Below, one piece after another: positions 1 through 64,000 of a stretch of DNA of 64,000 nucleotides. Under the pieces are notes generated by a model. The model saw nothing but the letters and a program-made list of their open reading frames with translations, searched no databases and had not been told where the DNA came from. The stretch spans positions 1-64,000 of the forward strand of contig JBCCYL010000001.1 in NCBI GenBank assembly GCA_039189765.1, read 5' to 3'. The DNA comes from Cyanobacteria bacterium P01_F01_bin.150. Its GTDB lineage: Bacteria > Cyanobacteriota > Cyanobacteriia > CAKZMO01. Positions within the stretch are counted from its first letter, which is position 1. Each line of letters starts with the position of its first letter. A program made the translations under genes and the position numbers.

Positions 1-2021
1 GTCCACTCCACCGTCAATAATCCATCCATCCACGGCAGTTTCACCATGCTGACGCCCCAGGGCAATCGGGTCAGCAACACATCGATCGCCATCTGTTCTA
101 CCCGCAACGTCCAGTTTTGCTCCCCCGTATGAGTCAACTTCCCTTGCCGTTGCAAAAACCCTTCCCGCAATCCATCTGGACTCGCACTTTTTAAGGCTTG
201 CCAATAATCAATGACGGTTTGTAATAAATTTTCTCCTTCCTCAAGGGCAGCGTCGGACAGGGCAATATCTGGGATCATTGCCTCATTTAGAGGCCAGCCA
301 CATAACAACTTTGGCAACACCAATTCATACTCCGGGACACCTGTTTGCCCTGTTACCAGATAATGCAATAGATAAATCGCCGTTTGTTGGGCCGTCTCGT
401 CACAAAAAACATCTTTCTCTATGAGGCCGACTGCCCGGAAATAGGTCGTCAGAAATGGGTGGAGCAGGACTAATCCGGCCTGATTGATATAAATACCACT
501 CGATTCTTCTTCCGCAGATAGAAGAACAGAACTGCTACCAGATGGGCGATCGCCACCCCAATGACCCAACCCAGGGAAGGGGAGGTTTGAACCACTGTTA
601 GGGGACGCGATCGCTCCCTTTTCTGCCGTATCGGGACCACTCTTGATGGACGACTCAACCGCCCAAGCGTCAGGGGATGCGATCGCTCCATCCTCTTCAA
701 TACTGGTTCCATCGCCAGGAGATGGCTCAGTGACTCCATCAGATGATTCTGTTACATCACGGGGGATTGAGGGCGGCAGCGTGGCAGGCAAATTGGGAGG
801 GCGATCGCGCCCTTGAGTTGAAATGCCGTCTTGATCAAAGGGGTGATCGATGGACTGGCCAGGTTCCTGGCTTAGATTGGGGGACGCTTCAGTGTGTGGA
901 TCGACCTCAAGGTTGGGATTAGCCGGGGCAGCAGGCGAAGGCGTAACGGGGGGCGTTGCTGGAGGAGCAGTGGAGCTCAACCCCTGTTCAATCGCTGTTT
1001 GCCATAGTCTGCGCTCGGTGGCAGGAAGCTTCGCTAGCGCCCGATAGAGTTGGGGATAAGCCCTTTGGGCTGAAGTCTTGCCCGATCCAGGCTTTGGTTG
1101 GAATTGCCAGGTCTGTCGTACCGTAGACAACCAGCGACGCATCCAGGCAGATGGTGGGAAAGAGGCAGTAGATTGCCCCATCGGTTTTTGAAGGAGGAGA
1201 TCCAGCCAGTGCCCCATCCACCTGAGGGTTGGAAAAGATACCGCAGAGGATTGTCCGGGGGGTAGCTCCTCCAACAAGAGATAGATCGCAGCCCGGTCTA
1301 ACATCGCTTGAGTGGATGTATCCAGACCCAGTGCTTGGGTTAGTTGATGGACCTGAGTCAATAGTCTCAAACACTCTGGTCCAGTGGGATGCAGATAACG
1401 AATAAGCTGGTGACAAAAATCTTTGGGAAACTGGGCAATTAAGCGGCGTTGGGCCACGGGATGGGTCGCTAAAAGCTGCCGCAGGGGCTGCTGCCAGCTT
1501 GACGTATTGACTATAACCGATCGCCACTGGTCTAACCAGGTGTGCCAATCAGTCTCCATTTGCCACCAGGGCAGGCGACCATACCGTAAAAAATAGAGCA
1601 GCAATTCCCCAGCAGCACCGACCTGACTTTGGCGAACTAGCGCCGTATCGGCAGACTGCCCCCCCTGCTCCCTTTGCCTCCCCTGCTCCCCCTGCTCTCT
1701 CTGCCCCCCTTGGGCCTGTCGCTGGAGCTGGGCTTGGAGAATGCGATCGCTCAATGTTTCCCTTACTGCTTTCACCAGCGCTGGCGCAAATTCTTGCTCA
1801 AGGGAATGGGGTGCGATCGCCCCCAGATCAACCTCCACCTGATCCAGGCGAATCACCTCATCCTCTCCCACCAACTCATTAAATACAGGCTCCAGGTCGG
1901 TTACAATCTGCTGTTGAAGCAACCGACTGAGCGTTTCCTGGAGGTCCCACACGTCCGCCAGGGTTCCGGAGTCAAGCTCCAGAACCGTTCGGCCAATAAT
2001 GTGATGTTGTTGATAACTCAT
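1..2021 (-). CDS. Contractile injection system tape-measure protein (Afp14/Cis14-like); stop codon lies just outside the window
   Basis: Absent from the ORF track. Manual translation from ATG at 2021 (MSYQQHHIIGRTVLELD...) stays open to base 3. The C-terminus IYINQAGLVLLHPFL...ELVLPKLLCGWP...LREGFLQRQGKL...IDVLLTRLPWGVSMVKLPWMDGLLTVEW matches the CIS tape-measure domain as I recall it, and the gene is the last one of the CIS operon visible here. Confidence 0.85.
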   Translation of the reverse strand, partial: MSYQQHHIIGRTVLELDSGTLADVWDLQETLSRLLQQQIVTDLEPVFNELVGEDEVIRLDQVEVDLGAIAPHSLEQEFAPALVKAVRETLSDRILQAQLQRQAQGGQREQGEQGRQREQGGQSADTALVRQSQVGAAGELLLYFLRYGRLPWWQMETDWHTWLDQWRSVIVNTSSWQQPLRQLLATHPVAQRRLIAQFPKDFCHQLIRYLHPTGPECLRLLTQVHQLTQALGLDTSTQAMLDRAAIYLLLEELPPGQSSAVSFPTLRWMGHWLDLLLQKPMGQSTASFPPSAWMRRWLSTVRQTWQFQPKPGSGKTSAQRAYPQLYRALAKLPATERRLWQTAIEQGLSSTAPPATPPVTPSPAAPANPNLEVDPHTEASPNLSQEPGQSIDHPFDQDGISTQGRDRPPNLPATLPPSIPRDVTESSDGVTEPSPGDGTSIEEDGAIASPDAWAVESSIKSGPDTAEKGAIASPNSGSNLPFPGLGHWGGDRPSGSSSVLLSAEEESSGIYINQAGLVLLHPFLTTYFRAVGLIEKDVFCDETAQQTAIYLLHYLVTGQTGVPEYELVLPKLLCGWPLNEAMIPDIALSDAALEEGENLLQTVIDYWQALKSASPDGLREGFLQRQGKLTHTGEQNWTLRVEQMAIDVLLTRLPWGVSMVKLPWMDGLLTVEW

Positions 2022-2064
2022 GGGAGACTCCCTGGGGACAGTGAACTACATACTGGTCGTTACT

Positions 2065-5000
2065 CTATCTAACGTGGTCAATAACATTCGATGGGTTAAT
2101 GGATGTGGGGGTTTGGGAGCGATTAGACTCGGTTCCTGTCCAAACCCAAATAAGAACGGTGGCGATCGCGCCGAATGCCGTTGTCCAGAGGATTTGAGTA
2201 TTTTTCCTTCGCTTTAACCTATCGAGTTCTGTCGGAATGTCTGACGATAGTAGGTCCAGACGATGGCTGGCGATAAATCCTTTAGACCGTGATGGCCAAG
2301 ACCGCATCATGCGCTGACGAAGGCGATCAACAGTAGGCGCCTCGGCATGGTCTATTGGCAAGGGTTTAATTGGTTGCTTGAACGTGGACGGAGATTTTAG
2401 AGATGGACGGCGACCTAAACTGAGTGATGCACTGGCTAAAGGTTCTGGATTATCTTCTGACTCTGGGATTCTGACTACATCACCGGGGATGTCAATCAAG
2501 ACATCGTCTAACGACAGATTAGGGTTATCAGCGTTTTCTGGAGATGGAGTTGGGGGATTTTCTGGTTGGGAATCAGGATCGTCAGGCCCATCACCAGGCA
2601 CTGTCACTATGACTTCTTTTTCTGACTCATTCGTACATCCCTCAAGGGTGATTTGATATTTTAAGGTGATTGTTTTTGTTTGTCCCTCTGTATTGTCATT
2701 ATTGTCATTGCCCGTATTTTCATTGTCCATAACCACTCGTCTGGGATGGAATCTGTGGGGCCTGCGGGTAATCACATTCCGGCCATCACGATCAGTCAAT
2801 ATCTCAGTGTCACCATCAAAGGCTCTAAAAGTTCCGCCATAGACATTAGGAATTAAAGAGATGGGAGGATCATTAGTCAAGAACTCCGTTTTATTGGATT
2901 CTCCTACTTGGAACCTTGCATCCGGTCTATCAATGACGGTGACCTGCTGTCGGGTGCTATTGACACAACCGTTGGCATTCCGAATAGTGTAGGTAAACGT
3001 AACTTGAACCCGTGGTTGATTGTTTAGGGGCACTCGTCTAGGAAAGAAACGAGTTTGATTACCCTCGCTTTCAATAACATTACTAGGAATATCAGCAGTG
3101 CCACTTACCGTGACCTTAAATTCTCCACCTGGGCTATTGGGGGTCAACGGGACAAAACCACGACGATTGCTGCAAAACGTAGAGGAGTTATTTTCATCTC
3201 CGATGCGAAATGCAGCATTCGGCAGTGCCAAAATAACCAACGGCCTGGTAATTTCGTTGGTGCAGCCGTCCGTGTCCGTGACGCTGTATTCCACCTCAAT
3301 CGTTTTATTGTCGGTTCCTTCTAAATTGAACGCGCTAGGCCGGAGGCGATCGCCCCGCAGCATCCGCCCGGAGATATCTTGATTGCCGTCTAACACCCGA
3401 AAGACGCCATTAGCAGGCGTTCCAATTAGATTAATATTGGCCGCGTTGGCGCAGGCACTAAAAGCCCCATTACTGCTACTGTCATTTTCTCCAAAGCGAA
3501 AGCTCACTGAGGGCTGAGCATGGATCGTTACCGTTCGGGTTGTCTCCCCTGTGCAGGTGCCTTGGTCATTGCTGATCCGATGGCGAAGGGTAATCGTCCT
3601 TTCATCCGCATCCCCCAACATCATCTGACTGGGCCGAAACAATCGATTATTTTCAACGACCTCCGCTATCGTATTGTTCTCTTCGTCCAAAGCCGTAAAG
3701 ATGCCTCTACCAAAACAGGGAATCAAAGCCAAATCGCGATCGGTGATGCAAAAGTCGGTGCGATCTGTTTTGCCAATTAGGAAACTAGTGTCGGGCTTGG
3801 GGCTAACCAGAACTACAAGGGAACTTTCATTGCCATCGACGGCATAGGTAAAGGCGATCGCCACATCATGTTGGAGATCGGGCGAGACGCGATCGGGCTG
3901 GAAATAATATTTACCGTTCGCAAAAAAGCTGCCTTCTCCCTTAAGCTGACCGTTGGCAGGATAGAGCAGAAATTCGTAAGCGTCCCTATCATCCGCACAG
4001 AAGGTTGTTTTCGTTAGCAATACAACAGGCGGTAATCCAAGGGAGGAATCAGACGGATTAGCCACAAGGACTTGGCGACCTAAACGGTAGGGCAAGCAGT
4101 AATCCGCCACCACAATATTGGTCCACTCTATATAGTCGTCCTCGATCTGAGTCAGCTCATCAGGAGTGCCAGAGGGTAAGATTGATTTTGTTGTGATAGT
4201 CGTCACTCGACTTTGATAGTCAGGACTGCTGCGAACAGCGACCAAACGATTGGCCAATGACCGATCGTCGGCATAGGCCAAAATAAAGGTCCCCCCTCTG
4301 GGCACTCCCCCCAAATGTTCCATGCCGGGATGGTTCTGGGAAAATTGATCCAAAAACTGGGGAGATATCACCTCTCCCAAATAGGTCTGGTAGGCTTCAA
4401 CCCGTTCTACCAAGCGAAAGGCATGGATATAATCCAAAGCAACCAAATGATTTCCCATCTGGAACGGCAAATTCTGATCGTCAACATAGCCATCGTCAAT
4501 ATCCCTCAGTAGCCCATACAGGGTTTCATAATTCTGGAAAGCGGCCTGTTCTATCCGGGGATTCTCCTCTGGGTTTGCTACGGTAAACGCGTTTTGGGAA
4601 ACGATAATAACAGTAACGTTGGACGCATTGCTGGAATCCCCAACAGCGAAAGACAGCGGCTTGCGTAACGTTAGAGTCACGGAAAAATCGTTGGATGTCC
4701 CAGACCTGTCCACACCATAAACAACCTGGTCCGCAATCAAAGCAGCGTTTATTAACGTGCGAATACGTTTTTTTTCGTCCTCTAACGCTTCCCCCTGGAA
4801 TGCAGACAGATTAAGCTGTTCAATCCTAGACTCATTCCCTTTTTGAAACACAACTCGTGCCAACGGGGGGGCCTCTTTCGCTTCACGAATAACCAGGCCG
4901 TAGCGTCCTGGCTGACCGGCTACTGAATTAAAGCCATAGACTTCTTCGGTGCTATCGGCACGCGCAGCGGCTAGCACTGGGTTATAGAGTTGGTTAAGGG

Positions 5001-7059
5001 CGATATCAGAATACTTGGGCGGATCAAAGAAAGCCTGCTTTAGGGTAACAAGAAACACATTCTTGGACCAATCGTCTTTATCCTCTAGGGAGTCTTCGGT
5101 TGAGGACTCCTGGGTATTAAGGGTCCAGAGGGTCTGGAAAATTTGCTTGACGCCGTCAAAGTCCTGTTGAATCGCTTCTGATCGTTCGCCTTGATCGAGG
5201 TTATCCAAGATATCGCCATCATCGGGGTCGGAGATATCGCCAATTTTGAGGGCAATAATATCGAAGGCCAAGTTCCACTGGTCTCGATAGTCTCGCAACT
5301 GCTTGAGCATGGTGGATTTATCTTTGCCGAGGTGACCTTCAATGCGGTAGACGCTGTAGGCATCTAGGCGATAGCGCAGATCATCGCGGGAGGCAGGACG
5401 TTTTGTCGCCTCTATATTGGGCAAAAAGTAGGCAGGCTGATGGGCGCTTAGCCCTTTGCGATCGGCGTCATAGTTCCAGGTGTTGTACAAATTGGCGTAG
5501 TTTAGGTAGTAGGGCAGGGCCTGCTGACTTAGGGGAAAAGCGCGATCGCGACTGGGGGTAATCTGGACGGGTGCGGCATAAAACGGCAGGGGCGCAAAAC
5601 TCTCTGCCGCACAGAGGCGCACCAGGCGATGGTATAAAGAACGCACTTGTCGGCGTCGCTGGTGGTTTTGGTTATAGAGCGGCGGCTGGACAAAGTGACT
5701 GCGATAGGGATCGCTGGGGTCACTCAAAGGCAGGGAGGAATCGCTGGAAGAATCATCAGGGGCATTACCAGAGGACGATCCTGGAATCTGACCCAGCATC
5801 AAAAATTTGGGAAAGCGGCGAATATCCGGCAGACAGTCGTCCATTAAATCAAAGGCCGCATGGATCAGTTCCTCATAGGCCGTAGCAATCTGGCCCAGAT
5901 AGTCAAAGAAATATTGAATCGTGTACTGAGCTTCAAAGGAATCGGTCGATAGAATGTCCTGGAGACGAGTGTTGAGGCGATCGCCCACTCCAGCTAAAGC
6001 ACTAGGGTCCGGGTTAAAGGAGGAGAAAAAGGGTGAAAAGACCTTCACTGTCTGGGGTAAGACCTGACCCATTTGAGCAATGGTCTGCTCACACAGCACT
6101 CGATAGCGGTCTATAAACGTATCGTAGTTGTTAATTTCGGCAAGGGGGCCAATGGCGCTAGACTCGGTACTGGTGCTGGTGCTGGTGCTGGTGCTGGTGC
6201 TAGTGCTAGTGCTGACAGGGGGATTAACAATCGCCGCAACGGCTGCATCATCATAGCCAAACCGGGGCACTTGAATTCGATGAGCCTGGAAGAAAGAGTG
6301 ACGACTTTGAAAAATATCTTTGACCAATTCATCGGTCCAGGGCGCGGGAAGTGCTTCGGGCGCATAGCCGTTTTGTAACAGGATGTCTGCACTGATGCTA
6401 TTGGCGGCTGCATTGGTGATTGGCAATAGGATATAGCGCAGTTTGAATGTGCGATCGCGCCCCAAATCATCACAATCCAACAGGCAGGTATCCCGTGGGG
6501 CATCATCCAGCTCACACACAATAAGCAGAATATGCTGCCCTAAAAACGCTTGAAAGGCTTCTTTACTTTCGGTTGCGCCAATCTTAGTGAGCGGCTGGGG
6601 ATTGGTGCTGCTGTTGTCATTCTCAAAAAGTTCAATCACAGAGTACGAGACTGGAGCCTCCGCTACGGTCGTCCCCGAGAGGCCGGAGTCTGCTGATGAA
6701 GGGGGCGCAGAACTATCCGATGTTGAGGTATCGGTGGTCTGGAAAAGAGTAGCGGCAACGGCTTGGGTTTGAAAATGGGTCAGGGTGACGGTTTGGGGTA
6801 AGGACACCCCATAGCCCTCGGAGGTCATCCCTGAACCGGGGGCTATGGTAATGGTTGCCGTAGGGGGGGAGCCGGACTGGAAAGTAGCGGTGGGAATTAA
6901 GCCACAGGCAATGCCCATGCCCATAAAATGATTGCGACTCAGACGATTTTGGCGCTCCAAATAGGACACCATCCGGTTTAGGTCTTGATCGGAGAGGACC
7001 TGATTAGGCGAAAATAGGGGATAGCTATCAGTGGTGGTTAGAGTAAGGGTATTAATCAT
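2065..7059 (-). CDS. Large CIS crown/tail-fibre-like protein (Cis19/Alg19-like) with tandem Ig/PKD-like repeats and a C-terminal TM helix
   Basis: 1664 aa. N-terminal FSPNQVL..DLNRMVSYLERQNRLSR..GMGIACGL motif; HPGMEHLGGVPRGGTFIL; about 5 beta-rich repeats (FC...L.P..G.F...C.N...V.V..P...F); hydrophobic ILWTTAFGAIATVLIWVWTG near the end. Lies between the baseplate and tape-measure genes. Confidence 0.7.
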   Translation of the reverse strand: MINTLTLTTTDSYPLFSPNQVLSDQDLNRMVSYLERQNRLSRNHFMGMGIACGLIPTATFQSGSPPTATITIAPGSGMTSEGYGVSLPQTVTLTHFQTQAVAATLFQTTDTSTSDSSAPPSSADSGLSGTTVAEAPVSYSVIELFENDNSSTNPQPLTKIGATESKEAFQAFLGQHILLIVCELDDAPRDTCLLDCDDLGRDRTFKLRYILLPITNAAANSISADILLQNGYAPEALPAPWTDELVKDIFQSRHSFFQAHRIQVPRFGYDDAAVAAIVNPPVSTSTSTSTSTSTSTSTESSAIGPLAEINNYDTFIDRYRVLCEQTIAQMGQVLPQTVKVFSPFFSSFNPDPSALAGVGDRLNTRLQDILSTDSFEAQYTIQYFFDYLGQIATAYEELIHAAFDLMDDCLPDIRRFPKFLMLGQIPGSSSGNAPDDSSSDSSLPLSDPSDPYRSHFVQPPLYNQNHQRRRQVRSLYHRLVRLCAAESFAPLPFYAAPVQITPSRDRAFPLSQQALPYYLNYANLYNTWNYDADRKGLSAHQPAYFLPNIEATKRPASRDDLRYRLDAYSVYRIEGHLGKDKSTMLKQLRDYRDQWNLAFDIIALKIGDISDPDDGDILDNLDQGERSEAIQQDFDGVKQIFQTLWTLNTQESSTEDSLEDKDDWSKNVFLVTLKQAFFDPPKYSDIALNQLYNPVLAAARADSTEEVYGFNSVAGQPGRYGLVIREAKEAPPLARVVFQKGNESRIEQLNLSAFQGEALEDEKKRIRTLINAALIADQVVYGVDRSGTSNDFSVTLTLRKPLSFAVGDSSNASNVTVIIVSQNAFTVANPEENPRIEQAAFQNYETLYGLLRDIDDGYVDDQNLPFQMGNHLVALDYIHAFRLVERVEAYQTYLGEVISPQFLDQFSQNHPGMEHLGGVPRGGTFILAYADDRSLANRLVAVRSSPDYQSRVTTITTKSILPSGTPDELTQIEDDYIEWTNIVVADYCLPYRLGRQVLVANPSDSSLGLPPVVLLTKTTFCADDRDAYEFLLYPANGQLKGEGSFFANGKYYFQPDRVSPDLQHDVAIAFTYAVDGNESSLVVLVSPKPDTSFLIGKTDRTDFCITDRDLALIPCFGRGIFTALDEENNTIAEVVENNRLFRPSQMMLGDADERTITLRHRISNDQGTCTGETTRTVTIHAQPSVSFRFGENDSSSNGAFSACANAANINLIGTPANGVFRVLDGNQDISGRMLRGDRLRPSAFNLEGTDNKTIEVEYSVTDTDGCTNEITRPLVILALPNAAFRIGDENNSSTFCSNRRGFVPLTPNSPGGEFKVTVSGTADIPSNVIESEGNQTRFFPRRVPLNNQPRVQVTFTYTIRNANGCVNSTRQQVTVIDRPDARFQVGESNKTEFLTNDPPISLIPNVYGGTFRAFDGDTEILTDRDGRNVITRRPHRFHPRRVVMDNENTGNDNNDNTEGQTKTITLKYQITLEGCTNESEKEVIVTVPGDGPDDPDSQPENPPTPSPENADNPNLSLDDVLIDIPGDVVRIPESEDNPEPLASASLSLGRRPSLKSPSTFKQPIKPLPIDHAEAPTVDRLRQRMMRSWPSRSKGFIASHRLDLLSSDIPTELDRLKRRKNTQILWTTAFGAIATVLIWVWTGTESNRSQTPTSINPSNVIDHVR

Positions 7060-10000
7060 TGGCAGTTCCTATGGCAGTCCGATTCAACAGGATGGGGGAA
7101 TCCCCAGGGCGATTTTGATCACAGTTGTGTAACGTTGCTTTGGGATACACATTTCGTAAGCGGGGCAGAATTTGAAGCAGTTGGTTTAACGAACGGGTCA
7201 AGTCACAGGCCGTTCCCTCACAGGTATACTGGGCCAGATTTTGCAGCCACGGTTGGTAAGCGGTCTGAAACTGGTGGAGTTGGTAGACGTTGACCCAGGC
7301 AATTTTTAGGGCAATATGGGCGGGGGCTTCCATACGTAGCGTCCGCTCCACAAAACGGCGAAAATCGACGTTGCGAAATCGTTTAGGCCAGTAGGGCAAA
7401 ACGATGGTCACCCAAAAGGAATAGGGGTCCTGACGAGCTAATCGATCGGGGTCTGTTACCGGGTATTGGCTATCGTTGGGTCTGACGATAATGGGTAAAA
7501 AGCCATCAAGCTCTTGGTCATGGGACGTCGGCGTTTCCCCTGTCTCTTCTCTCGTTATCTCTTCTCTCGTTATCTCTTCTCTCGTTAACTGGGGCAATAC
7601 GGCAGCAACAGGAGTCTCAGGCGTCTTGGCCGTTTCGGTCTGGGCGGTCTGGGCGCTATCCTCTTGGGCTAAGACAATCTGCTGACTTCGGGGTCGCAGC
7701 AAAATATGTTCCACAAGATAAAACCCTTCATCATTGACCCAGCGCTGCAAGTTGTCAATGGCGTCGGTGCTATCTTGCTCACAGCTAAAGTACCGTCGTG
7801 CCCAAATTTCATCCTTGCCTGCATTGGTCAGTTCCCAGCCGTATACCCCGTTCCCTCTAATGGTGCGGAAATTTTGCCGCTCTTGAATCAACTCCATCAG
7901 GGTATCCCCGTGTTTCCATCCGATATCTGGGTCAAGATATCCCCGTTGTCCTTCGAGCAATAGGGTGCCGTTAGCCCGAATCTGTCCCGTATAAAGAGGA
8001 ACTGGAGCTTCAGCCTCCGAAGAATTGGATTCCGAAGAATTATCTTCTGATGCATTCGCCTCCGAAGAATTAGGGGCTGAAGAATTAGGGACCGAAGAAT
8101 TAGGGGCCGAAGAATTAGCGTCTAAATTATTAGGGGCCGCTTTATCGACCGGGGTGTATATGGGCAAAACGTGGGTCAGGGGCTGGATGGCGATCGCATA
8201 CCGCGCTGTACGCACATGTATCAGGAGAGTTTCTAGGGCCGCATCCCTATCCTCTGCCGTGCCATAGGACTGGGCATTTTCGGCTACCGCACTGCCAGCA
8301 TTACGGGGCTGACTCAATAGCCGAAAGCCAAAGGTTTCTTGGTCTTGAATCGGACAAATGACTCCGGGTTCAAATAGCACCGCCAACACGTCCTGATAGA
8401 AGCGATCGCAGGCAGTCTCCTCGTCAGGATAGGTGTCTATACTTTGAAGCAAGATTGTGGATTCAGCTCCCGCTTGTTGATCTCCATCCGTTGGATCGTG
8501 TTGTTTTTGAATTCGCTCTAGCCGTACCTGATAGCGATACTGAGTGGTCGTCTCGGTCGTTTCCGATGACGGCTCAGGGAGGGCAAATGGAATCACCACT
8601 GCATCCTGCACGGGCACTTCAACGGCTTCAATATGCAAAAAGCACTCCAGATTGTTGAACTGTCTAAAAAGACGGTCCAAAGTCTCATCAGTACTTGATT
8701 CCATTAAGACCGTTCCATCCCCATCGGTAATGCCAATAGAAGGCTTTTCAGCGGACGCGGTGCGATCGCTATAACGACTGCGGTAGCGCAAACTCTCAGC
8801 GGCAGTTGTTGCAGCGTCCCATGCTGCTTGAGCCGTTGGATAGGCTTCGACACTGCAAAACTCGCCTTCAAGACTGTCCTCAGATTGAGCCGCAAGGTCC
8901 ACCAATTTAAATAACCACTTTCCTTCTTCCTCTAGGTCAGGCAATACTTGAAATTCAAACCGTTCTTGGTTGGCCTCAATGTGACAGAGCCATTGCTGTA
9001 GGGCCAAATCTCGCGCTGCCTTAGAACTAAAGCGATATGCACTATTAATAGATAAACCAAGGGTCCCCTTTAATGGTTCACCATCATGATCAATTAGGGA
9101 CGGTTCAGCAATGACCTCCCCCGCTGCATTTTTTAGGGCATAGCCATAGTATGGAAAGGCTTTAGGAACTTCGTTATTTTTCTGGGAACCATCATCCTCA
9201 AGTAACACTACCCCACAGTAGCGTTGCGGTTGGCAAATGGCGGTCAAGAGTTCATTCTGTAACGTTTCTCCTGCTGCATTGTTCGCCTCTGATTCAGACC
9301 CATAGGTTTGGCCGCTGATAAAGCGGATGGGTGCCGCTATGGTTATATTGCCCGCGTCAGAATTAGTGCCAGAATTAGCGTCAGAATTAGTGCCAAGGAG
9401 GGTATGGGGAATGATCAGTTGAATGTGCCATAAGTCGCCCGCTCTAATGGCGCTTAAGCTGATAGGTAAATCATTTTGAAGCTGTCCATCCTCCTGCTTT
9501 AAGGAAGCATTTAAATATGCCAAAAGCCGATTAAAGGTCTGCTGCCGCTCTAAACGTGAGGAGAAATAGCGATCATAGAGAAAAGCGATCGCCTCGCCTT
9601 CAATACTACAGCGCACCTCCAGACCATACTGATAGAAAGATTCGTAGGTCAGTCGGGCATAAAAACACTCATGGAGTAAGAACCGCAGCAGCTCCTCGCG
9701 GTGAGCCAATGCATCGGCTTTTGACTTATAGGCCGCAGTCACTAAAGACGGTCCTGATGCACTACAGCGAACGGATAGAACGGACCCCGATACGGGTTCA
9801 ACGTGATAGTGATTAAGGTCGCGACGACGACTATTTTGAATTCCTAAAAGGCTCGCCATCCGCCGTTGAAATCCCGACACGTTGTCCGTATTCCAAACAT
9901 CATTATTGTCACAGGCGCAGTAGTTAAAGGCGCGGAAGCGATCGTGACTTAATAGGGGATAGTTTCGGAAAAATCGCGTCTTTTCCTCGATGGTTTGCTG

Positions 10001-11782
10001 TTCAAACTGCTCCCGACTGAGCAGCTTTTCTTCTTCAAATAGCTGGTAGTTCAGCAGCACATAGTCGGTAAACGATTCGGCAAATCGAGCCAAAATATGG
10101 TCCAAAAATCGACTGCGGCGATCGCGATAGGTGGCAGGATCTTCGGCGATCGCAGTCAAATAGTGACTGGAGGGGGATTGAGGGGGGGCTTCTTCCATTC
10201 CTTTGAGAATATTCTCAACCCCAGGAAAATCAATGGCTTGGGTAAAGTAGGTTTTGGGGTCGGGCCGATCCAAGTCCCAGGAAAACAGTTCCCGCACCTG
10301 GGAAAGCTGGGCCAGATAGTTCGCCAATAGCTGGTCAAAAAAGACCAAATATCCCTTAAGCTGCTGAGCCTGAACCTTACGCAGGGCAGACGCTGAATCC
10401 GGCAGTCCGGCTTCGCTAATGCCATAGGTGAGGGGAAATTCATGGTGGATGGAATAGTAGTCGGCCAGATTGTAGTGGCGACCTTTGGGAACGGCTAAAT
10501 CCAGCTCATAGGGGTCGCGGATGGCTTTAATATAGGCCGCTTGCTGCTCATAGTAGCGTCGGGTGACCTCCTCAGTATTGACGGGGGTGGGCAGGTCGCC
10601 CAGGGACAGCCGCACAATCGAGTGTTGAATGCCCAATACTGGACGATAGCCCTCCGTTAGCTGGAGGGTCCAGGGCTGCGCTGGAGACTGGCGCAGATTG
10701 TTGATATAGCTGGAAATACTTAGTTTTTGCACTGCCGCGACTCCTGGGACGTCCAGCAATACCTGGTACAGGTCCGAGGTCTGTAGGCGAGTGGGCGGCT
10801 TTAGGGCAGCTAACTCCTCCGTGTCGATAAAGCCGTGGCTGGGGTAGGGGCGATCGCTCAAGCCTTTATTCCAATAGGGGCGATCGCTATGCTCCAAACT
10901 CATGGGTCGTCCGGCAAAAATCTCCGCCGGACTTTTGCCTTTTTGCACCAGCTCTTGCAGGGTATAGAAGCGCAATCGAGGGGAGAGAAACGCCTGCACC
11001 CGCACATATATGTCTACCAGCACATCTTCCGCATCGGCACCGGATTCGAGTTGAATATCGGTGCAGAGCCCAATCTCTTCTTCTCCTAAAAGCTCAATAT
11101 CATAAATGTCCTCACACAAACTACGGGTACTACATAACACCTGCTTTACCTGATCAATGGTGCTGGACCAGTCACGGGTAAGGTTGCCACAGGTATTTTT
11201 ACGATATTGAGAATCTAAGTCGAGGCAAACGGTATACAGTCCCCTGGGATGGAGTCGAGGAGCCGAGCGTGCGCTTGTTGGCTCGTCAGCCTGCTCGGAT
11301 GGAGCTGGCACCGGATCAAGGGGAGCGTAGCGTAGCTGACGGTTGGGTAAATCAATTTCGATGGCGGGTTCATAGGGAATGGAAATCCTTTCCCTGGTTT
11401 CATCCGGCACCCCAACTTTCTCAAACTGTACATTTCGCACCCCAGGAATATCGATAATCCGCTTACGTAAATCCAGATCCGTAACTGGGTTACAGGTTAG
11501 AACTTCATCTGGAGTAAAAAAGTTATTTTCTCGACTGGCCTGATCTTGGGGATTGAGGGCTAACAGGTCTTGAATATCAAAATTATTGCGGTATCCCAAA
11601 TCCGTAATGGCATAGCACAGAACCTCCAGAATGGTGACCCCTGGATCATGGAGGTTGTAATCGGTCCACAAATCGCTAGAAAGCGCCTGTAACCGAGTAA
11701 TGCCAATATCCCGCAGTACCTGAAAATTCAAGTAGTCGGGAAACGGTGGGTGTTGCTTCGAGATACTGGGATAGTCCGGCAT
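7052..11782 (-). CDS. CIS baseplate/cage protein (Afp12/Cis12-like)
   Basis: 1576 aa. WTDYNLHDPGVTILEVLCYAITDL at the N-terminus; QLKGYLVFFDQLLANY; C-terminal EGFYLVEHILLRP...DPYSFW...RMEAPAHI, all typical Afp12 motifs. Confidence 0.88.
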   Translation of the reverse strand: MPDYPSISKQHPPFPDYLNFQVLRDIGITRLQALSSDLWTDYNLHDPGVTILEVLCYAITDLGYRNNFDIQDLLALNPQDQASRENNFFTPDEVLTCNPVTDLDLRKRIIDIPGVRNVQFEKVGVPDETRERISIPYEPAIEIDLPNRQLRYAPLDPVPAPSEQADEPTSARSAPRLHPRGLYTVCLDLDSQYRKNTCGNLTRDWSSTIDQVKQVLCSTRSLCEDIYDIELLGEEEIGLCTDIQLESGADAEDVLVDIYVRVQAFLSPRLRFYTLQELVQKGKSPAEIFAGRPMSLEHSDRPYWNKGLSDRPYPSHGFIDTEELAALKPPTRLQTSDLYQVLLDVPGVAAVQKLSISSYINNLRQSPAQPWTLQLTEGYRPVLGIQHSIVRLSLGDLPTPVNTEEVTRRYYEQQAAYIKAIRDPYELDLAVPKGRHYNLADYYSIHHEFPLTYGISEAGLPDSASALRKVQAQQLKGYLVFFDQLLANYLAQLSQVRELFSWDLDRPDPKTYFTQAIDFPGVENILKGMEEAPPQSPSSHYLTAIAEDPATYRDRRSRFLDHILARFAESFTDYVLLNYQLFEEEKLLSREQFEQQTIEEKTRFFRNYPLLSHDRFRAFNYCACDNNDVWNTDNVSGFQRRMASLLGIQNSRRRDLNHYHVEPVSGSVLSVRCSASGPSLVTAAYKSKADALAHREELLRFLLHECFYARLTYESFYQYGLEVRCSIEGEAIAFLYDRYFSSRLERQQTFNRLLAYLNASLKQEDGQLQNDLPISLSAIRAGDLWHIQLIIPHTLLGTNSDANSGTNSDAGNITIAAPIRFISGQTYGSESEANNAAGETLQNELLTAICQPQRYCGVVLLEDDGSQKNNEVPKAFPYYGYALKNAAGEVIAEPSLIDHDGEPLKGTLGLSINSAYRFSSKAARDLALQQWLCHIEANQERFEFQVLPDLEEEGKWLFKLVDLAAQSEDSLEGEFCSVEAYPTAQAAWDAATTAAESLRYRSRYSDRTASAEKPSIGITDGDGTVLMESSTDETLDRLFRQFNNLECFLHIEAVEVPVQDAVVIPFALPEPSSETTETTTQYRYQVRLERIQKQHDPTDGDQQAGAESTILLQSIDTYPDEETACDRFYQDVLAVLFEPGVICPIQDQETFGFRLLSQPRNAGSAVAENAQSYGTAEDRDAALETLLIHVRTARYAIAIQPLTHVLPIYTPVDKAAPNNLDANSSAPNSSVPNSSAPNSSEANASEDNSSESNSSEAEAPVPLYTGQIRANGTLLLEGQRGYLDPDIGWKHGDTLMELIQERQNFRTIRGNGVYGWELTNAGKDEIWARRYFSCEQDSTDAIDNLQRWVNDEGFYLVEHILLRPRSQQIVLAQEDSAQTAQTETAKTPETPVAAVLPQLTREEITREEITREETGETPTSHDQELDGFLPIIVRPNDSQYPVTDPDRLARQDPYSFWVTIVLPYWPKRFRNVDFRRFVERTLRMEAPAHIALKIAWVNVYQLHQFQTAYQPWLQNLAQYTCEGTACDLTRSLNQLLQILPRLRNVYPKATLHNCDQNRPGDSPILLNRTAIGTAND

Positions 11783-11889
11783 GGGCTTTGGTTAAACGGG
11801 GGATATTATCTTTGTTGATGGTCTATGAGAAGGATGGTTTATGGGAGCGATCGCGTAGGTTTGGTTGCGAAAAAAGACAAAAGCTGACC

Positions 11890-12018
11890 CACCCCCTAAC
11901 CCCCTCCTTGGAGGGAGGATCGGCATGTAGCAAAGACTCCAGTGATCTCCGGCTCCCCTCTCGGGAGGGGCCAGGGGTGGGTTCCGACTCCCCTCTCGGG
12001 AGGGGCCAGGGGTGGGTT
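11890..12018. repeat. Intergenic cluster of CCCCTCNNGGGAGGGG-CCAGGGGTGGGTT palindromic repeats
   Basis: Two direct copies of CTCCCCTCTCGGGAGGGGCCAGGGGTGGGTTCCG plus an inverted related copy. Confidence 0.8.
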
Positions 12019-12049
12019 CCGGACAAAGAGTTTGTATGGATAATCATCA

Positions 12050-12544
12050 TTAGCCCACTCCAAACACAAGGTGATACAGGTAATTGAGCAGCCAGCCGAT
12101 CCCAAGAATGCCGACCGCAACGGTGAGCACGTTAAGCTGAAAGTCCACCCGCTGCCATCGATCCTCCATTAGTTTTTTATGGGCTTGGAAGTCAGTGCAG
12201 AGCTGTTCTAACTCAGTGCGAAGAGCAGCGACCTTCTTCTCCAAATCCTCAAGTATGGAGGTCCAATCATCTCCCACACCGGGTTCTTTACCCTCTTCTC
12301 CACACACTTCTTTATCGGCAGTCATTTCCCACAGGGATTTTTTGTAGTAGACGACATCGCCTTTGCGATAGGTGTAGCCTGCTTTCCAATGCCCATGAAA
12401 TTGATCATCCCGCTTGTTGAGGGTGGAGTGGATTAATAGGGCAAAATGGGTTTCCGACAGCCGGATACGATTTTGAAACGTACGTTTTAGCGCATTACGG
12501 CTTGCAAGCTGGTCGCTTCTAACATGGGATTCCGCTGCATTCAT
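12050..12544 (-). CDS. Short tail-fibre-like protein (Afp13/Cis13 position) with carbohydrate-binding-like motif, coiled coil and C-terminal TM helix
   Basis: 164 aa. RNALKRTFQNRIRLSETHFALLIHSTLNKRDD resembles the CIS fibre baseplate-attachment N-terminus; WKAGYTYRKGDVVYYKKSLWE resembles CBM5/12; hydrophobic VLTVAVGILGIGWLLNYLYHLVF at the C-terminus. Confidence 0.6.
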   Translation of the reverse strand: MNAAESHVRSDQLASRNALKRTFQNRIRLSETHFALLIHSTLNKRDDQFHGHWKAGYTYRKGDVVYYKKSLWEMTADKEVCGEEGKEPGVGDDWTSILEDLEKKVAALRTELEQLCTDFQAHKKLMEDRWQRVDFQLNVLTVAVGILGIGWLLNYLYHLVFGVG

Positions 12545-12555
12545 GGGGTTGCCTC

Positions 12556-15500
12556 TTACTCATTACCGGATTCTTCAGGGTCTGGGCCAATAATCAAGTT
12601 GTCCAATACTTCATAGCCCAATATTCCTGGCTTAAGGGGAACATTGGGGGCCAATGCCTGCTCTTTGTGTTCTGTGATAATGTGGCCCATCGTCGAATTA
12701 TCGTAGGGGACCGACGTCAGGACAGAACGGGCGGTGGAGGCGATCGCCTCCCGCACATTCGTTTGCTTATTGTGAAACATGGTGAAATTAACCACATAGT
12801 CAACATACTCCTGCTCTTCAACAAAATTAAGAATGGCGGAACGATAGACTTTGCCGCCAAAGTGAATATCAGCCCCCTGATCCACAGTCCAGGGCGTCAA
12901 AAAGCCGACAATGGCTCGCTCCAATTCCCGGCGGTAATAGCCAAAGTTAGCGGCAAAGGGCGATCGAAATTTCACCTCAAACGACACTCGAATTGGCTCA
13001 TACTGGGGATTAACCACTTTAACCGTGGCCCAAGAGCTGCTCAAAGAGGTTAGATAGGCTTCAATGGCCTGGAGCCGATTAATATTGACCTTGGGCTGCA
13101 AATCATCGGTGGTTGACCGTTGGGCCAGGTCTGGAATCACTGCCATCGTTACCGCTCCGGGGGCCAGCTCAAATAATTCATTCGTGCCATCATCAAACTG
13201 ACCGTGATTCAGGCAGCGCACCTTGTAAATATCCGGGAATTGTTCCAGCACCAGGCGCTCGTAGTCAAAAATCGTCACCGCCCGTCCCTTATGACGCAGA
13301 TGCTCACTTACGCGGGTGTAGAACTGGCTGGGGGGTTCCTGGACCCGACCATCCACGGATGCGTAGGGCTGCTCAATGCCCTTAATGGCCGCTTGAGGCT
13401 TCTCCAGCTTGGCGATGCTTCCCGCAGGCAGGGGCTGGGCTAAATGGCTGGGGTCGTTGCCGCTATCCATAAAGGTCACCCGTGCTGCTTGGGGATGCAC
13501 GCCGATAATATGGCAGACCGTACGGCTGCGAGCAGGCATACTGACTTTGATCCAGTGGAGAGTGGGGTCGAGAATGGTGGTCTTTGCCTTACTAATATCT
13601 TCTGGAATCCCGAGGTTAACAATGCCGGAACGGATCAGGCCGTTGGTGGTATCAGAGGAAATGCGATCGCCCAAGGACTCCCAACTATTGTCCTTCAAAT
13701 AAAACCACATGGGCTTAAACTCCTCCGTCCGCCGCAGCCCCGTATCAGCGGTTTCTTCTGCTACCTGAAATAGCAGGGGCAGAGCCGTAGGTGGGTCCAA
13801 ATCGGCAATCCCAATCAGCAATTCCCCCTCGTTAGTAAATTGGGGGAACAAAGGATAGGGCGCGTCTTCAGAGATCGCCTCAAAGCCGCCGAAAGGATGA
13901 AGCTGAAAGAGTTGAACGTCGGCCAGTTTAGCTTGGGCAGTATATCCCAAAGCAAGGGACCGAATCGTCGGAGTGTAAGGCTCTTTGATTGTAATTGGGG
14001 CAACAGTTATAGGAGGATCCTCGGTATTGTTATTTTCAGGGAAACTGCCTGACGTTTGAATGCTGTACCGTTGTAACGTCGGCGATGCGCCAGCAATTTC
14101 ATAGACCGCATTGTTGACAAAATCATTGGCCTGAAAGTTTTTGGCTGCGGCCAACGTCTGAGTGGCAAATTTGGTTGGAAATTCATCATGTAAAAAACTG
14201 CGATCCAGCACAAACTGTAAAAACCCGCCTGTTGTTTCTGGTGTAAAGGTCGTAAACGGCTCCAGGAGTTCTCCAGGCAGCGGCTCTTGGGACCCATTTC
14301 GCTCAATCAGGGTTTGTTGCTCGGGTGGATTAACGAGTGGATCAAAGAGTTTGTAGGGCGTTTGAATCCCGTCATCTGACCACGTTCGCTTTGTGCGTCG
14401 GCTGACGGTCGCTGAAAAATTTTCAAAATAGGCGGGAGCTTTAGCCATGTCCTCGTCTAGAGTGGTCACGACCTGTTCGCCATTCAAATAATAGCCACGG
14501 TAATGCTTAACAAAGTTTCCTCCCTCAGGTAGTTCATCCCATTCAATGCCAATGGTGAGTTTGGTAAGAGGTTTTTGGAATACTTCTTGACTACCGATAT
14601 ACAACGTCGAACCTGCTTTTGGACGAGGACCAAACGGCTGAAAGGGTTTGGTGGCATCCTGGACGCCAGCATCCGTCTGCACCACAAGGTTACGAACCTC
14701 AGAAACGTCTGTGGTTATCGTTAGATCTGTTAGCCGAACGCCCCGTAGATAGTGATAGATCGATCGCCCCTCTGAATCAATCGCACGGGTGGTAAGCTGA
14801 ATCCGCAATACGGGCATGGACCGCTCCAGGGTCAATGGCAGGTTGGGTACATCCGGATCAAACGGAATCGGCTTTTCCAGGTCGTAGGGAAGGACTGGCT
14901 CCACTTCAGCCGGTAACTCCACTCCAATCGTTAAGGTTGAATTGCTTCCGTTCCAAGTAACAGATTTAATAAATGCAGGAGATTCATCGTCTAGGGAGGT
15001 TTTGCTTGCTGCCTTAATCCACTCCTTTTCGCCACTCAGATAAATTTCAAAGGACTGTTTCAGCGCTTCCTTTACTGGTTCGAGATCCTGGAAGACATCC
15101 CCCAGGGATAGCGCCAGGGTAATGGTCCGGACTCCCTCTTGGAGCAGCAGCACATCGGAGGCGATCGCCACTCCCAGTTGAGCCGGACTGCCCTGGAGCA
15201 ACTGGGAACGTTCCATTTGAGTGGTTTGGCTAGTGGGAACCCGAGGACCACCAAAGGGAAGCCATGCTTGTACGACCTGATCTTTTGGAAAATCGCCCCC
15301 TTGACCATCGGCAGAGTTGGCGATAGGAGACTCTAGTAGCTGCACAATATCCGTCGGCACCTGATCGGAAAACTGATCGGAAAACTGCTTAGAGTCGAGA
15401 AACAGCCCCTTAAGGCTAGCAATGGTGGCTTTATGCACCACCATATCCTGATCCAACGCATAAAATAGCTCAACCCCCATCGCATCTTTGCCCGCTTTAA

Positions 15501-16638
15501 AGCGGGTTCCTGCGACTAGCCGATACTCCCGCTGGGGCTTCGCCAGTTCAAACAGTAAATGAACGTAGTCAGGAGTAGCGGGACGAGCGGGTAGATTTAA
15601 AACCTGCCGGTAGAAGAAATCCAGATGCCGCTGGGTCATCCGATTAAGGTCATCCCTCGCGGGCTGTAGCACATCCAGCATGGCCACATACATGGCGAGG
15701 TGGGGGGGATGGTCGCGGCGATCGCTCAAGCTGGTATCCAGAAAGGTGGGCGCTTGAAGAATTATTTGGCGAAACACCTGAAACAGATCCTGAAAGATCC
15801 CATCAATCTCACTGTGCAGATCCGCTTCGACAGAGACACGGGATCCTGTGGCAAAAGGAACGCCAGGGTCTGGAACGGGTGGCAGTTGAAACAGTTCTGT
15901 AAACACTCCATAAAAGGCAATATTCGGTATGAGGGCGTATACGAGGCTAGCAAACCAACAATCGATTAATGTTGGGTTAATGGACGCATTCGTGGTGCGA
16001 TCGCGTTGCAGTATGACAAACCATGTCCACCACAGCGCCAGTAGGGCTGAGCGAGCATTCATCTTCTCTGGTTCACATGTTTGCTCAAGGACAATGATTT
16101 GATTAATGGAGTCACCCAAGTTGGTGTTTACTAGACCTTTAATCGTCGCTCGAAATGGGGTACGAATCTCCAACGTCTCATACCAGATCTGAATAGGTAT
16201 TAATATAGACGTCTGCCAAAAGGTGAGAATCGGAATAAGAGTTTTACAGTTAGGTCGTTCTAGAAACAAGTTAAATAAATTATCGTAGTTGCGCCTAACG
16301 GCTTGAGGCCTCGTCTTACTAATTAGGGCAATTTGCACAGGGGTATAATCTACAAAAAAGTCCCGCCAATTTCCATCGTGCCACGATGCTAATGGATGGG
16401 CCGAAACTTTACTGGTGGCTCTATTGCTTGATGAGTTTGACGGTTGAGTGCCACAGACTTTGTAGTAATGAACGTGTTCGCTTAACCGATGAGCCAGCAC
16501 TAAAAAGTCAGCCAGTTCCCGCTCGTCCACCTGGGCCGCATGGGTTGCATCAGGGGAAAGCGCTGGGGTCAAGCGCTGGCGTTGACTCACCCCATCACGG
16601 CGCAACGGATTTTTGGGTAAGTTGGGACGATTGTTCAT
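12556..16638 (-). CDS. CIS baseplate J-like protein (Afp11/Cis11-like)
   Basis: 1360 aa. RDGVSQRQR, HPPHLA...TQRHLDFFYRQVL, F.PFG..PK.GS.LYIG, RVSEHLRHKGRAVTIFDYERLVLEQFP. Confidence 0.9.
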   Translation of the reverse strand: MNNRPNLPKNPLRRDGVSQRQRLTPALSPDATHAAQVDERELADFLVLAHRLSEHVHYYKVCGTQPSNSSSNRATSKVSAHPLASWHDGNWRDFFVDYTPVQIALISKTRPQAVRRNYDNLFNLFLERPNCKTLIPILTFWQTSILIPIQIWYETLEIRTPFRATIKGLVNTNLGDSINQIIVLEQTCEPEKMNARSALLALWWTWFVILQRDRTTNASINPTLIDCWFASLVYALIPNIAFYGVFTELFQLPPVPDPGVPFATGSRVSVEADLHSEIDGIFQDLFQVFRQIILQAPTFLDTSLSDRRDHPPHLAMYVAMLDVLQPARDDLNRMTQRHLDFFYRQVLNLPARPATPDYVHLLFELAKPQREYRLVAGTRFKAGKDAMGVELFYALDQDMVVHKATIASLKGLFLDSKQFSDQFSDQVPTDIVQLLESPIANSADGQGGDFPKDQVVQAWLPFGGPRVPTSQTTQMERSQLLQGSPAQLGVAIASDVLLLQEGVRTITLALSLGDVFQDLEPVKEALKQSFEIYLSGEKEWIKAASKTSLDDESPAFIKSVTWNGSNSTLTIGVELPAEVEPVLPYDLEKPIPFDPDVPNLPLTLERSMPVLRIQLTTRAIDSEGRSIYHYLRGVRLTDLTITTDVSEVRNLVVQTDAGVQDATKPFQPFGPRPKAGSTLYIGSQEVFQKPLTKLTIGIEWDELPEGGNFVKHYRGYYLNGEQVVTTLDEDMAKAPAYFENFSATVSRRTKRTWSDDGIQTPYKLFDPLVNPPEQQTLIERNGSQEPLPGELLEPFTTFTPETTGGFLQFVLDRSFLHDEFPTKFATQTLAAAKNFQANDFVNNAVYEIAGASPTLQRYSIQTSGSFPENNNTEDPPITVAPITIKEPYTPTIRSLALGYTAQAKLADVQLFQLHPFGGFEAISEDAPYPLFPQFTNEGELLIGIADLDPPTALPLLFQVAEETADTGLRRTEEFKPMWFYLKDNSWESLGDRISSDTTNGLIRSGIVNLGIPEDISKAKTTILDPTLHWIKVSMPARSRTVCHIIGVHPQAARVTFMDSGNDPSHLAQPLPAGSIAKLEKPQAAIKGIEQPYASVDGRVQEPPSQFYTRVSEHLRHKGRAVTIFDYERLVLEQFPDIYKVRCLNHGQFDDGTNELFELAPGAVTMAVIPDLAQRSTTDDLQPKVNINRLQAIEAYLTSLSSSWATVKVVNPQYEPIRVSFEVKFRSPFAANFGYYRRELERAIVGFLTPWTVDQGADIHFGGKVYRSAILNFVEEQEYVDYVVNFTMFHNKQTNVREAIASTARSVLTSVPYDNSTMGHIITEHKEQALAPNVPLKPGILGYEVLDNLIIGPDPEESGNE

Positions 16639-16679
16639 AACGGGCTAGGGTATGACAGGCTAATTCATAACGGGCTAAT

Positions 16680-17117
16680 TTATGATTCATTGGGGACTGG
16701 CAGCAATGCGCCGCTGCCCTCTTGGATATAGAAAGGATACACAGCGTTAAATCGAGAGTTGGTGCTAATAATGGTGTAGTCCACCTCAATCAGCACAATC
16801 CCCTCCAGTTGGTCATCAAGGCTGAGGTCGAGGCGATTTACGCGAATTCTTGGCTCGTGGTACAAAATAGCAGTACGCACCTGCTCCTTAATATTGCTGG
16901 CCACAGTAGGGGTCAGGGCTTCAAACACCAGGTCGGTTAAATCACAGCCATAGGTCGGCTGCATCACTCGTTCCCGTAGACGGGTGGATAGGAGAATCTG
17001 GAGACTTTGATGAATATCCTCCTCCGCACTGACCAACTGCACCCGTCGAGCTTCGCGCTCAAAGGTGGGGGGAAAACTCCAGCCAGTGCCTAAATAGGCT
17101 CTACGGTCTTCATTCAT
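16680..17117 (-). CDS. GPW/gp25 baseplate wedge protein (Afp9-like)
   Basis: LGTGWSFPP...EEDIHQSLQILLSTRLRERVMQPTYGC...HEPRI...YPFY gp25 signature. Confidence 0.92.
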   Translation of the reverse strand: MNEDRRAYLGTGWSFPPTFEREARRVQLVSAEEDIHQSLQILLSTRLRERVMQPTYGCDLTDLVFEALTPTVASNIKEQVRTAILYHEPRIRVNRLDLSLDDQLEGIVLIEVDYTIISTNSRFNAVYPFYIQEGSGALLPVPNES

Positions 17118-17119
17118 GG

Positions 17120-17413
17120 TTATCCTCCAATCAGCACCGTAAACTCTCCCAACACAATGGCCCCACCGTGGGCCGTACTATCGCCTAAGCGGGCCGCAGG
17201 CTTACCTCCAATTAAGACGGTGGCCGAGCCCAGGATAATCGTGTCCGGTGGTCCCACACAGGTGCAGCTATCGCCCATCACCGCTGCGGGGAGTCCCCCA
17301 ATCAACACGGTGGGCACCCCTGGTCCAATGACGGGTCCCCCCACATGGGGCACTAAAGCCGTCACCATTGGACACACATGCATATCTGTAATTCGAGCAG
17401 CGGGTTTTCCCAT
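17120..17413 (-). CDS. PAAR-domain spike tip (Afp10-like)
   Basis: KPAARITDMHVCP...PAAVMGD...KPAARLGDSTAHGG; 97 aa with no C-terminal extension. Confidence 0.95.
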   Translation of the reverse strand: MGKPAARITDMHVCPMVTALVPHVGGPVIGPGVPTVLIGGLPAAVMGDSCTCVGPPDTIILGSATVLIGGKPAARLGDSTAHGGAIVLGEFTVLIGG

Positions 17414-17482
17414 AGGTCAGTTTTTTGTAATTTGAGCTTGGTTAATTTGGGCTTAGTTAATTTGGGCTTAGTTAATTTGGGC

Positions 17483-19252
17483 TTAATTAATTTGGACTAA
17501 CGACCCTTTCAGAACAGCGACCCCACTGGTGGAAAGCTCAGCCCCCGCACTCCCTTCGGCCTTAAACTGAGCGTTGGCCGTAGCGTTTACGTTGAGGCCC
17601 TCAATGGTGACCTCTTGAGCGGCCTTTAGGGTTAAACTGCCGGTCGCATCCAGAATGATATCCTTGGGGCTGGTTAGGCTAATGCCGCTATCGTCCAGGG
17701 TGACAGTGTTGCCGTTTTGGTCCGACAGCTTAATGCCCTTGTCTTCATCGGAAATCACAATTTTGTTGCCCCCTGGCGTTTCCAGGGTCATACTGGGCTG
17801 TTCATCGTCAAAAAGCAGCTTCATCTCAGAGCGGGTATAGATGCCTTTTTGAAAATTGTCTTGGGTAGGCGTAATCGGGGCTGGTTTTTGACTGCTGTGT
17901 AGAAGACCCAACACCACCGGATCGCGGGGGTCATCGTTGAGGAATCCTAGAATCACCTCATCGTCCACTTCGGGGCGGAAAAAGGTGCCTCGATTGTTTC
18001 CCGCATCCAGCGCCGCCACCCGTGCCCAAATCCCCTCAGAGTCATTATCGAGGGTGGGAATTTTGATCCTAATCCGGTCTTCGCCGTTGGGATCGTCATG
18101 GATTTGAACCACGATCCCAATTTGTAAGCCACTGACGCCGGGCAATAGTCCAGATGCAGGCTTTTCTACAATATCCTCCTTTTTGTAGAACCACCGGGGT
18201 GGCAGGCCCAATTGGAGATGGGTAAACCAAGAGCCGTTGGTCATTTCGTGGCGAATACCGGACACATAAACCTGACCGTTAAAGCGATCGCCCATCCCCC
18301 TTAGCTCTACCAACACATCCGGCTTGGCTTCGGCATAGCCCGTGACCTTAACGCGCCCCTGAATTTTTCCCAGTCGACTTTTCAACAATTGAGCATCGGC
18401 CCACGCTTGCAGTTCCTGCTGATCCAGTTCACCACTGTGACGCAGCTCCCATGTGGGCAAATCAATCACCCCAGCCAGATCTTGGCTGGACAAATTCCCC
18501 ACCGTACTGACCGCTGGCTCCGCCCCCTCCGCTTCCACCAATGCCTGATTTGCATAGCTCCAGGCACTGGCCTTAACCGCCTTATATTGCAAACGGGCAT
18601 CCATTTCCGCTTCAAATTCCAGCAAATTAGCCCCAAACGTGAGAGTAATCTCAGAGGAGCCGCTAGTGGTGGGAGGCTTAACCTTCAGGCCACCACTGTT
18701 GGCCAGAGCAATATAGCCATTCATTTCTGCCCGTGACAGAATAAAGTCCCAATCGGTGGCGTAATGCTGCACGATATTAGGGTGGGTCAATGCGGTCGAT
18801 TCTACGGTGCTGGATAGGCCACGATCGCCTAAAACTTGTTCAATCGCATCGCTATCCGACGATTCCAGAAAGTAGCGATTGTGCCGCCCCACCGTCAGCT
18901 TCACCGCTTTATCCTTACACTCCACCATTAGCACCGGATTGCCATCGCGACCCACTTTGACGGATTGCTTTACGATAATCCCTTGAAATGCCCGCTGGTC
19001 CTGACTATCGTGCCCCAGGGCAATTTCGATTTCTTTGCCTGGAATTAAATCGTCGCCAGAGCTAGCATCAAAGCTCTCCGCCGCTGCTGAACCGTCCCGT
19101 AGCGTCAGCCTAGCCGTAGGGATACGATTGACCTCTCGATTAATCACAAACGAGAGCACCTGATAGGTATTGGCAATATCTGTTCCCTCCGACAGCAGCT
19201 TAAAGGTCACCGTATCGTAGGTTGAGTCGCGGGGGATAACACGTTCATTCAT
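17483..19252 (-). CDS. vgrG: VgrG-like spike protein (Afp8-like)
   Basis: QHYATDWDFILSRAE, gp5 OB-fold motif FFRPEVDDEVILGFLNDDPRDPVVLG, and a C-terminal beta-helix. Confidence 0.92.
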   Translation of the reverse strand: MNERVIPRDSTYDTVTFKLLSEGTDIANTYQVLSFVINREVNRIPTARLTLRDGSAAAESFDASSGDDLIPGKEIEIALGHDSQDQRAFQGIIVKQSVKVGRDGNPVLMVECKDKAVKLTVGRHNRYFLESSDSDAIEQVLGDRGLSSTVESTALTHPNIVQHYATDWDFILSRAEMNGYIALANSGGLKVKPPTTSGSSEITLTFGANLLEFEAEMDARLQYKAVKASAWSYANQALVEAEGAEPAVSTVGNLSSQDLAGVIDLPTWELRHSGELDQQELQAWADAQLLKSRLGKIQGRVKVTGYAEAKPDVLVELRGMGDRFNGQVYVSGIRHEMTNGSWFTHLQLGLPPRWFYKKEDIVEKPASGLLPGVSGLQIGIVVQIHDDPNGEDRIRIKIPTLDNDSEGIWARVAALDAGNNRGTFFRPEVDDEVILGFLNDDPRDPVVLGLLHSSQKPAPITPTQDNFQKGIYTRSEMKLLFDDEQPSMTLETPGGNKIVISDEDKGIKLSDQNGNTVTLDDSGISLTSPKDIILDATGSLTLKAAQEVTIEGLNVNATANAQFKAEGSAGAELSTSGVAVLKGSLVQIN

Positions 19253-19342
19253 AGCTTGTTATATCGCTTGTTATATTGCTTGTTATATGGGGCTTGTTCA
19301 TGCCTTGTCTTGCTGGAACGACCGCTTGCCAAGATGGCCGGA

Positions 19343-20047
19343 TTATTGCTGGGATTTCTCGACGGGCGGAAACTGAAGATTAGTATTGGTAGCAAGGTTG
19401 CGAAAGTTGACCAGACCATTAGCTTTTGCAACCGCCAGATAGTAATTCGGGTCTCCATAAATGTCGTATACCATCAGGGGCAGGGTATCTCCAGCAGTCA
19501 CCTTACGCCGATGGGTGACATCTGGAGACTCTTTTCCTTCTTCGCGAATGCGAAAATCTTGCTCTACATAGCTACAGAAAGTAGCGCTGACTTTTGCCCG
19601 CAGCGGCTTGCCCGTGGCATCAAACAGAGTGTAGTTAATCTGCAAGTCAGAAAGCAGACAGTCAAAGGCATTCCGATTATTAAAGGGAAAATTGCCCCAG
19701 GTAATCCTAAGATAGTTGGGCTTATGGGTGCTGTTGTTCATGACGTACGTCAAATTCAGCAGCGTTTGGACCTGGGTGGTAACGTCCTGGTGAAAGCCTC
19801 CTGGTGGTTGATTGTTGCGCACTACCCCGGTGCCATCCAAGGTAAAGTCGAGCTTTAACTCTTGGGGCGGCGTATATTTAAACTTGGGGTCCGTTTGCTG
19901 GGACCCCTGAGCCTGAGCCTTTTCATATTCCACCTTAAACGATTGGGAAAGCTGCTCTGGATTAATGGGCAGATTAAACGGCTCACCAAATTTTTGGGTC
20001 AGTTCTTTATCTTCGTAGGCGGTTAATTGAACCTTGGTTAGGGACAT
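19343..20047 (-). CDS. Tube initiator / LysM-domain protein (Afp7-like)
   Basis: PINPEQ...HKPNYLRITWG...YTLFDATGKPLRAKV and C-terminal LysM-like VTAGDTLPLMVYDIYGDPNYYLAVAKANGL. Confidence 0.88.
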   Translation of the reverse strand: MSLTKVQLTAYEDKELTQKFGEPFNLPINPEQLSQSFKVEYEKAQAQGSQQTDPKFKYTPPQELKLDFTLDGTGVVRNNQPPGGFHQDVTTQVQTLLNLTYVMNNSTHKPNYLRITWGNFPFNNRNAFDCLLSDLQINYTLFDATGKPLRAKVSATFCSYVEQDFRIREEGKESPDVTHRRKVTAGDTLPLMVYDIYGDPNYYLAVAKANGLVNFRNLATNTNLQFPPVEKSQQ

Positions 20048-20078
20048 CAGGGCTTACTCCCGTGGTGTTTAAAGTGGT

Positions 20079-20249
20079 CTATCGCTCTACTTTGTCTTTT
20101 AAGATGCTCAGGACTTGATCCACGCATTCCGCTACAATCGCGGCTGAATCGCCAGCAGAGGGGCGATCGCTTGATGCCGAAACATTGCTACTCTGACCGC
20201 CGCCAGATACCGATGTTTTAATCACCAATTCTCTAATTTCAATGGGCAT
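20079..20249 (-). CDS. Small plug-type protein (Afp6/Alg6-like, DUF5908-like)
   Basis: MPIEIRELVIK...IVAECVDQVLSILKDKVER. A GGAGG RBS precedes the ATG at 20249, which I prefer to the track start at 20261. Confidence 0.75.
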   Translation of the reverse strand: MPIEIRELVIKTSVSGGGQSSNVSASSDRPSAGDSAAIVAECVDQVLSILKDKVER

Positions 20250-20291
20250 GGACACCTCCATTCATTACGGGTTTGATGGCAGGGTTAACTA

Positions 20292-20768
20292 TTACGAGCC
20301 GATATCAAAATAGCTATAGCTCAATTCCAGAGTTTCAATGGCGATCGCACTTTGCTCCGCATTAAAGTCTGAAATCGACCATTTTTTGGGCCAAGCATTA
20401 ATCACCTTCCAGGTCATTAACGGTTCTGGTAGGACAACGGGAAGAACCGGCTCAAAGCTTTTGACATGAAGAAGACGCACCACCATATCCACCGGTTTAA
20501 ACTCAAAATTAACCAGGGCATCGGTACACCACTTAAGCATTTTAGAATCCGTTACCAAGCCTCGCTTAAGTACCAGCGAACCGTACTTAGTGCGGGTCGG
20601 CAGAATATGCTCAAAGCGATTTTCTCCCCCTTCCTTTAAGCTTTCCGTTTGCATATCTACACTCAACCCTGTGACGCTTTGAAACCGAGTTTCCACGACA
20701 TCATCACTAAAGTCTGCACCGAGGAATGCCACATCAAAGAAAAAACTAACGGGAGGATAACGAGTCAT
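20292..20768 (-). CDS. Phage T4 gp19-like tube protein (Afp5-like)
   Basis: FQSVTGLS...EGGENRFEHILP...LVLKRG...AWPKKW...IAIETLELSY. Confidence 0.9.
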   Translation of the reverse strand: MTRYPPVSFFFDVAFLGADFSDDVVETRFQSVTGLSVDMQTESLKEGGENRFEHILPTRTKYGSLVLKRGLVTDSKMLKWCTDALVNFEFKPVDMVVRLLHVKSFEPVLPVVLPEPLMTWKVINAWPKKWSISDFNAEQSAIAIETLELSYSYFDIGS

Positions 20769-20872
20769 AATGTTTGCCGTTTAGCTCTGCGAAATAACCT
20801 AAAATCCACCTTCAAAACTCCTCTGATGCCCAGTCTATGTTTGGATCAATGCTGGAGTCTCTGGCTCTTACA

Positions 20873-21304
20873 TTAACCGTTTTCGATGGTGAGACCTTCA
20901 TGAACAATTTCAATACTCTCGATCGCTACCTCATTGCCATCTCCCTTTAAATCGGTCGATTGCACCTTCGTCGGCCAGGCCCGATTCACCTTCCAGGTCA
21001 CCACTGGCTCATGACTCTCGTTCAGCAAACTAATGGTCAGGTCTCGGCGTTCAATCGTATTTAGAGCCACCGTGTTCCACCAATTATAGAAATCGTTATC
21101 TCCTTGGAAGGTGCCCCGCTTCATGGTGATATTGCTGTATTTCTGCATACCAGGCATTCTGAGCTTGTGGTATTGAGGCAAACTGCCCTCACGATATTCA
21201 ATCATTTCAGTTTCCACATCCAGGCCAGATACTTCTGTAAACCCGATCTTAGAACCGCCCCATTCCACTTGAAAATGAAACTTTGGTAATGGATACTCAG
21301 CCAT
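20873..21304 (-). CDS. Major inner tube protein (Afp1-like, gp19 family)
   Basis: YPLPKFHFQVEW...FTEVSGL..E.E.IEYREG...PG..KYSNITMKRG...AWPTK...VAIESIEIVHEG. Confidence 0.93.
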   Translation of the reverse strand: MAEYPLPKFHFQVEWGGSKIGFTEVSGLDVETEMIEYREGSLPQYHKLRMPGMQKYSNITMKRGTFQGDNDFYNWWNTVALNTIERRDLTISLLNESHEPVVTWKVNRAWPTKVQSTDLKGDGNEVAIESIEIVHEGLTIENG

Positions 21305-21371
21305 TGTTGCGCTAACCTCTTTACTCGTTGATCAATTAAAAGTTAATAAATAAAATCGACAGTCCGAAACG

Positions 21372-22850
21372 CTAGCTTTCCTGCATCTTGTGGGAGAACC
21401 GGAGAATAATAAATTCAGCAGGACGGACCACCGCCATGCCAATTTCCACAATCATGCGACCTTCCAGAATGTCCAGAGCCGTCATGGTTTCATTCAGCCC
21501 CACATTGACGTAAAACGCCTGTTCTGGCTTTGCCCCAGCCAATGCTCCTGCTCGCCATTGCAAGATTAAAAAATTCTCAATCATCGCCTTCACTCGGGTC
21601 CAAGTGTTGGCATCGTTGGGTTCAAACACAAACGCTTCTGTGGCCTTTTTAATCGATTCCTCTGCCATATTGAAGAATCGACGGACTGGAACATAGCGCC
21701 ATTCATTATCATTTCCCGCTAAGGTTCTAGCGCCCCAAATCAGAGTTCCCTTACCTGTAAACGTTCGAATCGCATTGATTGACTTACCCGCAACTGTATC
21801 CACGTTGAGGGATTCTTGTTGCTCGCTGGTAATTTTCAGAACAGGCTTGATGACATCAAGGCTAACATTAGCAGGCGCTTTCCAAACACCCCGAGTTTCA
21901 TCTACTCGTGCGTAGACGCCCACGACCGCTGGAGTGGGGGGCAGCACCACAGGCATGTCACTAATGGCGGCTTTGGCACGAGCATAGTAAGCATCCTGGT
22001 TACCCTTTAAATCCGATAACAGTCCTGTGGCAGGCCCTTCACTGGTTGCTGGAGGATTGGACGTAACCGTCAGGTTGTGAACGATGGTCACTCGCTCATC
22101 GCGATTGAGATCATCATCCCGTCCGTAACTATAGTTAAACGTGGTCTCGATATTGGGTGCATAGACCGCACCATATCTCAGATTATTAATGCCAACAGCC
22201 CTATCCCGAAAATCACTGGCTAGAGTCAGAATATTGTCGGTCTCGCCATGGGCGGGAATGGTCATGACAGCGAACCGATCCTGGAGCTTGGCACACTGAT
22301 CCAAGGCTTGGTTATGTAAACCGGCCTGATTAACAACAGTAGCCCCTTGACTCTCGGGAAATACAATCAGGGTTGGTTCATCTTCTTTTTCCAATGCCGC
22401 AAGTCCTTCAAACAGAAGCGTAGGGGGATCTGATTCCCCAGGATCAATAGCAGAACCCAGGGTCGTATAAGGACCGACTGACACGATGTAGCAAGGGCCT
22501 CCACCATTGGCAAAATAAGACTGCATACAGTAATACATCACATGTAAACTGCGATCGCCATTGAAACCAGCTCTAACCGTCAGATCCAGCACCCCTCCCT
22601 GTTCATCTTGGGTTTCATCAATGGTCACCTGAATATTTTCTTCCGGTTGTGGCTGACCAAAATACGTTTCATACTCCAACATGGAGACAATTCGCTTTGG
22701 CTTAAACCGTAAATCATCATCAACTTTTTCTTTCGCAACCTCGGTGTAGCCAATAAATGCAGGAATGGCCGTTTCAACTTGGGCAACGGATGGAGGAAAT
22801 TTAGAAATCTCCTCAATATAAACGCCAGGAGTTTTATAGGTACTGGGCAT
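21372..22850 (-). CDS. Contractile tail sheath protein (Afp2-like)
   Basis: YKTPGVYIEE, YFANGG, RGVWKAPAN, WGARTL, WRYVPVRR, FVFEPND, PAEFIILRF. Confidence 0.95.
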   Translation of the reverse strand: MPSTYKTPGVYIEEISKFPPSVAQVETAIPAFIGYTEVAKEKVDDDLRFKPKRIVSMLEYETYFGQPQPEENIQVTIDETQDEQGGVLDLTVRAGFNGDRSLHVMYYCMQSYFANGGGPCYIVSVGPYTTLGSAIDPGESDPPTLLFEGLAALEKEDEPTLIVFPESQGATVVNQAGLHNQALDQCAKLQDRFAVMTIPAHGETDNILTLASDFRDRAVGINNLRYGAVYAPNIETTFNYSYGRDDDLNRDERVTIVHNLTVTSNPPATSEGPATGLLSDLKGNQDAYYARAKAAISDMPVVLPPTPAVVGVYARVDETRGVWKAPANVSLDVIKPVLKITSEQQESLNVDTVAGKSINAIRTFTGKGTLIWGARTLAGNDNEWRYVPVRRFFNMAEESIKKATEAFVFEPNDANTWTRVKAMIENFLILQWRAGALAGAKPEQAFYVNVGLNETMTALDILEGRMIVEIGMAVVRPAEFIILRFSHKMQES

Positions 22851-22879
22851 AGGGCATTGTTAGGGGTAAATAGGACAGG

Positions 22880-24124
22880 TTAAAGATAAACATCGGAAAA
22901 AATTTGAACAATGGAACGATCTTCGTCCGTTTCAGGTTTAATTTGAGTCACGGTTGGGCTAGGCAACAGGCTATCTTGACAATCAACCAAACGCCTGTCT
23001 GGCCGCTGACGTAGTCCAATCGGACGAGTAGTAGCGTAAGTCCTATCATCAATCAGCGTAAAGTCGTCTGGCAGATTGGTAAGCGTACACCCATGGGGCC
23101 GCTGATAGCGATAGCGCCATCGAGTCGCTCGATTTTTGAAGCGAATCACATAGGTCTGAGGCTGAAGAACGGTTTGTTGATTTTGACGACGTGTGGGGGA
23201 CACCTCAGGATTAACCCGGTCGGACTCTAGAAAAATTTCCACCAGCCCCAAGGCGGTCTGAGCCTCTGGAGAATCCGCAAAAACAAACTCATCAATGACC
23301 TCCTCTTGTTGTAAAAGTTGATAGCGACCGGGGGATAGCGAGGCAAAATCCAGGCTCACTGGAAACGCATCTCCGGCAGCATGACGATCGGGAATGACTA
23401 TTTCGGTCGTAAACACAATGGTGTCGTTACCGTCTTGCACGCGCAAAGAAACAAGGTCTCCAGGATTGGCGGATGGAATCGTACCCCGCCAATAGCGGCG
23501 CTGTCGCGGCAGGCGATCGCCCTCCCCAACATACTGACTAGCAGGTAAAACAGCCCAATCATCTGGATTAGGCACCGCAGGGGCTGACTCTAATGGCCGC
23601 AATGCTTCCAGGGTGTTGCCCCCATGAGTTACGAGTTGACCCAGGCGATAACGTTCTCCAGGCCTATAGGCAGGCAACGGCTGGGAAAGGAATGTTTTAT
23701 TCCCCTGCCGATTGTTCCACTGGTTGGAGAAATAGTAGATTTGCCGACGAGCATTTGCCAGTGGCAGGTTGGTGTAGTTGGAAAAGTAGCGATCGCTCAC
23801 CATCAACCAAAAGCAAAGACGATATCCCCGGTCTACAGAAACAACAGTCTGAAAAGTTTCTGTAGACGGTCTAGTGGAACCTTCATGATCCTGTACATCC
23901 ACAAATAGATTTGCCCCAGCGGATTGGGGCCGAAAGACCCAGCGAAGATTGCGAAGACTGCGATCGCAATCCTGACTTGGAATTAGCGTAATGCGATCGA
24001 GAATGCTGTAATCACTGGGCAGAAAGGCAGGCAAAACGGATGGTTGGCCCAAATAAAAATCATGCCAGAGTTCCAGGGTTAAACCTTTTTGATAAATGAT
24101 TTTCATCGCTAAACGGCCCTTCAT
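22880..24124 (-). CDS. Putative cap-adaptor protein (Cis16B/Alg16B-like); alternative start at 24106
   Basis: Located between cap and sheath genes. LELWHDFY at the N-terminus, YVIRFKNRATRWRY, C-terminal IFSDVYL, and an internal CBM-like segment. Confidence 0.6.
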   Translation of the reverse strand: MKGRLAMKIIYQKGLTLELWHDFYLGQPSVLPAFLPSDYSILDRITLIPSQDCDRSLRNLRWVFRPQSAGANLFVDVQDHEGSTRPSTETFQTVVSVDRGYRLCFWLMVSDRYFSNYTNLPLANARRQIYYFSNQWNNRQGNKTFLSQPLPAYRPGERYRLGQLVTHGGNTLEALRPLESAPAVPNPDDWAVLPASQYVGEGDRLPRQRRYWRGTIPSANPGDLVSLRVQDGNDTIVFTTEIVIPDRHAAGDAFPVSLDFASLSPGRYQLLQQEEVIDEFVFADSPEAQTALGLVEIFLESDRVNPEVSPTRRQNQQTVLQPQTYVIRFKNRATRWRYRYQRPHGCTLTNLPDDFTLIDDRTYATTRPIGLRQRPDRRLVDCQDSLLPSPTVTQIKPETDEDRSIVQIFSDVYL

Positions 24125-24142
24125 ATCTTTCTACATTTTTCT

Positions 24143-24721
24143 CTATTCATTGATATAAACTTGGGTGATCACGTCTCCTTCGGCCCTCTGTTTTTCAGCT
24201 TCCAGAGCAATAACACGCAGACGATAAAGAACGAAGGGAACTTGTTTTCCACCTAAAGCACCCCATAGGTGATTAAGTTGTTCAAAGGTCAGACTGTAAA
24301 GGTCAGGTCGAATGGTTACTTCCCTAGAAATATTGCTAGCAACAGGTGTCTCAAAAAATGAAAGCTCCTTCTGCCATTGAAAAAACTCAATAACTCTTGA
24401 TACCAATCGAAGAGACGTTTCGTACTGGTTATGTAATGCCGAAAATAAAATAAACAAATTTAGATGAACTGGGGGATTTTTGTAGATGGTACGCCCCTCG
24501 CTGACCCGATAAGACGGAATATTTTTTAAGGTTGATTCTTCCTGAACATTAACTAGGCTCATGACCACATGGCCATTAAGCTGGTTATTCCCGCCTCCCA
24601 ACTCTTCGGCCATCGCAATATTCTCCACCAAAACAATTTGCCCCGGCCCAAGCTCTGGTTCAAATTCTAGAATATAGCTCTGCAAGTTAAGCTGAACAAG
24701 TCTGATTGCGTCGGAAATCAT
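24143..24721 (-). CDS. Cap / tail terminator protein (DUF4255, Afp16/Pvc16-like)
   Basis: SLVNVQEE...PPVHLNLFILF...LTFEQLNHLWGALGGKQVPFVLYRLR; first gene of the CIS operon. Confidence 0.88.
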   Translation of the reverse strand: MISDAIRLVQLNLQSYILEFEPELGPGQIVLVENIAMAEELGGGNNQLNGHVVMSLVNVQEESTLKNIPSYRVSEGRTIYKNPPVHLNLFILFSALHNQYETSLRLVSRVIEFFQWQKELSFFETPVASNISREVTIRPDLYSLTFEQLNHLWGALGGKQVPFVLYRLRVIALEAEKQRAEGDVITQVYINE

Positions 24722-25225
24722 AGGGCTATAAAGACTGACTTAGGTAGGGACAAAAATCAAAACCGCACAATATGGCTACCCTGCAAAAATATATAAGACT
24801 TACTGCCCTTAAATAGCAATGGCTCCTTTCGTACGACTTTTTATACAAAGCCGTAACCAATAGGAAGCCAAACCGATAGCATACTTGTTCCAACAGCAAC
24901 TAACAGCTTCCGCTGCTTTTATGCAGGATAGAAGGCTAAATAATTTGTTCGATATCTGGCAGTATCTATATCTAAAGTTCAGTCTTGCATGAAAACAGAT
25001 GACGACATCTTCTACCCAAAAAAAAGATATTTTTTTTAATATTGGAGTCTCTATTATGAATTGTTGTTATAAATAAACAAGAAGGATATAGAAAAGTAAT
25101 TCAATATGAGCGGCTTATCATTTAAGCGGGAAAATCCTCTAGCAGTTTGTCGGCGAAAAATGGGGTTACTCCCGACTTCACCAAAAGTGATTAAAAGCCC
25201 CAATAGCCTGTTAATCGACAGATGT
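24722..25225 (-). promoter_or_regulatory. AT-rich intergenic region, likely promoter of the CIS operon
   Basis: About 500 bp non-coding and clearly more AT-rich than the flanks, upstream of a tightly packed operon. No specific operator could be identified. Confidence 0.45.
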
Positions 25226-27394
25226 TTATTGACAGGCAGATATATTCCTATGGCTGTATAGACTAACACGCTTATTGTCGGCACCACTCACGATCAGAAG
25301 TCGGGAGTCTAACTGTTTGATATCAACGCTGTTCAAGCCAGTTTTTAGATGTTTGATGCGGATGCCGTCTAAATGTTTAGTTTGGCGTCTACCTTGGCGA
25401 GTCAGGGGCCACAACGTTACCTGGCCATCGTCACTTACGCTGGTCAAATAACACCCGTTTGCACTCAGTGCCACATCTCGAATCGGGCTTTCAGGGGTCG
25501 GTTGCCATTGATCAATCACACGACAGTCGTCGCCCTGATCCATACAGGATTCCACATCCCACAGCATTAATCGACCCTGATTATCGGCGGTGGCCAAGCG
25601 AAACGGCGTTTGATCCGCAGTATCTAAACCAGTAATGTAATCATCCTGGCCACCGGGGGGGTAGGGGATAGAAAACTCCTTACTCTCCACGCCGTCCTTT
25701 GCCCAAGGCCATAGGAATAATTTGTTGTAGCGCCCAGCGATCGCGACCCCCTCTTCCTCCGGTCCCACCAACGCCATATCGTAAATTGCCAAGTCTGGGA
25801 TAACGAGTTCACGCAGGGGCCGTTCATTCGCGTTGGGTAAACTGTCCTGGCCGATATACCACTGGGAGACCAGACCGCTGCCGTAGCCGCTAAACAAATG
25901 GCGCGCATCTGCGGTTGTCGCCAAGGCCATCACTCGGTCGTCCAGCTCCCGCGTTTGCCCCGTTTGATTAACCAACGTCCGCCGGGGTTGGTTAGCCCCT
26001 TTAAGCAAATCCCATAGCTGAATTTCACCATTTTCGAGGCCCACGGCAATCTGATTATTATCCACTGGACGATACTCTAGGACCCGCACCGCTTTATCAA
26101 GACGAATCGTTTTACCCTCTGGTCGTAACCTGCCCCGATTAACCCGCCAGCGACGAATGGTTTGATCGCTTGACCCACTGATCACTTGGGTGCCGAGGCC
26201 GTTTAATTGAACACTACTGACCAGTTGACGATGCTGCTGACCATAGGTGTGGACATACCAGAGCAGGGCGATCGCCCCCCCAAAGAGTAGTAAAGCTAGG
26301 AACTGTAACCAGCGGGGAAGAACAGGAACCACCGTAACCTGCACTGTTTCAGTATCATTTTTGAGATCCAAATTGGCCCGGTCAGTACTGGCTTGAATCT
26401 CAATCAGCAGTCGTTTTACCCATCCTACCCAGGGCCGCTTTACCTGGATAGTGGTCTCAACCGCTTGGATTTGGCCTGGTGCCAGTTGAACAGCATCGGG
26501 AACCAGGGTTACCTGTCCATCCAGCGGAACGTCTTCCCTATCGCGTTGCTGAAGCCAAGAGGTCCGCACCCGTAGTGTATCGGTCAGGTTGCTATGGTTA
26601 TGCAAATGGAGTTGGGTTTGAACGGAGTTTGACCGCCAATTTGGCCACCATTGCAAAGGTGAAGGAATCGTCAACGCCGTTTGTTCTACGCTTAGCTCAA
26701 AGTGTCCCAGCGGCAGTACATCTACACTTCCAGCGGCCGTTGCTTGGTTGCCATTTTCATCCGCTGCGACGATTTGAAACGGGTAGGCCCGACTGTGGCT
26801 GTGGGATAAATCCGCTGGAATCTGAGCCAGCAGAGTCGCTTCGTGCCAGCGGTTGGGTCTGAGGTTGAGATGGGTCGGGCTGTTCTCCATCAGCCAACTG
26901 TCCAAGACTGGGCATGATAACGTCAGCGGCAGCGGGTAGCGACTCGCGTTATGGATGCGAATGGGAATTTCAATCGTTTCGCCGGGATAGTCTTGGATGG
27001 TTTGGTCCAGCACCTCCAATTTAAACGGCACCGTATCAATGCCTGGTTCGACTCGCAGCCGCATCACATGCCGTTCCTCTGACTGTAATTCTGGGGAAAT
27101 AATGCGGATGGTGATATTAGCGATGCCGACAAAGCCAACTAGAGGCGTATCAAAAATATCCACGGTGTAGGTACTATGGGTTCCCACGGGCACTTTAGAT
27201 GATGTCATCGGAGTCAGGCGATACCATCGCTGCTGTGGCTGCCCCTCTTCACCCGTGACCGACAACAGCACATGGAAGCTGGCTTGGCGATCGCCATAAT
27301 TCACCACGTCCACTGCCAAACGCGCCTCGGAATATCCCGGCCTTACGGTCAGTTCAGTGGCAGATATTTGACTATGGATAACGCTAACAACCAT
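25226..27394 (-). CDS. Single-pass membrane protein: N-terminal Ig-like repeats, TM helix, C-terminal WD40 propeller
   Basis: Three beta-sandwich-like repeats (V.N.G / I.N.S / L.N.SN), TM LQFLALLLFGGAIALLWYV, then WD40 motifs (SGSSDQTIRRW, GEIQLWD, ATADNQGRLMLWD, SVSDDGQVTLW). Confidence 0.75.
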   Translation of the reverse strand: MVVSVIHSQISATELTVRPGYSEARLAVDVVNYGDRQASFHVLLSVTGEEGQPQQRWYRLTPMTSSKVPVGTHSTYTVDIFDTPLVGFVGIANITIRIISPELQSEERHVMRLRVEPGIDTVPFKLEVLDQTIQDYPGETIEIPIRIHNASRYPLPLTLSCPVLDSWLMENSPTHLNLRPNRWHEATLLAQIPADLSHSHSRAYPFQIVAADENGNQATAAGSVDVLPLGHFELSVEQTALTIPSPLQWWPNWRSNSVQTQLHLHNHSNLTDTLRVRTSWLQQRDREDVPLDGQVTLVPDAVQLAPGQIQAVETTIQVKRPWVGWVKRLLIEIQASTDRANLDLKNDTETVQVTVVPVLPRWLQFLALLLFGGAIALLWYVHTYGQQHRQLVSSVQLNGLGTQVISGSSDQTIRRWRVNRGRLRPEGKTIRLDKAVRVLEYRPVDNNQIAVGLENGEIQLWDLLKGANQPRRTLVNQTGQTRELDDRVMALATTADARHLFSGYGSGLVSQWYIGQDSLPNANERPLRELVIPDLAIYDMALVGPEEEGVAIAGRYNKLFLWPWAKDGVESKEFSIPYPPGGQDDYITGLDTADQTPFRLATADNQGRLMLWDVESCMDQGDDCRVIDQWQPTPESPIRDVALSANGCYLTSVSDDGQVTLWPLTRQGRRQTKHLDGIRIKHLKTGLNSVDIKQLDSRLLIVSGADNKRVSLYSHRNISACQ

Positions 27395-27432
27395 AACAAC
27401 TCCTTTTTAGTGCGTGATTCTAAATCACCGCC

Positions 27433-28833
27433 CTATTTAAATGTTCGAATCACTTTTGCTTTCTTTTGCAGTTTCTGAAGACTGGATAAATCTAATGAGC
27501 GACGTCCCCCAAACAAGGGAGCCTGTAGTCGCAGCGACTTGAGCTGTTCTTCCATCCCCTCCTCACGTTCTGTAATAATTTCTGCCATTTCTGAAAACAC
27601 CCCTGCAAATTGGCCAATTTCATCATCCCGATCTGTTAAATGGTTAATGGTTTTAGGCTCAAATTGCTGGGACTTTACCGCCACTGCCGCTTCATGGAGT
27701 CGTAGGATGGGCGTCACGATCCATCGAGCCACCAATCCCCCCAAACCCATCGCTCCCACTAAAACAACTCCCGCTACAATTAGCGTTGTTACGGTTTGCG
27801 CTCGTAGCGCCCCGGTAAAGTCACGGGCCGGGATGGCCACCACTACTAGCCAATCCAGCCCCAGCTCATCTCGCAATGGTCGCGCCGACATAAACACATT
27901 GTCTTTATTAACCTGCTGGCTAATCAGCATATTGTGCTGAATTAGGGACAGATCGCCATACTCATCTAAAAGCTGGTGCATTGTCCCGCTAATTAACGGT
28001 TCTGGGCTATCGAAGGCAGAGATACGGGTTATTTGTTCTGCTTGAGACACCTCTGTCGAAGTGTCTGGTGATGACTCTGGGGTGATGGTAACGGTGTCAC
28101 CAATGGAACTGGCCACAAGCATGCCGCTCTGTTCCACGATAAAAATCTCTCCGGTTTGACCAACTTCAATGCCCCGTAGAAATTCATTAATATTTCGGAT
28201 AAAGAGATCAATGCCCAACACCCCCACGAGCTGATCGTCCGGGTTGTAGATGGGGTGGGCAGCAGTGATTAGCAGCTCCTTGGCAGTAAACCCAACATAA
28301 ACATCACTCCAAACGGGCTGGTTGGCCGCGATCGCCGCCTTATACCATGTTCGTTCCCGAGGATCGTAGTTAAAGGTGTTATTGACGTCACTGGATATTT
28401 CCCCTTGGGGATTAATCTCATATTCGTACGTGCGGCCCTGAGGCATATCGTCAGCCATGACGGCAAAGCGTTGTCCCTTTTGGACACGACTACCGACAAA
28501 ATAGCCTTCAGGATTGCCAAAAAAGATATAGCTGATGGCGGTTGTGGCCTGTAGTTGACTGGAGAAAAACTTTGCCCAGTCTCGCCGTTTTTCCAGGTCT
28601 AGTTCCCCTGATTCAATGGCGCTGGCATTGATCCGATTGACCAATAGTGCCTCCTGGAGCAATCCTGTCACCTGGTCTTGAATCCGATTGGTGCTACTTT
28701 CCATCAGTCGCTCTGAGAGTTGATGCACCGAACGACGGCTGTAGACAAATGAGAAGCTGCCAATCAACCCGATGGCAATTACCAACGGGGTAACAATCAG
28801 GAGCGGAATGGTTTTACGGATGGAGAGGGACAT
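27433..28833 (-). CDS. Cache-HAMP membrane sensor without an output domain
   Basis: TM1, dCache motif YDPRERTWYKAA...WSDVY, TM2, HAMP (PILRLHEAAVAV...DEIGQFAGVFSEM), then only about 50 aa of tail. Confidence 0.8.
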   Translation of the reverse strand: MSLSIRKTIPLLIVTPLVIAIGLIGSFSFVYSRRSVHQLSERLMESSTNRIQDQVTGLLQEALLVNRINASAIESGELDLEKRRDWAKFFSSQLQATTAISYIFFGNPEGYFVGSRVQKGQRFAVMADDMPQGRTYEYEINPQGEISSDVNNTFNYDPRERTWYKAAIAANQPVWSDVYVGFTAKELLITAAHPIYNPDDQLVGVLGIDLFIRNINEFLRGIEVGQTGEIFIVEQSGMLVASSIGDTVTITPESSPDTSTEVSQAEQITRISAFDSPEPLISGTMHQLLDEYGDLSLIQHNMLISQQVNKDNVFMSARPLRDELGLDWLVVVAIPARDFTGALRAQTVTTLIVAGVVLVGAMGLGGLVARWIVTPILRLHEAAVAVKSQQFEPKTINHLTDRDDEIGQFAGVFSEMAEIITEREEGMEEQLKSLRLQAPLFGGRRSLDLSSLQKLQKKAKVIRTFK

Positions 28834-28889
28834 GGTGGGATTTGAGTTATGGAGTTATGGAGTTGAAGGAGTTAGGGCGTTAGGGCGTA

Positions 28890-29038
28890 AGATCCCAGGG
28901 TTCTTGGCGATGCTTTGGCAACTTTAAGGGGTTTTGTTAGAACCCTGGGATCTGATCACGAGTGGGGGCGTAAGATCCCAGGGTTCTTGGTCGTTATGTA
29001 AGCCCCCCCAAGGAGTCTTGGTTAGAACCCTGGGATCT
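28890..29038. repeat. Two tandem ~65-bp mini inverted-repeat elements (AGATCCCAGGGTTCT...AGAACCCTGGGATCT)
   Basis: Copies at 28890-28953 and 28973-29038 have 15-bp perfect terminal IRs and different cores; a third copy lies at 54167-54231. Confidence 0.8.
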
Positions 29039-30505
29039 GGTGGCTACAGATTGCTGGCGTAGCCAGGTAGCTTTTCGTTTAAGGGCATCGTAATAGGCGA
29101 GTTCTAGTTCAGAGGCTTGCTGTCGGCCTGCATTGATCTTGGTGTTGGGTTTTATGTTGGCAGAGGTGCGGTCGATAAATAGTTTGCTGATTCGCTCGTT
29201 ATCTTTCTGAATTTTGGCCTTGAGTCGGGTCTGGCGAGCCGTTACGCGTTTGGCCATGCGGATAAAATTCCTGGCAAGGTGCCCCAGCTCGTCGGGGCGA
29301 TTGCCTAACGATTGCAGCAGTTCGGGTTGAAAGCGATTGGCTTCCACGGCCTGTGCAGCTCGACTGAACAATAGAATTGGATGCACAATATGCCGGACAA
29401 GAGCGTAGACTAATAGCAACAAGATGCCTATGGTGACAATGCCCACGGCAAACATTTGTCGGGCCAGGATAATGGCAGGTTGAAAGGCTTCTGCCTGGCT
29501 CAATTCTGCTAGCAGAGCAACCTCGTATTGGTCGAGCCACCGATAAACGCCCACCACTGGCTTGTTTTGATAATTTAAGTAGAGTCCTTTTCCCTCTTCG
29601 CCCTGAAGCGCTTGGTCAATGCCTTGGCTGGAGAGTTTGGCCTTTTCTGAGTTTATGGACGATCGGGTTTCCTCAGAGCTAAAGCCCGTGACGATCGGTG
29701 TTCCGGCTAGAAAAAGATTGCGTTCATCTATGGTTTTAACCAGGTAGGCTTCTCCACTTTCGCCCAGCCCTGCTCGCTGTCGAATAATCTGGTTGATGGT
29801 TTCAGCTTTGGGAGTAGTGGCCAATAGAATGTTGAGCGATCGCCCTGTTTCATCGATAATGGGGGTGGCAAAGGTGATGGTTGGAACTCCCGCGTTGATA
29901 TAGATATTGGGGATAATAGGCTGAGAATTCTTTGGCTCAGATGTGCGTTCAGTAAAGTAGGTCGTATTGTTTAGGTCGATGCCCTGCCCTCTACGCGCGG
30001 ATTGATTCGACAAAAGAATGGTGCCATCTGGGGTCACAATATCAATGGTATAAAGGTTGTCCTGAATTTCAGTAACGAGCTTGAGGTAGTTTTGCAGCCT
30101 GGCAATGGTTGTCTGCGCGGTTGTTCCGTCTGCTGCGTCAACGCTGCTACTTACTGGACTATGAGCTACTGGGCCGTTGATTACAGAAGAATTGCCTTCG
30201 GCATCAATTACAGAAAAATTGTCCTCTTCCTCAAGATTCAATGCGTTGATGGCGTCTATCACTAGGGGCGATCGCGCCAATGTTGTTGCTTCTCGCTGTT
30301 GAGTTTTAAGCCATTCGAGGAGCTGATATTCCTTAAGCGAAACGGATGACGTTAACTGCTCGTACATCGTTTTTTCAAGGGTGGCTCTTGCTCGATGGTA
30401 GGCACTGTAAGACACTAGCCCAACCGTCACGAATGACAGCAGCGAGAAGGCGGCCATAATCTGGGCAAAGAGATTTTTTCGGAACGGATTGAGGGTGTCC
30501 AACAT
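28994..30505 (-). CDS. Cache-HAMP membrane sensor without an output domain
   Basis: TM1; Cache motifs GLGESGEAYLV...YLNYQNKPVVGVYRWL...LLAELSQAEAF; TM2; HAMP (RPDELGHLARNFIRM); short helical tail. Confidence 0.8.
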   Translation of the reverse strand: MLDTLNPFRKNLFAQIMAAFSLLSFVTVGLVSYSAYHRARATLEKTMYEQLTSSVSLKEYQLLEWLKTQQREATTLARSPLVIDAINALNLEEEDNFSVIDAEGNSSVINGPVAHSPVSSSVDAADGTTAQTTIARLQNYLKLVTEIQDNLYTIDIVTPDGTILLSNQSARRGQGIDLNNTTYFTERTSEPKNSQPIIPNIYINAGVPTITFATPIIDETGRSLNILLATTPKAETINQIIRQRAGLGESGEAYLVKTIDERNLFLAGTPIVTGFSSEETRSSINSEKAKLSSQGIDQALQGEEGKGLYLNYQNKPVVGVYRWLDQYEVALLAELSQAEAFQPAIILARQMFAVGIVTIGILLLLVYALVRHIVHPILLFSRAAQAVEANRFQPELLQSLGNRPDELGHLARNFIRMAKRVTARQTRLKAKIQKDNERISKLFIDRTSANIKPNTKINAGRQQASELELAYYDALKRKATWLRQQSVATRSQGSNQDSLGGLT

Positions 30506-30526
30506 GATAAAGCGTCGAGTGATGGG

Positions 30527-32116
30527 TTACTGTTGAGCCTGAAGCATATGCTGTCGAGAACTGGCGTAGTGCAAGATATTGATGCCGAGTTCCTGGGCAT
30601 CACGCATGGTTGAGCGGGAAAGAGGCGTATCAAACTGCTGACGGCTCCAGGCAGCGGATAGGGAGCCGATGACCAAAATAATGCCCTTATCTGCCAAGAG
30701 ATACATCGGGCCAGTGGGTAACTGGGGCAATGCATCAAAGAGATAGGGGTATTGGGTTAACCCAGAGTCGTAGGACTCGGCCAGGGTAAACGCTAAAGTC
30801 TCGTTTGCTTGCTCCCACTGCTGTAGCCCTTGGACAATGATATTGAGCTGCTGCTGGACAGTGGTTTGACATTCCGATAGCTCATCTTCCAAATCCTGAC
30901 GAATTTGATGAAGTTCACTATCGCCATCTTCAGGTAGGATGCTTAAATCCGCTAGGGCTGAGGTTAGCTCCGCTTGAACGGTATTAAGGCTATTGAGATG
31001 GGTCAGCGTGTCCCGATCGTCATTTTCAATCACCACCGTGCATCCTTGGGCTAAGTATATTTGTAGCTGCTCCAATTCGTTAGGGGATAGGGCGATCGCA
31101 TCTTCGTAGGAGGTGACCAGCACAGTCGGGGGATTTTGGATTTTGGATTTTGGATTTTGGACGGGAAAGGTGGAACGATGGGGAGTTGAAATGCTCCGAT
31201 TCCCCTCTTGGGAGGGGCTAGGGGTGGGTGGATTTTGGATTTTGGATTTTAGATTTTGGTGAGTTGTTTCCCCTTCTTGAGAAAATGTTGGGATGGATAG
31301 ATTGGTGGGGTTATTTGGTTGCTGGTTAGGCGTTAGAGTAATGGGCTGGACGATGGGAGACCCTGCAAGGGTGGGGTATAAACCTGGCAGGGATTGTAGT
31401 AAGGAACTCCAGCGTTGGCATAGGGATGATGACGCCGATGCGATAGAGGACGATAATACGCCGACCTGGACTAGCTGGTTGGCCCGTGCTTGTACTCGAT
31501 GGCGGTGGCGGAGGTCAATGGATTGGGGGGGCGGATTAAAGACATCCGCTGCCGAGTGTAGGGGTTGAGTGTTGCTGGTGAGATGAATCCGACATAGCTC
31601 TACTTCATCAGCATCTGGAGGGGTCGTCCGTTCATTAATCCGAAATTCTTCCTTAACCACGGCGGTCGGTGGAGTTTGCCATTGCTTTGTGGTCGGGTCC
31701 ACATAGGCCAACACCACATAGACGGTCAGGGAGCCATTGGGAGCTGAATCCAATGTCGTATCTTGATTAATCACCTTTGAGGTGATGCGAAAGGTCATGG
31801 GTTCATCCACCACCAGCGGATTTCCCACTAGGTCAATGGCAATTCCTGGCTGAATCTCTATCCAGCGGCGATCGCGCAGCTCCGACGGCACGCCATCCGG
31901 TGCGGACACAACTTTTACCCCTAACCCAGAAACAATACCAGGTTGATGCAGCGACTGGTAATGCAGATTTTGGCGGTGTTGGTAGTAGTGATGGGCCTGC
32001 CACCACCCCTCAGCTGTTAACAAGGACCCGTTGGTGACATAGAGCATTTCCAACGGCTCAATGGCTGGCAGGGGGGCTAGGGGATTAGGTGGGTGGATCA
32101 TGGATGCGGTGGTCAT
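30527..32116 (-). CDS. CIS-associated protein with fibre-base-like N-terminus and probable DUF4159-like C-terminus
   Basis: GSLLTAEGW...HRQNLHYQSLHQPGIVSGLGV...IQPGIAIDLVGN resembles the N-terminus of the 2065..7059 protein; C-terminal RDAQELGINILHYA. Contains an in-frame repeat insertion. Confidence 0.55.
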   Translation of the reverse strand: MTTASMIHPPNPLAPLPAIEPLEMLYVTNGSLLTAEGWWQAHHYYQHRQNLHYQSLHQPGIVSGLGVKVVSAPDGVPSELRDRRWIEIQPGIAIDLVGNPLVVDEPMTFRITSKVINQDTTLDSAPNGSLTVYVVLAYVDPTTKQWQTPPTAVVKEEFRINERTTPPDADEVELCRIHLTSNTQPLHSAADVFNPPPQSIDLRHRHRVQARANQLVQVGVLSSSIASASSSLCQRWSSLLQSLPGLYPTLAGSPIVQPITLTPNQQPNNPTNLSIPTFSQEGETTHQNLKSKIQNPPTPSPSQEGNRSISTPHRSTFPVQNPKSKIQNPPTVLVTSYEDAIALSPNELEQLQIYLAQGCTVVIENDDRDTLTHLNSLNTVQAELTSALADLSILPEDGDSELHQIRQDLEDELSECQTTVQQQLNIIVQGLQQWEQANETLAFTLAESYDSGLTQYPYLFDALPQLPTGPMYLLADKGIILVIGSLSAAWSRQQFDTPLSRSTMRDAQELGINILHYASSRQHMLQAQQ

Positions 32117-32175
32117 GGGTGGATGAGTGGGTGAGTGGGTAAGTACCGCTTGTAGCTTGTAGGATGGGTTAGCTT

Positions 32176-32206
32176 GTAGGATGGGTTAGCGCCAGCGTAA
32201 CCCATC
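32176..32206 (+). repeat. GTAG-family REP-like hairpin
   Basis: GTAG-GATGGGTTAGCGCCAGCGTAACCCATC; related hairpins at 39852-39882, 40823-40876, 40903-40932, 55280-55300, 56770-56802 and 63556-63585. Confidence 0.7.
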
Positions 32207-32288
32207 ATCGTCGGTATATTTATTTCGAGAAATCGCCTTAGTGGGTTAATGGGTGGTGAGTGGGTTAGTAGGTTAGTGGGTTAATGGG

Positions 32289-33395
32289 TTAGTGGGTGGG
32301 CGAGTGGGCGAGTGGGCGCTCAAGCGCTCGGGCGTTATAAGAGGACATCGGAGTAATCCGTAAATCGTAGGTACAGAAGGCTGGACGTTCTTGGTCAATA
32401 ATGGAGTGGACCAGGGCTTCATCAACGGTCAAAGCTTCGGGGACTCGCAAGATCACGACAAAGTGGAAGTCTTGGCCTCGACCGAAGACGGTGGTGGAGC
32501 TAAAAGAGGCACCACCAAATACAGCTCCCTGGCGAGACGGTTCCACGATGCTGATATGTTTTTGGTCTTCTGGTGTATCGTCGTTGTCCAGGGGTAGCCC
32601 CGTTGCCAGGTGCAAATAGAGCCGTAGCCCATAGGCTGTCCCTCGCCAGGTATAGAGTTCGATGGCACGGGACATTAGGCGTCGCTGTTGGGGCCACGAT
32701 AACTGGGGCAGGCGACGCCACCCCACCCAATGGGCCAAAAACGGTAGCATGGCTTCCGGTGCTAATTTGGGGTCTAAATAGGCCCATAAACTAGACCAGG
32801 TTTCCACATCGGGGCGAAAGGTTCGCTCCACAATGGCCATCAAGCGTCCCACAAAGTCAATGTCCTGATAGACCTGGGGTAATAACCGTACGTAAGGACT
32901 ATGGGGTCTGACCACCAGGGTCAGCGGTTCGGAGAGAATGGTGTCTACCACCCCATCTGGGTTAGCCCCGTAAAGATCAATGCGGCCTGAATAGTTAAGG
33001 GGTCGTCGTTCCCCTGGTGCTGCATCGGTGAGGGTTTCAAAAAAGTCGGCGGGCACTTGAAAGGCGATCGCCATTTCTTTTCTTCCCCGCGCTGCCACCT
33101 CACAGGTCACTGTGTCAGTCCCACTTTCTGCTCCCAGTAGAGTCAGGCACCATTTGTCTGGAATATTGCCCTCTAAATGCAGCGTAAAAGTTATGGGACG
33201 ATCCGTCGGGTTATTTAATCGCAGCAATACCTCGCTAGCTTCCCCCGGCAGCAGCAGCAAACTGGCCGTTTCTAGTCCTGCTGTCCCATCATCCGTTGCC
33301 GCAGATAACGCTATCCCATCGGCCAAATTCACGTCAGGAATTCGGCCTGGGATTAAATCAAGGGAAGCAGTGGGTGACGCAAGGGCTTGAACCAT
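32289..33395 (-). CDS. Phage tail protein (P2 gpI-like baseplate component) with N-terminal Ig-like domain
   Basis: LLPQVYQ...YLDPKLAPEAMLPFLAHWVGW...AIELYTWRGTAYGL...IIDQERPAFCTY. Confidence 0.8.
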   Translation of the reverse strand: MVQALASPTASLDLIPGRIPDVNLADGIALSAATDDGTAGLETASLLLLPGEASEVLLRLNNPTDRPITFTLHLEGNIPDKWCLTLLGAESGTDTVTCEVAARGRKEMAIAFQVPADFFETLTDAAPGERRPLNYSGRIDLYGANPDGVVDTILSEPLTLVVRPHSPYVRLLPQVYQDIDFVGRLMAIVERTFRPDVETWSSLWAYLDPKLAPEAMLPFLAHWVGWRRLPQLSWPQQRRLMSRAIELYTWRGTAYGLRLYLHLATGLPLDNDDTPEDQKHISIVEPSRQGAVFGGASFSSTTVFGRGQDFHFVVILRVPEALTVDEALVHSIIDQERPAFCTYDLRITPMSSYNARALERPLAHSPTH

Positions 33396-33424
33396 AGTTC
33401 TAATTTTTAACCATTATTTGGAAC

Positions 33425-35749
33425 TTAATCGTTAACGACACTGACTGAATGCCCTGAATGAATAGTTGGGTCGGCCCAGCTACAAATCATCCCTAGGGGG
33501 CCGGGATCGATGCGAGGAGAAGGAGGCTGTCGAATCCAGCGATTGCCCTCCCTCTCCAGCTTAAATAACTGCACGGCACCCAGATACCGAATTCCTGGAC
33601 TGGCCTGGAGTAGGGAAACAATATCCGACTGATACAGAACCTGGCCAATGGGCCACCCCCGCCGATATCGTCCACCGGTTAATGGATTTAAGAAGTAATA
33701 GAGCAGGGTGCGCAATCGTTCCACTACTTGGGTCTGACCCTCAGCGGAACGCCAGGCCGGATCGAGGGACACTTCTGTTTGCACGGTAACCCCGATGTAC
33801 TCGGGTTCGCGACACTGGATCTGACAGCCCAATAGGCGACGACGGTCAAGATAGGCTGTGACCTGTTGTTCCAATTCAGGACGGAGAGCAAGCTGCTGGG
33901 GTGAGATGCCCTGGTCCTGTTCGACCGATATGCCATCGACCCTAGGCACCAGCATAAGCTGCACAATGCCAGGGGTGTCTGGCGGTAAACAATGGGCACG
34001 AGCGATCGCCCCTTGACCTCCTTGACGCGCCAACTGTTCAAAATCCTCCGGCGTCACTGCCCGGTTATGGGTTCGTAATAGCTGAGGGACTCGAATCGCT
34101 GCCTGTTCCAGAGACTCAGCATTTGAGCCTTGGCGGGCGGGCTGGTAGTTTGTGACCCGAGCCACATAGGGGATGGCAGACTTGAGTACCGTAAGGGATT
34201 GGGCCTGCACATTGCCTTGTTCTCCGCCGCCCGTGCGGTACTGTCCCATGCGAATAACTGCGCCCTTGGGGGGAATGGCACCATACTGGCGCTCCTGCTG
34301 ATGGAGCGATCGCAGTTCCGTTTGCAGCGAGTTGAGGCTGAGTTCCCGTCGCCCCGCCTCTGGAGATACCATCATTTCTGCACTTATTTCTGTGCTTATT
34401 TCTGTGCTCATTTCTGCGCTTAACAAAGTTCCTTCGACTTCATCGGCGAAGCCCTGGTTCAAGCGTTGCCCCAGTCCGTGGGTCAAGAACCGAGTTTGAA
34501 GTTCGCTGCGCTGGCGAAGCTGGGACGGCTCCCGCACCCGAGGTCCAAACTGCACCATCCCCGTAATCGAATCAATGACATAGTGGCGATCGCCTGGCCC
34601 AGATGCGGCAAAGTCAGGCACCTCCTGCCACACTTCCACCTCGCGATTGGGCAGGGTAACGGTAATCGTTTCATCCGGCTTTCGCGTCAGTACCGGAACC
34701 CCCCGCAGTTGAAAAACTTGCCCCGGACTGCCATTACTTTCCCCCAGCACTTCTTCCGTAATCATTTCACATTGACTCCCCGAAACGGTTCCACCAATGG
34801 ACCGCACCGATATCCCGGTAATGCGGGGAGACTGACGATAGGGTGCTTGTCCCTCCTCCGGTGAATCACAGACGCACCGCAGCCAATGGCCCCGATAGGA
34901 GGCAAACTGAGTGACGGGTAATGACAACGGCAAATGCAGAACGATATCGGCACCTTGGATGGGATTCCCCCCCTGTGCGACCAGGGCCGCAAAGCTAAAG
35001 CCCTGGGTTTGATCGTCGGCTTCACTCAGCAAGACCGATCGCCACTGGACGCCATCCCAGGCTTGCCAACGTCGGGGGGGCTGGAAGGGGTTGATGCCTG
35101 CGGGGGTAGCGGCTTGTCCATTGATAGTTAAGGCTAAAACGTTACCGTTTAAGGATGTACTGCCCTCTTCTAAAACCAGATAAAAACAGTTGTTGGCACT
35201 AGGCTGTTCATTAAACAAATTGATTTCGGGACCATTCCACTGGCCTTCTTGACTGCGGTTCCACACATTGCTGAAGCGATCGCGTAATACCGTCGGTTGC
35301 TCTTCCACAGAGGCCGCCGTTAGCAGATGGCGCACTAGGGGCCGACCAATTGTTAATGCTTGGTTTGTGCTAAAAATAATTGCCGCTTCACTGGCCGATC
35401 GTTCCGTTGCCACTTGGGTGCCAGCGGGAATGCGGTATGGCTCCGGCAGTTCGGAAACCAGATAAAAAGTGAGGTGGGCGATCGCGGCCTGGGGTGGCTG
35501 TAGACGAATCCCCAGCAGTTCCAGAAATGCCACGTAGTGACGACGGGGCACCTGATTAAACCGCATCAGCATTTGATCGGTTAACCAAGCAAAGGACTCC
35601 AGCAGCGTTACCCCCGGTTCACTGGGGTTATAGTTGGTCCACTCCGGGCAATACCGGGGAATGCGCTGTAAACACTCTTGTAGCAGGTCATCATAGCGGC
35701 GATCGTCCAGCTCCGCCTTGGGCAAGTTGGGTAAAAAATCCAGGGCCAT
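33425..35749 (-). CDS. Second baseplate J-like assembly protein (compact type)
   Basis: LPKAELDDRRYDDLL...IPRYCPEWTNYNPSEPGVTLLE...YRTGGGEQGNV...RAVTPEDFEQLA...LNPLTGG...GWP.G. Confidence 0.88.
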   Translation of the reverse strand: MALDFLPNLPKAELDDRRYDDLLQECLQRIPRYCPEWTNYNPSEPGVTLLESFAWLTDQMLMRFNQVPRRHYVAFLELLGIRLQPPQAAIAHLTFYLVSELPEPYRIPAGTQVATERSASEAAIIFSTNQALTIGRPLVRHLLTAASVEEQPTVLRDRFSNVWNRSQEGQWNGPEINLFNEQPSANNCFYLVLEEGSTSLNGNVLALTINGQAATPAGINPFQPPRRWQAWDGVQWRSVLLSEADDQTQGFSFAALVAQGGNPIQGADIVLHLPLSLPVTQFASYRGHWLRCVCDSPEEGQAPYRQSPRITGISVRSIGGTVSGSQCEMITEEVLGESNGSPGQVFQLRGVPVLTRKPDETITVTLPNREVEVWQEVPDFAASGPGDRHYVIDSITGMVQFGPRVREPSQLRQRSELQTRFLTHGLGQRLNQGFADEVEGTLLSAEMSTEISTEISAEMMVSPEAGRRELSLNSLQTELRSLHQQERQYGAIPPKGAVIRMGQYRTGGGEQGNVQAQSLTVLKSAIPYVARVTNYQPARQGSNAESLEQAAIRVPQLLRTHNRAVTPEDFEQLARQGGQGAIARAHCLPPDTPGIVQLMLVPRVDGISVEQDQGISPQQLALRPELEQQVTAYLDRRRLLGCQIQCREPEYIGVTVQTEVSLDPAWRSAEGQTQVVERLRTLLYYFLNPLTGGRYRRGWPIGQVLYQSDIVSLLQASPGIRYLGAVQLFKLEREGNRWIRQPPSPRIDPGPLGMICSWADPTIHSGHSVSVVND

Positions 35750-36285
35750 CAGCGTCCCCTCCCGCCAGGGCGCACCGTCACTGGTGCTTTAGCTTGAATA
35801 ATGGGTTGCCCCGTCGCCTTCGTTTGCCTTATACCTGGAATCGCCTTCGTTTCCCTCCCGCCTGTTTGATTAAATTCGCCTTTGAGATAGAAGGGGTACA
35901 CCAGACTCTGTCGTTCGTAAGTGGTGCGGAGTCGATAGTTAATCACGATAAACACAGCCCCCTGATCCGTGCGGGGACGGGCCAGCACTTCAGCTACTTC
36001 AATGCGAGGTTCCCATTGTTCCAGGGCTTCCTGCACCCAAATTCGCATCAACATCAGGGTTTCAGAGTTGATGGGGGCAAACGCCAGTTCTGATAATCGG
36101 CAACCAAAGGTGGGGCGATATAATCGCTCCCCCGGCTCGGTAAGTAAAATCAGCCAAATGGATTCCCGAACGCTCTGCTGTTCGGTGCTAAGGGATAATC
36201 TTCCCTGCTGACTGATGGTTAGAGGAAACGAAAATCCTTGACCCAGATGGGCCATCCGTCTTCGCTGAGTTACACGATTAACCAT
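35749..36285 (-). CDS. Second GPW/gp25 baseplate wedge protein (possible start at 36255)
   Basis: LGQGFSFP...VRESIWLILLTEPGERLYRPTFGC...WEPRI...LVYPFYL; its stop overlaps the next ATG (TGATG). Confidence 0.9.
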   Translation of the reverse strand: MVNRVTQRRRMAHLGQGFSFPLTISQQGRLSLSTEQQSVRESIWLILLTEPGERLYRPTFGCRLSELAFAPINSETLMLMRIWVQEALEQWEPRIEVAEVLARPRTDQGAVFIVINYRLRTTYERQSLVYPFYLKGEFNQTGGRETKAIPGIRQTKATGQPIIQAKAPVTVRPGGRGR

Positions 36286-36389
36286 TTGCCCTCGCTATAC
36301 GCTGGAGTGCCTTTGGTTATAGAGCAGCCTTAGATCACATTCCATCCGACCAAAGTCGGGTTCGTTATACTGCCAACAGCTGAGGTTTA

Positions 36390-36420
36390 GAGGTGTGTCC
36401 CCGCTGCGTGGGGACACCTC
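36390..36420. terminator. GC-rich hairpin between the NRPS tailoring genes and the second baseplate module
   Basis: GAGGTGTGTCCCC-GCTGCGT-GGGGACACCTC stem-loop about 40 bp downstream of the stop at 36462; no clear U-tract. Confidence 0.35.
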
Positions 36421-36461
36421 ATGAAAAGTCCAGCACCTAGCTGTACAAAGTATATTTGAAC

Positions 36462-37043
36462 TCAATGAAACGGACAGCGATCGCCCTCTTTACTGCCAAA
36501 CCGTCCCTCCACCCGATGATTTGGATCAAGGGTTTGAGTGCGAACGCGACCAAATTTTTCTAGGGTATCCGTTGCCGTGCTGCGTTCAAAGCGAATGCTA
36601 CCGCCTTCGTCTCCCACAAACTTTTTACACACTGCCTTATGGGAGCGGGCCAGTTCAGCATAGGCTTCTACAAAGCGATCGTGGTAGGAATGGAGGGCTG
36701 GGGGTAGCGTAGCAAAGGTCGGCGACAGACGTTTCCAGAGCTGCACCAGCACCGCGTGTTCCCAAGACATAAGCCCGCTAAAGTTATCGGACTGCACATG
36801 GGGAGGAGTCATACTAGGACGGACGACAGTTTCGTAGTCCTGGGTGCTAAAGCTTCCAGCCAACTCCATCGATGCGGCTGATGCCAGCATTAGGGTGGTG
36901 GCGGTATCGAGTTCGACCTGGGCCGAAGGGATGTCGTTAAGGGCGATCGCCTCTTCAAATCGACGCAAACACATTAGCAACCCTTGGACGTTAACAAAGA
37001 AAGACCAGTGAAACCCTTGCCAGGTTTGTTGAACAGAAGTCAT
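36462..37043 (-). CDS. Putative heme-dependent aromatic (tyrosine) hydroxylase, TyrH/LmbB2/SfmD-like C-terminal domain
   Basis: YETVVRPSMTPP...FSGLMSWEH and H..VC.KF resemble motifs of the tryptophan-dioxygenase-superfamily aromatic oxygenases; ends in CPFH. Confidence 0.5.
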   Translation of the reverse strand: MTSVQQTWQGFHWSFFVNVQGLLMCLRRFEEAIALNDIPSAQVELDTATTLMLASAASMELAGSFSTQDYETVVRPSMTPPHVQSDNFSGLMSWEHAVLVQLWKRLSPTFATLPPALHSYHDRFVEAYAELARSHKAVCKKFVGDEGGSIRFERSTATDTLEKFGRVRTQTLDPNHRVEGRFGSKEGDRCPFH

Positions 37044-37205
37044 GGGAGTTAGGGAGTTAGGGAGTTAGGGAGTTGGGGAGTTAGGGAGTTAGGGAGTTGG
37101 GGAGTTGGGGAGTTGGGGAGTTGGGGAGTTAGGGAGTTGGGGAGTTGGGGAGTTGGGGGATAGCGTACTCCGGTTCCCCTCCTGGGAGGGGCTAGGGGTG
37201 GGTCT
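37044..37205. repeat. Heptamer tandem repeat (GGGAGTT/GGAGTTG, STRR-like) plus CCCCTCCTGGGAGGGGCTAGGGGTGGG element
   Basis: About 16 consecutive heptamers followed by the palindromic core. Confidence 0.9.
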
Positions 37206-37293
37206 GTTGGATTTTGGCCCCTGGTTCCCAGACTCCGGCTGGGAGCCTAATAGGGAGACTCCGGCTCGGTGTAGGAGCCAGAGTCTCGGGTGT

Positions 37294-37782
37294 TTATTCA
37301 AGATTAAAAATACGGGTAAGGAGAAGGGCGATTGCCTCAAATCCTTGTCGTTGTCGGATGACATTATTCGGGTCTAAATTGGGATTTTGATTACACAAAT
37401 AAAGAAATTGACGATAGGTTAGTAGGACACTGCGGACAATGCAGATGGCAGGGGTTTCGGACTCAATATGCTGAATATTAAAGTAGCGATCGTAATCGAT
37501 TATTTCCCATTGCTTAAGGGAGATTTTTTCTTTGGTTGTATTGGGAATAGACTGATGGCCTGTGCCTAGGGTGGCGATCGCCTGATTAATCAGAGCAATA
37601 CTCTCCTTAAAAGGACACTTCACCATCGTTTCTTCTTTTATTTTTTCCTGCTCTAAGGATGTTATTAACTGAGCTAATGCATGGGTAACAACCTCTTTTT
37701 CTTGAATAGATAAAGTAAGGTCAGTTGGCAAATCCCACGGCACCAGCAAGTCAAGATTCAAGTTAGATAAATCATCGGTCAT
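37294..37782 (-). CDS. Hypothetical protein of the NRPS tailoring block
   Basis: 162-aa ORF co-oriented between MbtH and the hydroxylase-like gene. Confidence 0.65.
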   Translation of the reverse strand: MTDDLSNLNLDLLVPWDLPTDLTLSIQEKEVVTHALAQLITSLEQEKIKEETMVKCPFKESIALINQAIATLGTGHQSIPNTTKEKISLKQWEIIDYDRYFNIQHIESETPAICIVRSVLLTYRQFLYLCNQNPNLDPNNVIRQRQGFEAIALLLTRIFNLE

Positions 37783-37914
37783 CCTATAAAAATACCCATC
37801 TGCCTGGGATAACTTACTGGAGTCCCTGTTAGCGAAGCCATGCCCGATAGGGTTATAGAGTACAGCCGCAGTTTTAACTGCCAGGTTACGGCCAACTTAC
37901 TCACCGACATATGT

Positions 37915-38127
37915 CTACTTAGCATTTTCAGCTTCAGCCATCGCCTTTCGCAAACTCAGAGGACGCATATCGGTCCACACTTCATTAATATAGTCCAAAC
38001 ATTCTTGCTTGGTTCCAGTTTTCCCTTCCGCTCTCCAGCCATAGGGAATTTCCCGATAGGTGGGCCACACCGAATACTGTTCTTCAATACTAACAACAAC
38101 ATTGTAAATCATATTATCTTCACTCAT
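37915..38127 (-). CDS. mbtH: MbtH-like protein
   Basis: EEQYSVWP....P.GW...[22 protein letters not shown]. Confidence 0.96.
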
Positions 38128-38316
38128 CTTTTGTTCTCCTTTTAAGTGTCTATCTTCAAATGTAATTTTTAAGGTAATAAATTAACCCACCCCTAGCCCC
38201 TCCTAGGAGGGAATCGATCTGTCCAAAATCCAAAACTTGTGCTGAGCATGTCAAATGCGCCAATTGTTTTACGCAAAGATTCTTTGCTCAATGACGACCC
38301 AGAATATTCACCTGTA

Positions 38317-39792
38317 TTAACCATTTAAAACACCTCCAATTTTTAATTCTGCAAAGCTGTCTTTAAAGGCTTGTAAGATAGCATCAATATCCTCCGAACT
38401 ATGGGCCGTGGAGATAAAGCCGCCTTTGTCTCCCTGACGCAGGTGAATGCCTTTGATTAGGAGATGGTAGGACAATAGGGTTAAAGCCATGGGTGATACT
38501 GCTGTTTTGGAACCATCCACGGAGAAGAAAGAGCCAAATTGAACAAACTGTACGGGTATTTCTGCGGCTTGCAGATAGGTATTGAGCTGGGTTACCAAGT
38601 TGCCCGTCTTCTGGTTTAAATCCTCCTGGAGACTAGGGCCAGCCTCTTTCAAATGGGTTAAGACCGCACGGGCAGCGGCAAGGGAGAGGGGATGCTTACA
38701 AAAGGTGCCCGCAAAGAAGGTGGTTTTGACCGTAGGCGCTGAATCGTCGCCAAAGGACCACTGGCCACCATCGATACGATCCATGTACCGGGACTTTCCT
38801 GCAATCACCGATAGGGGTAAACCACCACCCACAATTTTGCTGTAGGTGACTAAGTCCGCCTCCACATCAAACCAGGCTTGCGAACCACCCGGATGAATCC
38901 GAAAGCCTGTGACCATTTCGTCAAAAATGAGCACCGTGTCTGTGGCCTGGGTAATTTGCTGTAGTTCTTGAAGAAATTCCCTGGGCTGGATTTCAGGACA
39001 GCGGCTCTGCACCGGCTCCACCAGCACTGCCGCCAGATCACCGCCCTCGTTTCGCAGAATCTCCAGCGATCGCGGATTCCCATAGTCCAACACAATAACG
39101 TTAGCCGCCGCTTCAGCCGGAATGCCGGGGGCAGCAGGAACGGCTTTGGGATTGATATTGCTGCTGAGCAGGGATTGAATCGGGCTAAGCAGGGTTCTTA
39201 AAAAACTATCGGGGCGAGTCTTTTTGTTGATCACCCGCAGCGCTGCCTTTTTGGCGTACTCGCTGATGGGAGCGCGCACTAGGGTATTATCGGAATGACC
39301 GTGGTAAGAGTTGGTAAATACCGCAATTTTGGAACAGCCAGTAGCGGCCCGAGCAATGCGGATGGCAGTCATAATCGCTTCAGTGCCCGTATTGCTAAAG
39401 GTGACTCGTTCGGCTCCGGTGACCTCATGCACAAGCTGGGCCACTTCTCCTGCCAGTTCGGCCTGCGCCCCTAGCTGGATGCCCTTTTCTAACTGGGTGG
39501 CGATCGCCTCTTTTACAAAGCCTGGATTATGCCCAAATAAATTGGTGCCCAACCCCATCAAAATATCGATATATTCATTGCCATCCACATCCCACATGCG
39601 CGACCCAGCCGACCGTTCCGCCACGATAGGATAGCAAATTTCCTTTAGCTCTGGTGAGAACCCTAGCCCCAATGAGGTTTTATCCGCCATCACCCCACGG
39701 GCATTTTGGGCAGACTGTTTGGAGCCTGGGGTTTTCTGGATATAACGCTGAATTAGGGTTTCGAGATGGGGAGGAGAGGCGGTGGTGGTCAT
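38317..39792 (-). CDS. Class III PLP-dependent aminotransferase (NRPS/PKS-associated, GSA-aminomutase-like)
   Basis: GSRMWDVDGNEYID, NTGTEA, YHGH, LIFDEMVTGFR, SKIVGGGLP, FAGTF. Confidence 0.9.
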   Translation of the reverse strand: MTTTASPPHLETLIQRYIQKTPGSKQSAQNARGVMADKTSLGLGFSPELKEICYPIVAERSAGSRMWDVDGNEYIDILMGLGTNLFGHNPGFVKEAIATQLEKGIQLGAQAELAGEVAQLVHEVTGAERVTFSNTGTEAIMTAIRIARAATGCSKIAVFTNSYHGHSDNTLVRAPISEYAKKAALRVINKKTRPDSFLRTLLSPIQSLLSSNINPKAVPAAPGIPAEAAANVIVLDYGNPRSLEILRNEGGDLAAVLVEPVQSRCPEIQPREFLQELQQITQATDTVLIFDEMVTGFRIHPGGSQAWFDVEADLVTYSKIVGGGLPLSVIAGKSRYMDRIDGGQWSFGDDSAPTVKTTFFAGTFCKHPLSLAAARAVLTHLKEAGPSLQEDLNQKTGNLVTQLNTYLQAAEIPVQFVQFGSFFSVDGSKTAVSPMALTLLSYHLLIKGIHLRQGDKGGFISTAHSSEDIDAILQAFKDSFAELKIGGVLNG

Positions 39793-39900
39793 TTTAGGTT
39801 AGGGAGTTAGAGGGTTGGGAGGTTAGGGCGTTAGGGCGTTAAGAATATTGTGTAGGGTGCATTAGCGATAGCGTAATGCACCGTTTGATTTGCTCATGGG

Positions 39901-40797
39901 TTAGCTGGATTTTTGACAAATAAAGTGGGCGGAGTGATTGCTGTCTACTCGGGGGGAGCCATCGACAGTACAGAGTTTGATATTGGTAAAACCTGTGTCT
40001 TGGAGGGCGGTGATGATTTCTTGGGTGGTGTAACCTTTAACGGGGTAGGTCATTTGCGATCGCGTCCATTGTTTTTCCCATTTATGAAATTTAGCCAGCA
40101 GCTTGAGTCGAAATCGGGTTAAGCGTCTTACTTTGAGGATTGAATAGATAATGCGTCGCATAAAAGAGGGGAGAGATGACGCTTCTTTTTCGGCAACTGG
40201 CTTAATGGCAGGGGATTGAAATAACGTCACTTTAAAGTGGCCTTCCATGCGTTCAGTATTATAGGTTGGCACTAAAAACCAGGCATACTTGGACTCAATT
40301 TCTCCTTCAACAATTTTGCCTTGCCACCATTTCTCCATTTGGTCGGCATGGTTCACGTCAAAAGTAAACCTGCCGCCATCCTTAAGGGCGTTGTAAACGC
40401 ATCGAAAGACCTGCCTTAAATCGTCCAAGTCCATCATATGGTTAAGGGATGCGCTCGTGGAAATCACGGCATCAAACTGGGTATTGGTGGTTAATGAACG
40501 GGTAAATGAGCGAGCATCAGCCTGAATAATTTCGGCTGAGCGGGCGTTTCTGGAGGCATAGTCCAGCATTGATTGAGAGCCATCAATGCCTGTAACTCGA
40601 TAGCCATGCTGAATTAGCACATTCATGACGTGACCAGTGCCGCAGCAGAGGTCTAGGATTTCTGCATTGTCTGGCAGTTGGTTTAAGAGGATGGTTTGAA
40701 GCGATCGCATCTGATTTTGGGCATAGTCTGGTCCCATCGTCTGGTTATACAGCCATGCCCAAGTGTCATATTCAGCGTGTGTGTTGGTTACCGTCAT
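39901..40797 (-). CDS. Class I SAM-dependent methyltransferase (possible N-methyltransferase)
   Basis: ILDLCCGTG, GIDGSQSML, SLNH, LKDGGRFTFD. Confidence 0.9.
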   Translation of the reverse strand: MTVTNTHAEYDTWAWLYNQTMGPDYAQNQMRSLQTILLNQLPDNAEILDLCCGTGHVMNVLIQHGYRVTGIDGSQSMLDYASRNARSAEIIQADARSFTRSLTTNTQFDAVISTSASLNHMMDLDDLRQVFRCVYNALKDGGRFTFDVNHADQMEKWWQGKIVEGEIESKYAWFLVPTYNTERMEGHFKVTLFQSPAIKPVAEKEASSLPSFMRRIIYSILKVRRLTRFRLKLLAKFHKWEKQWTRSQMTYPVKGYTTQEIITALQDTGFTNIKLCTVDGSPRVDSNHSAHFICQKSS

Positions 40798-40918
40798 TTG
40801 TAATATCGTGAATGATTTTTACGTAGGTTGGGTTGAAGAACGTTCGCATGGCGTCTCCAGAGGAGAAAACCCAACCATTCGAGCATTTGGGTGTACATCT
40901 GTGTTGGGTTTCCTATCG

Positions 40919-43900
40919 TCAATCCAAACTACAGGGTGATTGATTGGGCGGTTGAATTTGGTTTGATTTAATTAAATAGGATAGATAGATATCAATTAAT
41001 TCTTCATCGATGGGAGGGCAGGATAGACTACTATTCTTTAATCCTAGAATCGCATTTTGACAATCAAATTCTACGATTGTTGGCTTATCTTTAGAATTGA
41101 AATTAGAAGATGCATTTGTCTGTTCCGTGGGAGTTTGTTCGGTTGGGAATAAAGCAACTAATGGATAGAGATGATGTTCGGGAGATGATTGGGCAATTTT
41201 TAATAGTTTCTTACGCCATTTATCGTAAGGCATTCGCTGAATATCGTAGCCTTTATTTTGAATGCAGCTAAACAAAATCTCTGAAGTAACAGGAGCAGCA
41301 TGCAGTAAGTGAAATACGTTGCACCCCTCCCCAGCCCTCCCCTTGTTTTCAGCTTGCCTCTCCAAAGGATTTAGGGGAAGGAGTTCCGGTCTCCCCTCTT
41401 TTGAAGGGGAGATTAAGGGGGGTGAATTAATCGATAAATAAACTAGCGCTTGGCTCGCGTAGTCAACGGGTAACACATCAAGCATTACCTGACCGTCGGG
41501 AGCGCTGCCAAGCTGGATATAGCCCATCATTAGGCGATAGAGAAAATCATTAGCGTTAAATACGCCTGTCTGACTATGACCTGAGATGGGGCCAAGGCGA
41601 TAGATGCTGACGGGTAGCCCTCGTTCACGGGCGATCGCCATCATCGATTCCGCTACCCATTTTGTTTGGGCATAGCCTTTAGTGGGAATGGCATATTTAG
41701 TTAGGGAATCCTGCTCGTAAATAGTGGGTTCTTCAGCCTGGAGTGGAAATACACTGATGGTGGAAACGAAGTGAACGGGCTTAAGTTTTTCAGTACAGGC
41801 TAAACGCAGTATTTCTTCAGTGCCTAATACGTTGGTCGGTTTTAACAACGAGTAGGGGGAACCATGGTGGACCCAGGCTCCGTTGTGATAGATAACGTCA
41901 ACCTCTTGGGCTAGTTTAGACAATTTATCGTCAGATAATCTAAATTGTGGTTCAGATAAATCACCCGCAATAGGAACAATACGGCTCTTAAAACTATTCG
42001 CCTGAACCGCCTCCCAGAGATAATAGGATGCCAAGCTAGAGCGAATTCTCTCAAAGGCTGCTTCGTTGGTTTTAGCGCGAACCAGACAGTAGATACGAGC
42101 GTTAGTTTGCTTGAGCAGTTCAAATAAAATAAAGCTGCCCATAAATCCATTGGCCCCGGTTAATAAAACAGTTGTGGATGGATTATTTAGATCAATAGAT
42201 CTAGATAAATCACCTCGGCAGTTTTGAGGGTTTATAGACGGATCGAGTTTGACTTCCGAAGATAGATCTAAGGTTTTGGTTTGGGTAAGCTGCCCTTTCT
42301 GGCGCTTAAGGAAGGCAATAATCTCGGGCTTCTGCTCTTTGATTTGAAGCTGTAAATCTTTGGTTAGCACACCTTTAGGCGCATTGCACCGCAGCTTGTA
42401 ATCCTGGCCGTCTTCCTCAATCCATAGTCGAATATCTTTTTTGGCGATGGTGGTCAGAAACGTGGCGATCGCCCGTCTCTGTTCCTGTTCAGGGGTCAGC
42501 TCATCATTGTGAATAGATCTCTGGGAATTGGCCTGGGAATTGGCCTGGGAATTTGTCTCGGCTTCTCCATGCTGCTGCTCTTTTTGCTGCTGGAGAAACG
42601 CGATAATGTCAGGCTTTTGATTTTTAATTTGGAGCTGCAAATCTTTTGTTAATACTCCTTTGGGTGCATTACACCGTAGTTTGGCCTCTTGCTTATCCTC
42701 TTCAACACCGTCTTCTTCTATCCATAGCCGAATATCTTGCTTTGCCAGAGTAGAAAGGAACGCCGCAATTACCCGTTTTTTCTCCTGCTCCGCCTTCGAA
42801 ATATGATGTCCGTTTTGCGGACTGTTCTGCTGGGCATGGGTTGCAAGAGCTGCCGTTTGCGATCGCATATTGCCCTTCTTCTTTTGAGGAACAGCCAAGG
42901 GTAAACCGTTTGCTCCCACTTTAGCCTCCTCTAGCTTTCGGGTCCGCCCCCTACCCATCACCTTTGGAGAGTCAGCCCCCATGTCTAAATGGATTTCCTT
43001 ACAGCCATAAAGTCGCTCGGTATCAATGCCAAGCTGTTTGCAATACTTGACAAATTTATTGGATTCAATGATTGGAGGAGAGTCATCCGTATAAACAATT
43101 GAGGTGATAAAGTTTAGCCACGGTTCCTGTCCCATCGCATAAACATATACATGTTGGGGATGTAGCTGATCTACAAGTTCAGTTGCTCGTTCGGCATTAG
43201 ATCCGTCTAACCGTCTAGTCGCAGCAACTCGGCGACTAATGGTTTGCCCCAGAAGCGAATCATAGGCCCAAGTAAACGGTGCCCCTTCACATTCCATACC
43301 GATAAAGAGTACATCTAAGTCGCCAAAAATATCGTGTAGGTTATCATACAGCGCTGGGTCAATATTATTTGAATCAGCAGCACAGATAATGGAGCGATCG
43401 CCAATTCGTATCATATAGGCATTTTTTGCACCAATATTTAAATCACCATGCTCACCAAATACAGGTAAACTAACAATCTCACCCTGGGGAAATGGAACAT
43501 TCTCTAACTCATCAATCTCACGAACATTATCAAAACCAAGAATATTTAAGATGGTTTTTAACGACGGATCAATTAACGACCCTTTGTGACTTTTAGGCAC
43601 AATAATATTCTTGACCTTATGCCGCAATTGCAGCATGGACTCAAACATAATATGGTCCTGATGATTATGGGTAATCATCGCATAGTCAATCGTTTCGGGC
43701 AGATCGCTAAAGCTAAACCGAGGGCAGCTAGAGGACTGGTGATGATAGCTAATAATCGGATCGCACAGGATGCTAACGTGACGAGTTTCAATCAGCACAC
43801 AAGCATGGCCCAAATAGCGAATTCGAATACCGTCACCACTGTAGTTTTCACACTTGGGCTGAGGTTCCGTCGTAAATAGGGTGGACCAAAAGTCAATTTT

Positions 43901-44578
43901 ATCAGGGGGAATAACGTCCTTAAATAGCTCCTGAATTTCGCTGAGCGATCGCCCCTGCTGTCGCATTCTAAACAGATCATTCCAGCGAGGATCGGCAAAC
44001 GGCAGGGCTACCTGCATCGAGTCGTCGGTATCTAAGCGGGGGGTACTAAGTACAAAGGCGCGATCGTCTTCATCTCCGACGTAAAGCACAACTGACTGTG
44101 AATCCGTATGGTAATATTCGCTGCGATACAGCAGTCCCTCCAGCAACCGAAAAGAGGGTCGGTGGTAGCGATCGTATACCAGCTCCACATATCCCTTAAG
44201 GGGACCAGGGATGTCTTTATAAAATGGCTCTAGGGACTCGCCTCTAAAGTCCTCCAGCATCGCATCCAACTGCTGAATCGCCTGATAGAGTTCCAGCAGC
44301 TTCGACTCTCTGGCCACGGTAAGGTCATACAGGGCCTTAATGTCATCCACCTTGGAGACATCGTAATCAATAAACGGTCCCCCTCGCATTTCCGGATCTT
44401 GGAGCGCCGTTACGTGAACTTGGGGTGCCCGAATAAAGGACTCCATCACCTTGAGGTGGGACTCAGTGATGTAACAGGCCGCAGTGGCAGGGGGGATCAG
44501 GTAAGACCATGCATACCACTGGTTAATCAGCGGCTCGGCGATCGCGTTCGGTTTGAGATAAACAATGGGATCGGACAT
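40919..44578 (-). CDS. Fusion: CmlA-like diiron beta-hydroxylase (MBL fold) + two beta-hairpin docking domains + thioester reductase (R)
   Basis: N-terminal EPLINQWYAWSYLIPP...GGPF (CmlA_N-like); GHACVLIE...THNHQDH...GEHGDL; two LRCNAPKGVLT repeats; VLLTGANGFMGS...GYAQTKW...YRLG (extended SDR/R domain). No carrier GGxS motif seen. Confidence 0.8.
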   Translation of the reverse strand: MSDPIVYLKPNAIAEPLINQWYAWSYLIPPATAACYITESHLKVMESFIRAPQVHVTALQDPEMRGGPFIDYDVSKVDDIKALYDLTVARESKLLELYQAIQQLDAMLEDFRGESLEPFYKDIPGPLKGYVELVYDRYHRPSFRLLEGLLYRSEYYHTDSQSVVLYVGDEDDRAFVLSTPRLDTDDSMQVALPFADPRWNDLFRMRQQGRSLSEIQELFKDVIPPDKIDFWSTLFTTEPQPKCENYSGDGIRIRYLGHACVLIETRHVSILCDPIISYHHQSSSCPRFSFSDLPETIDYAMITHNHQDHIMFESMLQLRHKVKNIIVPKSHKGSLIDPSLKTILNILGFDNVREIDELENVPFPQGEIVSLPVFGEHGDLNIGAKNAYMIRIGDRSIICAADSNNIDPALYDNLHDIFGDLDVLFIGMECEGAPFTWAYDSLLGQTISRRVAATRRLDGSNAERATELVDQLHPQHVYVYAMGQEPWLNFITSIVYTDDSPPIIESNKFVKYCKQLGIDTERLYGCKEIHLDMGADSPKVMGRGRTRKLEEAKVGANGLPLAVPQKKKGNMRSQTAALATHAQQNSPQNGHHISKAEQEKKRVIAAFLSTLAKQDIRLWIEEDGVEEDKQEAKLRCNAPKGVLTKDLQLQIKNQKPDIIAFLQQQKEQQHGEAETNSQANSQANSQRSIHNDELTPEQEQRRAIATFLTTIAKKDIRLWIEEDGQDYKLRCNAPKGVLTKDLQLQIKEQKPEIIAFLKRQKGQLTQTKTLDLSSEVKLDPSINPQNCRGDLSRSIDLNNPSTTVLLTGANGFMGSFILFELLKQTNARIYCLVRAKTNEAAFERIRSSLASYYLWEAVQANSFKSRIVPIAGDLSEPQFRLSDDKLSKLAQEVDVIYHNGAWVHHGSPYSLLKPTNVLGTEEILRLACTEKLKPVHFVSTISVFPLQAEEPTIYEQDSLTKYAIPTKGYAQTKWVAESMMAIARERGLPVSIYRLGPISGHSQTGVFNANDFLYRLMMGYIQLGSAPDGQVMLDVLPVDYASQALVYLSINSPPLISPSKEGRPELLPLNPLERQAENKGRAGEGCNVFHLLHAAPVTSEILFSCIQNKGYDIQRMPYDKWRKKLLKIAQSSPEHHLYPLVALFPTEQTPTEQTNASSNFNSKDKPTIVEFDCQNAILGLKNSSLSCPPIDEELIDIYLSYLIKSNQIQPPNQSPCSLD

Positions 44579-44580
44579 GG

Positions 44581-44836
44581 AGGATTTTGGATTTTGGATT
44601 TTGGATTGGGCGTTAGGGAGTTAGGGCGTTGGGGAGTTAGGGCGTTGGGGCGTTAGGGCGTTGGGGAGTTGGAGCCATTTTAGATTTTGGATTTTGGACA
44701 GAGAGTTGGGGCGGTTCGGTCCCCCTCTTGGGAGGGGTTAGGGGTGGGTTGACTTTAGTGGGAGAGTTAGGGAGTTAGGAAGTTAGGGAGTTAGGAGATT
44801 TTAAATTCTGCCTTCTGCCTTCTGCCTTCTGCCTTT
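44581..44836. repeat. Intergenic composite repeat: (TTTTGGA)n, (GGGCGTT/GGGAGTT)n, palindromic core, (GCCTTCT)n
   Basis: All four building blocks are directly visible, and the same blocks recur inside NRPS coding sequences. Confidence 0.9.
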
Positions 44837-47800
44837 TTAAAACTCCATTTCTTCGCGATCGTCGTCGTCCAATTCGTCGGGAAGGGCGGCTTGGAGCTGT
44901 TGGATAGTTTGATGCTGTTCGATTCGTTCGGCAAGGCCGATGACGGTGGGGGCTTCAAATAGATCGGCGACGGTCAGTTCAATGCCAAAACGATCGAGGG
45001 ATTGGGCAACCAGTTGGGTGGCTAGCAGTGAGTGACCGCCTAACTCGAAGAAGTCGTCCTGAATACCAATGGGTTCGACCTCAAGCAGGGTTGAGAAAAT
45101 TTCAGCTAAAACCTTTTCGGTATCGCTGCGGGGAGCCAGAATCGTGTCGGCAGACTGATTGCTGCTGCGATCGGGTACAGGAAGTGCCTCTGTATCCACC
45201 TTGCCGTTGGGAGTCAACGGCAGTTGATCCAGCACCACCACATCCGACGGCACCATATATTCCGGTAGCTTAGTTTTAAGCAAGCGCCGCAGATCCTTTC
45301 CATCCTGGACTTGAGCACCATCAGATTCAAGCACAACATAAGCTGCCAGCCGCTTATCGCCAGGATTATCCTCCCGCACAATCACTACGCAAGCCTGCAC
45401 CGTTTCCTGATCTGCCAGCACTGCTTCAATTTCCCCTGGCTCAATTCGGAAGCCCCGGATTTTCACCTGCTGGTCAATCCTACCCAATAGCTTAATGCGA
45501 CCATCGGGTAGGTAGGCAGCGAGATCTCCGGTTTTATATAGAGCCAGGGAATTTTGGATTTTAGATTTTGGATTTTGGACGGATCGGTCCCCCTCCTCGG
45601 AGGGACTAGGGGTGGGTTCTGCCTTCTGCCTTCTGCCTTCTGCCTTTTCAACAAACGGATTCGGCACAAAAACATCTGCGGTTTTATCCGGTCGGTTAAA
45701 GTAGCCACGGGCGAGACCGACACCGCCGATATGGAGTTCACCGAGAACGCCAATGGGGACGGGTTGGAGGCTAGCGTCCAATACGTATAGCTGTTTGTTG
45801 GCGCTGGGAGCAATGGTGGGTGAAATTGGATGGCCGTTGCCGCATTGAACCATGCTGGCATTGACAGTAACTTCGGTGGGACCGTAGGCGTTGATAAATC
45901 GACGGTTTTCGGACCACTGTTCGATTAGGTCGGGGGAAGGTGCTTCGCCGCCCACTAGCACCATTTTTAAGTCAGGTAGTTCGGTTACAGGCAGAACCGC
46001 AAGAGCGGAGGGTGTGATAGTAATGTGGGTAACCTGATGACGACGCAGCAGGGCCAATAGTTCCGGCCCGGGGATAAGAGAACCACGAGGAGCTAGGCAG
46101 AGCTTGGCCCCACAGCCCAAAGACATCACTAGCTCAGGGATAGATGCATCAAAGCTTAGGGAGAAAAATTGAAGGACGCAGCTATCAGGGTGGACGTCAC
46201 AGGCGCGGATCTTGTGTTCCGTTAGATTTACTAAGCCAGCATGGGGTACCAGGACGCCCTTTGGAGTCCCTGTAGAGCCGGAAGTGTAGATTTGATAGGC
46301 CAGATTAGCAGGGGTAACGCTGCTGGTTGGATTGGTGTCGGAGTGAGCGGCGATCGCATCCGCATCCGCAGTCAAGTTAACAATTTTGGGGAGTTGGGGA
46401 GTTGGGGAGTTGGGGAGTTGAGGAGTTGAGGAGGTTCGGTCCCCCTCTTGGGAGGGGTTAGGGGTGGGTTGGCCTTCTGCCTTCTGCCTTCTGCCTTCTG
46501 CCTTTAAATCCGGTGAATCGCTTGTAACCAGAAGAATCTCTGCTTGAGAGTCTTCCATCATAAACTCAAGTCTAGGAGCTGGGTAGGCAGGATCCAAGGG
46601 AACATAGGCCCCACCAGCCTTCAGCACCGCCATCACTGCAATCATCATCTCAAAGGAGCGATCGATACATATGGCAACCTTTACCTCTGGTCCTACACCT
46701 AGGGACTGGAGGTGGTGGGCAAGCTGATTGCTGTGGCGATTGAACTGATCGTAGGTAAGAGAGTCGTCTTGGTAGAGGAGAGCGATCGCCTCTGGTGTCT
46801 CTTTAACCCGCTCCTCAAATACCTGATGGAAGCATTGATCGGCAGCATAGCCTATTTGAGTTTGGTTCCAGTCTTCAAGCACCTGCTGGCGTTCAGTCGG
46901 AGTCAGCAAAGGCAATAGGCCGACGGGAATATCGGGCTGCTCCACAATACTTTCTAGCAAAATACAAAAATGACTGACCATTCGCTGGATGGTGTCAGGA
47001 TTGAATAGATCCTGATTGTATTCAAAACCGCCGACGATTCCATTAGGCGTATCGTAAAGGTCCACGCTTAAATCTAGCTTGGCAGTTGAGGTGGCCTGCT
47101 TCAACACTTCCAAAGTCAGGTCAGGCACCTCAAATTTTTCTGCGGGGGGCTGCTCCAGACGGAACTTGACTTGGAACAGCGGATTGTAGCTTAAATCCCG
47201 CTCTGGGTGGAGGGCTTCTACTAACTTTTCAAAAGGTAGATCTTGATGGTCGTAGGCATCCCAGGTGGTTTGCCGGACTTGAGACAGCACCTCTTTAAAA
47301 GAAGGATTGCCAGATAGGTCAGTGCGTAGCACCAGAGTATTAACGAAAAAGCCGATTAGACCCTCAAATTCCTTGCGGTTACGATTGGCGATAGGAGAGC
47401 CAACCACAATATCAGACTGCCCTGTGTAGCGATGGAGCAGAATATTAAAGGCCGCCAGCAGTGCCATAAACAGGGTTGCACCAGAGGCAGTGGCAAATGA
47501 TTTGAGGCGATCGCTTACTTCACTACCCAGCTCAAAAGTCTCCACCCCAGCTTTAAATCCTTGGATCCGCGATCGCCCCCGATCTGTCGGTAGTTGCAAT
47601 ACGGGCAGGTCGGGCTTGCCGCCGCCATCGGTACCGCCGAGCTGCTGTTTCCAATAGTCTAGCTGCTCGTCGAGGACATCACCTTGGAGCCACTGGCGCT
47701 GCCACACCGACACATCGGCATACTGCACGGGCAGGTCTGGTAAATTGGCAGGCTGGCCGGACTGATGGCCCCGGTACAGAGCCACCAGCTCTCGAATCAA

Positions 47801-48508
47801 CACTTCCATGGACCAGCCATCGGAGACCAAATGATGCATGGTAAACAGCATTACATGGTCTTGCTCATCCAGCTTTAGCAATGTGACCCGTAGTAGAGGC
47901 GCTTCGGCAATATCAAACGGTGTTTGCGCCTCGGTAACTGCTCTGTCACGAATATCTGCTTCCGTGACATCGATAACGGGAATATCAAGGGTCAAATCAG
48001 CGGGCGCGATAACCTGGCTGGGCTGACCATCCACTAACTGAACGCCAGTTCTAAGACTTTCGTGACGACGCAGCAGGTCATTAAAGCTGGCGGTTAGACT
48101 CTCCAAATCAAGAGTGCCTTTAAGCCGTACCGCTGATGGAATATTGTAGGTGGCAGTACCGGGCTGTAGCTGCTCCAGGAACCAGAGTCGCTGCTGAGCA
48201 AAGGAGAGGGGAATAGGCTGACTTCGATCCACTGGCACAATATTAGGTGCCGCCGTAGCAGATGCTGCCTTGGCCGCGCGATGAAGGAAGGCGATAATTT
48301 CCGCTTTGCGATCGCGTAGCGTAACCGTTAGCTCATCAGTTAATACCTCTTCCGGAGCATTACACCGCAGCTTAGCCAAAGATATGGCATCTCCATTACT
48401 GCCGCCATTACTACCGCCATTATCGGCAGAGTCGCCATCACCATACTCTAACCAGAGCTGCACATCTTGCTGGTACAGGTCTGAAAGTAATGCTTCAACC
48501 GTCTTCAT
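44837..48508 (-). CDS. NRPS: docking domain-C-A-T; aromatic (Tyr/DOPA-like) A domain
   Basis: HHLVSDG, YTSGSTGTPKG, GGHSL. Specificity residues read by eye DAPTLGAVNK (aromatic-type). N-terminal LRCNAP docking domain; C-terminal REEMEF. Confidence 0.9.
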   Translation of the reverse strand: MKTVEALLSDLYQQDVQLWLEYGDGDSADNGGSNGGSNGDAISLAKLRCNAPEEVLTDELTVTLRDRKAEIIAFLHRAAKAASATAAPNIVPVDRSQPIPLSFAQQRLWFLEQLQPGTATYNIPSAVRLKGTLDLESLTASFNDLLRRHESLRTGVQLVDGQPSQVIAPADLTLDIPVIDVTEADIRDRAVTEAQTPFDIAEAPLLRVTLLKLDEQDHVMLFTMHHLVSDGWSMEVLIRELVALYRGHQSGQPANLPDLPVQYADVSVWQRQWLQGDVLDEQLDYWKQQLGGTDGGGKPDLPVLQLPTDRGRSRIQGFKAGVETFELGSEVSDRLKSFATASGATLFMALLAAFNILLHRYTGQSDIVVGSPIANRNRKEFEGLIGFFVNTLVLRTDLSGNPSFKEVLSQVRQTTWDAYDHQDLPFEKLVEALHPERDLSYNPLFQVKFRLEQPPAEKFEVPDLTLEVLKQATSTAKLDLSVDLYDTPNGIVGGFEYNQDLFNPDTIQRMVSHFCILLESIVEQPDIPVGLLPLLTPTERQQVLEDWNQTQIGYAADQCFHQVFEERVKETPEAIALLYQDDSLTYDQFNRHSNQLAHHLQSLGVGPEVKVAICIDRSFEMMIAVMAVLKAGGAYVPLDPAYPAPRLEFMMEDSQAEILLVTSDSPDLKAEGRRQKAEGQPTPNPSQEGDRTSSTPQLPNSPTPQLPKIVNLTADADAIAAHSDTNPTSSVTPANLAYQIYTSGSTGTPKGVLVPHAGLVNLTEHKIRACDVHPDSCVLQFFSLSFDASIPELVMSLGCGAKLCLAPRGSLIPGPELLALLRRHQVTHITITPSALAVLPVTELPDLKMVLVGGEAPSPDLIEQWSENRRFINAYGPTEVTVNASMVQCGNGHPISPTIAPSANKQLYVLDASLQPVPIGVLGELHIGGVGLARGYFNRPDKTADVFVPNPFVEKAEGRRQKAEPTPSPSEEGDRSVQNPKSKIQNSLALYKTGDLAAYLPDGRIKLLGRIDQQVKIRGFRIEPGEIEAVLADQETVQACVVIVREDNPGDKRLAAYVVLESDGAQVQDGKDLRRLLKTKLPEYMVPSDVVVLDQLPLTPNGKVDTEALPVPDRSSNQSADTILAPRSDTEKVLAEIFSTLLEVEPIGIQDDFFELGGHSLLATQLVAQSLDRFGIELTVADLFEAPTVIGLAERIEQHQTIQQLQAALPDELDDDDREEMEF

Positions 48509-51500
48509 AGTTCAATCTCCTTCCGACCTTTGGATGTTGCTAATGGTTTACCTGTTGGAGAATTGCCGTTCTCCACTGAATCCGATGCCAAGGGCTTGCC
48601 CACTGGCCGCTTTAATGCCATTTGAGTCGCGTCCACATATTGCGAGAGGGCGGCGACCGTTTGCTTTTCAAACAGACTCCGCAGGGGCACCTCCAGATCA
48701 AAAACTTCTCGCAATCGGGAATTAATCCGCGTTGCTAGTAGGGAATTACCGCCCAAGTCAAAAAAATTATCCTCAACGCTAAATCGATCCACCTTTAGCA
48801 CCGAACTCCAAATTTCCTTAATCACCTGTTCGGTTGCCGTACGGGGAGCCACCATCTCCGCCGATCCCTTGGGCTGCCATTGAGGAAGCGATCGCCGATC
48901 CAGCTTGCCATTAACCGTCAATGGAATCTTTTTAATCGGAATAAACGCAGTTGGAATCATATATGGAGGTAAGCGATCGCCCAAAAACTCTTTCAGTGCT
49001 GATGAATCATCAAGAGTCGAAGCTGGAGACACCAGGTAGGCAATCAAATACTGCTGATCATTGCGCTTGGTCACCGTAACAATTGCCTGATGCACCGTTG
49101 GATAATCCGCCAGCGCCGCCTCAATTTCCCCTAGCTCTATTCGTAGCCCCCGCAGCTTGACCTGAGTATCAATTCGCTCAAGGAATTCAATTGTGCCATC
49201 GGGGAGGTAGCGGACGCGATCGCCAGTTTTATACAGAGTTAGGGAGTTGAGGAGTTTGGGAGTTTGGGAGGTTCGGTTCCCCGCCTGGGAGGGGCTAGGG
49301 GTGGGTCTGCCTTCTGCCTTCTGCCTTCTGCCTTCTGCCTTTTCTCCATCTTCTGCCTTTTCTCTGCCTTCTGCCTTTAGAAACGGATTGGGAATAAACC
49401 GCTCGGCAGTCAGCGCAGGGTTGTTGAGGTAGCCTCGTGCTAGGCCGTCTCCCGCAATATAAAGTTCTCCTGAAACCCCAGTGGGAGTGGGGTGGAGATT
49501 GGAATCCAGAATATAAAGTTGGGTATTGTGGATGGGTTTACCAATGGGAATAGAGGATGTGGAGTAGCGGGAGTTGTAGTGGGTGTGGGCAGTAACGTCA
49601 ATGGCGGCTTCGGTGGGTCCGTAGAGGTTGTGGAGGTCGGCGTTAAAGTGGATATGAATGCGATCGCCCAATATACAGGGCAATGCTTCACCGCTACAGA
49701 TAATACATTTAATCGAGTAAAGGTCTCTATCTTCCACTTCATCCAAAAATATTTGAAGCATGGAGGGCACAAAGTGCAGGGTAGTAATTTGCTCCTCATG
49801 GATAATTTGGCGCAGGTAGGCGCTGTCTCGATGACCTCCTGGCCTGGCGATTACCAGCCTAGCTCCTGTGATTAAGGGCCAGAAAAATTCCCATACCGAT
49901 ACGTCAAAACTAAAGGGAGTCTTTTGGAGAACGCGATCGCTACTATCCAGGCCATATTCTGACTGCATCCAATGCAGCCGATTCACCAGCGCTCGATGGA
50001 TATTAACAACGCCTTTAGGTTCTCCAGTAGAGCCAGAAGTATAGAGAACGTAGATGGCATTATCAGGCGTAACTGTTGTGCTGGGGTTTGTCGTCGGGAA
50101 AGACGCAATTTTTTCATCCCGAACATCCTCAGCCGTTAGCACAACAGAAACATTAGCGTGAGCTTGAATATAGTCCAAACGGTTCTGAGGATAGTCTGGG
50201 TCAAGAGGGACGTAAGCTGCACCAGCCTTCAAACTTCCAAGAATAGCTACTACCATTTCTACACAACGTTCCATATGGATGCCCACACGATGTTCGGGTA
50301 GAACTCCGATGGATTGTAGATGGTGCGCTAGCTGATTAGCCTGATGATTGAGGTCAGCGTAGGTGAGGTGCTGGTCTTGAAAGGTAACCGCTACCGCATC
50401 AGGAGTTCGATCAACCTGCTGCTCTACCCACTGATGCAAGCAGAGAGTCTGGGGATAGTCTTGATGAGTATGATTCCAATCCGTTAGAAGCGTTTGTTTC
50501 TCCGCCTTAGTGAGTATGGATAGATCCCCGACAAGACACTCTGAATTGGCCAGCATATTGTCCAGTATCGTTTGCCAATGGGAAATAAACTGGTTAACCG
50601 CCTTGGCGGTGATGCGATCGCCATCGTATTTCACGGTAATGTTTAGCGTGGTACCGGGAGCCACCAAAATTGTCAGAGGGAAGTGAGTCCATTCCAGCGA
50701 TCGCACCTCTTTAAGCTGTAAGTCCTGATCGCCAGACCCTGAAGATGGCTCAATGGGATAGTTTTCAACAACCAAAATGGTGTCAAACAGCGCCGTATTT
50801 TGGGGCAGTTCACTCCAGCCCTGGATATCCATCAGCGAGGCATATTCATAAGGTAGCGCCTCCGCTTGATTTTGCTGGAGCTGCTGAAGCCAGGATATTA
50901 ACGACTGTTCCTCCGCAACCTGAACTCGCACGGGTAGGGTATTGATAAATAATCCTACCATTGCCGCCGAGCCAGGCAAATCCACAGGCCGCCCTGAGCG
51001 GGTGGAGCCAAACACCACGTCATCCGCGTCACAGTAGCGACTGAGGACGATCGCCAGCGATCCCTGAAGCAGCGTATTGAGGGTTAGCTGATGCTGTTGG
51101 GCCAGGGTCTTGAGGGATTTTGTTATTGTCTCCTCGATTTCATACTCCCGTTCCTGCCAATGCTGAGCCGAATATGCCTGAAGGGAGTTTGATGGGGAAT
51201 TTGGGGCTAAACCAGATTGAGAAGAGTCAGATGGGAAAAAGATAGATCCAGAAGAATTAACTTGAGAAGACTTGGTCTTAAGAGCCACATTGCCCAGCGT
51301 TTCCAACACATCAGACAACCGTGAGGGGCTTTTAAATCCCTTGAGTTGTTGTTGCCAAAAGTGCTGGGCCTCTTGTTGATCCTGCTGGCGTAGCCAAGAG
51401 ATATAGTCACGATATGGCTGACGAGTAAGCGTTGCTATTGCCTTGTCGGTCTCACAAAGTTGGGCATAAACATCAAAGACATCTTTAACCACAATGGCCG

Positions 51501-51966
51501 CAGACCAGCCATCTATAATCAGATGGTGCTGAGTCCATATCATCTGATATTGGGTATCAGCTAGCTGAACTAGAGTAATTCTCATTAAAGGCGGAGACTT
51601 GAGATTAAATCCCTGCTGGCGATCGCCCTCCAGAAATGCCTCTAATTTCGCCTGCTGGTCTTCAGATGGCACGGACCGCCAGTCTTCAAACTGCCATGGC
51701 AACAACAGGCGATGATACACCACCTGAAACGGATCGTCTCGCTTTTCCCAATGAAAGCTGCTGCGGAGAGCGGGATGTTGGAGCAGCACCTGTTGCCATG
51801 ATTGCTGGAGGCGATCGCTATCTAGCGCTCCCTCAAACGTTAGGCATACCTGGGGTACATATACTCCTGTTTCAGGCGTTAGTAACTCATGAAACAACAT
51901 TCCCTTCTGCATCGGGGACAGGGGATAAATATCAGCAATGTTTTTCTTATCCATTGTTTGGCTCAT
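48505..51966 (-). CDS. NRPS: C(DCL-type)-A(Ser)-T
   Basis: IYPLSPMQKGMLFH, HHLIIDG; code DVWHISLIDK (Ser-type); GGNSL; C-terminal RKEIEL. Confidence 0.92.
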   Translation of the reverse strand: MSQTMDKKNIADIYPLSPMQKGMLFHELLTPETGVYVPQVCLTFEGALDSDRLQQSWQQVLLQHPALRSSFHWEKRDDPFQVVYHRLLLPWQFEDWRSVPSEDQQAKLEAFLEGDRQQGFNLKSPPLMRITLVQLADTQYQMIWTQHHLIIDGWSAAIVVKDVFDVYAQLCETDKAIATLTRQPYRDYISWLRQQDQQEAQHFWQQQLKGFKSPSRLSDVLETLGNVALKTKSSQVNSSGSIFFPSDSSQSGLAPNSPSNSLQAYSAQHWQEREYEIEETITKSLKTLAQQHQLTLNTLLQGSLAIVLSRYCDADDVVFGSTRSGRPVDLPGSAAMVGLFINTLPVRVQVAEEQSLISWLQQLQQNQAEALPYEYASLMDIQGWSELPQNTALFDTILVVENYPIEPSSGSGDQDLQLKEVRSLEWTHFPLTILVAPGTTLNITVKYDGDRITAKAVNQFISHWQTILDNMLANSECLVGDLSILTKAEKQTLLTDWNHTHQDYPQTLCLHQWVEQQVDRTPDAVAVTFQDQHLTYADLNHQANQLAHHLQSIGVLPEHRVGIHMERCVEMVVAILGSLKAGAAYVPLDPDYPQNRLDYIQAHANVSVVLTAEDVRDEKIASFPTTNPSTTVTPDNAIYVLYTSGSTGEPKGVVNIHRALVNRLHWMQSEYGLDSSDRVLQKTPFSFDVSVWEFFWPLITGARLVIARPGGHRDSAYLRQIIHEEQITTLHFVPSMLQIFLDEVEDRDLYSIKCIICSGEALPCILGDRIHIHFNADLHNLYGPTEAAIDVTAHTHYNSRYSTSSIPIGKPIHNTQLYILDSNLHPTPTGVSGELYIAGDGLARGYLNNPALTAERFIPNPFLKAEGREKAEDGEKAEGRRQKAEGRPTPSPSQAGNRTSQTPKLLNSLTLYKTGDRVRYLPDGTIEFLERIDTQVKLRGLRIELGEIEAALADYPTVHQAIVTVTKRNDQQYLIAYLVSPASTLDDSSALKEFLGDRLPPYMIPTAFIPIKKIPLTVNGKLDRRSLPQWQPKGSAEMVAPRTATEQVIKEIWSSVLKVDRFSVEDNFFDLGGNSLLATRINSRLREVFDLEVPLRSLFEKQTVAALSQYVDATQMALKRPVGKPLASDSVENGNSPTGKPLATSKGRKEIEL

Positions 51967-51981
51967 CCACTTAACATCCCC

Positions 51982-54900
51982 CTACAAATCCGCTAGCAGA
52001 TCATCTAATTCGCCCTGGCTAAGCGACATTTCCGGGAAGTCAGAGGGGGTATAGCCTCCCGCATCTGGATCGCAACAGTGGTCAATCAGTCGCCTTAGGT
52101 AGTCCATAACCGACTCTGCCACTTGATAAACGGTTTCTTTTCGATGCAACCCATTGCTATAGGACCAATCCAATCGCAAGCGCCCTCCTGTGACTAAACC
52201 ATTGATTTCCAGAATTACGCCGCGATCGCCCCTAGGACTTCGCAATGATCCTGCTGACAGTTGAGAGGGCTTTAGAAGCACATCATCAGACCACAATGCG
52301 TCTGTCTGTCCCAAGTAGTTAAACCGCACAGGCGACAACGACTTAGAACCGCTTAACCCGATACCATCTGTATTGAAGGCCATCAAATCCTGCCCCGCAT
52401 CCAGATAGCGCCAAAGCCCATATCCAATCCCCTGATTAGGAATTTCACGGAGTTGCTCCTTAACACTCTTGAGAATTATTCCCAATTCTTTCGACTGTAA
52501 TCGATTTAACACCACTGGAAATAGGCTTGTCAACCACCCTACAGTACGAGACAAATCAACACTATCTGTCAACAATTCACGCCCATGGCCCTCCATTTCG
52601 ATGACCAGCGCCTCTGATTGGCTCCAATCAGTTAATCCCATCATTAGCGCCGTTAACAATGCATCATTAATCTGAGTTTGATAGGCACCAGGGACCTTAT
52701 GCAGTAGGGCATTAGTCTCCTCCTGCGTCAGTGTCAAAGATATAGTTGAACTATCCATAACTCGATTTGAGCCATCTTGCATGTCCAGCGGCAGCGTTCG
52801 AGAATAATCCGTCAACTGACGATGAATTTCAGTCCAGTACTGTCGTTCTTGAACAAACTGATTCGATTGAATATAGTCTTGAAGCGTCTGAGACCACTGG
52901 GGTAACGACATCGATTTAGGCGGTAAGACCCCCTCTAGCTCCCCCTTGGTAAGGGGTAGGATCGGAGTCTCTCCCCTTGGCAAGGGGGGATTAAGGGGGG
53001 GGGATTGCCCCTGAGCCAGATCTCGATAAATCTGCTGAAGATCGCCCAGAATAATGCGCCACGACAGCCCATCCACCAGTAAATGATGCAAAGCAATAAG
53101 GATTTGATCCGTATTTTGCCCTGTCTCAAATACCGCCACACGCATTAATTCGCCAGTCGCCAAGCTAAAGCCTGATTGTAAAGTCGCACTCGTTTGCTCA
53201 ATAACTACAGCCTGCTGCTCTGGCAACACCGTCGTTAGGTCAATATGGGTAACAACATCAGGAACCTTCTCCACAATCACCTGCTGCCAACCATTACTTC
53301 CTCTAATAAACTGCGATCGCAACCCGTCATGGTACTGCAACAACTGATAAACCGCCTGCCGCAATATCTGAGGCTCTATCGGCTCCAGACTTTCAAACAT
53401 AATCGCCTGATTCCAATGATGGGCCTCGGCAAACTCTTGCTCAAAGAACCAGCGCTGAATCGGGTTCAAAGGCACAGATCCAACAACCAGCCCCTGCTCT
53501 GCCTGCAACATTAGCTCAGAAGACTCCAACGCCGCCAGCTCCGCAATCGTCTGATACTGGAATAGCTGCTTGGGAGCCAAATGAATGCCCACCTGACGAG
53601 CTTTAGCGATCGCCTGAATCGCTAAAATTGAATCTCCACCCAGCGCAAAAAAATTATCGTGGATGCCAACCTGCTCCAGCCCCAGCAAACTACGCCAAAT
53701 CTCAGCTAGCTGTCCCTCTCTTTCAGTCTGAGGCTGAACGCTTTCACTGCTCTCCCCAGCAATATTTGCCTCTCGTTCAGGAGCCGGAAGCGATCGCCGA
53801 TCAATCTTGCCATTCGGCGTTAACGGCAGCGCATCTAATATCATAACCGTAGAAGGCACCATATAGTCCGGTATGCAACGTTGGAGATGCTTCTTCAATG
53901 CAGAAGGCGTTGCATCCTCTGCGTTCTTGACAACAACATACGCTACCAACTGCTGATGCTGATTTTCTTTATCCATCCAGGGATTAACCACCGCTTGGGC
54001 GACTCCTGGATGCTGACGTAGTACTGCCTCAATTTCGCCTAGCTCAATCCGGAAGCCCCGAATCTTCACCTGATGGTCCAGTCGCCGCAAATATTCGATA
54101 TCGCCATTAGGACGATAGAGGACGCGATCGCCCGTTTTATATAGGGTCAGGGAACCAGATGCGCCCAGATCCCGGGGTTCTTTGCGTAACGTTTGCCCAG
54201 TAGCAGAGATTTGATCAGAACCCCGGGATCTTTGCATGAACGGATTGGGGATAAAGCGATCGCCCGTCAAATCAGGACGATTTAAATACCCCCGAGCAAC
54301 CCCCGCCCCTGCCAAGTAAAGCTCTCCCGGAACTCCTACAGGCACGGGCTGAAGATGTCGATCAAGAATATAAGCTTGGGTTCCAGTAATAGGCTGCCCA
54401 ATCGGAGGAGTTGCTGATTTTGGATTTTGGATTTTGGATTTTGGTTGAGGAGTTGGCGCACTCCGGTCCCCCTCTTGAGAGGGGCTAGGCTTCGACGTGA
54501 GCGAAGCCGAACGGGTGGGTTCATCCTTCTGCCTTCTGCCTTCTGCCTTTACTTCTGCCTTCTGCCTTCTGCCTTCTGCCTTTTTAGCGCCTTCCGCCTT
54601 TACTTGTGCTCCCGTTGAATAGGTCGTATCTTCTGATGGCCCGTAGAGGTTATAAACCGCTTGAATATGGGGCTGTTCATAAAGCTGATTGACCAAGGTT
54701 TGGGGCAGTGGTTCTCCTGCTAGATTGACCGTTGTCACTGTTGAGGGGATGCCGTTGATGGCCAGTAGTGCCCTTGCCGCTGAGGGAACAGTATTGATAA
54801 GGGTAAGGCCAGCATCTTCGCCTAGCTCCGGCAATTGCAGGACATCCTCAACCAACACCACCGTTCCACCTACGCTCAGGGGAACAAACATTTCAAATAC

Positions 54901-57900
54901 TGACAAATCAAAGCAAATAGACGTAGACGCCAGAACGCCTGCTAATTGTTCTGCTCTAAATGCGTTTCTGGCCCAGTTAACAAGAGCGATCGCATTTTGG
55001 TGGGCGATCGCCACCCCCTTCGGCCTTCCCGTCGAACCCGATGTGTAGATAACGTAAGCCAGAGAAGAATTTTGGATATTGGATATTGGATATTGGCCAG
55101 AAAGTTGGGGAGTTGGGGAGTTGGGGAGTTGGGGAGTTGGGGAGGTTCGGTCCCCCTCCTGGGAGGGGTTAGGGGTGGGTTTTTCTGCCTTCTGCCTTCT
55201 GCCTTCTGCCTTTATCTCTGCCTTCTGCCCTTGAATATCCCAATCACCGTCAATCTCAAGGATAATCGGAGCATCAGCCGTAGGGTGGGCACTGCCCACC
55301 GACGCAGCATTACTCTTTTGATCACTTTGAAGCAGCGCTGTAGTTCTTGCATCATCCGAACGGCGAATTAACGCAGACAGTTGGGCATCATCAATAATCC
55401 AGCTCAAGCGCTCTGTAGGATAATTGGGGTCGAGAGGCACATAGGCCGCTCCGGCTTTAAGAATGGCAAGGATCGCAACTATCATTTCGATAGAGCGATC
55501 GACACAGACTCCTACCAAATTTTCAGGCTGAATACCAAGCTGTTGTAGATAAATCGCCAGTTGATTTGCCCGTTGATTAAGCGCCTGGTAGGTCACCTGC
55601 TGACGGTCAAAGGTGAGGGCGATCGCCTCCGGCGTCCGCTCAACCTGAGTCTCAAAATACCCATGTAATTCGACGCCCCTTAGTCCCTCCTTGGTAAGGG
55701 GGGAGACCAGAACGCCCTCCCCTTGTTTTTCGCGTAGCGTGTTCGGAGAACGCAGGGAGGGCTGGGGTGGGGTCAATTCCCAGTCTCCGGCTGGGAATTG
55801 ACCAAGGAGACTCTGGCTCCTCTTCGGCCCTAGATGCAATCGATTCCACTCAAACAAAATCCGCTGCTGTTCTTCAACAGTAAGAATCGAAAGAGTGCTA
55901 ATAGGTTGATTAGAATCAGCGATCGCCCTTTCCAGCAAAACCTGCCAGTGCATCGCCATCCGCTGAATCATATCCGCCGCAAATAAATCTCGATTGTATT
56001 CCCATCGAGTCACCAAGCCAATTGATGGTTGGCCGTCGCCCCCCTGCACCGATGTCGAGTCTTCCTTGACCTCTGTAACCGATAGCGTTAAATCAAACTT
56101 GGCGGTACCACTATCGCGATCGAGGATCTGCCAGCTCAGCCCATCAAGCTCCATCGTTCCCATCGACGCATTTTGTAGCAAAAACATTACTTGGAACAGT
56201 GGGCTATGGCTAAGCGATCGCTCCGGCTGCAGCGCATCCACAATTTGCTCAAACGGCATATCCTGATGATTATAGCCATCTAAAGTCGTCTGCTTTACCC
56301 GCTCCACCAGTTCAGCAAAACTCGGATGACCCGACAAGTCCGTTCGCAACGCCAAAGTATTAGCAAAACAGCCCACCATCCGCTCCACCTCAGCATGATG
56401 ACGATTGGCAACAGGAGACCCCACCACAATATCGTCACTGTCACTGTAGCGCTGTAACAGCAGATTGAACACCGCCAGCAGCGTCATAAATACCGTTACG
56501 CCATGTTTCTGACTCCATTGCCGTACCGCTTGAGATAGTTCTGCTGGCAAATGCACCGAATGGGACGCTCCATGCCAGGTCTGTACCGCAGGTCGGGGGT
56601 AATCCGTTGGTAATTCCAGGAGTGGAGGTGAATTGTGGAGATGCGATCGCCAGTATTCTAACTGCTCTTCCAGAACTTCATCTTTAAGCCAGTTACGTTG
56701 CCACGCAGCATAGTCAAGGTATTGAATTTTAGATTTTAGATTTTGGATTTTGGATGGAGAGTCTGCTTCGTAGGATGTTTTAGGCGACAGCCGTAACGCA
56801 TCATTACCGCTTACAGCATAAAATTGAGCGATATCCTGGACAATAACCCCAATGGACCAGGCATCTGCAATTAAGTGATGTAGGGTGAGTAAAGCAATGT
56901 GTTGGGTTGGAGCAAGGTGGAGAATCGATAGGCGGAAGAGAGGACCGTGATCAAGGGCCAAAGTTTTTTGGGCGTCTTGTTGAGCGATCGCTTCCACCCT
57001 TTCCTTCTGCTCAATCTCCGAATATTCCATCAGATCAATTTCAGAAATCCCAAACGATTTCGGCACTTCCAGAATCGAAACTTGGGGTCGTCCGTCCACT
57101 GTTTCTACAGTCGTCCGCAAGCCTTCATGGCGATCAAGTAGGGCAACCATACTCTGCTGTAATCGCTCCATGTCCAGCTCACCAGAGATGTTTAATCCCA
57201 CCGGAATATTGTAAAACGGGTTATCAGGCTCCAACTGGGCCAACACCCACTGCCGCTGCTGGGCAAAAGACAGCGGTAGTTCACCATCACGATTGATAGG
57301 TTCAATATCGGGACGATAGCGCTTAGCTTGAGCTAAAGTCGCGCCTGCGTGATCATTTGATTGACCATCTGCCTGACCATATTTTTCAATCTCTTGAGCT
57401 AGCCCTGAGATCGTGGGTGCTGTAAACACCTTTTGCAGTGGGATATCCAGCTTGAAGGCTTGGCGGATTCGTGCGATCGCCCTCGCCGCCAACAGCGAAT
57501 GCCCCCCCAATTCAAAGAAATTATCGTAAATGCTTACAGCATCCCGACTTAATACCTCAGTCCAAATTTCCGCTAGCTTAACTTCAGTGTCAGTGCTCGG
57601 CTCAACATAAGACTGGGCCAGTGACATTTCAGGCTCCACAACAGGATCAGGGAGCGATTTCCGATCGACCTTGCCATTAGGCGTCAACGGCAGCGTCTCC
57701 ATCGACACAAAGACACTCGGAATCATGTAAGTAGGCAAGGATTTCTGAAGAAACTCCCGCAACTCCGACGATTTTGGATTTTGGATTTTAGATTTTGGAT
57801 TTTGGCCATTCCGGTCCCCCTCCTGGGAGGGGCTAGGGGTGGGTTCTGCCTTCTGCCTTCTGCCTTCTGCCTTTATTTCTGCCTTAGAAATAAAATATGC

Positions 57901-60900
57901 CACCAACATCGGATCGCTATCCTGCCATCGCAGCACCACAACCGCCTGCTGAATCTGAGGATGCTGCCCCAACGCCACCTCAATTTCCCCCAACTCAATC
58001 CGAAAGCCCCGCAGCTTCACCTGAAAATCCAGCCGACCCAAATATTCCAAAATGCCATCTTCGCGATAGCGAACGAAATCACCAGTTTTATAGAGAGTTG
58101 GAGAGTTAGAGAGTTGGGGAATTGGGGAGGTTCGGTTCCCCTCTTGGGAGGGGCTAGGGGTGGGTTCTTCTGCCTTCTGCCTTCTGCCTTCTGCCTTAAA
58201 TTCTGCCTTTTGAACAAATCGCTCACTCGTCAATTCCGCTCGATTTAAATACCCGATCGCCACCCCAGCACCGCCAATATACAGTTCCCCAGGAATACCC
58301 ACTGGCACAGGCTGAAGATAGGCATCAAGGACATGGAGTTCAGTGTTGGCGATCGCCCTCCCAATCGGAACCGCAGCTTTACCCTCGACATTCGTAGCCG
58401 TCACCTGATGACACAGCGACCAGATCGTAGTTTCTGTGGGACCATACATATTCCACAGAGACTGGCTTTTGGGCAGTAACTCCGCTGCCAATGGCGTATC
58501 TAGAGCCTCTCCACCACACAGCACTCGTAAATTTGATTTCCCTTGCCAACCACTCGCCAACAACAATCGCCAAGTTGCAGGAGTCGCCTGCATCACCGTA
58601 ATATCGTGCTGGTTGAGGAGGGAAAAGAGGCGATCGCCATCCCTCACATCCTCCTGTGAAGCAATCACCACCTGCCCACCACATACCAGAGGTAAAAATA
58701 GCTCCAGAGCCGCAATATCAAACGAAAAAGTCGTTACCGCCAGCAGTTTATCTTTAGCCTCAAACCCCGGAGTATCCGTCATCGATTGCAGCAGGTTAGC
58801 CAATGCCCCATGGGAAATCTGCACACCCTTGGGATTCCCTGTAGAACCAGAGGTGTAGATGGTGTAGGCGATTTTGGATTTTAGATTTTGGATTTTGGAT
58901 TTTGGATTATCGCTACTCCGATCCCCCTCTTGGGAGGGGCTAGGGGTGGGTTGATTTTGGATTTTGGATTTTAGACTCTCGCCCCTCCGATCCCCCTCTT
59001 GGGAGGGGCTAGGGGTAGGTTCTGCCTTCTGCCCTCTGCCTTCTATCTTATCAACGCCCAGAGTTATGCAATTTTGAATTTTGAACTCTGTTTGCGAAGC
59101 GTCTCCAGAGGAGAAATTTTGACTTTGGGTATTAGAATCTTGGATCAGGGTCTGAATCCCTGCATCTTTGAGAACATATTGAATACGTTCTTGAGGATAG
59201 GTTGGATCAATGGGAACATAGGCGGCTCCTGCTCTATGCGTGGCAAGAAGGGCAATTAGCATATGAAGCGATCGCTCCACACAAACCCCCACAAGGCTAT
59301 CAGGCTGCACCTCCAAGGAAATCAGATGCTGAGCAAGTTGATTAATTTCCTGATTGAGTTGTCGATAAGTGAGATTGAAATTGCCAAACCCAACCGCAAT
59401 CGCGTCAGGAGTCTCCCCCGCCCAATACTCAACCCATCCATGCACAGTTGGCAGAGCCGACGGAGTCTCTTCCCCAACCCCATAACTCCATAACTCCCCA
59501 ACTCCCCAACTCCGTAACTCCCCAACTCCATAACTCCCCAACTGCTCCTTCTCGGCAACAGTCAGCAACGGCAGATGAGCAATCGGCTGATCAAGATCCT
59601 CGACAATCGCTTCTAACAGGGTCTGAAAATGCCCCACCATTCGCTCAATCGTAGAAGCTTTAAATAAGTCGGTATTGTACTCCAGATTACCGACCAGCCC
59701 ATCTGGAGATTCCACCATATCCAAACTTAAATCAAAGCGAGCCGTTTGGTTATCTAGAGGGAGATAGTTGAGGGTCAAATCCGGCAGCTTTAGTTCAGTA
59801 GTTTCGGGAGTATTATGCAGGATAAACATCACCTGAAAAAGGGGGTTTTGATGCAGGTGCCGCTCCGGTTGCAGCACTTCTACTAGGTACTCAAAAGGCA
59901 AATCTTGGTTGGCGTAGGCATCTAGAGTAGTGTCGCGGACTTGAGTGAGGAGCGATCGCACCGTAGGATTGCCCGACAAATCACTGCGAAATACCAAGTT
60001 ATTGACAAACAGACCAATCAGATTAGCCAGCTCTGGACGATTGCGATTAGCAACGGTAGAGCCAATCAGGATATCGGTCTGCCCAGAGTAACGATGGAGC
60101 AAAATCTTCAGCCCCATCAGCAGGGTCATATATAAAGTAGTGCCCTGATGACGGCTTAGTTCATTAAGCTTCTGGGTCAGAGTCTTGGGCAATGAAAACG
60201 ACAGCATTGCCCCATTAAAGCTTTGCACCATAGGCCGTGGAAAATCCGTCGGTAACTCTACGCTGAGGGGCGGCTGAGCAAGCTTTTGTTTCCAGTAGTC
60301 GAGCTGGTGCTGGCAGCGATCGCCTTTTAGCCACTGCCTCTGCCATACGGCATAGTCAGCATACTGGATAGGTAAATCAGCAAGTCCTGCTCCCGGTTTA
60401 TCTAGTTTTATTGCCCCATAAGCCCTTCCCAACTCCTGAATCAGCGATCGCATTGACCAATAGTCGGAAATAATGTGATGCAGTGTGCATATAAGCAGAT
60501 ATTCTGGTTCACTTCCCTGTAAGGATTTCAGGCGAAAAACCCGAACTCGCAGTAGCGGTCCCTCAGCTAAGTCAAACGGTCGAGCCGCTTCAGTTTGGAT
60601 TATCGTTTGAACTGCTCGGTCTTGCTGTTGTCGACTTTCCCACTGGTCTTCTCCAGGCATTTCTTCAATGGCCAAGCTCAGATTCTGAGTCGCCATAACT
60701 TCTTGCACTGGTTGTTCATCCACCACCGTAATCCGAGTGCGAAGGATTTCGTGGCGTTGAATAAGGATATTAAAGCTCTGCTCCAGGGCCGCAATATCCA
60801 ATTGGCCCGTCACTCTAAAGGCCGCTGGTAGATGATAGGCCGCTGATCCAGGCTGGAGCTGATCCATAAACCACAGCCGCTGTTGGGCAAACGATACTGG

Positions 60901-61071
60901 AAACGTTTGAGAGGTCTTGGGCGATCGCCCATCTTGAGCGGCTTGCTTATCTGCTTGCTTTGCTTTTTGCTGCTGCCCTTGCTTTTTCTTTTCCAGCAAC
61001 TGAGCTAATAATTGACGCTTTTGATCAGCGGAGAGATTAGAGATAGATTTTTGCCCTTGTCTTGAATTCAT
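51982..61071 (-). CDS. NRPS: C-A(Gly)-T-C-A(Ala)-T-E
   Basis: Codes DILQLGMIWK (Gly) and DLFNNALTYK (Ala); T motifs GGHSL and GGDSI; E-domain motifs HHLLVDGLSW, EGHGRE, RTVGW, FNYLGQ, TPSDFP. Confidence 0.93.
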   Translation of the reverse strand: MNSRQGQKSISNLSADQKRQLLAQLLEKKKQGQQQKAKQADKQAAQDGRSPKTSQTFPVSFAQQRLWFMDQLQPGSAAYHLPAAFRVTGQLDIAALEQSFNILIQRHEILRTRITVVDEQPVQEVMATQNLSLAIEEMPGEDQWESRQQQDRAVQTIIQTEAARPFDLAEGPLLRVRVFRLKSLQGSEPEYLLICTLHHIISDYWSMRSLIQELGRAYGAIKLDKPGAGLADLPIQYADYAVWQRQWLKGDRCQHQLDYWKQKLAQPPLSVELPTDFPRPMVQSFNGAMLSFSLPKTLTQKLNELSRHQGTTLYMTLLMGLKILLHRYSGQTDILIGSTVANRNRPELANLIGLFVNNLVFRSDLSGNPTVRSLLTQVRDTTLDAYANQDLPFEYLVEVLQPERHLHQNPLFQVMFILHNTPETTELKLPDLTLNYLPLDNQTARFDLSLDMVESPDGLVGNLEYNTDLFKASTIERMVGHFQTLLEAIVEDLDQPIAHLPLLTVAEKEQLGSYGVGELRSWGVGELWSYGVGEETPSALPTVHGWVEYWAGETPDAIAVGFGNFNLTYRQLNQEINQLAQHLISLEVQPDSLVGVCVERSLHMLIALLATHRAGAAYVPIDPTYPQERIQYVLKDAGIQTLIQDSNTQSQNFSSGDASQTEFKIQNCITLGVDKIEGRGQKAEPTPSPSQEGDRRGESLKSKIQNQPTPSPSQEGDRSSDNPKSKIQNLKSKIAYTIYTSGSTGNPKGVQISHGALANLLQSMTDTPGFEAKDKLLAVTTFSFDIAALELFLPLVCGGQVVIASQEDVRDGDRLFSLLNQHDITVMQATPATWRLLLASGWQGKSNLRVLCGGEALDTPLAAELLPKSQSLWNMYGPTETTIWSLCHQVTATNVEGKAAVPIGRAIANTELHVLDAYLQPVPVGIPGELYIGGAGVAIGYLNRAELTSERFVQKAEFKAEGRRQKAEEPTPSPSQEGNRTSPIPQLSNSPTLYKTGDFVRYREDGILEYLGRLDFQVKLRGFRIELGEIEVALGQHPQIQQAVVVLRWQDSDPMLVAYFISKAEIKAEGRRQKAEPTPSPSQEGDRNGQNPKSKIQNPKSSELREFLQKSLPTYMIPSVFVSMETLPLTPNGKVDRKSLPDPVVEPEMSLAQSYVEPSTDTEVKLAEIWTEVLSRDAVSIYDNFFELGGHSLLAARAIARIRQAFKLDIPLQKVFTAPTISGLAQEIEKYGQADGQSNDHAGATLAQAKRYRPDIEPINRDGELPLSFAQQRQWVLAQLEPDNPFYNIPVGLNISGELDMERLQQSMVALLDRHEGLRTTVETVDGRPQVSILEVPKSFGISEIDLMEYSEIEQKERVEAIAQQDAQKTLALDHGPLFRLSILHLAPTQHIALLTLHHLIADAWSIGVIVQDIAQFYAVSGNDALRLSPKTSYEADSPSKIQNLKSKIQYLDYAAWQRNWLKDEVLEEQLEYWRSHLHNSPPLLELPTDYPRPAVQTWHGASHSVHLPAELSQAVRQWSQKHGVTVFMTLLAVFNLLLQRYSDSDDIVVGSPVANRHHAEVERMVGCFANTLALRTDLSGHPSFAELVERVKQTTLDGYNHQDMPFEQIVDALQPERSLSHSPLFQVMFLLQNASMGTMELDGLSWQILDRDSGTAKFDLTLSVTEVKEDSTSVQGGDGQPSIGLVTRWEYNRDLFAADMIQRMAMHWQVLLERAIADSNQPISTLSILTVEEQQRILFEWNRLHLGPKRSQSLLGQFPAGDWELTPPQPSLRSPNTLREKQGEGVLVSPLTKEGLRGVELHGYFETQVERTPEAIALTFDRQQVTYQALNQRANQLAIYLQQLGIQPENLVGVCVDRSIEMIVAILAILKAGAAYVPLDPNYPTERLSWIIDDAQLSALIRRSDDARTTALLQSDQKSNAASVGSAHPTADAPIILEIDGDWDIQGQKAEIKAEGRRQKAEKPTPNPSQEGDRTSPTPQLPNSPTPQLSGQYPISNIQNSSLAYVIYTSGSTGRPKGVAIAHQNAIALVNWARNAFRAEQLAGVLASTSICFDLSVFEMFVPLSVGGTVVLVEDVLQLPELGEDAGLTLINTVPSAARALLAINGIPSTVTTVNLAGEPLPQTLVNQLYEQPHIQAVYNLYGPSEDTTYSTGAQVKAEGAKKAEGRRQKAEVKAEGRRQKDEPTRSASLTSKPSPSQEGDRSAPTPQPKSKIQNPKSATPPIGQPITGTQAYILDRHLQPVPVGVPGELYLAGAGVARGYLNRPDLTGDRFIPNPFMQRSRGSDQISATGQTLRKEPRDLGASGSLTLYKTGDRVLYRPNGDIEYLRRLDHQVKIRGFRIELGEIEAVLRQHPGVAQAVVNPWMDKENQHQQLVAYVVVKNAEDATPSALKKHLQRCIPDYMVPSTVMILDALPLTPNGKIDRRSLPAPEREANIAGESSESVQPQTEREGQLAEIWRSLLGLEQVGIHDNFFALGGDSILAIQAIAKARQVGIHLAPKQLFQYQTIAELAALESSELMLQAEQGLVVGSVPLNPIQRWFFEQEFAEAHHWNQAIMFESLEPIEPQILRQAVYQLLQYHDGLRSQFIRGSNGWQQVIVEKVPDVVTHIDLTTVLPEQQAVVIEQTSATLQSGFSLATGELMRVAVFETGQNTDQILIALHHLLVDGLSWRIILGDLQQIYRDLAQGQSPPLNPPLPRGETPILPLTKGELEGVLPPKSMSLPQWSQTLQDYIQSNQFVQERQYWTEIHRQLTDYSRTLPLDMQDGSNRVMDSSTISLTLTQEETNALLHKVPGAYQTQINDALLTALMMGLTDWSQSEALVIEMEGHGRELLTDSVDLSRTVGWLTSLFPVVLNRLQSKELGIILKSVKEQLREIPNQGIGYGLWRYLDAGQDLMAFNTDGIGLSGSKSLSPVRFNYLGQTDALWSDDVLLKPSQLSAGSLRSPRGDRGVILEINGLVTGGRLRLDWSYSNGLHRKETVYQVAESVMDYLRRLIDHCCDPDAGGYTPSDFPEMSLSQGELDDLLADL

Positions 61072-64000
61072 GATTCTCCTTCCTGACTTGATGCTTCATC
61101 CGCTAGCAACTGTTGCAACATGGCATTCATATCCTGCTCAGATAGCTCATCAAGATTGATATCCGCAGGCAATGGCTCGGACAGAGGTTCAGACAATGAC
61201 GTATCTGAGATCTCTGACCGTTGAGGGGCACGGCCAATGGGTTCCAGAGTAGCCTCCGCTGACTCGCTTTCGCTCTGAGCAGGAGATGTATCCAAAAGAT
61301 GCTGAATCATCTCGGCATGGTCAGCAATGGTGGCTCGCTCAAAGAACTGACGAATGGATAGCTCCACCGGAAATACCTGTCGTAGCTGGGCCAAGACCTG
61401 AGTTGCCGATAGGGAATTTCCACCCAAGTTAAAGAAATTCTCATGGACGCTAACGGGGCCATCAAGCTGGAGGGACTGCTGCCATATTTGGGCGATCGCC
61501 TCCTCCATCTCCGTTCGCGGAGCCACCATTTCAACGCTCTGCTGCCCCATTAAGTGCGTCGGATCGGGCAATGCGTTACGATCCACTTTGCCATTGGCTG
61601 TTAACGGCAAGCTTTCCATGGGGACAAAGTGCGTCGGCACCATATAGCTGGGCAATGTCTGCTGAAGAAATTCCCTTAGCTGCTCTTGTACGGCAGCAAG
61701 TGGGTCACCCCCTCCAACTCCGCCTTGCGAAGAAGGAAGACCTGAGCCTCCCCCTTTATTAACGGACGACTGGGAAACCTGAGGTTGCCATTGTTGACTC
61801 CATTCTGGGTCGATCGCACCGCCCACAAAGCTATGAAGCAAACAGTGGCTTTCAGACAGCTCAAAGCCCTGTTGGAACGGTGCAAATTCCAATGCTCCGA
61901 TAGGACATAATCCCAAGTCAAAATCAGGAGCGGTTTCCATTAGCAGTTGACTGATATAACCAGCCTCTAATAAACATAGGTCGCGGGATTTATCATCGTA
62001 GATGGGGGCGATCGCATCCAGTTCTCCCACTAAAAATACAGCAAAGGCCCCTTGGTCAAATACCTCCTGGTTGGTACCATAGCCCTTAACGGGCTGCTGG
62101 CTATCCTCGCTCACCTGAATTAAACAATGCTCCACAGGATGATAGTAGTAATAACCTGGAGCCAGATCCGTCATTCGTCCCGGTTTCACGTATACATAGG
62201 CTTGAACCGGGTATAAACTTCCTGCTGAGGCATAGCGATATTTGGGCAGAGGCGATTGAGGAAGAGGACGAGACATTAAACTGCCCAACCACTGGCTAAA
62301 GGGTTCCAAGCCAACGGCTGTATCTAAAAATCGACGATGGCTTTGACGCCTGATGTAGACATCTGTCTCCACCGCTGGTTTATGAAGCTGTACTTTGGTG
62401 GCGTTGGATGACGAAAACTGCCGCACTCCAGCTTGCTGAAGCTTAAACTCCAGTTTGGAGGCGGTATCTGCTGACGAATTCTTTTGAAGATTGACCTCTT
62501 CTTCCGGAACCACGTAAGCCACCAGCCGCTGCTGTTGCGGATTATCACCCACGGCAGTCACCACCACATCTTTAATCATAGGATGATGGTTAAGGGCCGT
62601 TTCAATTTCTCCCAGCTCAATCCGGTAGCCATTAACTTTTACCTGGAAATCATCCCGTCCCAAGAACTCAATAGTGCCATCCGGTAGATAGCGCCCCAGA
62701 TCTCCTGTGCGGTAGAGGCGATCGCCCGTCTCAGGATGCCTAATAAAGCTAGTGCTAGTTTTCTCTTCATTCTGCCAGTAGCCCTGGGCTAGACCAATAC
62801 CGCCAATATAAATATGTCCCGATACCCACACCGGACAAGATTCCAGCGCCTGATTCAACACATACATTTGCTGATTCCCTAAAGGCCGACCGTAAGGAAT
62901 ACTGGTCCACGCCGGATCAACAGCGTCAATCGGATGGAAAATTGACCAAATCGACGCTTCAGTTGCCCCCCCAAGGCTGATCACATTAGCATTGGGGAAC
63001 GTCGTTGTAATTTGCTCAGGCAGGGATAGGGGAATCCAGTCGCCGCTGAGGAGGACAAGACGGAGAGAATTCGGGATTTTAGATTTTAGATTTTGGATTT
63101 TGGATTCTCGTTGGAGAGTCAGGGAGTTGGGGAGTTGGGGAGTTGACGCACTCCGGTCCCCCTCTTGGGAGGGGTTAGGAGTGGGTTTCTCAGCAGAATT
63201 TTGAACCAGCAAATGCATCAAAGCAGGAACAGTATTCCAAACCGTAACGCCATGAGTCTGAATCAGATCGGCCCAATGAATCGGGTCGCGATCGCTCCCA
63301 GCATCCGGCAACACAATCGCTCCACCTGCCGCTAGTAGACCAAAGATATCGTAAACGGATAGATCAAAACTCAGGGAGGAAAGGGCCAGAACGCGATCGC
63401 GCACTCCCACCCCAAACCGCTGATTTATATCCAAGATCGTATTCACTGCACCTCGGTGGTCAATCATTACCCCTTTAGGCGTTCCGGTAGAGCCGGAGGT
63501 GTAGAGGATGTATGCAAGATCTGAATTTTGGATTTTAGATGTTGAATTTTGGCCCGTAGGTTGGGTTGACGCAAGGAAACCCAACGCCGCAATCTCTGCT
63601 ACATTCGGCAGATTCTTCCCAACGCTGTCATCTACAGGAATTGGTACAATATTATCGGGCCAATCTATCGCTGCCATTAACTGGGGCTGGGTCAGGACAT
63701 ATTTAATTTGGGTTTGTTGAAATAGTTGATGGATTCGCTCAATGGGCAAGTCTGGAGCAATGGGGACATAAGCTGCGCCGACGGTGAGAATAGCGATCGC
63801 CCCTACAATTTGCTCCCATCCTTTCTCCATCACAATGGCAACGCGTTTGGCTTCTCTTCGAGACACTTCGTGAACGCCATGCCTTCGGCAATCGCCCACT
63901 TGAATATCCTGGGATAGAAGACGTTGGGCAATGGTGAGGGCGCGATCGCTTACATCTTGATAGGTGAGAGTGCCATCAGAGGTAATGATCGCTGGGGTGT
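61068..64000 (-). CDS. NRPS (5'-truncated by window): A(Cys) with embedded oxidase domain, then T
   Basis: The frame stays open to the window edge (TPAIITSDGTLTYQDV...). Code DLYNLSLIWK (Cys); FMN oxidase motifs RRQSHRRF, KYRYASAGSLYPVQ, LLEAGYISQLL; GGNSL. Confidence 0.9.
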   Translation of the reverse strand, partial: TPAIITSDGTLTYQDVSDRALTIAQRLLSQDIQVGDCRRHGVHEVSRREAKRVAIVMEKGWEQIVGAIAILTVGAAYVPIAPDLPIERIHQLFQQTQIKYVLTQPQLMAAIDWPDNIVPIPVDDSVGKNLPNVAEIAALGFLASTQPTGQNSTSKIQNSDLAYILYTSGSTGTPKGVMIDHRGAVNTILDINQRFGVGVRDRVLALSSLSFDLSVYDIFGLLAAGGAIVLPDAGSDRDPIHWADLIQTHGVTVWNTVPALMHLLVQNSAEKPTPNPSQEGDRSASTPQLPNSLTLQRESKIQNLKSKIPNSLRLVLLSGDWIPLSLPEQITTTFPNANVISLGGATEASIWSIFHPIDAVDPAWTSIPYGRPLGNQQMYVLNQALESCPVWVSGHIYIGGIGLAQGYWQNEEKTSTSFIRHPETGDRLYRTGDLGRYLPDGTIEFLGRDDFQVKVNGYRIELGEIETALNHHPMIKDVVVTAVGDNPQQQRLVAYVVPEEEVNLQKNSSADTASKLEFKLQQAGVRQFSSSNATKVQLHKPAVETDVYIRRQSHRRFLDTAVGLEPFSQWLGSLMSRPLPQSPLPKYRYASAGSLYPVQAYVYVKPGRMTDLAPGYYYYHPVEHCLIQVSEDSQQPVKGYGTNQEVFDQGAFAVFLVGELDAIAPIYDDKSRDLCLLEAGYISQLLMETAPDFDLGLCPIGALEFAPFQQGFELSESHCLLHSFVGGAIDPEWSQQWQPQVSQSSVNKGGGSGLPSSQGGVGGGDPLAAVQEQLREFLQQTLPSYMVPTHFVPMESLPLTANGKVDRNALPDPTHLMGQQSVEMVAPRTEMEEAIAQIWQQSLQLDGPVSVHENFFNLGGNSLSATQVLAQLRQVFPVELSIRQFFERATIADHAEMIQHLLDTSPAQSESESAEATLEPIGRAPQRSEISDTSLSEPLSEPLPADINLDELSEQDMNAMLQQLLADEASSQEGES

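Follow-up and report, generated by a model that had tools for sequence, protein, structure and literature searches.

A baseplate-wedge and putative membrane-adaptor module beside a cyanobacterial tCIS operon probably belongs to a second, separate CIS related to CIS-Sc

In Streptomyces coelicolor, the baseplate wedge of the cytoplasmic contractile injection system (CIS-Sc) is described as holding Cis11 in double copy and Cis12 in single copy and has been likened to the wedge of pyocin R2, and in that report CisA alone is known as a membrane or trigger partner, with a role in sensing that is speculative (PMC12237407). Relatives of CisA (SCO4242) are reported from actinomycetes only by a second study, which also places class IId regions in filamentous cyanobacteria (PMC10020575). 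The thylakoid-anchored CIS (tCIS) of Anabaena, a membrane-tied cyanobacterial CIS, is described as anchoring itself by extensions of its own Cis12, a transmembrane (TM) helix in Cis13, and Cis19 (PMC8894136); an ortholog of it adjoins the module described here, which itself lacks these features. Core CIS genes may also lie at two or more distant places, as in the split eCIS loci noted in 13 genomes by Chen et al. 2019, for example T6SSiv of Amoebophilus (PMC6899500). How cytoplasmic CIS contact the membrane and what triggers their firing is the question on which the present module bears.

The window, by which we mean the whole stretch of DNA that was analysed (64,000 nucleotides from Cyanobacteria bacterium P01_F01_bin.150), contains between positions 25226 and 36285 a run of seven genes with the following features:

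35749-36285, minus strand: gp25/Cis9-like sheath initiator, 178 aa (Pfam GPW_gp25, E 9.5e-23)
33425-35749, minus strand: Baseplate J/Cis11-like wedge protein, 774 aa (Pfam Baseplate_J, E 5.2e-12)
32289-33395, minus strand: P2 gpI/Cis12-like wedge protein, 368 aa (Pfam Tail_P2_I, E 3.3e-6)
30527-32116, minus strand: DUF4159 protein, encoded where a tail-fibre gene would lie, 529 aa (DUF4159, E 3.3e-4, below cut-off)
31124-31291, minus strand: repeat-derived in-frame insert in the DUF4159 gene, about residues 276-331 (low pLDDT and tblastn)
28994-30505, minus strand: membrane sensor 1, with TM segment, dCache_1, TM segment, HAMP and a short coiled tail, 503 aa (Pfam and hydropathy)
27433-28833, minus strand: membrane sensor 2, with TM segment, dCache_1, TM segment and HAMP, 466 aa (Pfam and hydropathy)
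25226-27394, minus strand: bitopic Ig-TM-WD40 protein with three Ig-like domains, a TM helix and a seven-bladed propeller, 722 aa (Pfam WD40 and AlphaFold)

All seven reading frames are intact, and their coordinates and shared orientation agree with the initial annotation. Its further description of the run also held: Pfam detected no sheath, tube, VgrG or PAAR within 25226-36285 and assigned dCache_1 and HAMP domains to two proteins with two TM segments each, and the run is bordered at one end by NRPS tailoring genes, which encode a class-III aminotransferase, a methyltransferase and a protein of CmlA_N/reductase type. At its other end lies a CIS operon that has a gp25, a J and large baseplate proteins of its own.

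The genome carries six gp25 genes, and that of the module is 48% identical to a paralog on contig C5 versus 33% to the tCIS gp25 of the same window. The best solved relative of the module J is 9gtp_1K (E 9.2e-103), which we take to be the Streptomyces CIS-Sc baseplate, and no match to the Anabaena tCIS chains was found at E<=0.01. Residues 167-348 of gpI match 9gtp_E (190 aa; E 7.3e-9), and gpI has 488 relatives at E<=1e-8, carried under the source name 'phage tail protein', with the gene directly following J in most annotated loci. Orthologs of J occur in many cyanobacterial families at 50-60% identity, with frames of about 740 aa that are stop-free among the matches listed. A sheath encoded on contig C25 matches 8bky, 8bl4 and 9gtp with E values of 6e-122 to 4e-119, versus 8.5e-55 for the Anabaena tCIS sheath, and for this protein CIS-Sc structures outrank those of tCIS, AlgoCIS, PVC and AFP. 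Judged by their sequences, the module J and the matching sheath are closest to the cytoplasmic CIS of Streptomyces and form a lineage distinct from the neighbouring tCIS; the dbeCIS subtype label IId, as we use it below, rests on this likeness to CIS-Sc. Among solved structures the sheath, Cis11 and Cis12 of CIS-Sc come nearest, and CIS-Sc has in common with the module a short J-type Cis11, a small Cis12 and the absence of a conventional fibre gene. The two differ in that the module gpI has 368 aa versus 190 aa, that the cyanobacterial loci are often split, and that three to four genes (DUF4159, one or more HAMP sensors and Ig-TM-WD40) stand in the slot in place of CisA, their architectures, as judged by Pfam and AlphaFold, appearing unrelated to it.

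A genome-wide search for a second sheath, tube, VgrG and AAA set, which the initial annotation had proposed, found two tail loci that are devoid of baseplate genes, J and sheath being on separate contigs of the draft with real non-CIS flanks:

C25 locus: ATPase, cap, LuxR-type regulator, sheath and three tube genes
C94 locus: tube, 2684-aa protein, tube initiator and VgrG, with a divergent 892-aa accessory protein

Across the genome there are six gp25/J loci, and sheath genes lie on six contigs; tails without gp25 or J are present at C5:103-123k, C25 and C223, and wedges without a sheath at C5:53-57.6k, C146 and in the window module. Proteins with eCIS_core (DUF4157) adjoin tail loci. In relatives' operons VgrG is a single ORF (564-655 aa), and the gene after it encodes a PAAR or DUF4280 protein. 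The VgrG on C94 is cut by the contig end, which leaves the picture of the split incomplete.

In a survey of 301 cyanobacterial genomes, the J type (E<=1e-100) was found in 75 and the sheath type (E<=1e-150) in 77, with both present in 73. The distance between J and sheath in closed genomes ranges from 1.4 kb (G185) to 2.8 Mb (G015), the two genes being 0.4-2.8 Mb apart in G044, G015, G061, G040, G054, G106, G162, G146 and G251, while a single operon running from the sheath to VgrG, PAAR, gp25, J and gpI is found in G059, G129, G190 and G124. In trees, G044 provides the sister of the window J (96/94) and likewise that of the C25 sheath (100/99), and on C5 both J and sheath fall with G190 and G010; the position of G230 in the J tree conflicts with that in the sheath tree. 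C94 also encodes an ortholog of the accessory protein that closes the block in G185 and G166 (36-38% identity, E 1e-138 to 1e-153). By phylogeny the window J pairs with the C25 sheath, and the second CIS of this genome is, as far as sequence can tell, scattered over at least three loci: C25, C94 and the window. That C25, C94 and C1 come from one organism rests on binning, since the genome is a metagenome-assembled draft (350 contigs, 4.72% contamination). As in the split eCIS loci described earlier, core genes lie at two or more distant places, and the present case differs in that splitting recurs throughout a lineage found in about a quarter of the 301 genomes and yields at least three pieces here. 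We consider it probable that the run is the wedge and membrane-adaptor half of a second, separate CIS, a cyanobacterial relative of CIS-Sc (IId), which supports the fallback reading of the initial annotation, namely that a second CIS, of which the module is the distal half, has its remaining genes elsewhere.

In a search for a regulatory motif common to the upstream regions of the split loci, one 18-mer (two mismatches) was shared by those of gp25 and of the C94 tube gene tube263, with no further site in the genome at <=2 mismatches. As its 13-nt core was found in 0 of 16 gp25 upstream regions from relatives, we mention it in passing. Promoter and terminator scans of positions 24000-38500 returned fewer sites than shuffles did (8 versus 13.7 and 14 versus 15.6).

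AlphaFold modelled the 722-aa protein (pLDDT 86.3) with three beta-sandwich domains, a helix at residues 361-384 and a propeller at 392-716, bearing out the proposed Ig-TM-WD40 architecture. Residues C617 and C624 of the propeller are invariant, and the charge on the two sides of the TM helix is nearly equal (K+R 1.2 versus 1.1), which does not fix the topology. Matches to this protein were found in 76 of the 301 genomes, and every one of these 76 also has a match to J (72 at E<=1e-100 and four at 1e-63 to 1e-77); conversely, the WD40 protein is present in 72 of the 75 genomes with J at E<=1e-100. In 54 genomes from many families, J is followed by this gene 2-7 kb downstream, and the order J, gpI, DUF4159, (sensor), WD40 is kept in 26 annotated loci. 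Source records name relatives in Calothrix sp. PCC 7507, Cylindrospermum stagnale PCC 7417 and Nodularia. In systems of the C5 type (G190, G010, G093 and G112) the WD40 gene is found 10-12 kb upstream of the sheath on the same contig.

The DUF4159 gene follows gpI in the annotated loci of relatives, and orthologs of the family pass the Pfam cut-off, with up to 50.9 bits versus a cut-off of 25.9. Its product was modelled with a pLDDT of 84.5 and a pTM of 0.84. The C-domain (215-520) adopts a GATase1/ThuA-like fold, as indicated by its match to 4i66 (Z 15.3, rmsd 3.5, 186 aligned), and the N-domain (31-210) gave a middling match to the phage 1358 RBP by VIA (Z 8.8, rmsd 5.5, 139 aligned) and a further match to the fibre of cyanophage A-1(L) (Z 7.5). 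Foldseek matched the N-domain weakly to TssK (5y0e, 6n38 and 5mwn; E 6e-3 to 3e-2, prob 0.8-0.94), and TssK was absent among the best 50 VIA rows for the protein. The earlier label 'fibre-base-like' is borne out in part, through the middling resemblance of the N-domain to phage RBP N-domains and TssK. In the T6SS baseplate, TssK links the wedge to membrane proteins, J and gpI having their counterparts in TssF and TssG. A similar part would fall to the DUF4159 protein, which is soluble, would link the wedge to membrane proteins and has an N-domain that may be RBP-shoulder-like; it differs in its GATase1-like C-domain, which is not a TssK head, and no TssJLM genes were seen. A complex prediction of three DUF4159 N-domains (22-230) with gpI, run without controls, gave a score of 0.22 (mark 0.32), which speaks neither for nor against such a contact. 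The insert in the window protein has pLDDT <50 at residues 278-325, and by tblastn its sequence matches many unrelated contigs, as does that of a 91-aa ORF at 37089-37364; DUF4159 orthologs are 389-543 aa in length, mostly short of the window protein.

Hydropathy analysis placed two TM segments in each Cache-HAMP protein, at 13-31 and 352-370 in the 503-aa one, and both proteins are without an output domain. A HAMP sensor lies between the DUF4159 and WD40 genes in 15 of the 26 annotated loci, and its sensor domain varies among relatives, being either dCache or Tll0287-like, with some members adding a cNMP-binding domain. The 466-aa sensor is 31% identical over 472 aa to a dCache-HAMP-cNMP protein that occupies the same slot in G185. 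Unlinked Cache-HAMP paralogs from other parts of the genome match the window sensors with equally good scores, and it is therefore unproven that the window sensors are orthologous to the linked ones of relatives. Conserved synteny and phyletic co-occurrence favour the proposal that the sensors are coupled to the module baseplate, which remains plausible but unproven. Among the papers listed by literature searches, and apart from the dbeCIS and Streptomyces supplements, which may list cyanobacterial IId loci, we found no description of DUF4159, HAMP or WD40 accessory genes with a CIS.

From the computed gene content, lineage, split layout, co-occurrence, synteny and domain folds we infer a working model of the contacts, membrane topology, trigger and outcome. 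The gp25, J and gpI proteins would build the wedges on which sheath polymerisation starts, presumably with two J to one gpI, as in the CIS-Sc structure. The soluble DUF4159 protein may dock on the wedge through its RBP/TssK-like N-domain and tie the particle to the Ig-TM-WD40 protein, a putative CisA-like membrane adaptor. The Cache-HAMP sensors could then gate docking or firing on an extracytoplasmic signal, and the cNMP sensors of relatives (Cache- or Tll0287-HAMP-cNMP) could add a cyclic-nucleotide signal. The outcome might be stress-induced firing within the producer cell, as in Streptomyces. We offer only tentatively the more specific idea that the DUF4159 protein as a TssK-like adaptor, the Ig-TM-WD40 protein and an exchangeable sensor together form a docking and trigger complex of sensor-gated CIS-Sc-type systems, which would convert an extracytoplasmic or cyclic-nucleotide signal into baseplate triggering.

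A looser association would be that the CIS consists of gp25, J and gpI only and that the genes for the DUF4159, Cache-HAMP and WD40 proteins form a membrane signalling unit of their own, which travels with it. On C120, a paralogous trio encoding DUF4159, WD40 and 1041-aa proteins is free of nearby CIS genes and has a Ser/Thr kinase gene, VanY and pentapeptide genes as neighbours, and the sensor is missing from 11 of the 26 loci and of either domain type where present, which would suit such a unit. The near-complete reciprocal presence of the WD40 protein and the J type (76 of 76 and 72 of 75 genomes), the gene order fixed in 54 genomes of many families, and the placement of the WD40 gene upstream of the sheath in C5-type systems nevertheless make this rather unlikely, and the C120 trio itself fits as the missing set of the C5 system. 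It is also conceivable that the CIS is extracellular, in which case the DUF4159 protein would act as tail fibre or bind the receptor, and assembly or release would be the task of the membrane proteins. This is in keeping with the likeness of the DUF4159 N-domain to phage RBP and fibre N-domains and with the eCIS_core proteins adjoining the tail loci. We judge this to be quite unlikely, as the C-domain has a GATase1/ThuA-like fold and no known receptor-binding head, and the nearest characterised relative is described as cytoplasmic and fibre-less (PMC12237407).

The headline of the initial annotation was that the adjacent tCIS tail and spike might assemble on either of two baseplates, their own or the sensor-tethered module. 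The module does share its strand with the tCIS cap gene and end 504 bp upstream of it, and no AAA ATPase adjoins the tCIS operon within the window. However, that operon (window 3-24721) is the ortholog of the Anabaena tCIS (all3313-all3327), with J1360 corresponding to All3317 (E 0), a 1664-aa protein to All3314 (3.5e-273) and a 164-aa protein to All3316 (5.3e-43), and it carries its own Cis9, Cis11, Cis13 and Cis19 genes together with a Cis12-sized gene. The module gp25 is closer to the C5 paralog than to that of the tCIS, the CIS-Sc-lineage J is accompanied by its own sheath type in 73 of its 75 genomes, and tCIS-type Cis11, Cis12, Cis19, tape-measure and cap genes were found in 0 of the 20 module loci examined in relatives. 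A conserved linkage between module and tCIS is contradicted by these loci, a shared tail on alternative baseplates is very improbable, and the adjacency of the two is probably incidental. These findings agree with what the initial annotation itself named as refuting its headline. The chance that the module is instead a P2-like prophage or tailocin baseplate in decay is practically negligible. It does share the gpW-gpJ-gpI order and Pfam families of the P2/R2-pyocin wedge, gpI matching Tail_P2_I, but every frame is intact, J orthologs occur across many families without stops in the matches listed, and the window contains no gpH/gpG fibre pair, gpV, capsid, terminase or lysis genes, the block being kept beside CIS genes across cyanobacteria.

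In this lineage wedge genes are often megabases away from tail genes, and locus-based surveys of CIS would consequently undercount or mis-split it; an 'orphan baseplate' calls for a genome-wide search ahead of any exotic reading. The cyanobacterial slot holds recognisable signalling parts, including dCache or Tll0287-like, HAMP and in some cases cNMP-binding domains. What may be a TssK-like adaptor is encoded there too, as is a membrane protein with WD40 repeats. Because these accessory genes are kept across many families, the question of what triggers a CIS becomes testable by genetics and ligand assays. If the sensor-gated reading is true, about a quarter of cyanobacterial genomes would encode a signal-controlled device for self-lysis or effector release.

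An ORF check confirmed the seven genes that the initial annotation had placed in this module, every one of them on the minus strand (Pfam families in brackets), next to a separate contractile injection system (CIS) operon:

35749-36285, minus strand: sheath initiator gp25 (GPW_gp25)
33425-35749, minus strand: Cis11-like baseplate protein J, 774 aa (Baseplate_J)
32289-33395, minus strand: Cis12-like protein gpI (Tail_P2_I)
30527-32116, minus strand: DUF4159 protein (DUF4159, sub-threshold)
28994-30505, minus strand: first Cache-HAMP sensor (dCache_1 and HAMP)
27433-28833, minus strand: second Cache-HAMP sensor (dCache_1 and HAMP)
25226-27394, minus strand: Ig-TM-WD40 protein, 722 aa (WD40)
3-24721, minus strand, continuing on contig C13 near 105754-105891: ortholog of the Anabaena thylakoid-anchored CIS (tCIS; matches to All3314/All3316/All3317)

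A 504-bp gap separates the module from the downstream CIS operon, and upstream lie small ORFs without a Pfam match, then NRPS tailoring and assembly genes. Among the products of the large NRPS cluster (38317-64000) are a 3029-aa protein of several modules, a protein (40919-44578) that joins a CmlA_N diiron beta-hydroxylase to TubC_N docking and reductase domains, and an adenylation protein (61068-63899) in which a nitroreductase domain is embedded. An 18-nt stretch at 36343-36360, 75 nt upstream of the gp25 start, recurs with 2 mismatches on contig C94 (12418-12435), 227 nt upstream of a tube gene; no further copy at ≤2 mismatches was found in the 10.6 Mb of the source genome, and its 13-nt core was upstream of gp25 in 0 of 16 relatives.

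The neighbouring operon encodes a cap, sheath, tubes, VgrG, PAAR, gp25, a J of 1360 aa, three proteins (164, 1576 and 1664 aa) and a tape-measure protein. Its J matched Anabaena All3317 (Cis11; E 0), the 164-aa protein All3316 (Cis13; E 5.3e-43) and the 1664-aa protein All3314 (Cis19; E 3.5e-273), in the order Cis11-Cis13-Cis12-Cis19, which for Anabaena is implied by the gene numbers all3317 to all3314 (PMC8894136). The tape-measure gene is truncated at the contig start, its final 46 aa are found again at the end of C13, and a partial AAA ATPase match lies ~12 kb beyond (C13:93192-93896). On these matches the operon, with its continuation on C13, is a complete tCIS, and as orthologs of Cis11, Cis13 and Cis19 are present, it supplies a baseplate and membrane anchors of its own. 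The module J matched chain 1K (652 aa) of 9gtp, which we take to be the particle structure of the Streptomyces coelicolor CIS (CIS-Sc) from an eLife 2025 paper, at E 9.2e-103, but AlgoCIS Cis11 only at E 4.6e-4; residues 167-348 of the module gpI matched the 190-aa chain E of 9gtp (E 7.3e-9). Judged by these similarities, the module is of a lineage other than that of the adjacent tCIS. The proposal that one tail is built on two alternative baseplates is thus unsupported, as the tCIS has its own baseplate and anchors and the module J is of another lineage. CIS-Sc is described as cytoplasmic and fibre-less, with a wedge of two Cis11 and one Cis12, and as dependent on CisA, a membrane protein encoded directly downstream of the baseplate, "where fibres are usually encoded" (PMC12237407); class IId regions are mentioned in filamentous cyanobacteria (PMC10020575).

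The alternative, that the module is half of a second CIS encoded elsewhere, was supported by both the source genome and its relatives. The source genome is a 10.6-Mb draft of 350 contigs binned from a metagenome, in which gp25 and J were each matched six times, sheath genes on six contigs and tube genes 14 times. Locus annotation gave complete CIS loci in the window with the C13 end, on C17 and on C115; tails without gp25 or J at C5:103-123k, at C25:18-30k and on C223; and wedges without sheath at C5:53-57.6k, in the module and on C146. The search for a second sheath, tube and VgrG set yielded the tails without gp25 or J on C25, C5 and C223 and a VgrG on C94. The C94 locus holds a tube, a 2684-aa protein, a tube initiator and the VgrG, which extends past the contig end; its paralog is the latter half of the C5 tail. 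The nearest paralogs of the module lie on C5 (identity: gp25 48%, J 40%, gpI 40%). In maximum-likelihood trees the window J was sister to that of genome G044 (support 96/94), as was the C25 sheath to the G044 sheath (100/99), and the C5 J and C5 sheath each clustered with those of G190 and G010 (support 100); G230 was the sole taxon placed incongruently between the two trees. Block-ending proteins of 872 and 916 aa in G185 and G166 have an ortholog at C94:12800-15034 (E 1e-138 to 1e-153), divergent from the C94 tube gene. Given the tree pairing and this accessory ortholog, we assign C25, C94 and the module to one system, taking the binned contigs as one organism, and both C5 loci with a gene trio on C120 to a second.

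This trio (L033, C120:11856-19186), which is probably the set of accessory genes that goes with the C5 system, encodes a 482-aa DUF4159-like, an 867-aa Ig-TM-WD40-like and a 1041-aa protein; it lies beside genes for a Ser/Thr kinase, VanY and a pentapeptide protein, and no CIS gene is close by. C146 (L034/L035: tube initiator, spike, gp25, two J genes, a 745-aa protein and a DUF6519 protein) and C223 (L040: 869-aa sheath, tube, T4_baseplate-domain protein, cap, ATPase and eCIS_core protein) look like a third split CIS of a different type, the split being uncertain as both contigs are short. Outside annotated loci lie an extra AAA ATPase gene (C25:10060-12000), 46% identical to the C25 ATPase, and a cap-like gene (33%; C93:34458-35729).

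Across 301 cyanobacterial genomes, the module J was matched in 75 (E≤1e-100; identity 50-60% and frames of ~740 aa among the matches listed) and the C25 sheath in 77 (E≤1e-150), with both present in 73. The two genomes with J alone are 85-87% complete, and three of the four sheath-only genomes still show a weaker J match (1e-63 to 1e-77). Distances between the two genes vary widely:

J-sheath distances
Far, closed genomes: G044 1.49 Mb; G015 2.8 Mb; G061 617 kb; G040 447 kb; G054 412 kb; G106 1.49 Mb; G162 1.6 Mb
Near: G185 1.4 kb, divergent; G237 8 kb

In G059, G129, G190 and G124 a single operon runs sheath, tubes, tube initiator, VgrG, PAAR or DUF4280, gp25, J and gpI. The wedge genes are therefore part of the CIS with the C25-type sheath, and the lineage is split-prone; split eCIS loci are already reported as such (PMC6899500).

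The WD40 protein was matched in 76 of the 301 genomes (E≤1e-40), all of which also match J, at E≤1e-100 in 72 and at 1e-63 to 1e-77 in 4, and three genomes (G181, G103, G129) have J without it. Coordinate comparison places its gene on the contig of J, 2-7 kb downstream of it, in 54 genomes, the source genome included; in C5-type systems, unlike the module, it lies upstream of the sheath. The order J, gpI, DUF4159 protein and WD40 protein held over the 26 genomes whose gpI-to-WD40 stretch was annotated (a set without G024 and G061), and a sensor gene was found between the last two in 15/26 and absent from 11/26:

Sensor architectures (Pfam)
dCache-HAMP-cNMP_binding: G185, G136, G237, G038, G276
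Tll0287-like-(HAMP)-cNMP_binding: G027, G277, G137
dCache-HAMP only: G044, G120, G106, G054, G011, G242, window (two copies)

In three close relatives, the locus tags of the DUF4159 and WD40 genes are spaced so that two further genes would fit between them. Judged from gene content, the DUF4159, sensor and WD40 genes are conserved partners of the J-type wedge; in the literature searched, we found no paper linking DUF4159, WD40 or HAMP-cNMP proteins to CIS. In the G027, G277 and G137 sensors (L093, L095, L096), Tll0287-like replaces dCache before HAMP and cNMP_binding, so that the input domain appears exchanged and the remainder retained. Both window sensors have a Cache domain between two hydrophobic segments and nothing of output type past HAMP.

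Other regulatory genes accompany these loci. LuxR-type response regulators lie between cap and sheath on C25 (L031) and immediately upstream of gp25 in G044 (L081); gpI is followed by a histidine kinase and LuxR regulator on C5 (L028), and by a DUF1822 protein and CHAT-CHASE2 protein in G010 (L086), the same pair occurring near the C25 tail. CHASE2 proteins lie within CIS operons of G059 (L076) and G155 (L092).

The DUF4159 protein was modelled with pLDDT 84.5 and pTM 0.84. Its residues 215-520 matched 4i66 (Z 15.3) and, at Z 8.5-9.6, glutamine-amidotransferase/ThuA-like folds, with a helical hairpin inserted. For residues 31-210 the matches were a cyanophage tail fibre (Z 7.5) and the N-domain of the RBP from lactococcal phage 1358 (Z 8.8, rmsd 5.5, 139 aligned); Foldseek returned TssK chains (E 6e-3 to 3e-2). 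The modelled likeness of the N-domain to RBP, fibre and TssK is middling and does not prove homology. Residues 278-325 are an insert, disordered in the model, that stems from a repeat dispersed through the genome. The corresponding in-frame proline/serine-rich stretch (31124-31291) matches dozens of contigs by tblastn, as a small dispersed repeat element would; a 91-aa ORF upstream (37089-37364) is made of the same sequence type. The WD40 protein model (pLDDT 86.3) has three beta-sandwich domains, a helix (361-384) and a propeller (392-716) whose cysteines C617 and C624 are invariant in 28/28 sequences. Charge bias around the helix does not decide membrane orientation; we favour Ig domains inside and the propeller outside because of the cysteine pattern and because no signal peptide precedes the 350 N-terminal residues.

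The initial annotation also proposed that the sensors are coupled to the injection system, a reasonable hypothesis that gains weight from the conservation of the accessory genes, the contacts themselves being putative. The wedge (gp25, J and gpI) would be assembled in the cytoplasm with tail parts from other loci, the DUF4159 protein would sit at its fibre position, the WD40 protein would be the membrane partner, and the HAMP sensors may tune docking or firing.

Follow-up and report, generated by a model that had tools for sequence, protein, structure and literature searches.

Two genes for tandem membrane receptors lie beside contractile-injection baseplate genes in a 64,000-nucleotide stretch of cyanobacterial DNA (the window), and each of the encoded proteins carries a sensor, a HAMP domain and only a short cytoplasmic tail. 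The locus raises the question of what such a receptor can signal to, and whether its partner is the baseplate encoded next to it. The relevant features are as follows.

25226..27394, minus strand: P0030, 722 aa; three Ig-like beta-sandwich domains (residues 1-354), a transmembrane (TM) helix (360-384) and a seven-bladed WD40 propeller (391-715)
27433..28833, minus strand: P0001, 466 aa; TM1, dCache_1 ectodomain, TM2, HAMP and type A tail
27436..27570, minus strand: P0001 tail, residues 422-466, placed by the AF2 model, column conservation and hhalign
27571..27735, minus strand: P0001 HAMP, residues 367-421, of a subtype with R-x-D-E-I-G-x-F-A in the connector/AS2
28994..30505, minus strand: P0002, 503 aa; TM1, dCache-like ectodomain with an insert, TM2, HAMP and type B tail
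28997..29242, minus strand: P0002 tail, residues 422-503, the 82 residues after HAMP
29051-29110, minus strand: conserved terminal helix of P0002, about residues 466-485, from alignment with relatives
29243..29401, minus strand: P0002 HAMP, residues 369-421; Pfam HAMP at 29.6 bits, above the cut-off of 25
30527..32116, minus strand: P0031, 529 aa; Cis13-like N-terminal domain, low-complexity linker and DUF4159-like C-terminal domain
32289..33395, minus strand: P2 gpI-like baseplate protein (Tail_P2_I match), syntenic
33425..35749, minus strand: Baseplate_J-like protein, 774 aa (set a), by Pfam match; 49-70% identity in syntenic loci
35749..36285, minus strand: gp25-like baseplate wedge protein (set a); GPW_gp25 E 9.5e-23

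Receptors that end shortly after HAMP

Both receptor ORFs are present on the minus strand, and in each of them two hydrophobic segments flank the Cache domain. In the Pfam scan P0001 matched dCache_1 (PF02743) at 85.5 bits against a cut-off of 45, and its AF2 model (pLDDT 77.4) shows a dCache ectodomain whose best PDB matches are the ligand-binding domains of chemoreceptors. The HAMP (PF00672) match of P0001, at residues 367-418, reached 22.3 bits, slightly below the cut-off of 25; despite this score we assign the segment to HAMP, given the helix-connector-helix that the AF2 model predicts at residues 337-437 (helices 337-387 and 405-437). For P0002 the dCache_1 score was 36.4 bits, below the cut-off, whereas its relatives P0033 and P0035 exceeded it (51.4 and 47.1 bits), and we therefore describe the P0002 ectodomain as dCache-like with an insert.

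An earlier note on this DNA had described both proteins as TM-Cache-TM-HAMP receptors with a short tail and no HisKA, GGDEF, cyclase or MCP domain, and profile scans agree, leaving 45-48 residues after HAMP in P0001 and 82 in P0002. Neither protein matched HisKA, HATPase_c, GGDEF, EAL, Guanylate_cyc, MCPsignal or SpoIIE at E<=0.01. Without HisKA and HATPase_c at that threshold they do not classify as sensor histidine kinases; without MCPsignal (PF00015), for which 45-82 residues also offer no space, they do not classify as methyl-accepting chemotaxis proteins; and with Guanylate_cyc, GGDEF, EAL and SpoIIE unmatched they are not assigned to the cyclases, diguanylate cyclases, phosphodiesterases or PP2C phosphatases. 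NCBIfam kinase models reached only the TM2-HAMP stretch, far under their cut-offs, and a match to the GepA model was restricted to residues 5-393 (131.6 bits, the cut-off being 1200). Among the scanned window ORFs of >=120 aa none carried a Response_reg domain, in line with the note's remark that the window holds no visible response regulator.

Receptors of this shape could be decayed kinase- or cyclase-type proteins, and homologues at <=45% identity do carry HisKA/HATPase_c, SpoIIE, MCPsignal, Guanylate_cyc or AAA_35 outputs. The earlier note had considered independent truncation unlikely, and named close homologues running on into kinase or cyclase domains, or output remnants downstream, as signs of pseudogenisation. 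Enzymatic outputs are indeed found, at the lower identities just given; the close relatives end in the tail. Every one of the 17 P0001 relatives in the 48-78% identity range closes with the terminal motif, placed 5-13 residues from the C-terminus, and 14 have lengths of 462-475 aa. Conservation in P0001 is highest in the tail: in this family the majority-residue fraction is 0.85 and 0.84 in the tail helices and 0.71 in the Cache domain, the sensor thus being less conserved than the tail. Downstream, gaps of only 160 bp (28834-28993) and 38 bp (27395-27432) leave no coding space for a lost output domain. The shared end point of the orthologues, together with a tail that varies less than any other region, identifies P0001 and P0002 as intact receptors and not as products of separate truncations.

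A tree of 62 hand-chosen rows from several hundred, with only the first 480-520 residues of output-bearing sequences included, interleaved tail-ended and enzyme-ended forms, and some tail-ended proteins were sister to SpoIIE- or kinase-ended ones (P0035/P0037, support 100/99). This arrangement points to output swapping and not to pseudogenisation. With length and tail conserved, no space downstream and the same ending in at least 2,430 proteins (see below), we reject the reading of the pair as pseudogenes, which we find scarcely credible.

The tail as a probable form of a widespread module

The P0001 tail consists, in the AF2 model, of a helix continuing AS2 (422-437), a conserved linker (438-449, pLDDT<50) and a basic terminal helix (450-465) with a net charge of +5. 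The P0002-type terminal helix recurs in P0062, in three receptors of related loci (L001_r1, L002_r1 and L003_r1) and in P0032, the nearest relative of P0002 (61% identity, 478 aa, identical tail type). The terminal motif ends 3 residues before the C-terminus in P0001 and 20 in P0002, that is, within about 20 residues in both, and the basic helix of the extension has the consensus [LFY]xxLxx[KR]Axx[LIV]R. A looser terminal pattern, [FYL]xx[LIM]xxx[AS]xx[h]R within the last 45 residues, occurred in 14 of 150 homologues; shuffling gave it in 11 of 3000 tails, and internal windows contained it in 7 of 2429 cases, so that the homologue rate exceeds a background of about 0.3-0.4% per 45-aa window.

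That the two divergent proteins end in similar helices, as previously suggested, holds at the level of profiles, although BLASTP between P0001 and P0002 aligned only TM2-HAMP (35% over 84 aa) and left the tails unaligned. Comparison of the type A and type B tail families by hhalign gave 90.6% probability (E 1.3e-6), and comparison with a set of canonical tails gave 81% (E 1.2e-5) for type A and 95% (E 3.5e-8) for type B. These profile-profile scores, of short helix-rich segments, indicate that the window tails are homologous to each other; directly compared, their similarity is weak. A direct search with the canonical-tail HMM matched the cassette receptor of locus L065 at E 4e-8 and returned P0001 at E 2.5 and P0002 at E 4, with only the two profile ends matching and the central I-E-I-D ... 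E-I-T-E-T-D-Y-F stretch replaced in both. On this evidence the window tails would at best be divergent members of the canonical family. The preceding HAMP is of one subtype, R-x-D-E-[ILV]-G-x-[LF]-A, and runs directly into a helix that begins with [RQ]-[EQ]-x-x-[LM]; both window proteins and 13 of 13 cassette receptors align in these columns, and this HAMP subtype also stands before the tail in REC, cNMP and HisKA-REC proteins.

The HAMP+tail module is absent from Pfam and NCBIfam and was defined here from alignments. A search profile built from 12 canonical tails identified at least 2,430 proteins at E<=1e-3, spanning several phyla, in which HAMP+tail is preceded by Cache, REC, cNMP-binding, GAF, PAS, CHASE2 or Tll0287 sensors and is almost never accompanied by an enzyme. 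By hand tally, the 120 matches listed comprise 38 Cache(-HAMP), 24 HAMP only, 16 REC, 11 cNMP_binding, 7 Tll0287, 5 GAF, 4 WD40-Cache-HAMP, 4 HisKA+REC, 3 CHASE3-HAMP-GAF, 2 CHASE2 and 1 STAND NTPase, with 4 lacking a Pfam domain; HATPase_c appears in only 1 of these 120. The terminal helix also occurs alone behind disordered linkers, as 7 tandem repeats in a CHASE2 protein and 3 in a STAND protein, which fits an autonomous contact motif. Judged by these alignments, HAMP+tail appears to be an alternative, non-enzymatic output module used on many sensor and receiver domains. The tail is not peculiar to this pair; it appears to be a divergent form of a widespread module, and its mechanism is therefore probably generic and not an invention for this baseplate.

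What the module contacts could in principle be DNA. The tail would then be a small ribbon-helix-helix-like or helix-loop-helix-like element, and the receptors membrane-tethered regulators of transcription of the contractile injection system (CIS) operon. The module ends REC, cNMP-binding and GAF proteins at the usual site of a DNA-binding output, the end of the tail is basic, and a PDB profile search with canonical tails placed helix 2 of a bHLH factor first, although at a non-significant E of 0.31, nothing in that search being significant. Permissive Pfam and NCBIfam scans of the tails and of small HAMP+tail proteins returned only HAMP and chance coiled-coil matches, so that no DNA-binding family was matched significantly in Pfam, NCBIfam or PDB; the P0001 segment after HAMP is a continuous helix in the AF2 model and not a strand; and tandem lone terminal helices behind disordered linkers do not fit a folded DNA-binding domain. 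We regard DNA binding as very improbable. A membrane-binding amphipathic helix was rejected as the main reading, because the hydrophobic moments of the terminal helices (0.31 and 0.22) were reached by 36% and 52% of shuffles.

A fixed receptor slot in a baseplate cassette

In eight of nine cyanobacterial loci examined, one to three TM-HAMP-tail receptors stand between a Cis13-like/DUF4159 gene and an Ig-TM-WD40 gene, in the order gp25, Baseplate_J, P2_I, Cis13-like/DUF4159, receptor(s), Ig-TM-WD40. The run from the Cis13-like gene through the receptor(s) to Ig-TM-WD40 is seen in the window, L001, L002, L003, L077, L083 and L084; L065 is counted as the eighth, with its upstream part cut off by the contig start. 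The ninth locus, L081, has neither receptor nor WD40 protein. The taxa include Arthrospira, Spirulinaceae, Trichocoleus, Tumidithrix, Pseudanabaena and Kovacikia. P0031 (NCBIfam CIS13_fam E 5.5e-10 for the N-terminal domain, Pfam DUF4159 E 3.3e-4; a family of 210 proteins) always lies immediately upstream of the receptor(s), and P0030, with orthologues in L001, L002, L003, L065, L077, L083 and L084, immediately downstream. This synteny ties the receptors genetically to the Ig-TM-WD40 and baseplate genes, the neighbours that the earlier note had singled out. Strains carrying the slot include Pseudanabaena sp. ABRG5-3 and Arthrospira platensis PCC 7345.

The cassette belongs to CIS gene sets. 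Only L084 and L081 tie it directly to a working injection machine; in the window the tie is one of adjacency, and in L077, L003, L065 and L083 the 10-12 kb examined contained no sheath, tube or spike genes. A promoter and terminator scan of 24000-38500 gave fewer sites than shuffled sequence, so that operon boundaries could not be drawn.

None of the 13 cassette receptors has an enzymatic domain at E<=0.01. Their sensors vary (11 dCache, 1 Tll0287-like and none in 1 receptor, L002_r1, whose 197 aa comprise TM-HAMP-tail), two have an additional cNMP-binding domain, and HAMP+tail is retained. In the 62-row tree they do not form one clade, at least six label changes being forced by well-supported branches, and this polyphyly rejects a single dedicated receptor lineage. 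The cassette tails differ considerably between lineages, which is awkward for one conserved docking site.

These observations bear on the possibility that the tail addresses a general cellular partner, such as a ParA/MinD-like ATPase, the place in the cassette reflecting co-regulation or hitch-hiking. The module's presence on REC, cNMP, GAF, PAS and CHASE2 proteins of several phyla and the polyphyly of the cassette receptors would agree with this, as would three orthologous loci (L050, L066 and L080) in which a canonical tail adjoins a ParA/MinD-like ATPase and a SulP-STAS-cNMP transporter. Thousands of canonical-module proteins have no baseplate genes nearby, and the general partner or action of the canonical module need not involve the cassette. 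For the cassette receptors themselves, the slot is nevertheless fixed in 8 loci, receptor and WD40 protein are jointly present (8 loci) or jointly absent (1), the window and the cassette loci yielded no ParA-like gene, and the independent recruitment of different sensor lineages to one slot argues for selection on that slot. We consider a purely general partner improbable for them.

Membrane layout, precedents and a proposed mechanism

The earlier note had proposed that the tail contacts the Ig-TM-WD40 protein or the baseplate. The genetic tie to both stands; the WD40 propeller as docking site is disfavoured on topology, and direct contact is a conjecture. P0030 has no signal peptide and a single TM helix, and WD40-Cache-HAMP-tail fusions place their WD40 domain between TM1 and TM2, so the propeller and the receptor tail probably lie on opposite sides of the membrane, and a contact in the cytoplasm would involve baseplate proteins or the Ig-like domains at the N-terminus of P0030. 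Between the P0030 propeller and the WD40 domain of those fusions the similarity is no more than generic (21% identity).

Two described systems offer partial precedents. CisA, which the cytoplasmic CIS of Streptomyces coelicolor requires for contraction (PMC12237407), is a bitopic membrane adaptor with N-in/C-out topology, encoded in the CIS cluster and absent from the purified particle, with a disordered N-terminus and a substrate-binding-like extracytoplasmic C-terminal domain. P0030 resembles it as an accessory membrane protein of CIS genes with the same predicted N-in/C-out layout, and differs in its three Ig-like domains and WD40 propeller; CisA as described there has no accompanying HAMP receptors, unlike the window cassette. 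For a CisA-like adaptor role of the window receptors the CIS-type gene context is present, and a role in docking or firing is putative. In the thylakoid-anchored CIS of Anabaena (PMC8894136), a fibre-like Cis13 links the baseplate to the membrane by a TM helix, and a Cis12 extension is also described. The N-terminal domain of P0031 matches the NCBIfam CIS13 family, whereas P0031, unlike the Anabaena Cis13, has no predicted TM segment and carries a DUF4159-like C-terminal domain. The words HAMP, Cache, WD40 and sensor do not occur in the main text of that report.

A passive anchor is one way to read these precedents: TM-HAMP-tail and Ig-TM-WD40 proteins would tether the baseplate/Cis13-like complex to the membrane, the Cache domain being baggage or serving localisation, with no ligand switching. 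The missing TM segment of P0031, where Anabaena Cis13 anchors its CIS by such a helix, the interchangeable sensor domains and the CisA adaptor all speak for it, and L002_r1, having no sensor domain, is as compatible with a structural role as with signalling. Yet a full dCache domain, with a conserved fold of the ligand-binding type, is kept in 11 of the 13 receptors, the P0001 orthologues share 64 invariant columns out of 309 in the ectodomain, two receptors have gained a cNMP-binding domain, which is a signalling input, and the presence in every copy of HAMP, a signal-converting module, is hard to explain for a passive anchor. We judge anchoring without signalling to be rather unlikely.

We slightly favour, as the best explanation overall, intact receptors whose HAMP+tail output couples an external signal to the CIS baseplate by a putative protein contact; P0001 and P0002 most likely serve a membrane-associated contractile-injection baseplate as subunits for signal input or anchoring, acting without enzymatic activity and through such a contact. 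The receptors would presumably be dimers, with TM1, a periplasmic dCache, TM2 and HAMP, and with the C-terminal extension of about 45-80 residues (AS2-continuing helix, short conserved linker and terminal basic helix) as sole cytoplasmic output. Ligand binding at the Cache domain may act through TM2 and HAMP to alter how the tethered terminal helix packs or how far it is exposed, and the helix might then engage a partner in the cytoplasm: the Ig-like domains at the N-terminus of the bitopic WD40 protein, or else a baseplate/Cis13-like subunit. Docking of the baseplate at the membrane, its assembly or its firing could in this way be coupled to an external signal with neither phosphorylation nor a second messenger.

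The input half of these receptors, TM1-dCache-TM2-HAMP, is that of MCPs, NarX/NarQ-type kinases and dCache chemoreceptors (PctA, Tlp3, Mlp24), whereas MCP, DHp/CA, GGDEF, cyclase and PP2C domains are absent and the proteins end 45-82 residues after HAMP. High-abundance E. coli chemoreceptors recruit CheR/CheB by a tethered C-terminal pentapeptide. Like it, the window tail is a short conserved C-terminal element behind a flexible linker, partner binding being established for the pentapeptide; it differs in sequence and length, and the pentapeptide is accessory to an MCP signalling domain and not the sole output. In type VI secretion, the TagQRST-PpkA-Fha1-PppA threonine phosphorylation pathway provides post-translational control through a kinase, a phosphatase and an FHA protein. 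There, as in the system proposed here, an envelope signal crosses the membrane and triggers a contractile machine at its baseplate without new transcription; the window cassette differs in having no kinase, phosphatase or FHA gene and enzyme-free receptors.

Literature searches found no description of output-less receptors in a CIS baseplate operon. Contractile injection combined with Cache domain gave nothing; contractile injection system with HAMP gave, where checked, only 'hamper'-type matches; REC-HAMP, CheY-HAMP, receiver-HAMP, HAMP-only and HAMP output gave nothing relevant, nor did baseplate with cyanobacteria, WD40 and HAMP among the matches listed (titles and abstract starts). Tail motif strings returned noise only, and DUF4159 was found only in a Pfam database article.

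Outside the type VI secretion field, the cues that set where a CIS docks and when it fires are largely open, and an operon slot of enzyme-free, ligand-binding TM receptors is a concrete, testable candidate for direct sensor-to-machine coupling. More tentatively, and as a possibility we would not call probable, the receptors may be a ligand-gated CIS input wired through the non-enzymatic HAMP+tail onto a membrane-docked baseplate (gp25, J, I, Cis13-like, Ig-TM-WD40), a cue outside the cell deciding where or when the machine docks or fires, and HAMP+tail may be a widespread protein-contact output of response regulators and of cNMP, GAF and PAS sensors in several phyla that family databases have missed. 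The module is very common, with at least 2,430 carriers; it takes the place of an enzymatic output behind many kinds of sensor, and neither Pfam nor NCBIfam has a model of it. Once its partner is found, the way in which a whole class of "output-less" signalling proteins passes on its signal would be explained. A fixed place for such receptors in a phage-tail-like baseplate operon of cyanobacteria suggests how injection machines of this kind could be coupled directly to chemical signals.

P0001 and P0002 are intact receptors

Two neighbouring genes of the window encode receptors that share one domain order, in which a Cache-type ectodomain flanked by two hydrophobic segments is followed by a HAMP domain and then by only 45 (P0001) or 82 (P0002) residues:

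27433..28833, minus strand: P0001, 466 aa, Cache–HAMP receptor
28994..30505, minus strand: P0002, 503 aa, Cache–HAMP receptor

As the earlier note had read from the sequence, a Pfam scan detected no catalytic signalling domain in either protein; NCBIfam kinase, phosphatase and phosphodiesterase models matched the sensor or TM2–HAMP part only, far under their cut-offs. The lack of a visible response regulator was likewise confirmed, with no receiver domain in any window ORF scanned. AF2 models P0001 (18-row alignment, pLDDT 77.4) with a dCache ectodomain, and the top PDB hits of this ectodomain are ligand-binding domains of chemoreceptors. The input half of both proteins is that of an ordinary dCache–HAMP receptor. 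Membership tests placed the ending in none of the classes of kinases, MCPs, cyclases, GGDEF/EAL proteins and PP2C receptors.

Both receptors are intact rather than truncated. A word-indexed search with P0001 (7,999 candidates scored) returned 28 proteins, 17 of them 48–78% identical to the query. Fourteen of the 17 were 462–475 aa long, two were N-terminally short (425 aa) and one carried 100 extra N-terminal residues, apparently from a mis-called start; in all 17 the terminal motif lay 5–13 residues from the C-terminus. Across 16 orthologous rows (alignment A1, which omits the two 425-aa fragments), the tail helices were the best-conserved part, with majority-residue fractions of 0.85 and 0.84, against 0.76 for the HAMP domain and 0.71 for the ectodomain. 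When 1.84 billion representatives were searched exhaustively with P0002, a single close relative emerged (61% identity, 478 aa), ending in the same tail. Next came short Cache–HAMP proteins (425–472 aa, 39–45% identity), followed by more distant matches bearing kinase, SpoIIE, MCP or AAA_35 domains. The close relatives thus end at the same place, as expected if the two proteins did not arise by independent truncation, and continuation into output domains, which in close homologues would have pointed to pseudogenised receptors, occurs in the more distant ones. The other such sign, output-domain remnants downstream, is contradicted by intergenic spaces of 160 bp and 38 bp, which leave no room for a hidden remnant.

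The HAMP-plus-tail module

The short P0002 relatives share a very regular ending of ~50 residues in three blocks, in the order helix R-E-Q-x-L-K-Q-Q-V, L-x-I-E-I-D and E-I-T-E-T-D-Y-F-x-x-L-x-x-K-A-x-x-L-R (the canonical tail). An HMM built from 12 canonical tails and run against longer proteins gave at least 2,430 matches at E ≤ 1e-3 (8,000 candidates scored), behind diverse domains.

Table. Domains preceding the tail among the 120 matches listed, tallied by hand from precomputed Pfam domains
Cache(-HAMP): 38
HAMP only: 24
REC: 16
cNMP-binding: 11
Tll0287-like: 7
GAF: 5
WD40-Cache-HAMP: 4
HisKA+REC: 4
CHASE3-HAMP-GAF: 3
CHASE2: 2
STAND NTPase: 1
No Pfam domain before the tail: 4
HATPase_c anywhere in the row: 1

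Soluble proteins of the REC, cNMP and HisKA–REC types carry the same special HAMP domain ahead of the tail (A-V-E-A-x-x-F-x-P-E ... R-x-D-E-L-G-Q-L-A-R-V-F), so the unit is HAMP plus tail, ~100 residues. We found no Pfam-A or NCBIfam model for the tail, no matching solved structure and no description of the module in the literature. The terminal helix is also repeated on its own in the proteins P0182 and P0191, a CHASE2 protein with seven tandem terminal tail helices between acidic low-complexity linkers and a STAND NTPase with three; such repetition is how an autonomous short contact motif would behave.

Against the window tails themselves the canonical-tail HMM scored weakly (E 2.5 and 4), yet at the right positions; it reached E 4e-8 for the cassette receptor of Tumidithrix (L065) and E 0.016 for P0062, a P0002 relative. 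Profile–profile comparison linked the P0001-type tail to the canonical tail (81%, E 1.2e-5), the P0002-type tail to the canonical tail (95%, E 3.5e-8) and the two window types to each other (90.6%, E 1.3e-6), scores that concern short helical segments and may include some composition bias. They support the earlier claim of a shared C-terminal helix and suggest that the window tails are divergent members of the HAMP-plus-tail module. In the P0001 model, the second HAMP helix runs up to residue 437 and is followed by a linker (438–449) of low model confidence and conserved sequence, then by a 16-residue basic helix at the end. The terminal helix has an invariant Ala and an invariant Arg.

The baseplate cassette and its neighbours

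All coding across the 64-kb window is on the minus strand:

63899 down to 38317, minus strand: non-ribosomal peptide synthetase (NRPS) cluster
36285 down to 25226, minus strand: cassette block, with gp25-like, Baseplate_J-like (774 aa), P2 gpI-like, P0031 (Cis13-like/DUF4159), P0002, P0001 and P0030 (Ig–TM–WD40, 722 aa)
24721 down to 3, minus strand: second, complete contractile-injection set

The last comprises Pvc16-like, sheath, three tube-family genes, VgrG and PAAR (17123–17416), then a second gp25, a Baseplate_J of 1360 aa, two very large proteins and a contractile injection system (CIS) tape-measure protein. The window therefore holds two distinct baseplate sets. Set a (33425–36285) consists of gp25, the 774-aa Baseplate_J, P2_I and the Cis13-like gene, without its own VgrG, PAAR or sheath; set b (12556–17416) has VgrG, PAAR, the second gp25 and the 1360-aa Baseplate_J inside the complete sheath/tube/tape-measure cluster. 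On the Pseudanabaena and Brasilonema plasmids, set a is the only baseplate set of the cluster; the two sets in the window may serve one machine or two. No family match was obtained for two small ORFs upstream of gp25 of set a (36462–37043, 193 aa; 37294–37782, 162 aa), a 414-aa ORF between the Pvc16-like and sheath genes (22880–24124), or two ORFs of 1576 and 1664 aa between set b and the tape-measure gene (2065–11782). The large NRPS cluster, directly upstream of the cassette, encodes a class-III aminotransferase, a methyltransferase, several C-A-T modules, TubC-type docking domains, a nitroreductase-containing module and a CmlA-like diiron beta-hydroxylase with a thioester-reductase-type NAD_binding_4 domain.

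The receptors occupy a fixed slot in the baseplate cassette. A genome scan of the best 80 of 501 relatives' loci found the cassette in five, and tblastn with P0031 against plasmids added three loci.

Table. Loci compared with the window
L001, cyanobacterium: cassette
L002, Trichocoleus: cassette
L003, Spirulinaceae: cassette
L065, Tumidithrix: cassette, upstream part lost at contig start
L077, Arthrospira platensis PCC 7345: cassette
L084, Pseudanabaena sp. ABRG5-3 plasmid ABRG53d: tube-like, 2531-aa protein, VgrG, PAAR, gp25, J, I, Cis13-like, Cache-HAMP-tail and Ig-TM-WD40, consecutively
L083, Kovacikia minuta plasmid pA: J, I, Cis13-like, Tll0287-like-TM-HAMP-tail-cNMP receptor, 315-aa ORF, WD40 protein
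L081, Brasilonema octagenarum plasmid pBOCT2, 1–25122: VgrG, gp25, J, I, Cis13-like, then eCIS_core-domain proteins

Receptor(s) and Ig–TM–WD40 gene were both present in eight of the nine loci examined, window included, and both missing from one, L081. The L081 cluster starts with an FHA-domain protein and has three eCIS_core-domain proteins behind the Cis13-like gene. Housekeeping genes flank the cassette in L077, L003, L065 and L083, and no sheath, tube or spike genes occurred in their fetched flanks; the putative tie of the receptors to an injection machine is one of gene order only. Another bitopic protein type adjoins the cassette in L077 (13749–17021) and L001 (658–3105, minus strand). 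The two proteins are 37% identical, with N-terminal CARDB/NPCBM_assoc-like beta-sandwiches, one TM helix near 390–410 and a long C-terminal region; the window yielded no homologue.

Among the 13 cassette receptors, 11 carry dCache_1, one is Tll0287-like and one is sensorless (197 aa), and no enzyme domain reached E ≤ 0.01 in any of them. A cNMP-binding domain follows the tail in two (L003, 9974–11869; L083, 13510–15084), and a protein atlas lists a 50-member cluster of dCache_1 plus cNMP_binding proteins (633 aa), commonest in Cyanobacteriota. Where two or three receptors occur (window, L001, L002, L003), the first copy has the P0002-type tail; the copy behind it has the P0001-type tail in the window, L001 and L002, and the later two copies in L003 have differing variants. 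In a maximum-likelihood tree of 62 Cache–HAMP proteins, the cassette receptors are spread over at least three positions: a clade around P0001 takes in two L003 copies (100/99), another joins L003_r1, L077, L065 and L084 (95/85), and P0002 with its homologue P0032 is nested among canonical-tail and kinase- or SpoIIE-ended proteins. One and the same operon slot has therefore taken up different sensor lineages. P0035, which ends in a tail, and P0037, which ends in SpoIIE, are sisters (100/99), so outputs have been swapped on related sensors.

For P0030, AF2 (6-row alignment, pLDDT 80.4) predicts three beta-sandwich domains (1–354), a TM helix (360–384) and a seven-bladed propeller (391–715); six of six orthologues keep the TM segment and none has an N-terminal hydrophobic segment. 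The predicted bitopic layout resembles that of CisA of Streptomyces, found to be N-in/C-out and needed for CIS contraction (PMC12237407). In P0031 the N-terminal domain is of the Cis13 family and no TM segment is present; its family of 210 proteins is only cyanobacterial among the named rows listed, but one listed row is labelled Pseudomonadota.

Several receptors of ~750 aa (P0044, P0045, P0060, P0065, P0072, P0250) end in the canonical HAMP plus tail and have a WD40 propeller inserted between TM1 and TM2, within the periplasmic Cache domain. A propeller inside an extracytoplasmic bacterial sensor domain is unusual. WD40 lies on the sensor side in these fusions, which makes the cytoplasmic tails a less likely partner for the P0030 propeller than the Cache domains or the outside world. 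The link from tail to neighbour or baseplate proposed earlier thus keeps its synteny with the Ig–TM–WD40 gene, and loses the propeller as a likely contact.

A possible mode of action

The most likely reading is that the receptors signal to a cassette protein through tail contact. Acting presumably as dimers, they would bind ligand at the Cache domain and alter HAMP packing, which would move the tethered terminal helix or alter how available it is; the helix would contact a cassette protein in the cytoplasm, either P0030 at its Ig-like domains or a baseplate or Cis13-like subunit, and so influence docking, assembly or firing. The main rival holds that the receptors are purely structural anchors, and CIS membrane adaptors are already a known kind, in CisA and the TM helix of Cis13.

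In a second rival, the tail addresses a generic partner outside the cassette. Here a lead comes from a set of proteins ending in PAS plus the canonical tail, encoded directly upstream of a 251–252-aa ParA/MinD-like ATPase and then a SulP–STAS–cNMP_binding transporter (L080, 9941–19963, with two tail proteins and two ATPase genes; L050, 9956–14550; L066, 3361–8028). The ATPases are 66–75% identical between the three loci, which probably represent one orthologous operon and hint at a ParA/MinD-type ATPase as a possible target of the canonical tail.

Tail-contact signalling would differ from sensor-triggered type VI firing through a threonine-phosphorylation pathway, which is of a known kind. We found no literature uniting "contractile injection" with "Cache domain", and the paper on the Anabaena CIS never mentions HAMP, Cache, WD40 or sensor in its main text (PMC8894136). 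Ligand-binding HAMP receptors in a baseplate operon that act via a protein-contact tail would be a new variation on these known kinds.
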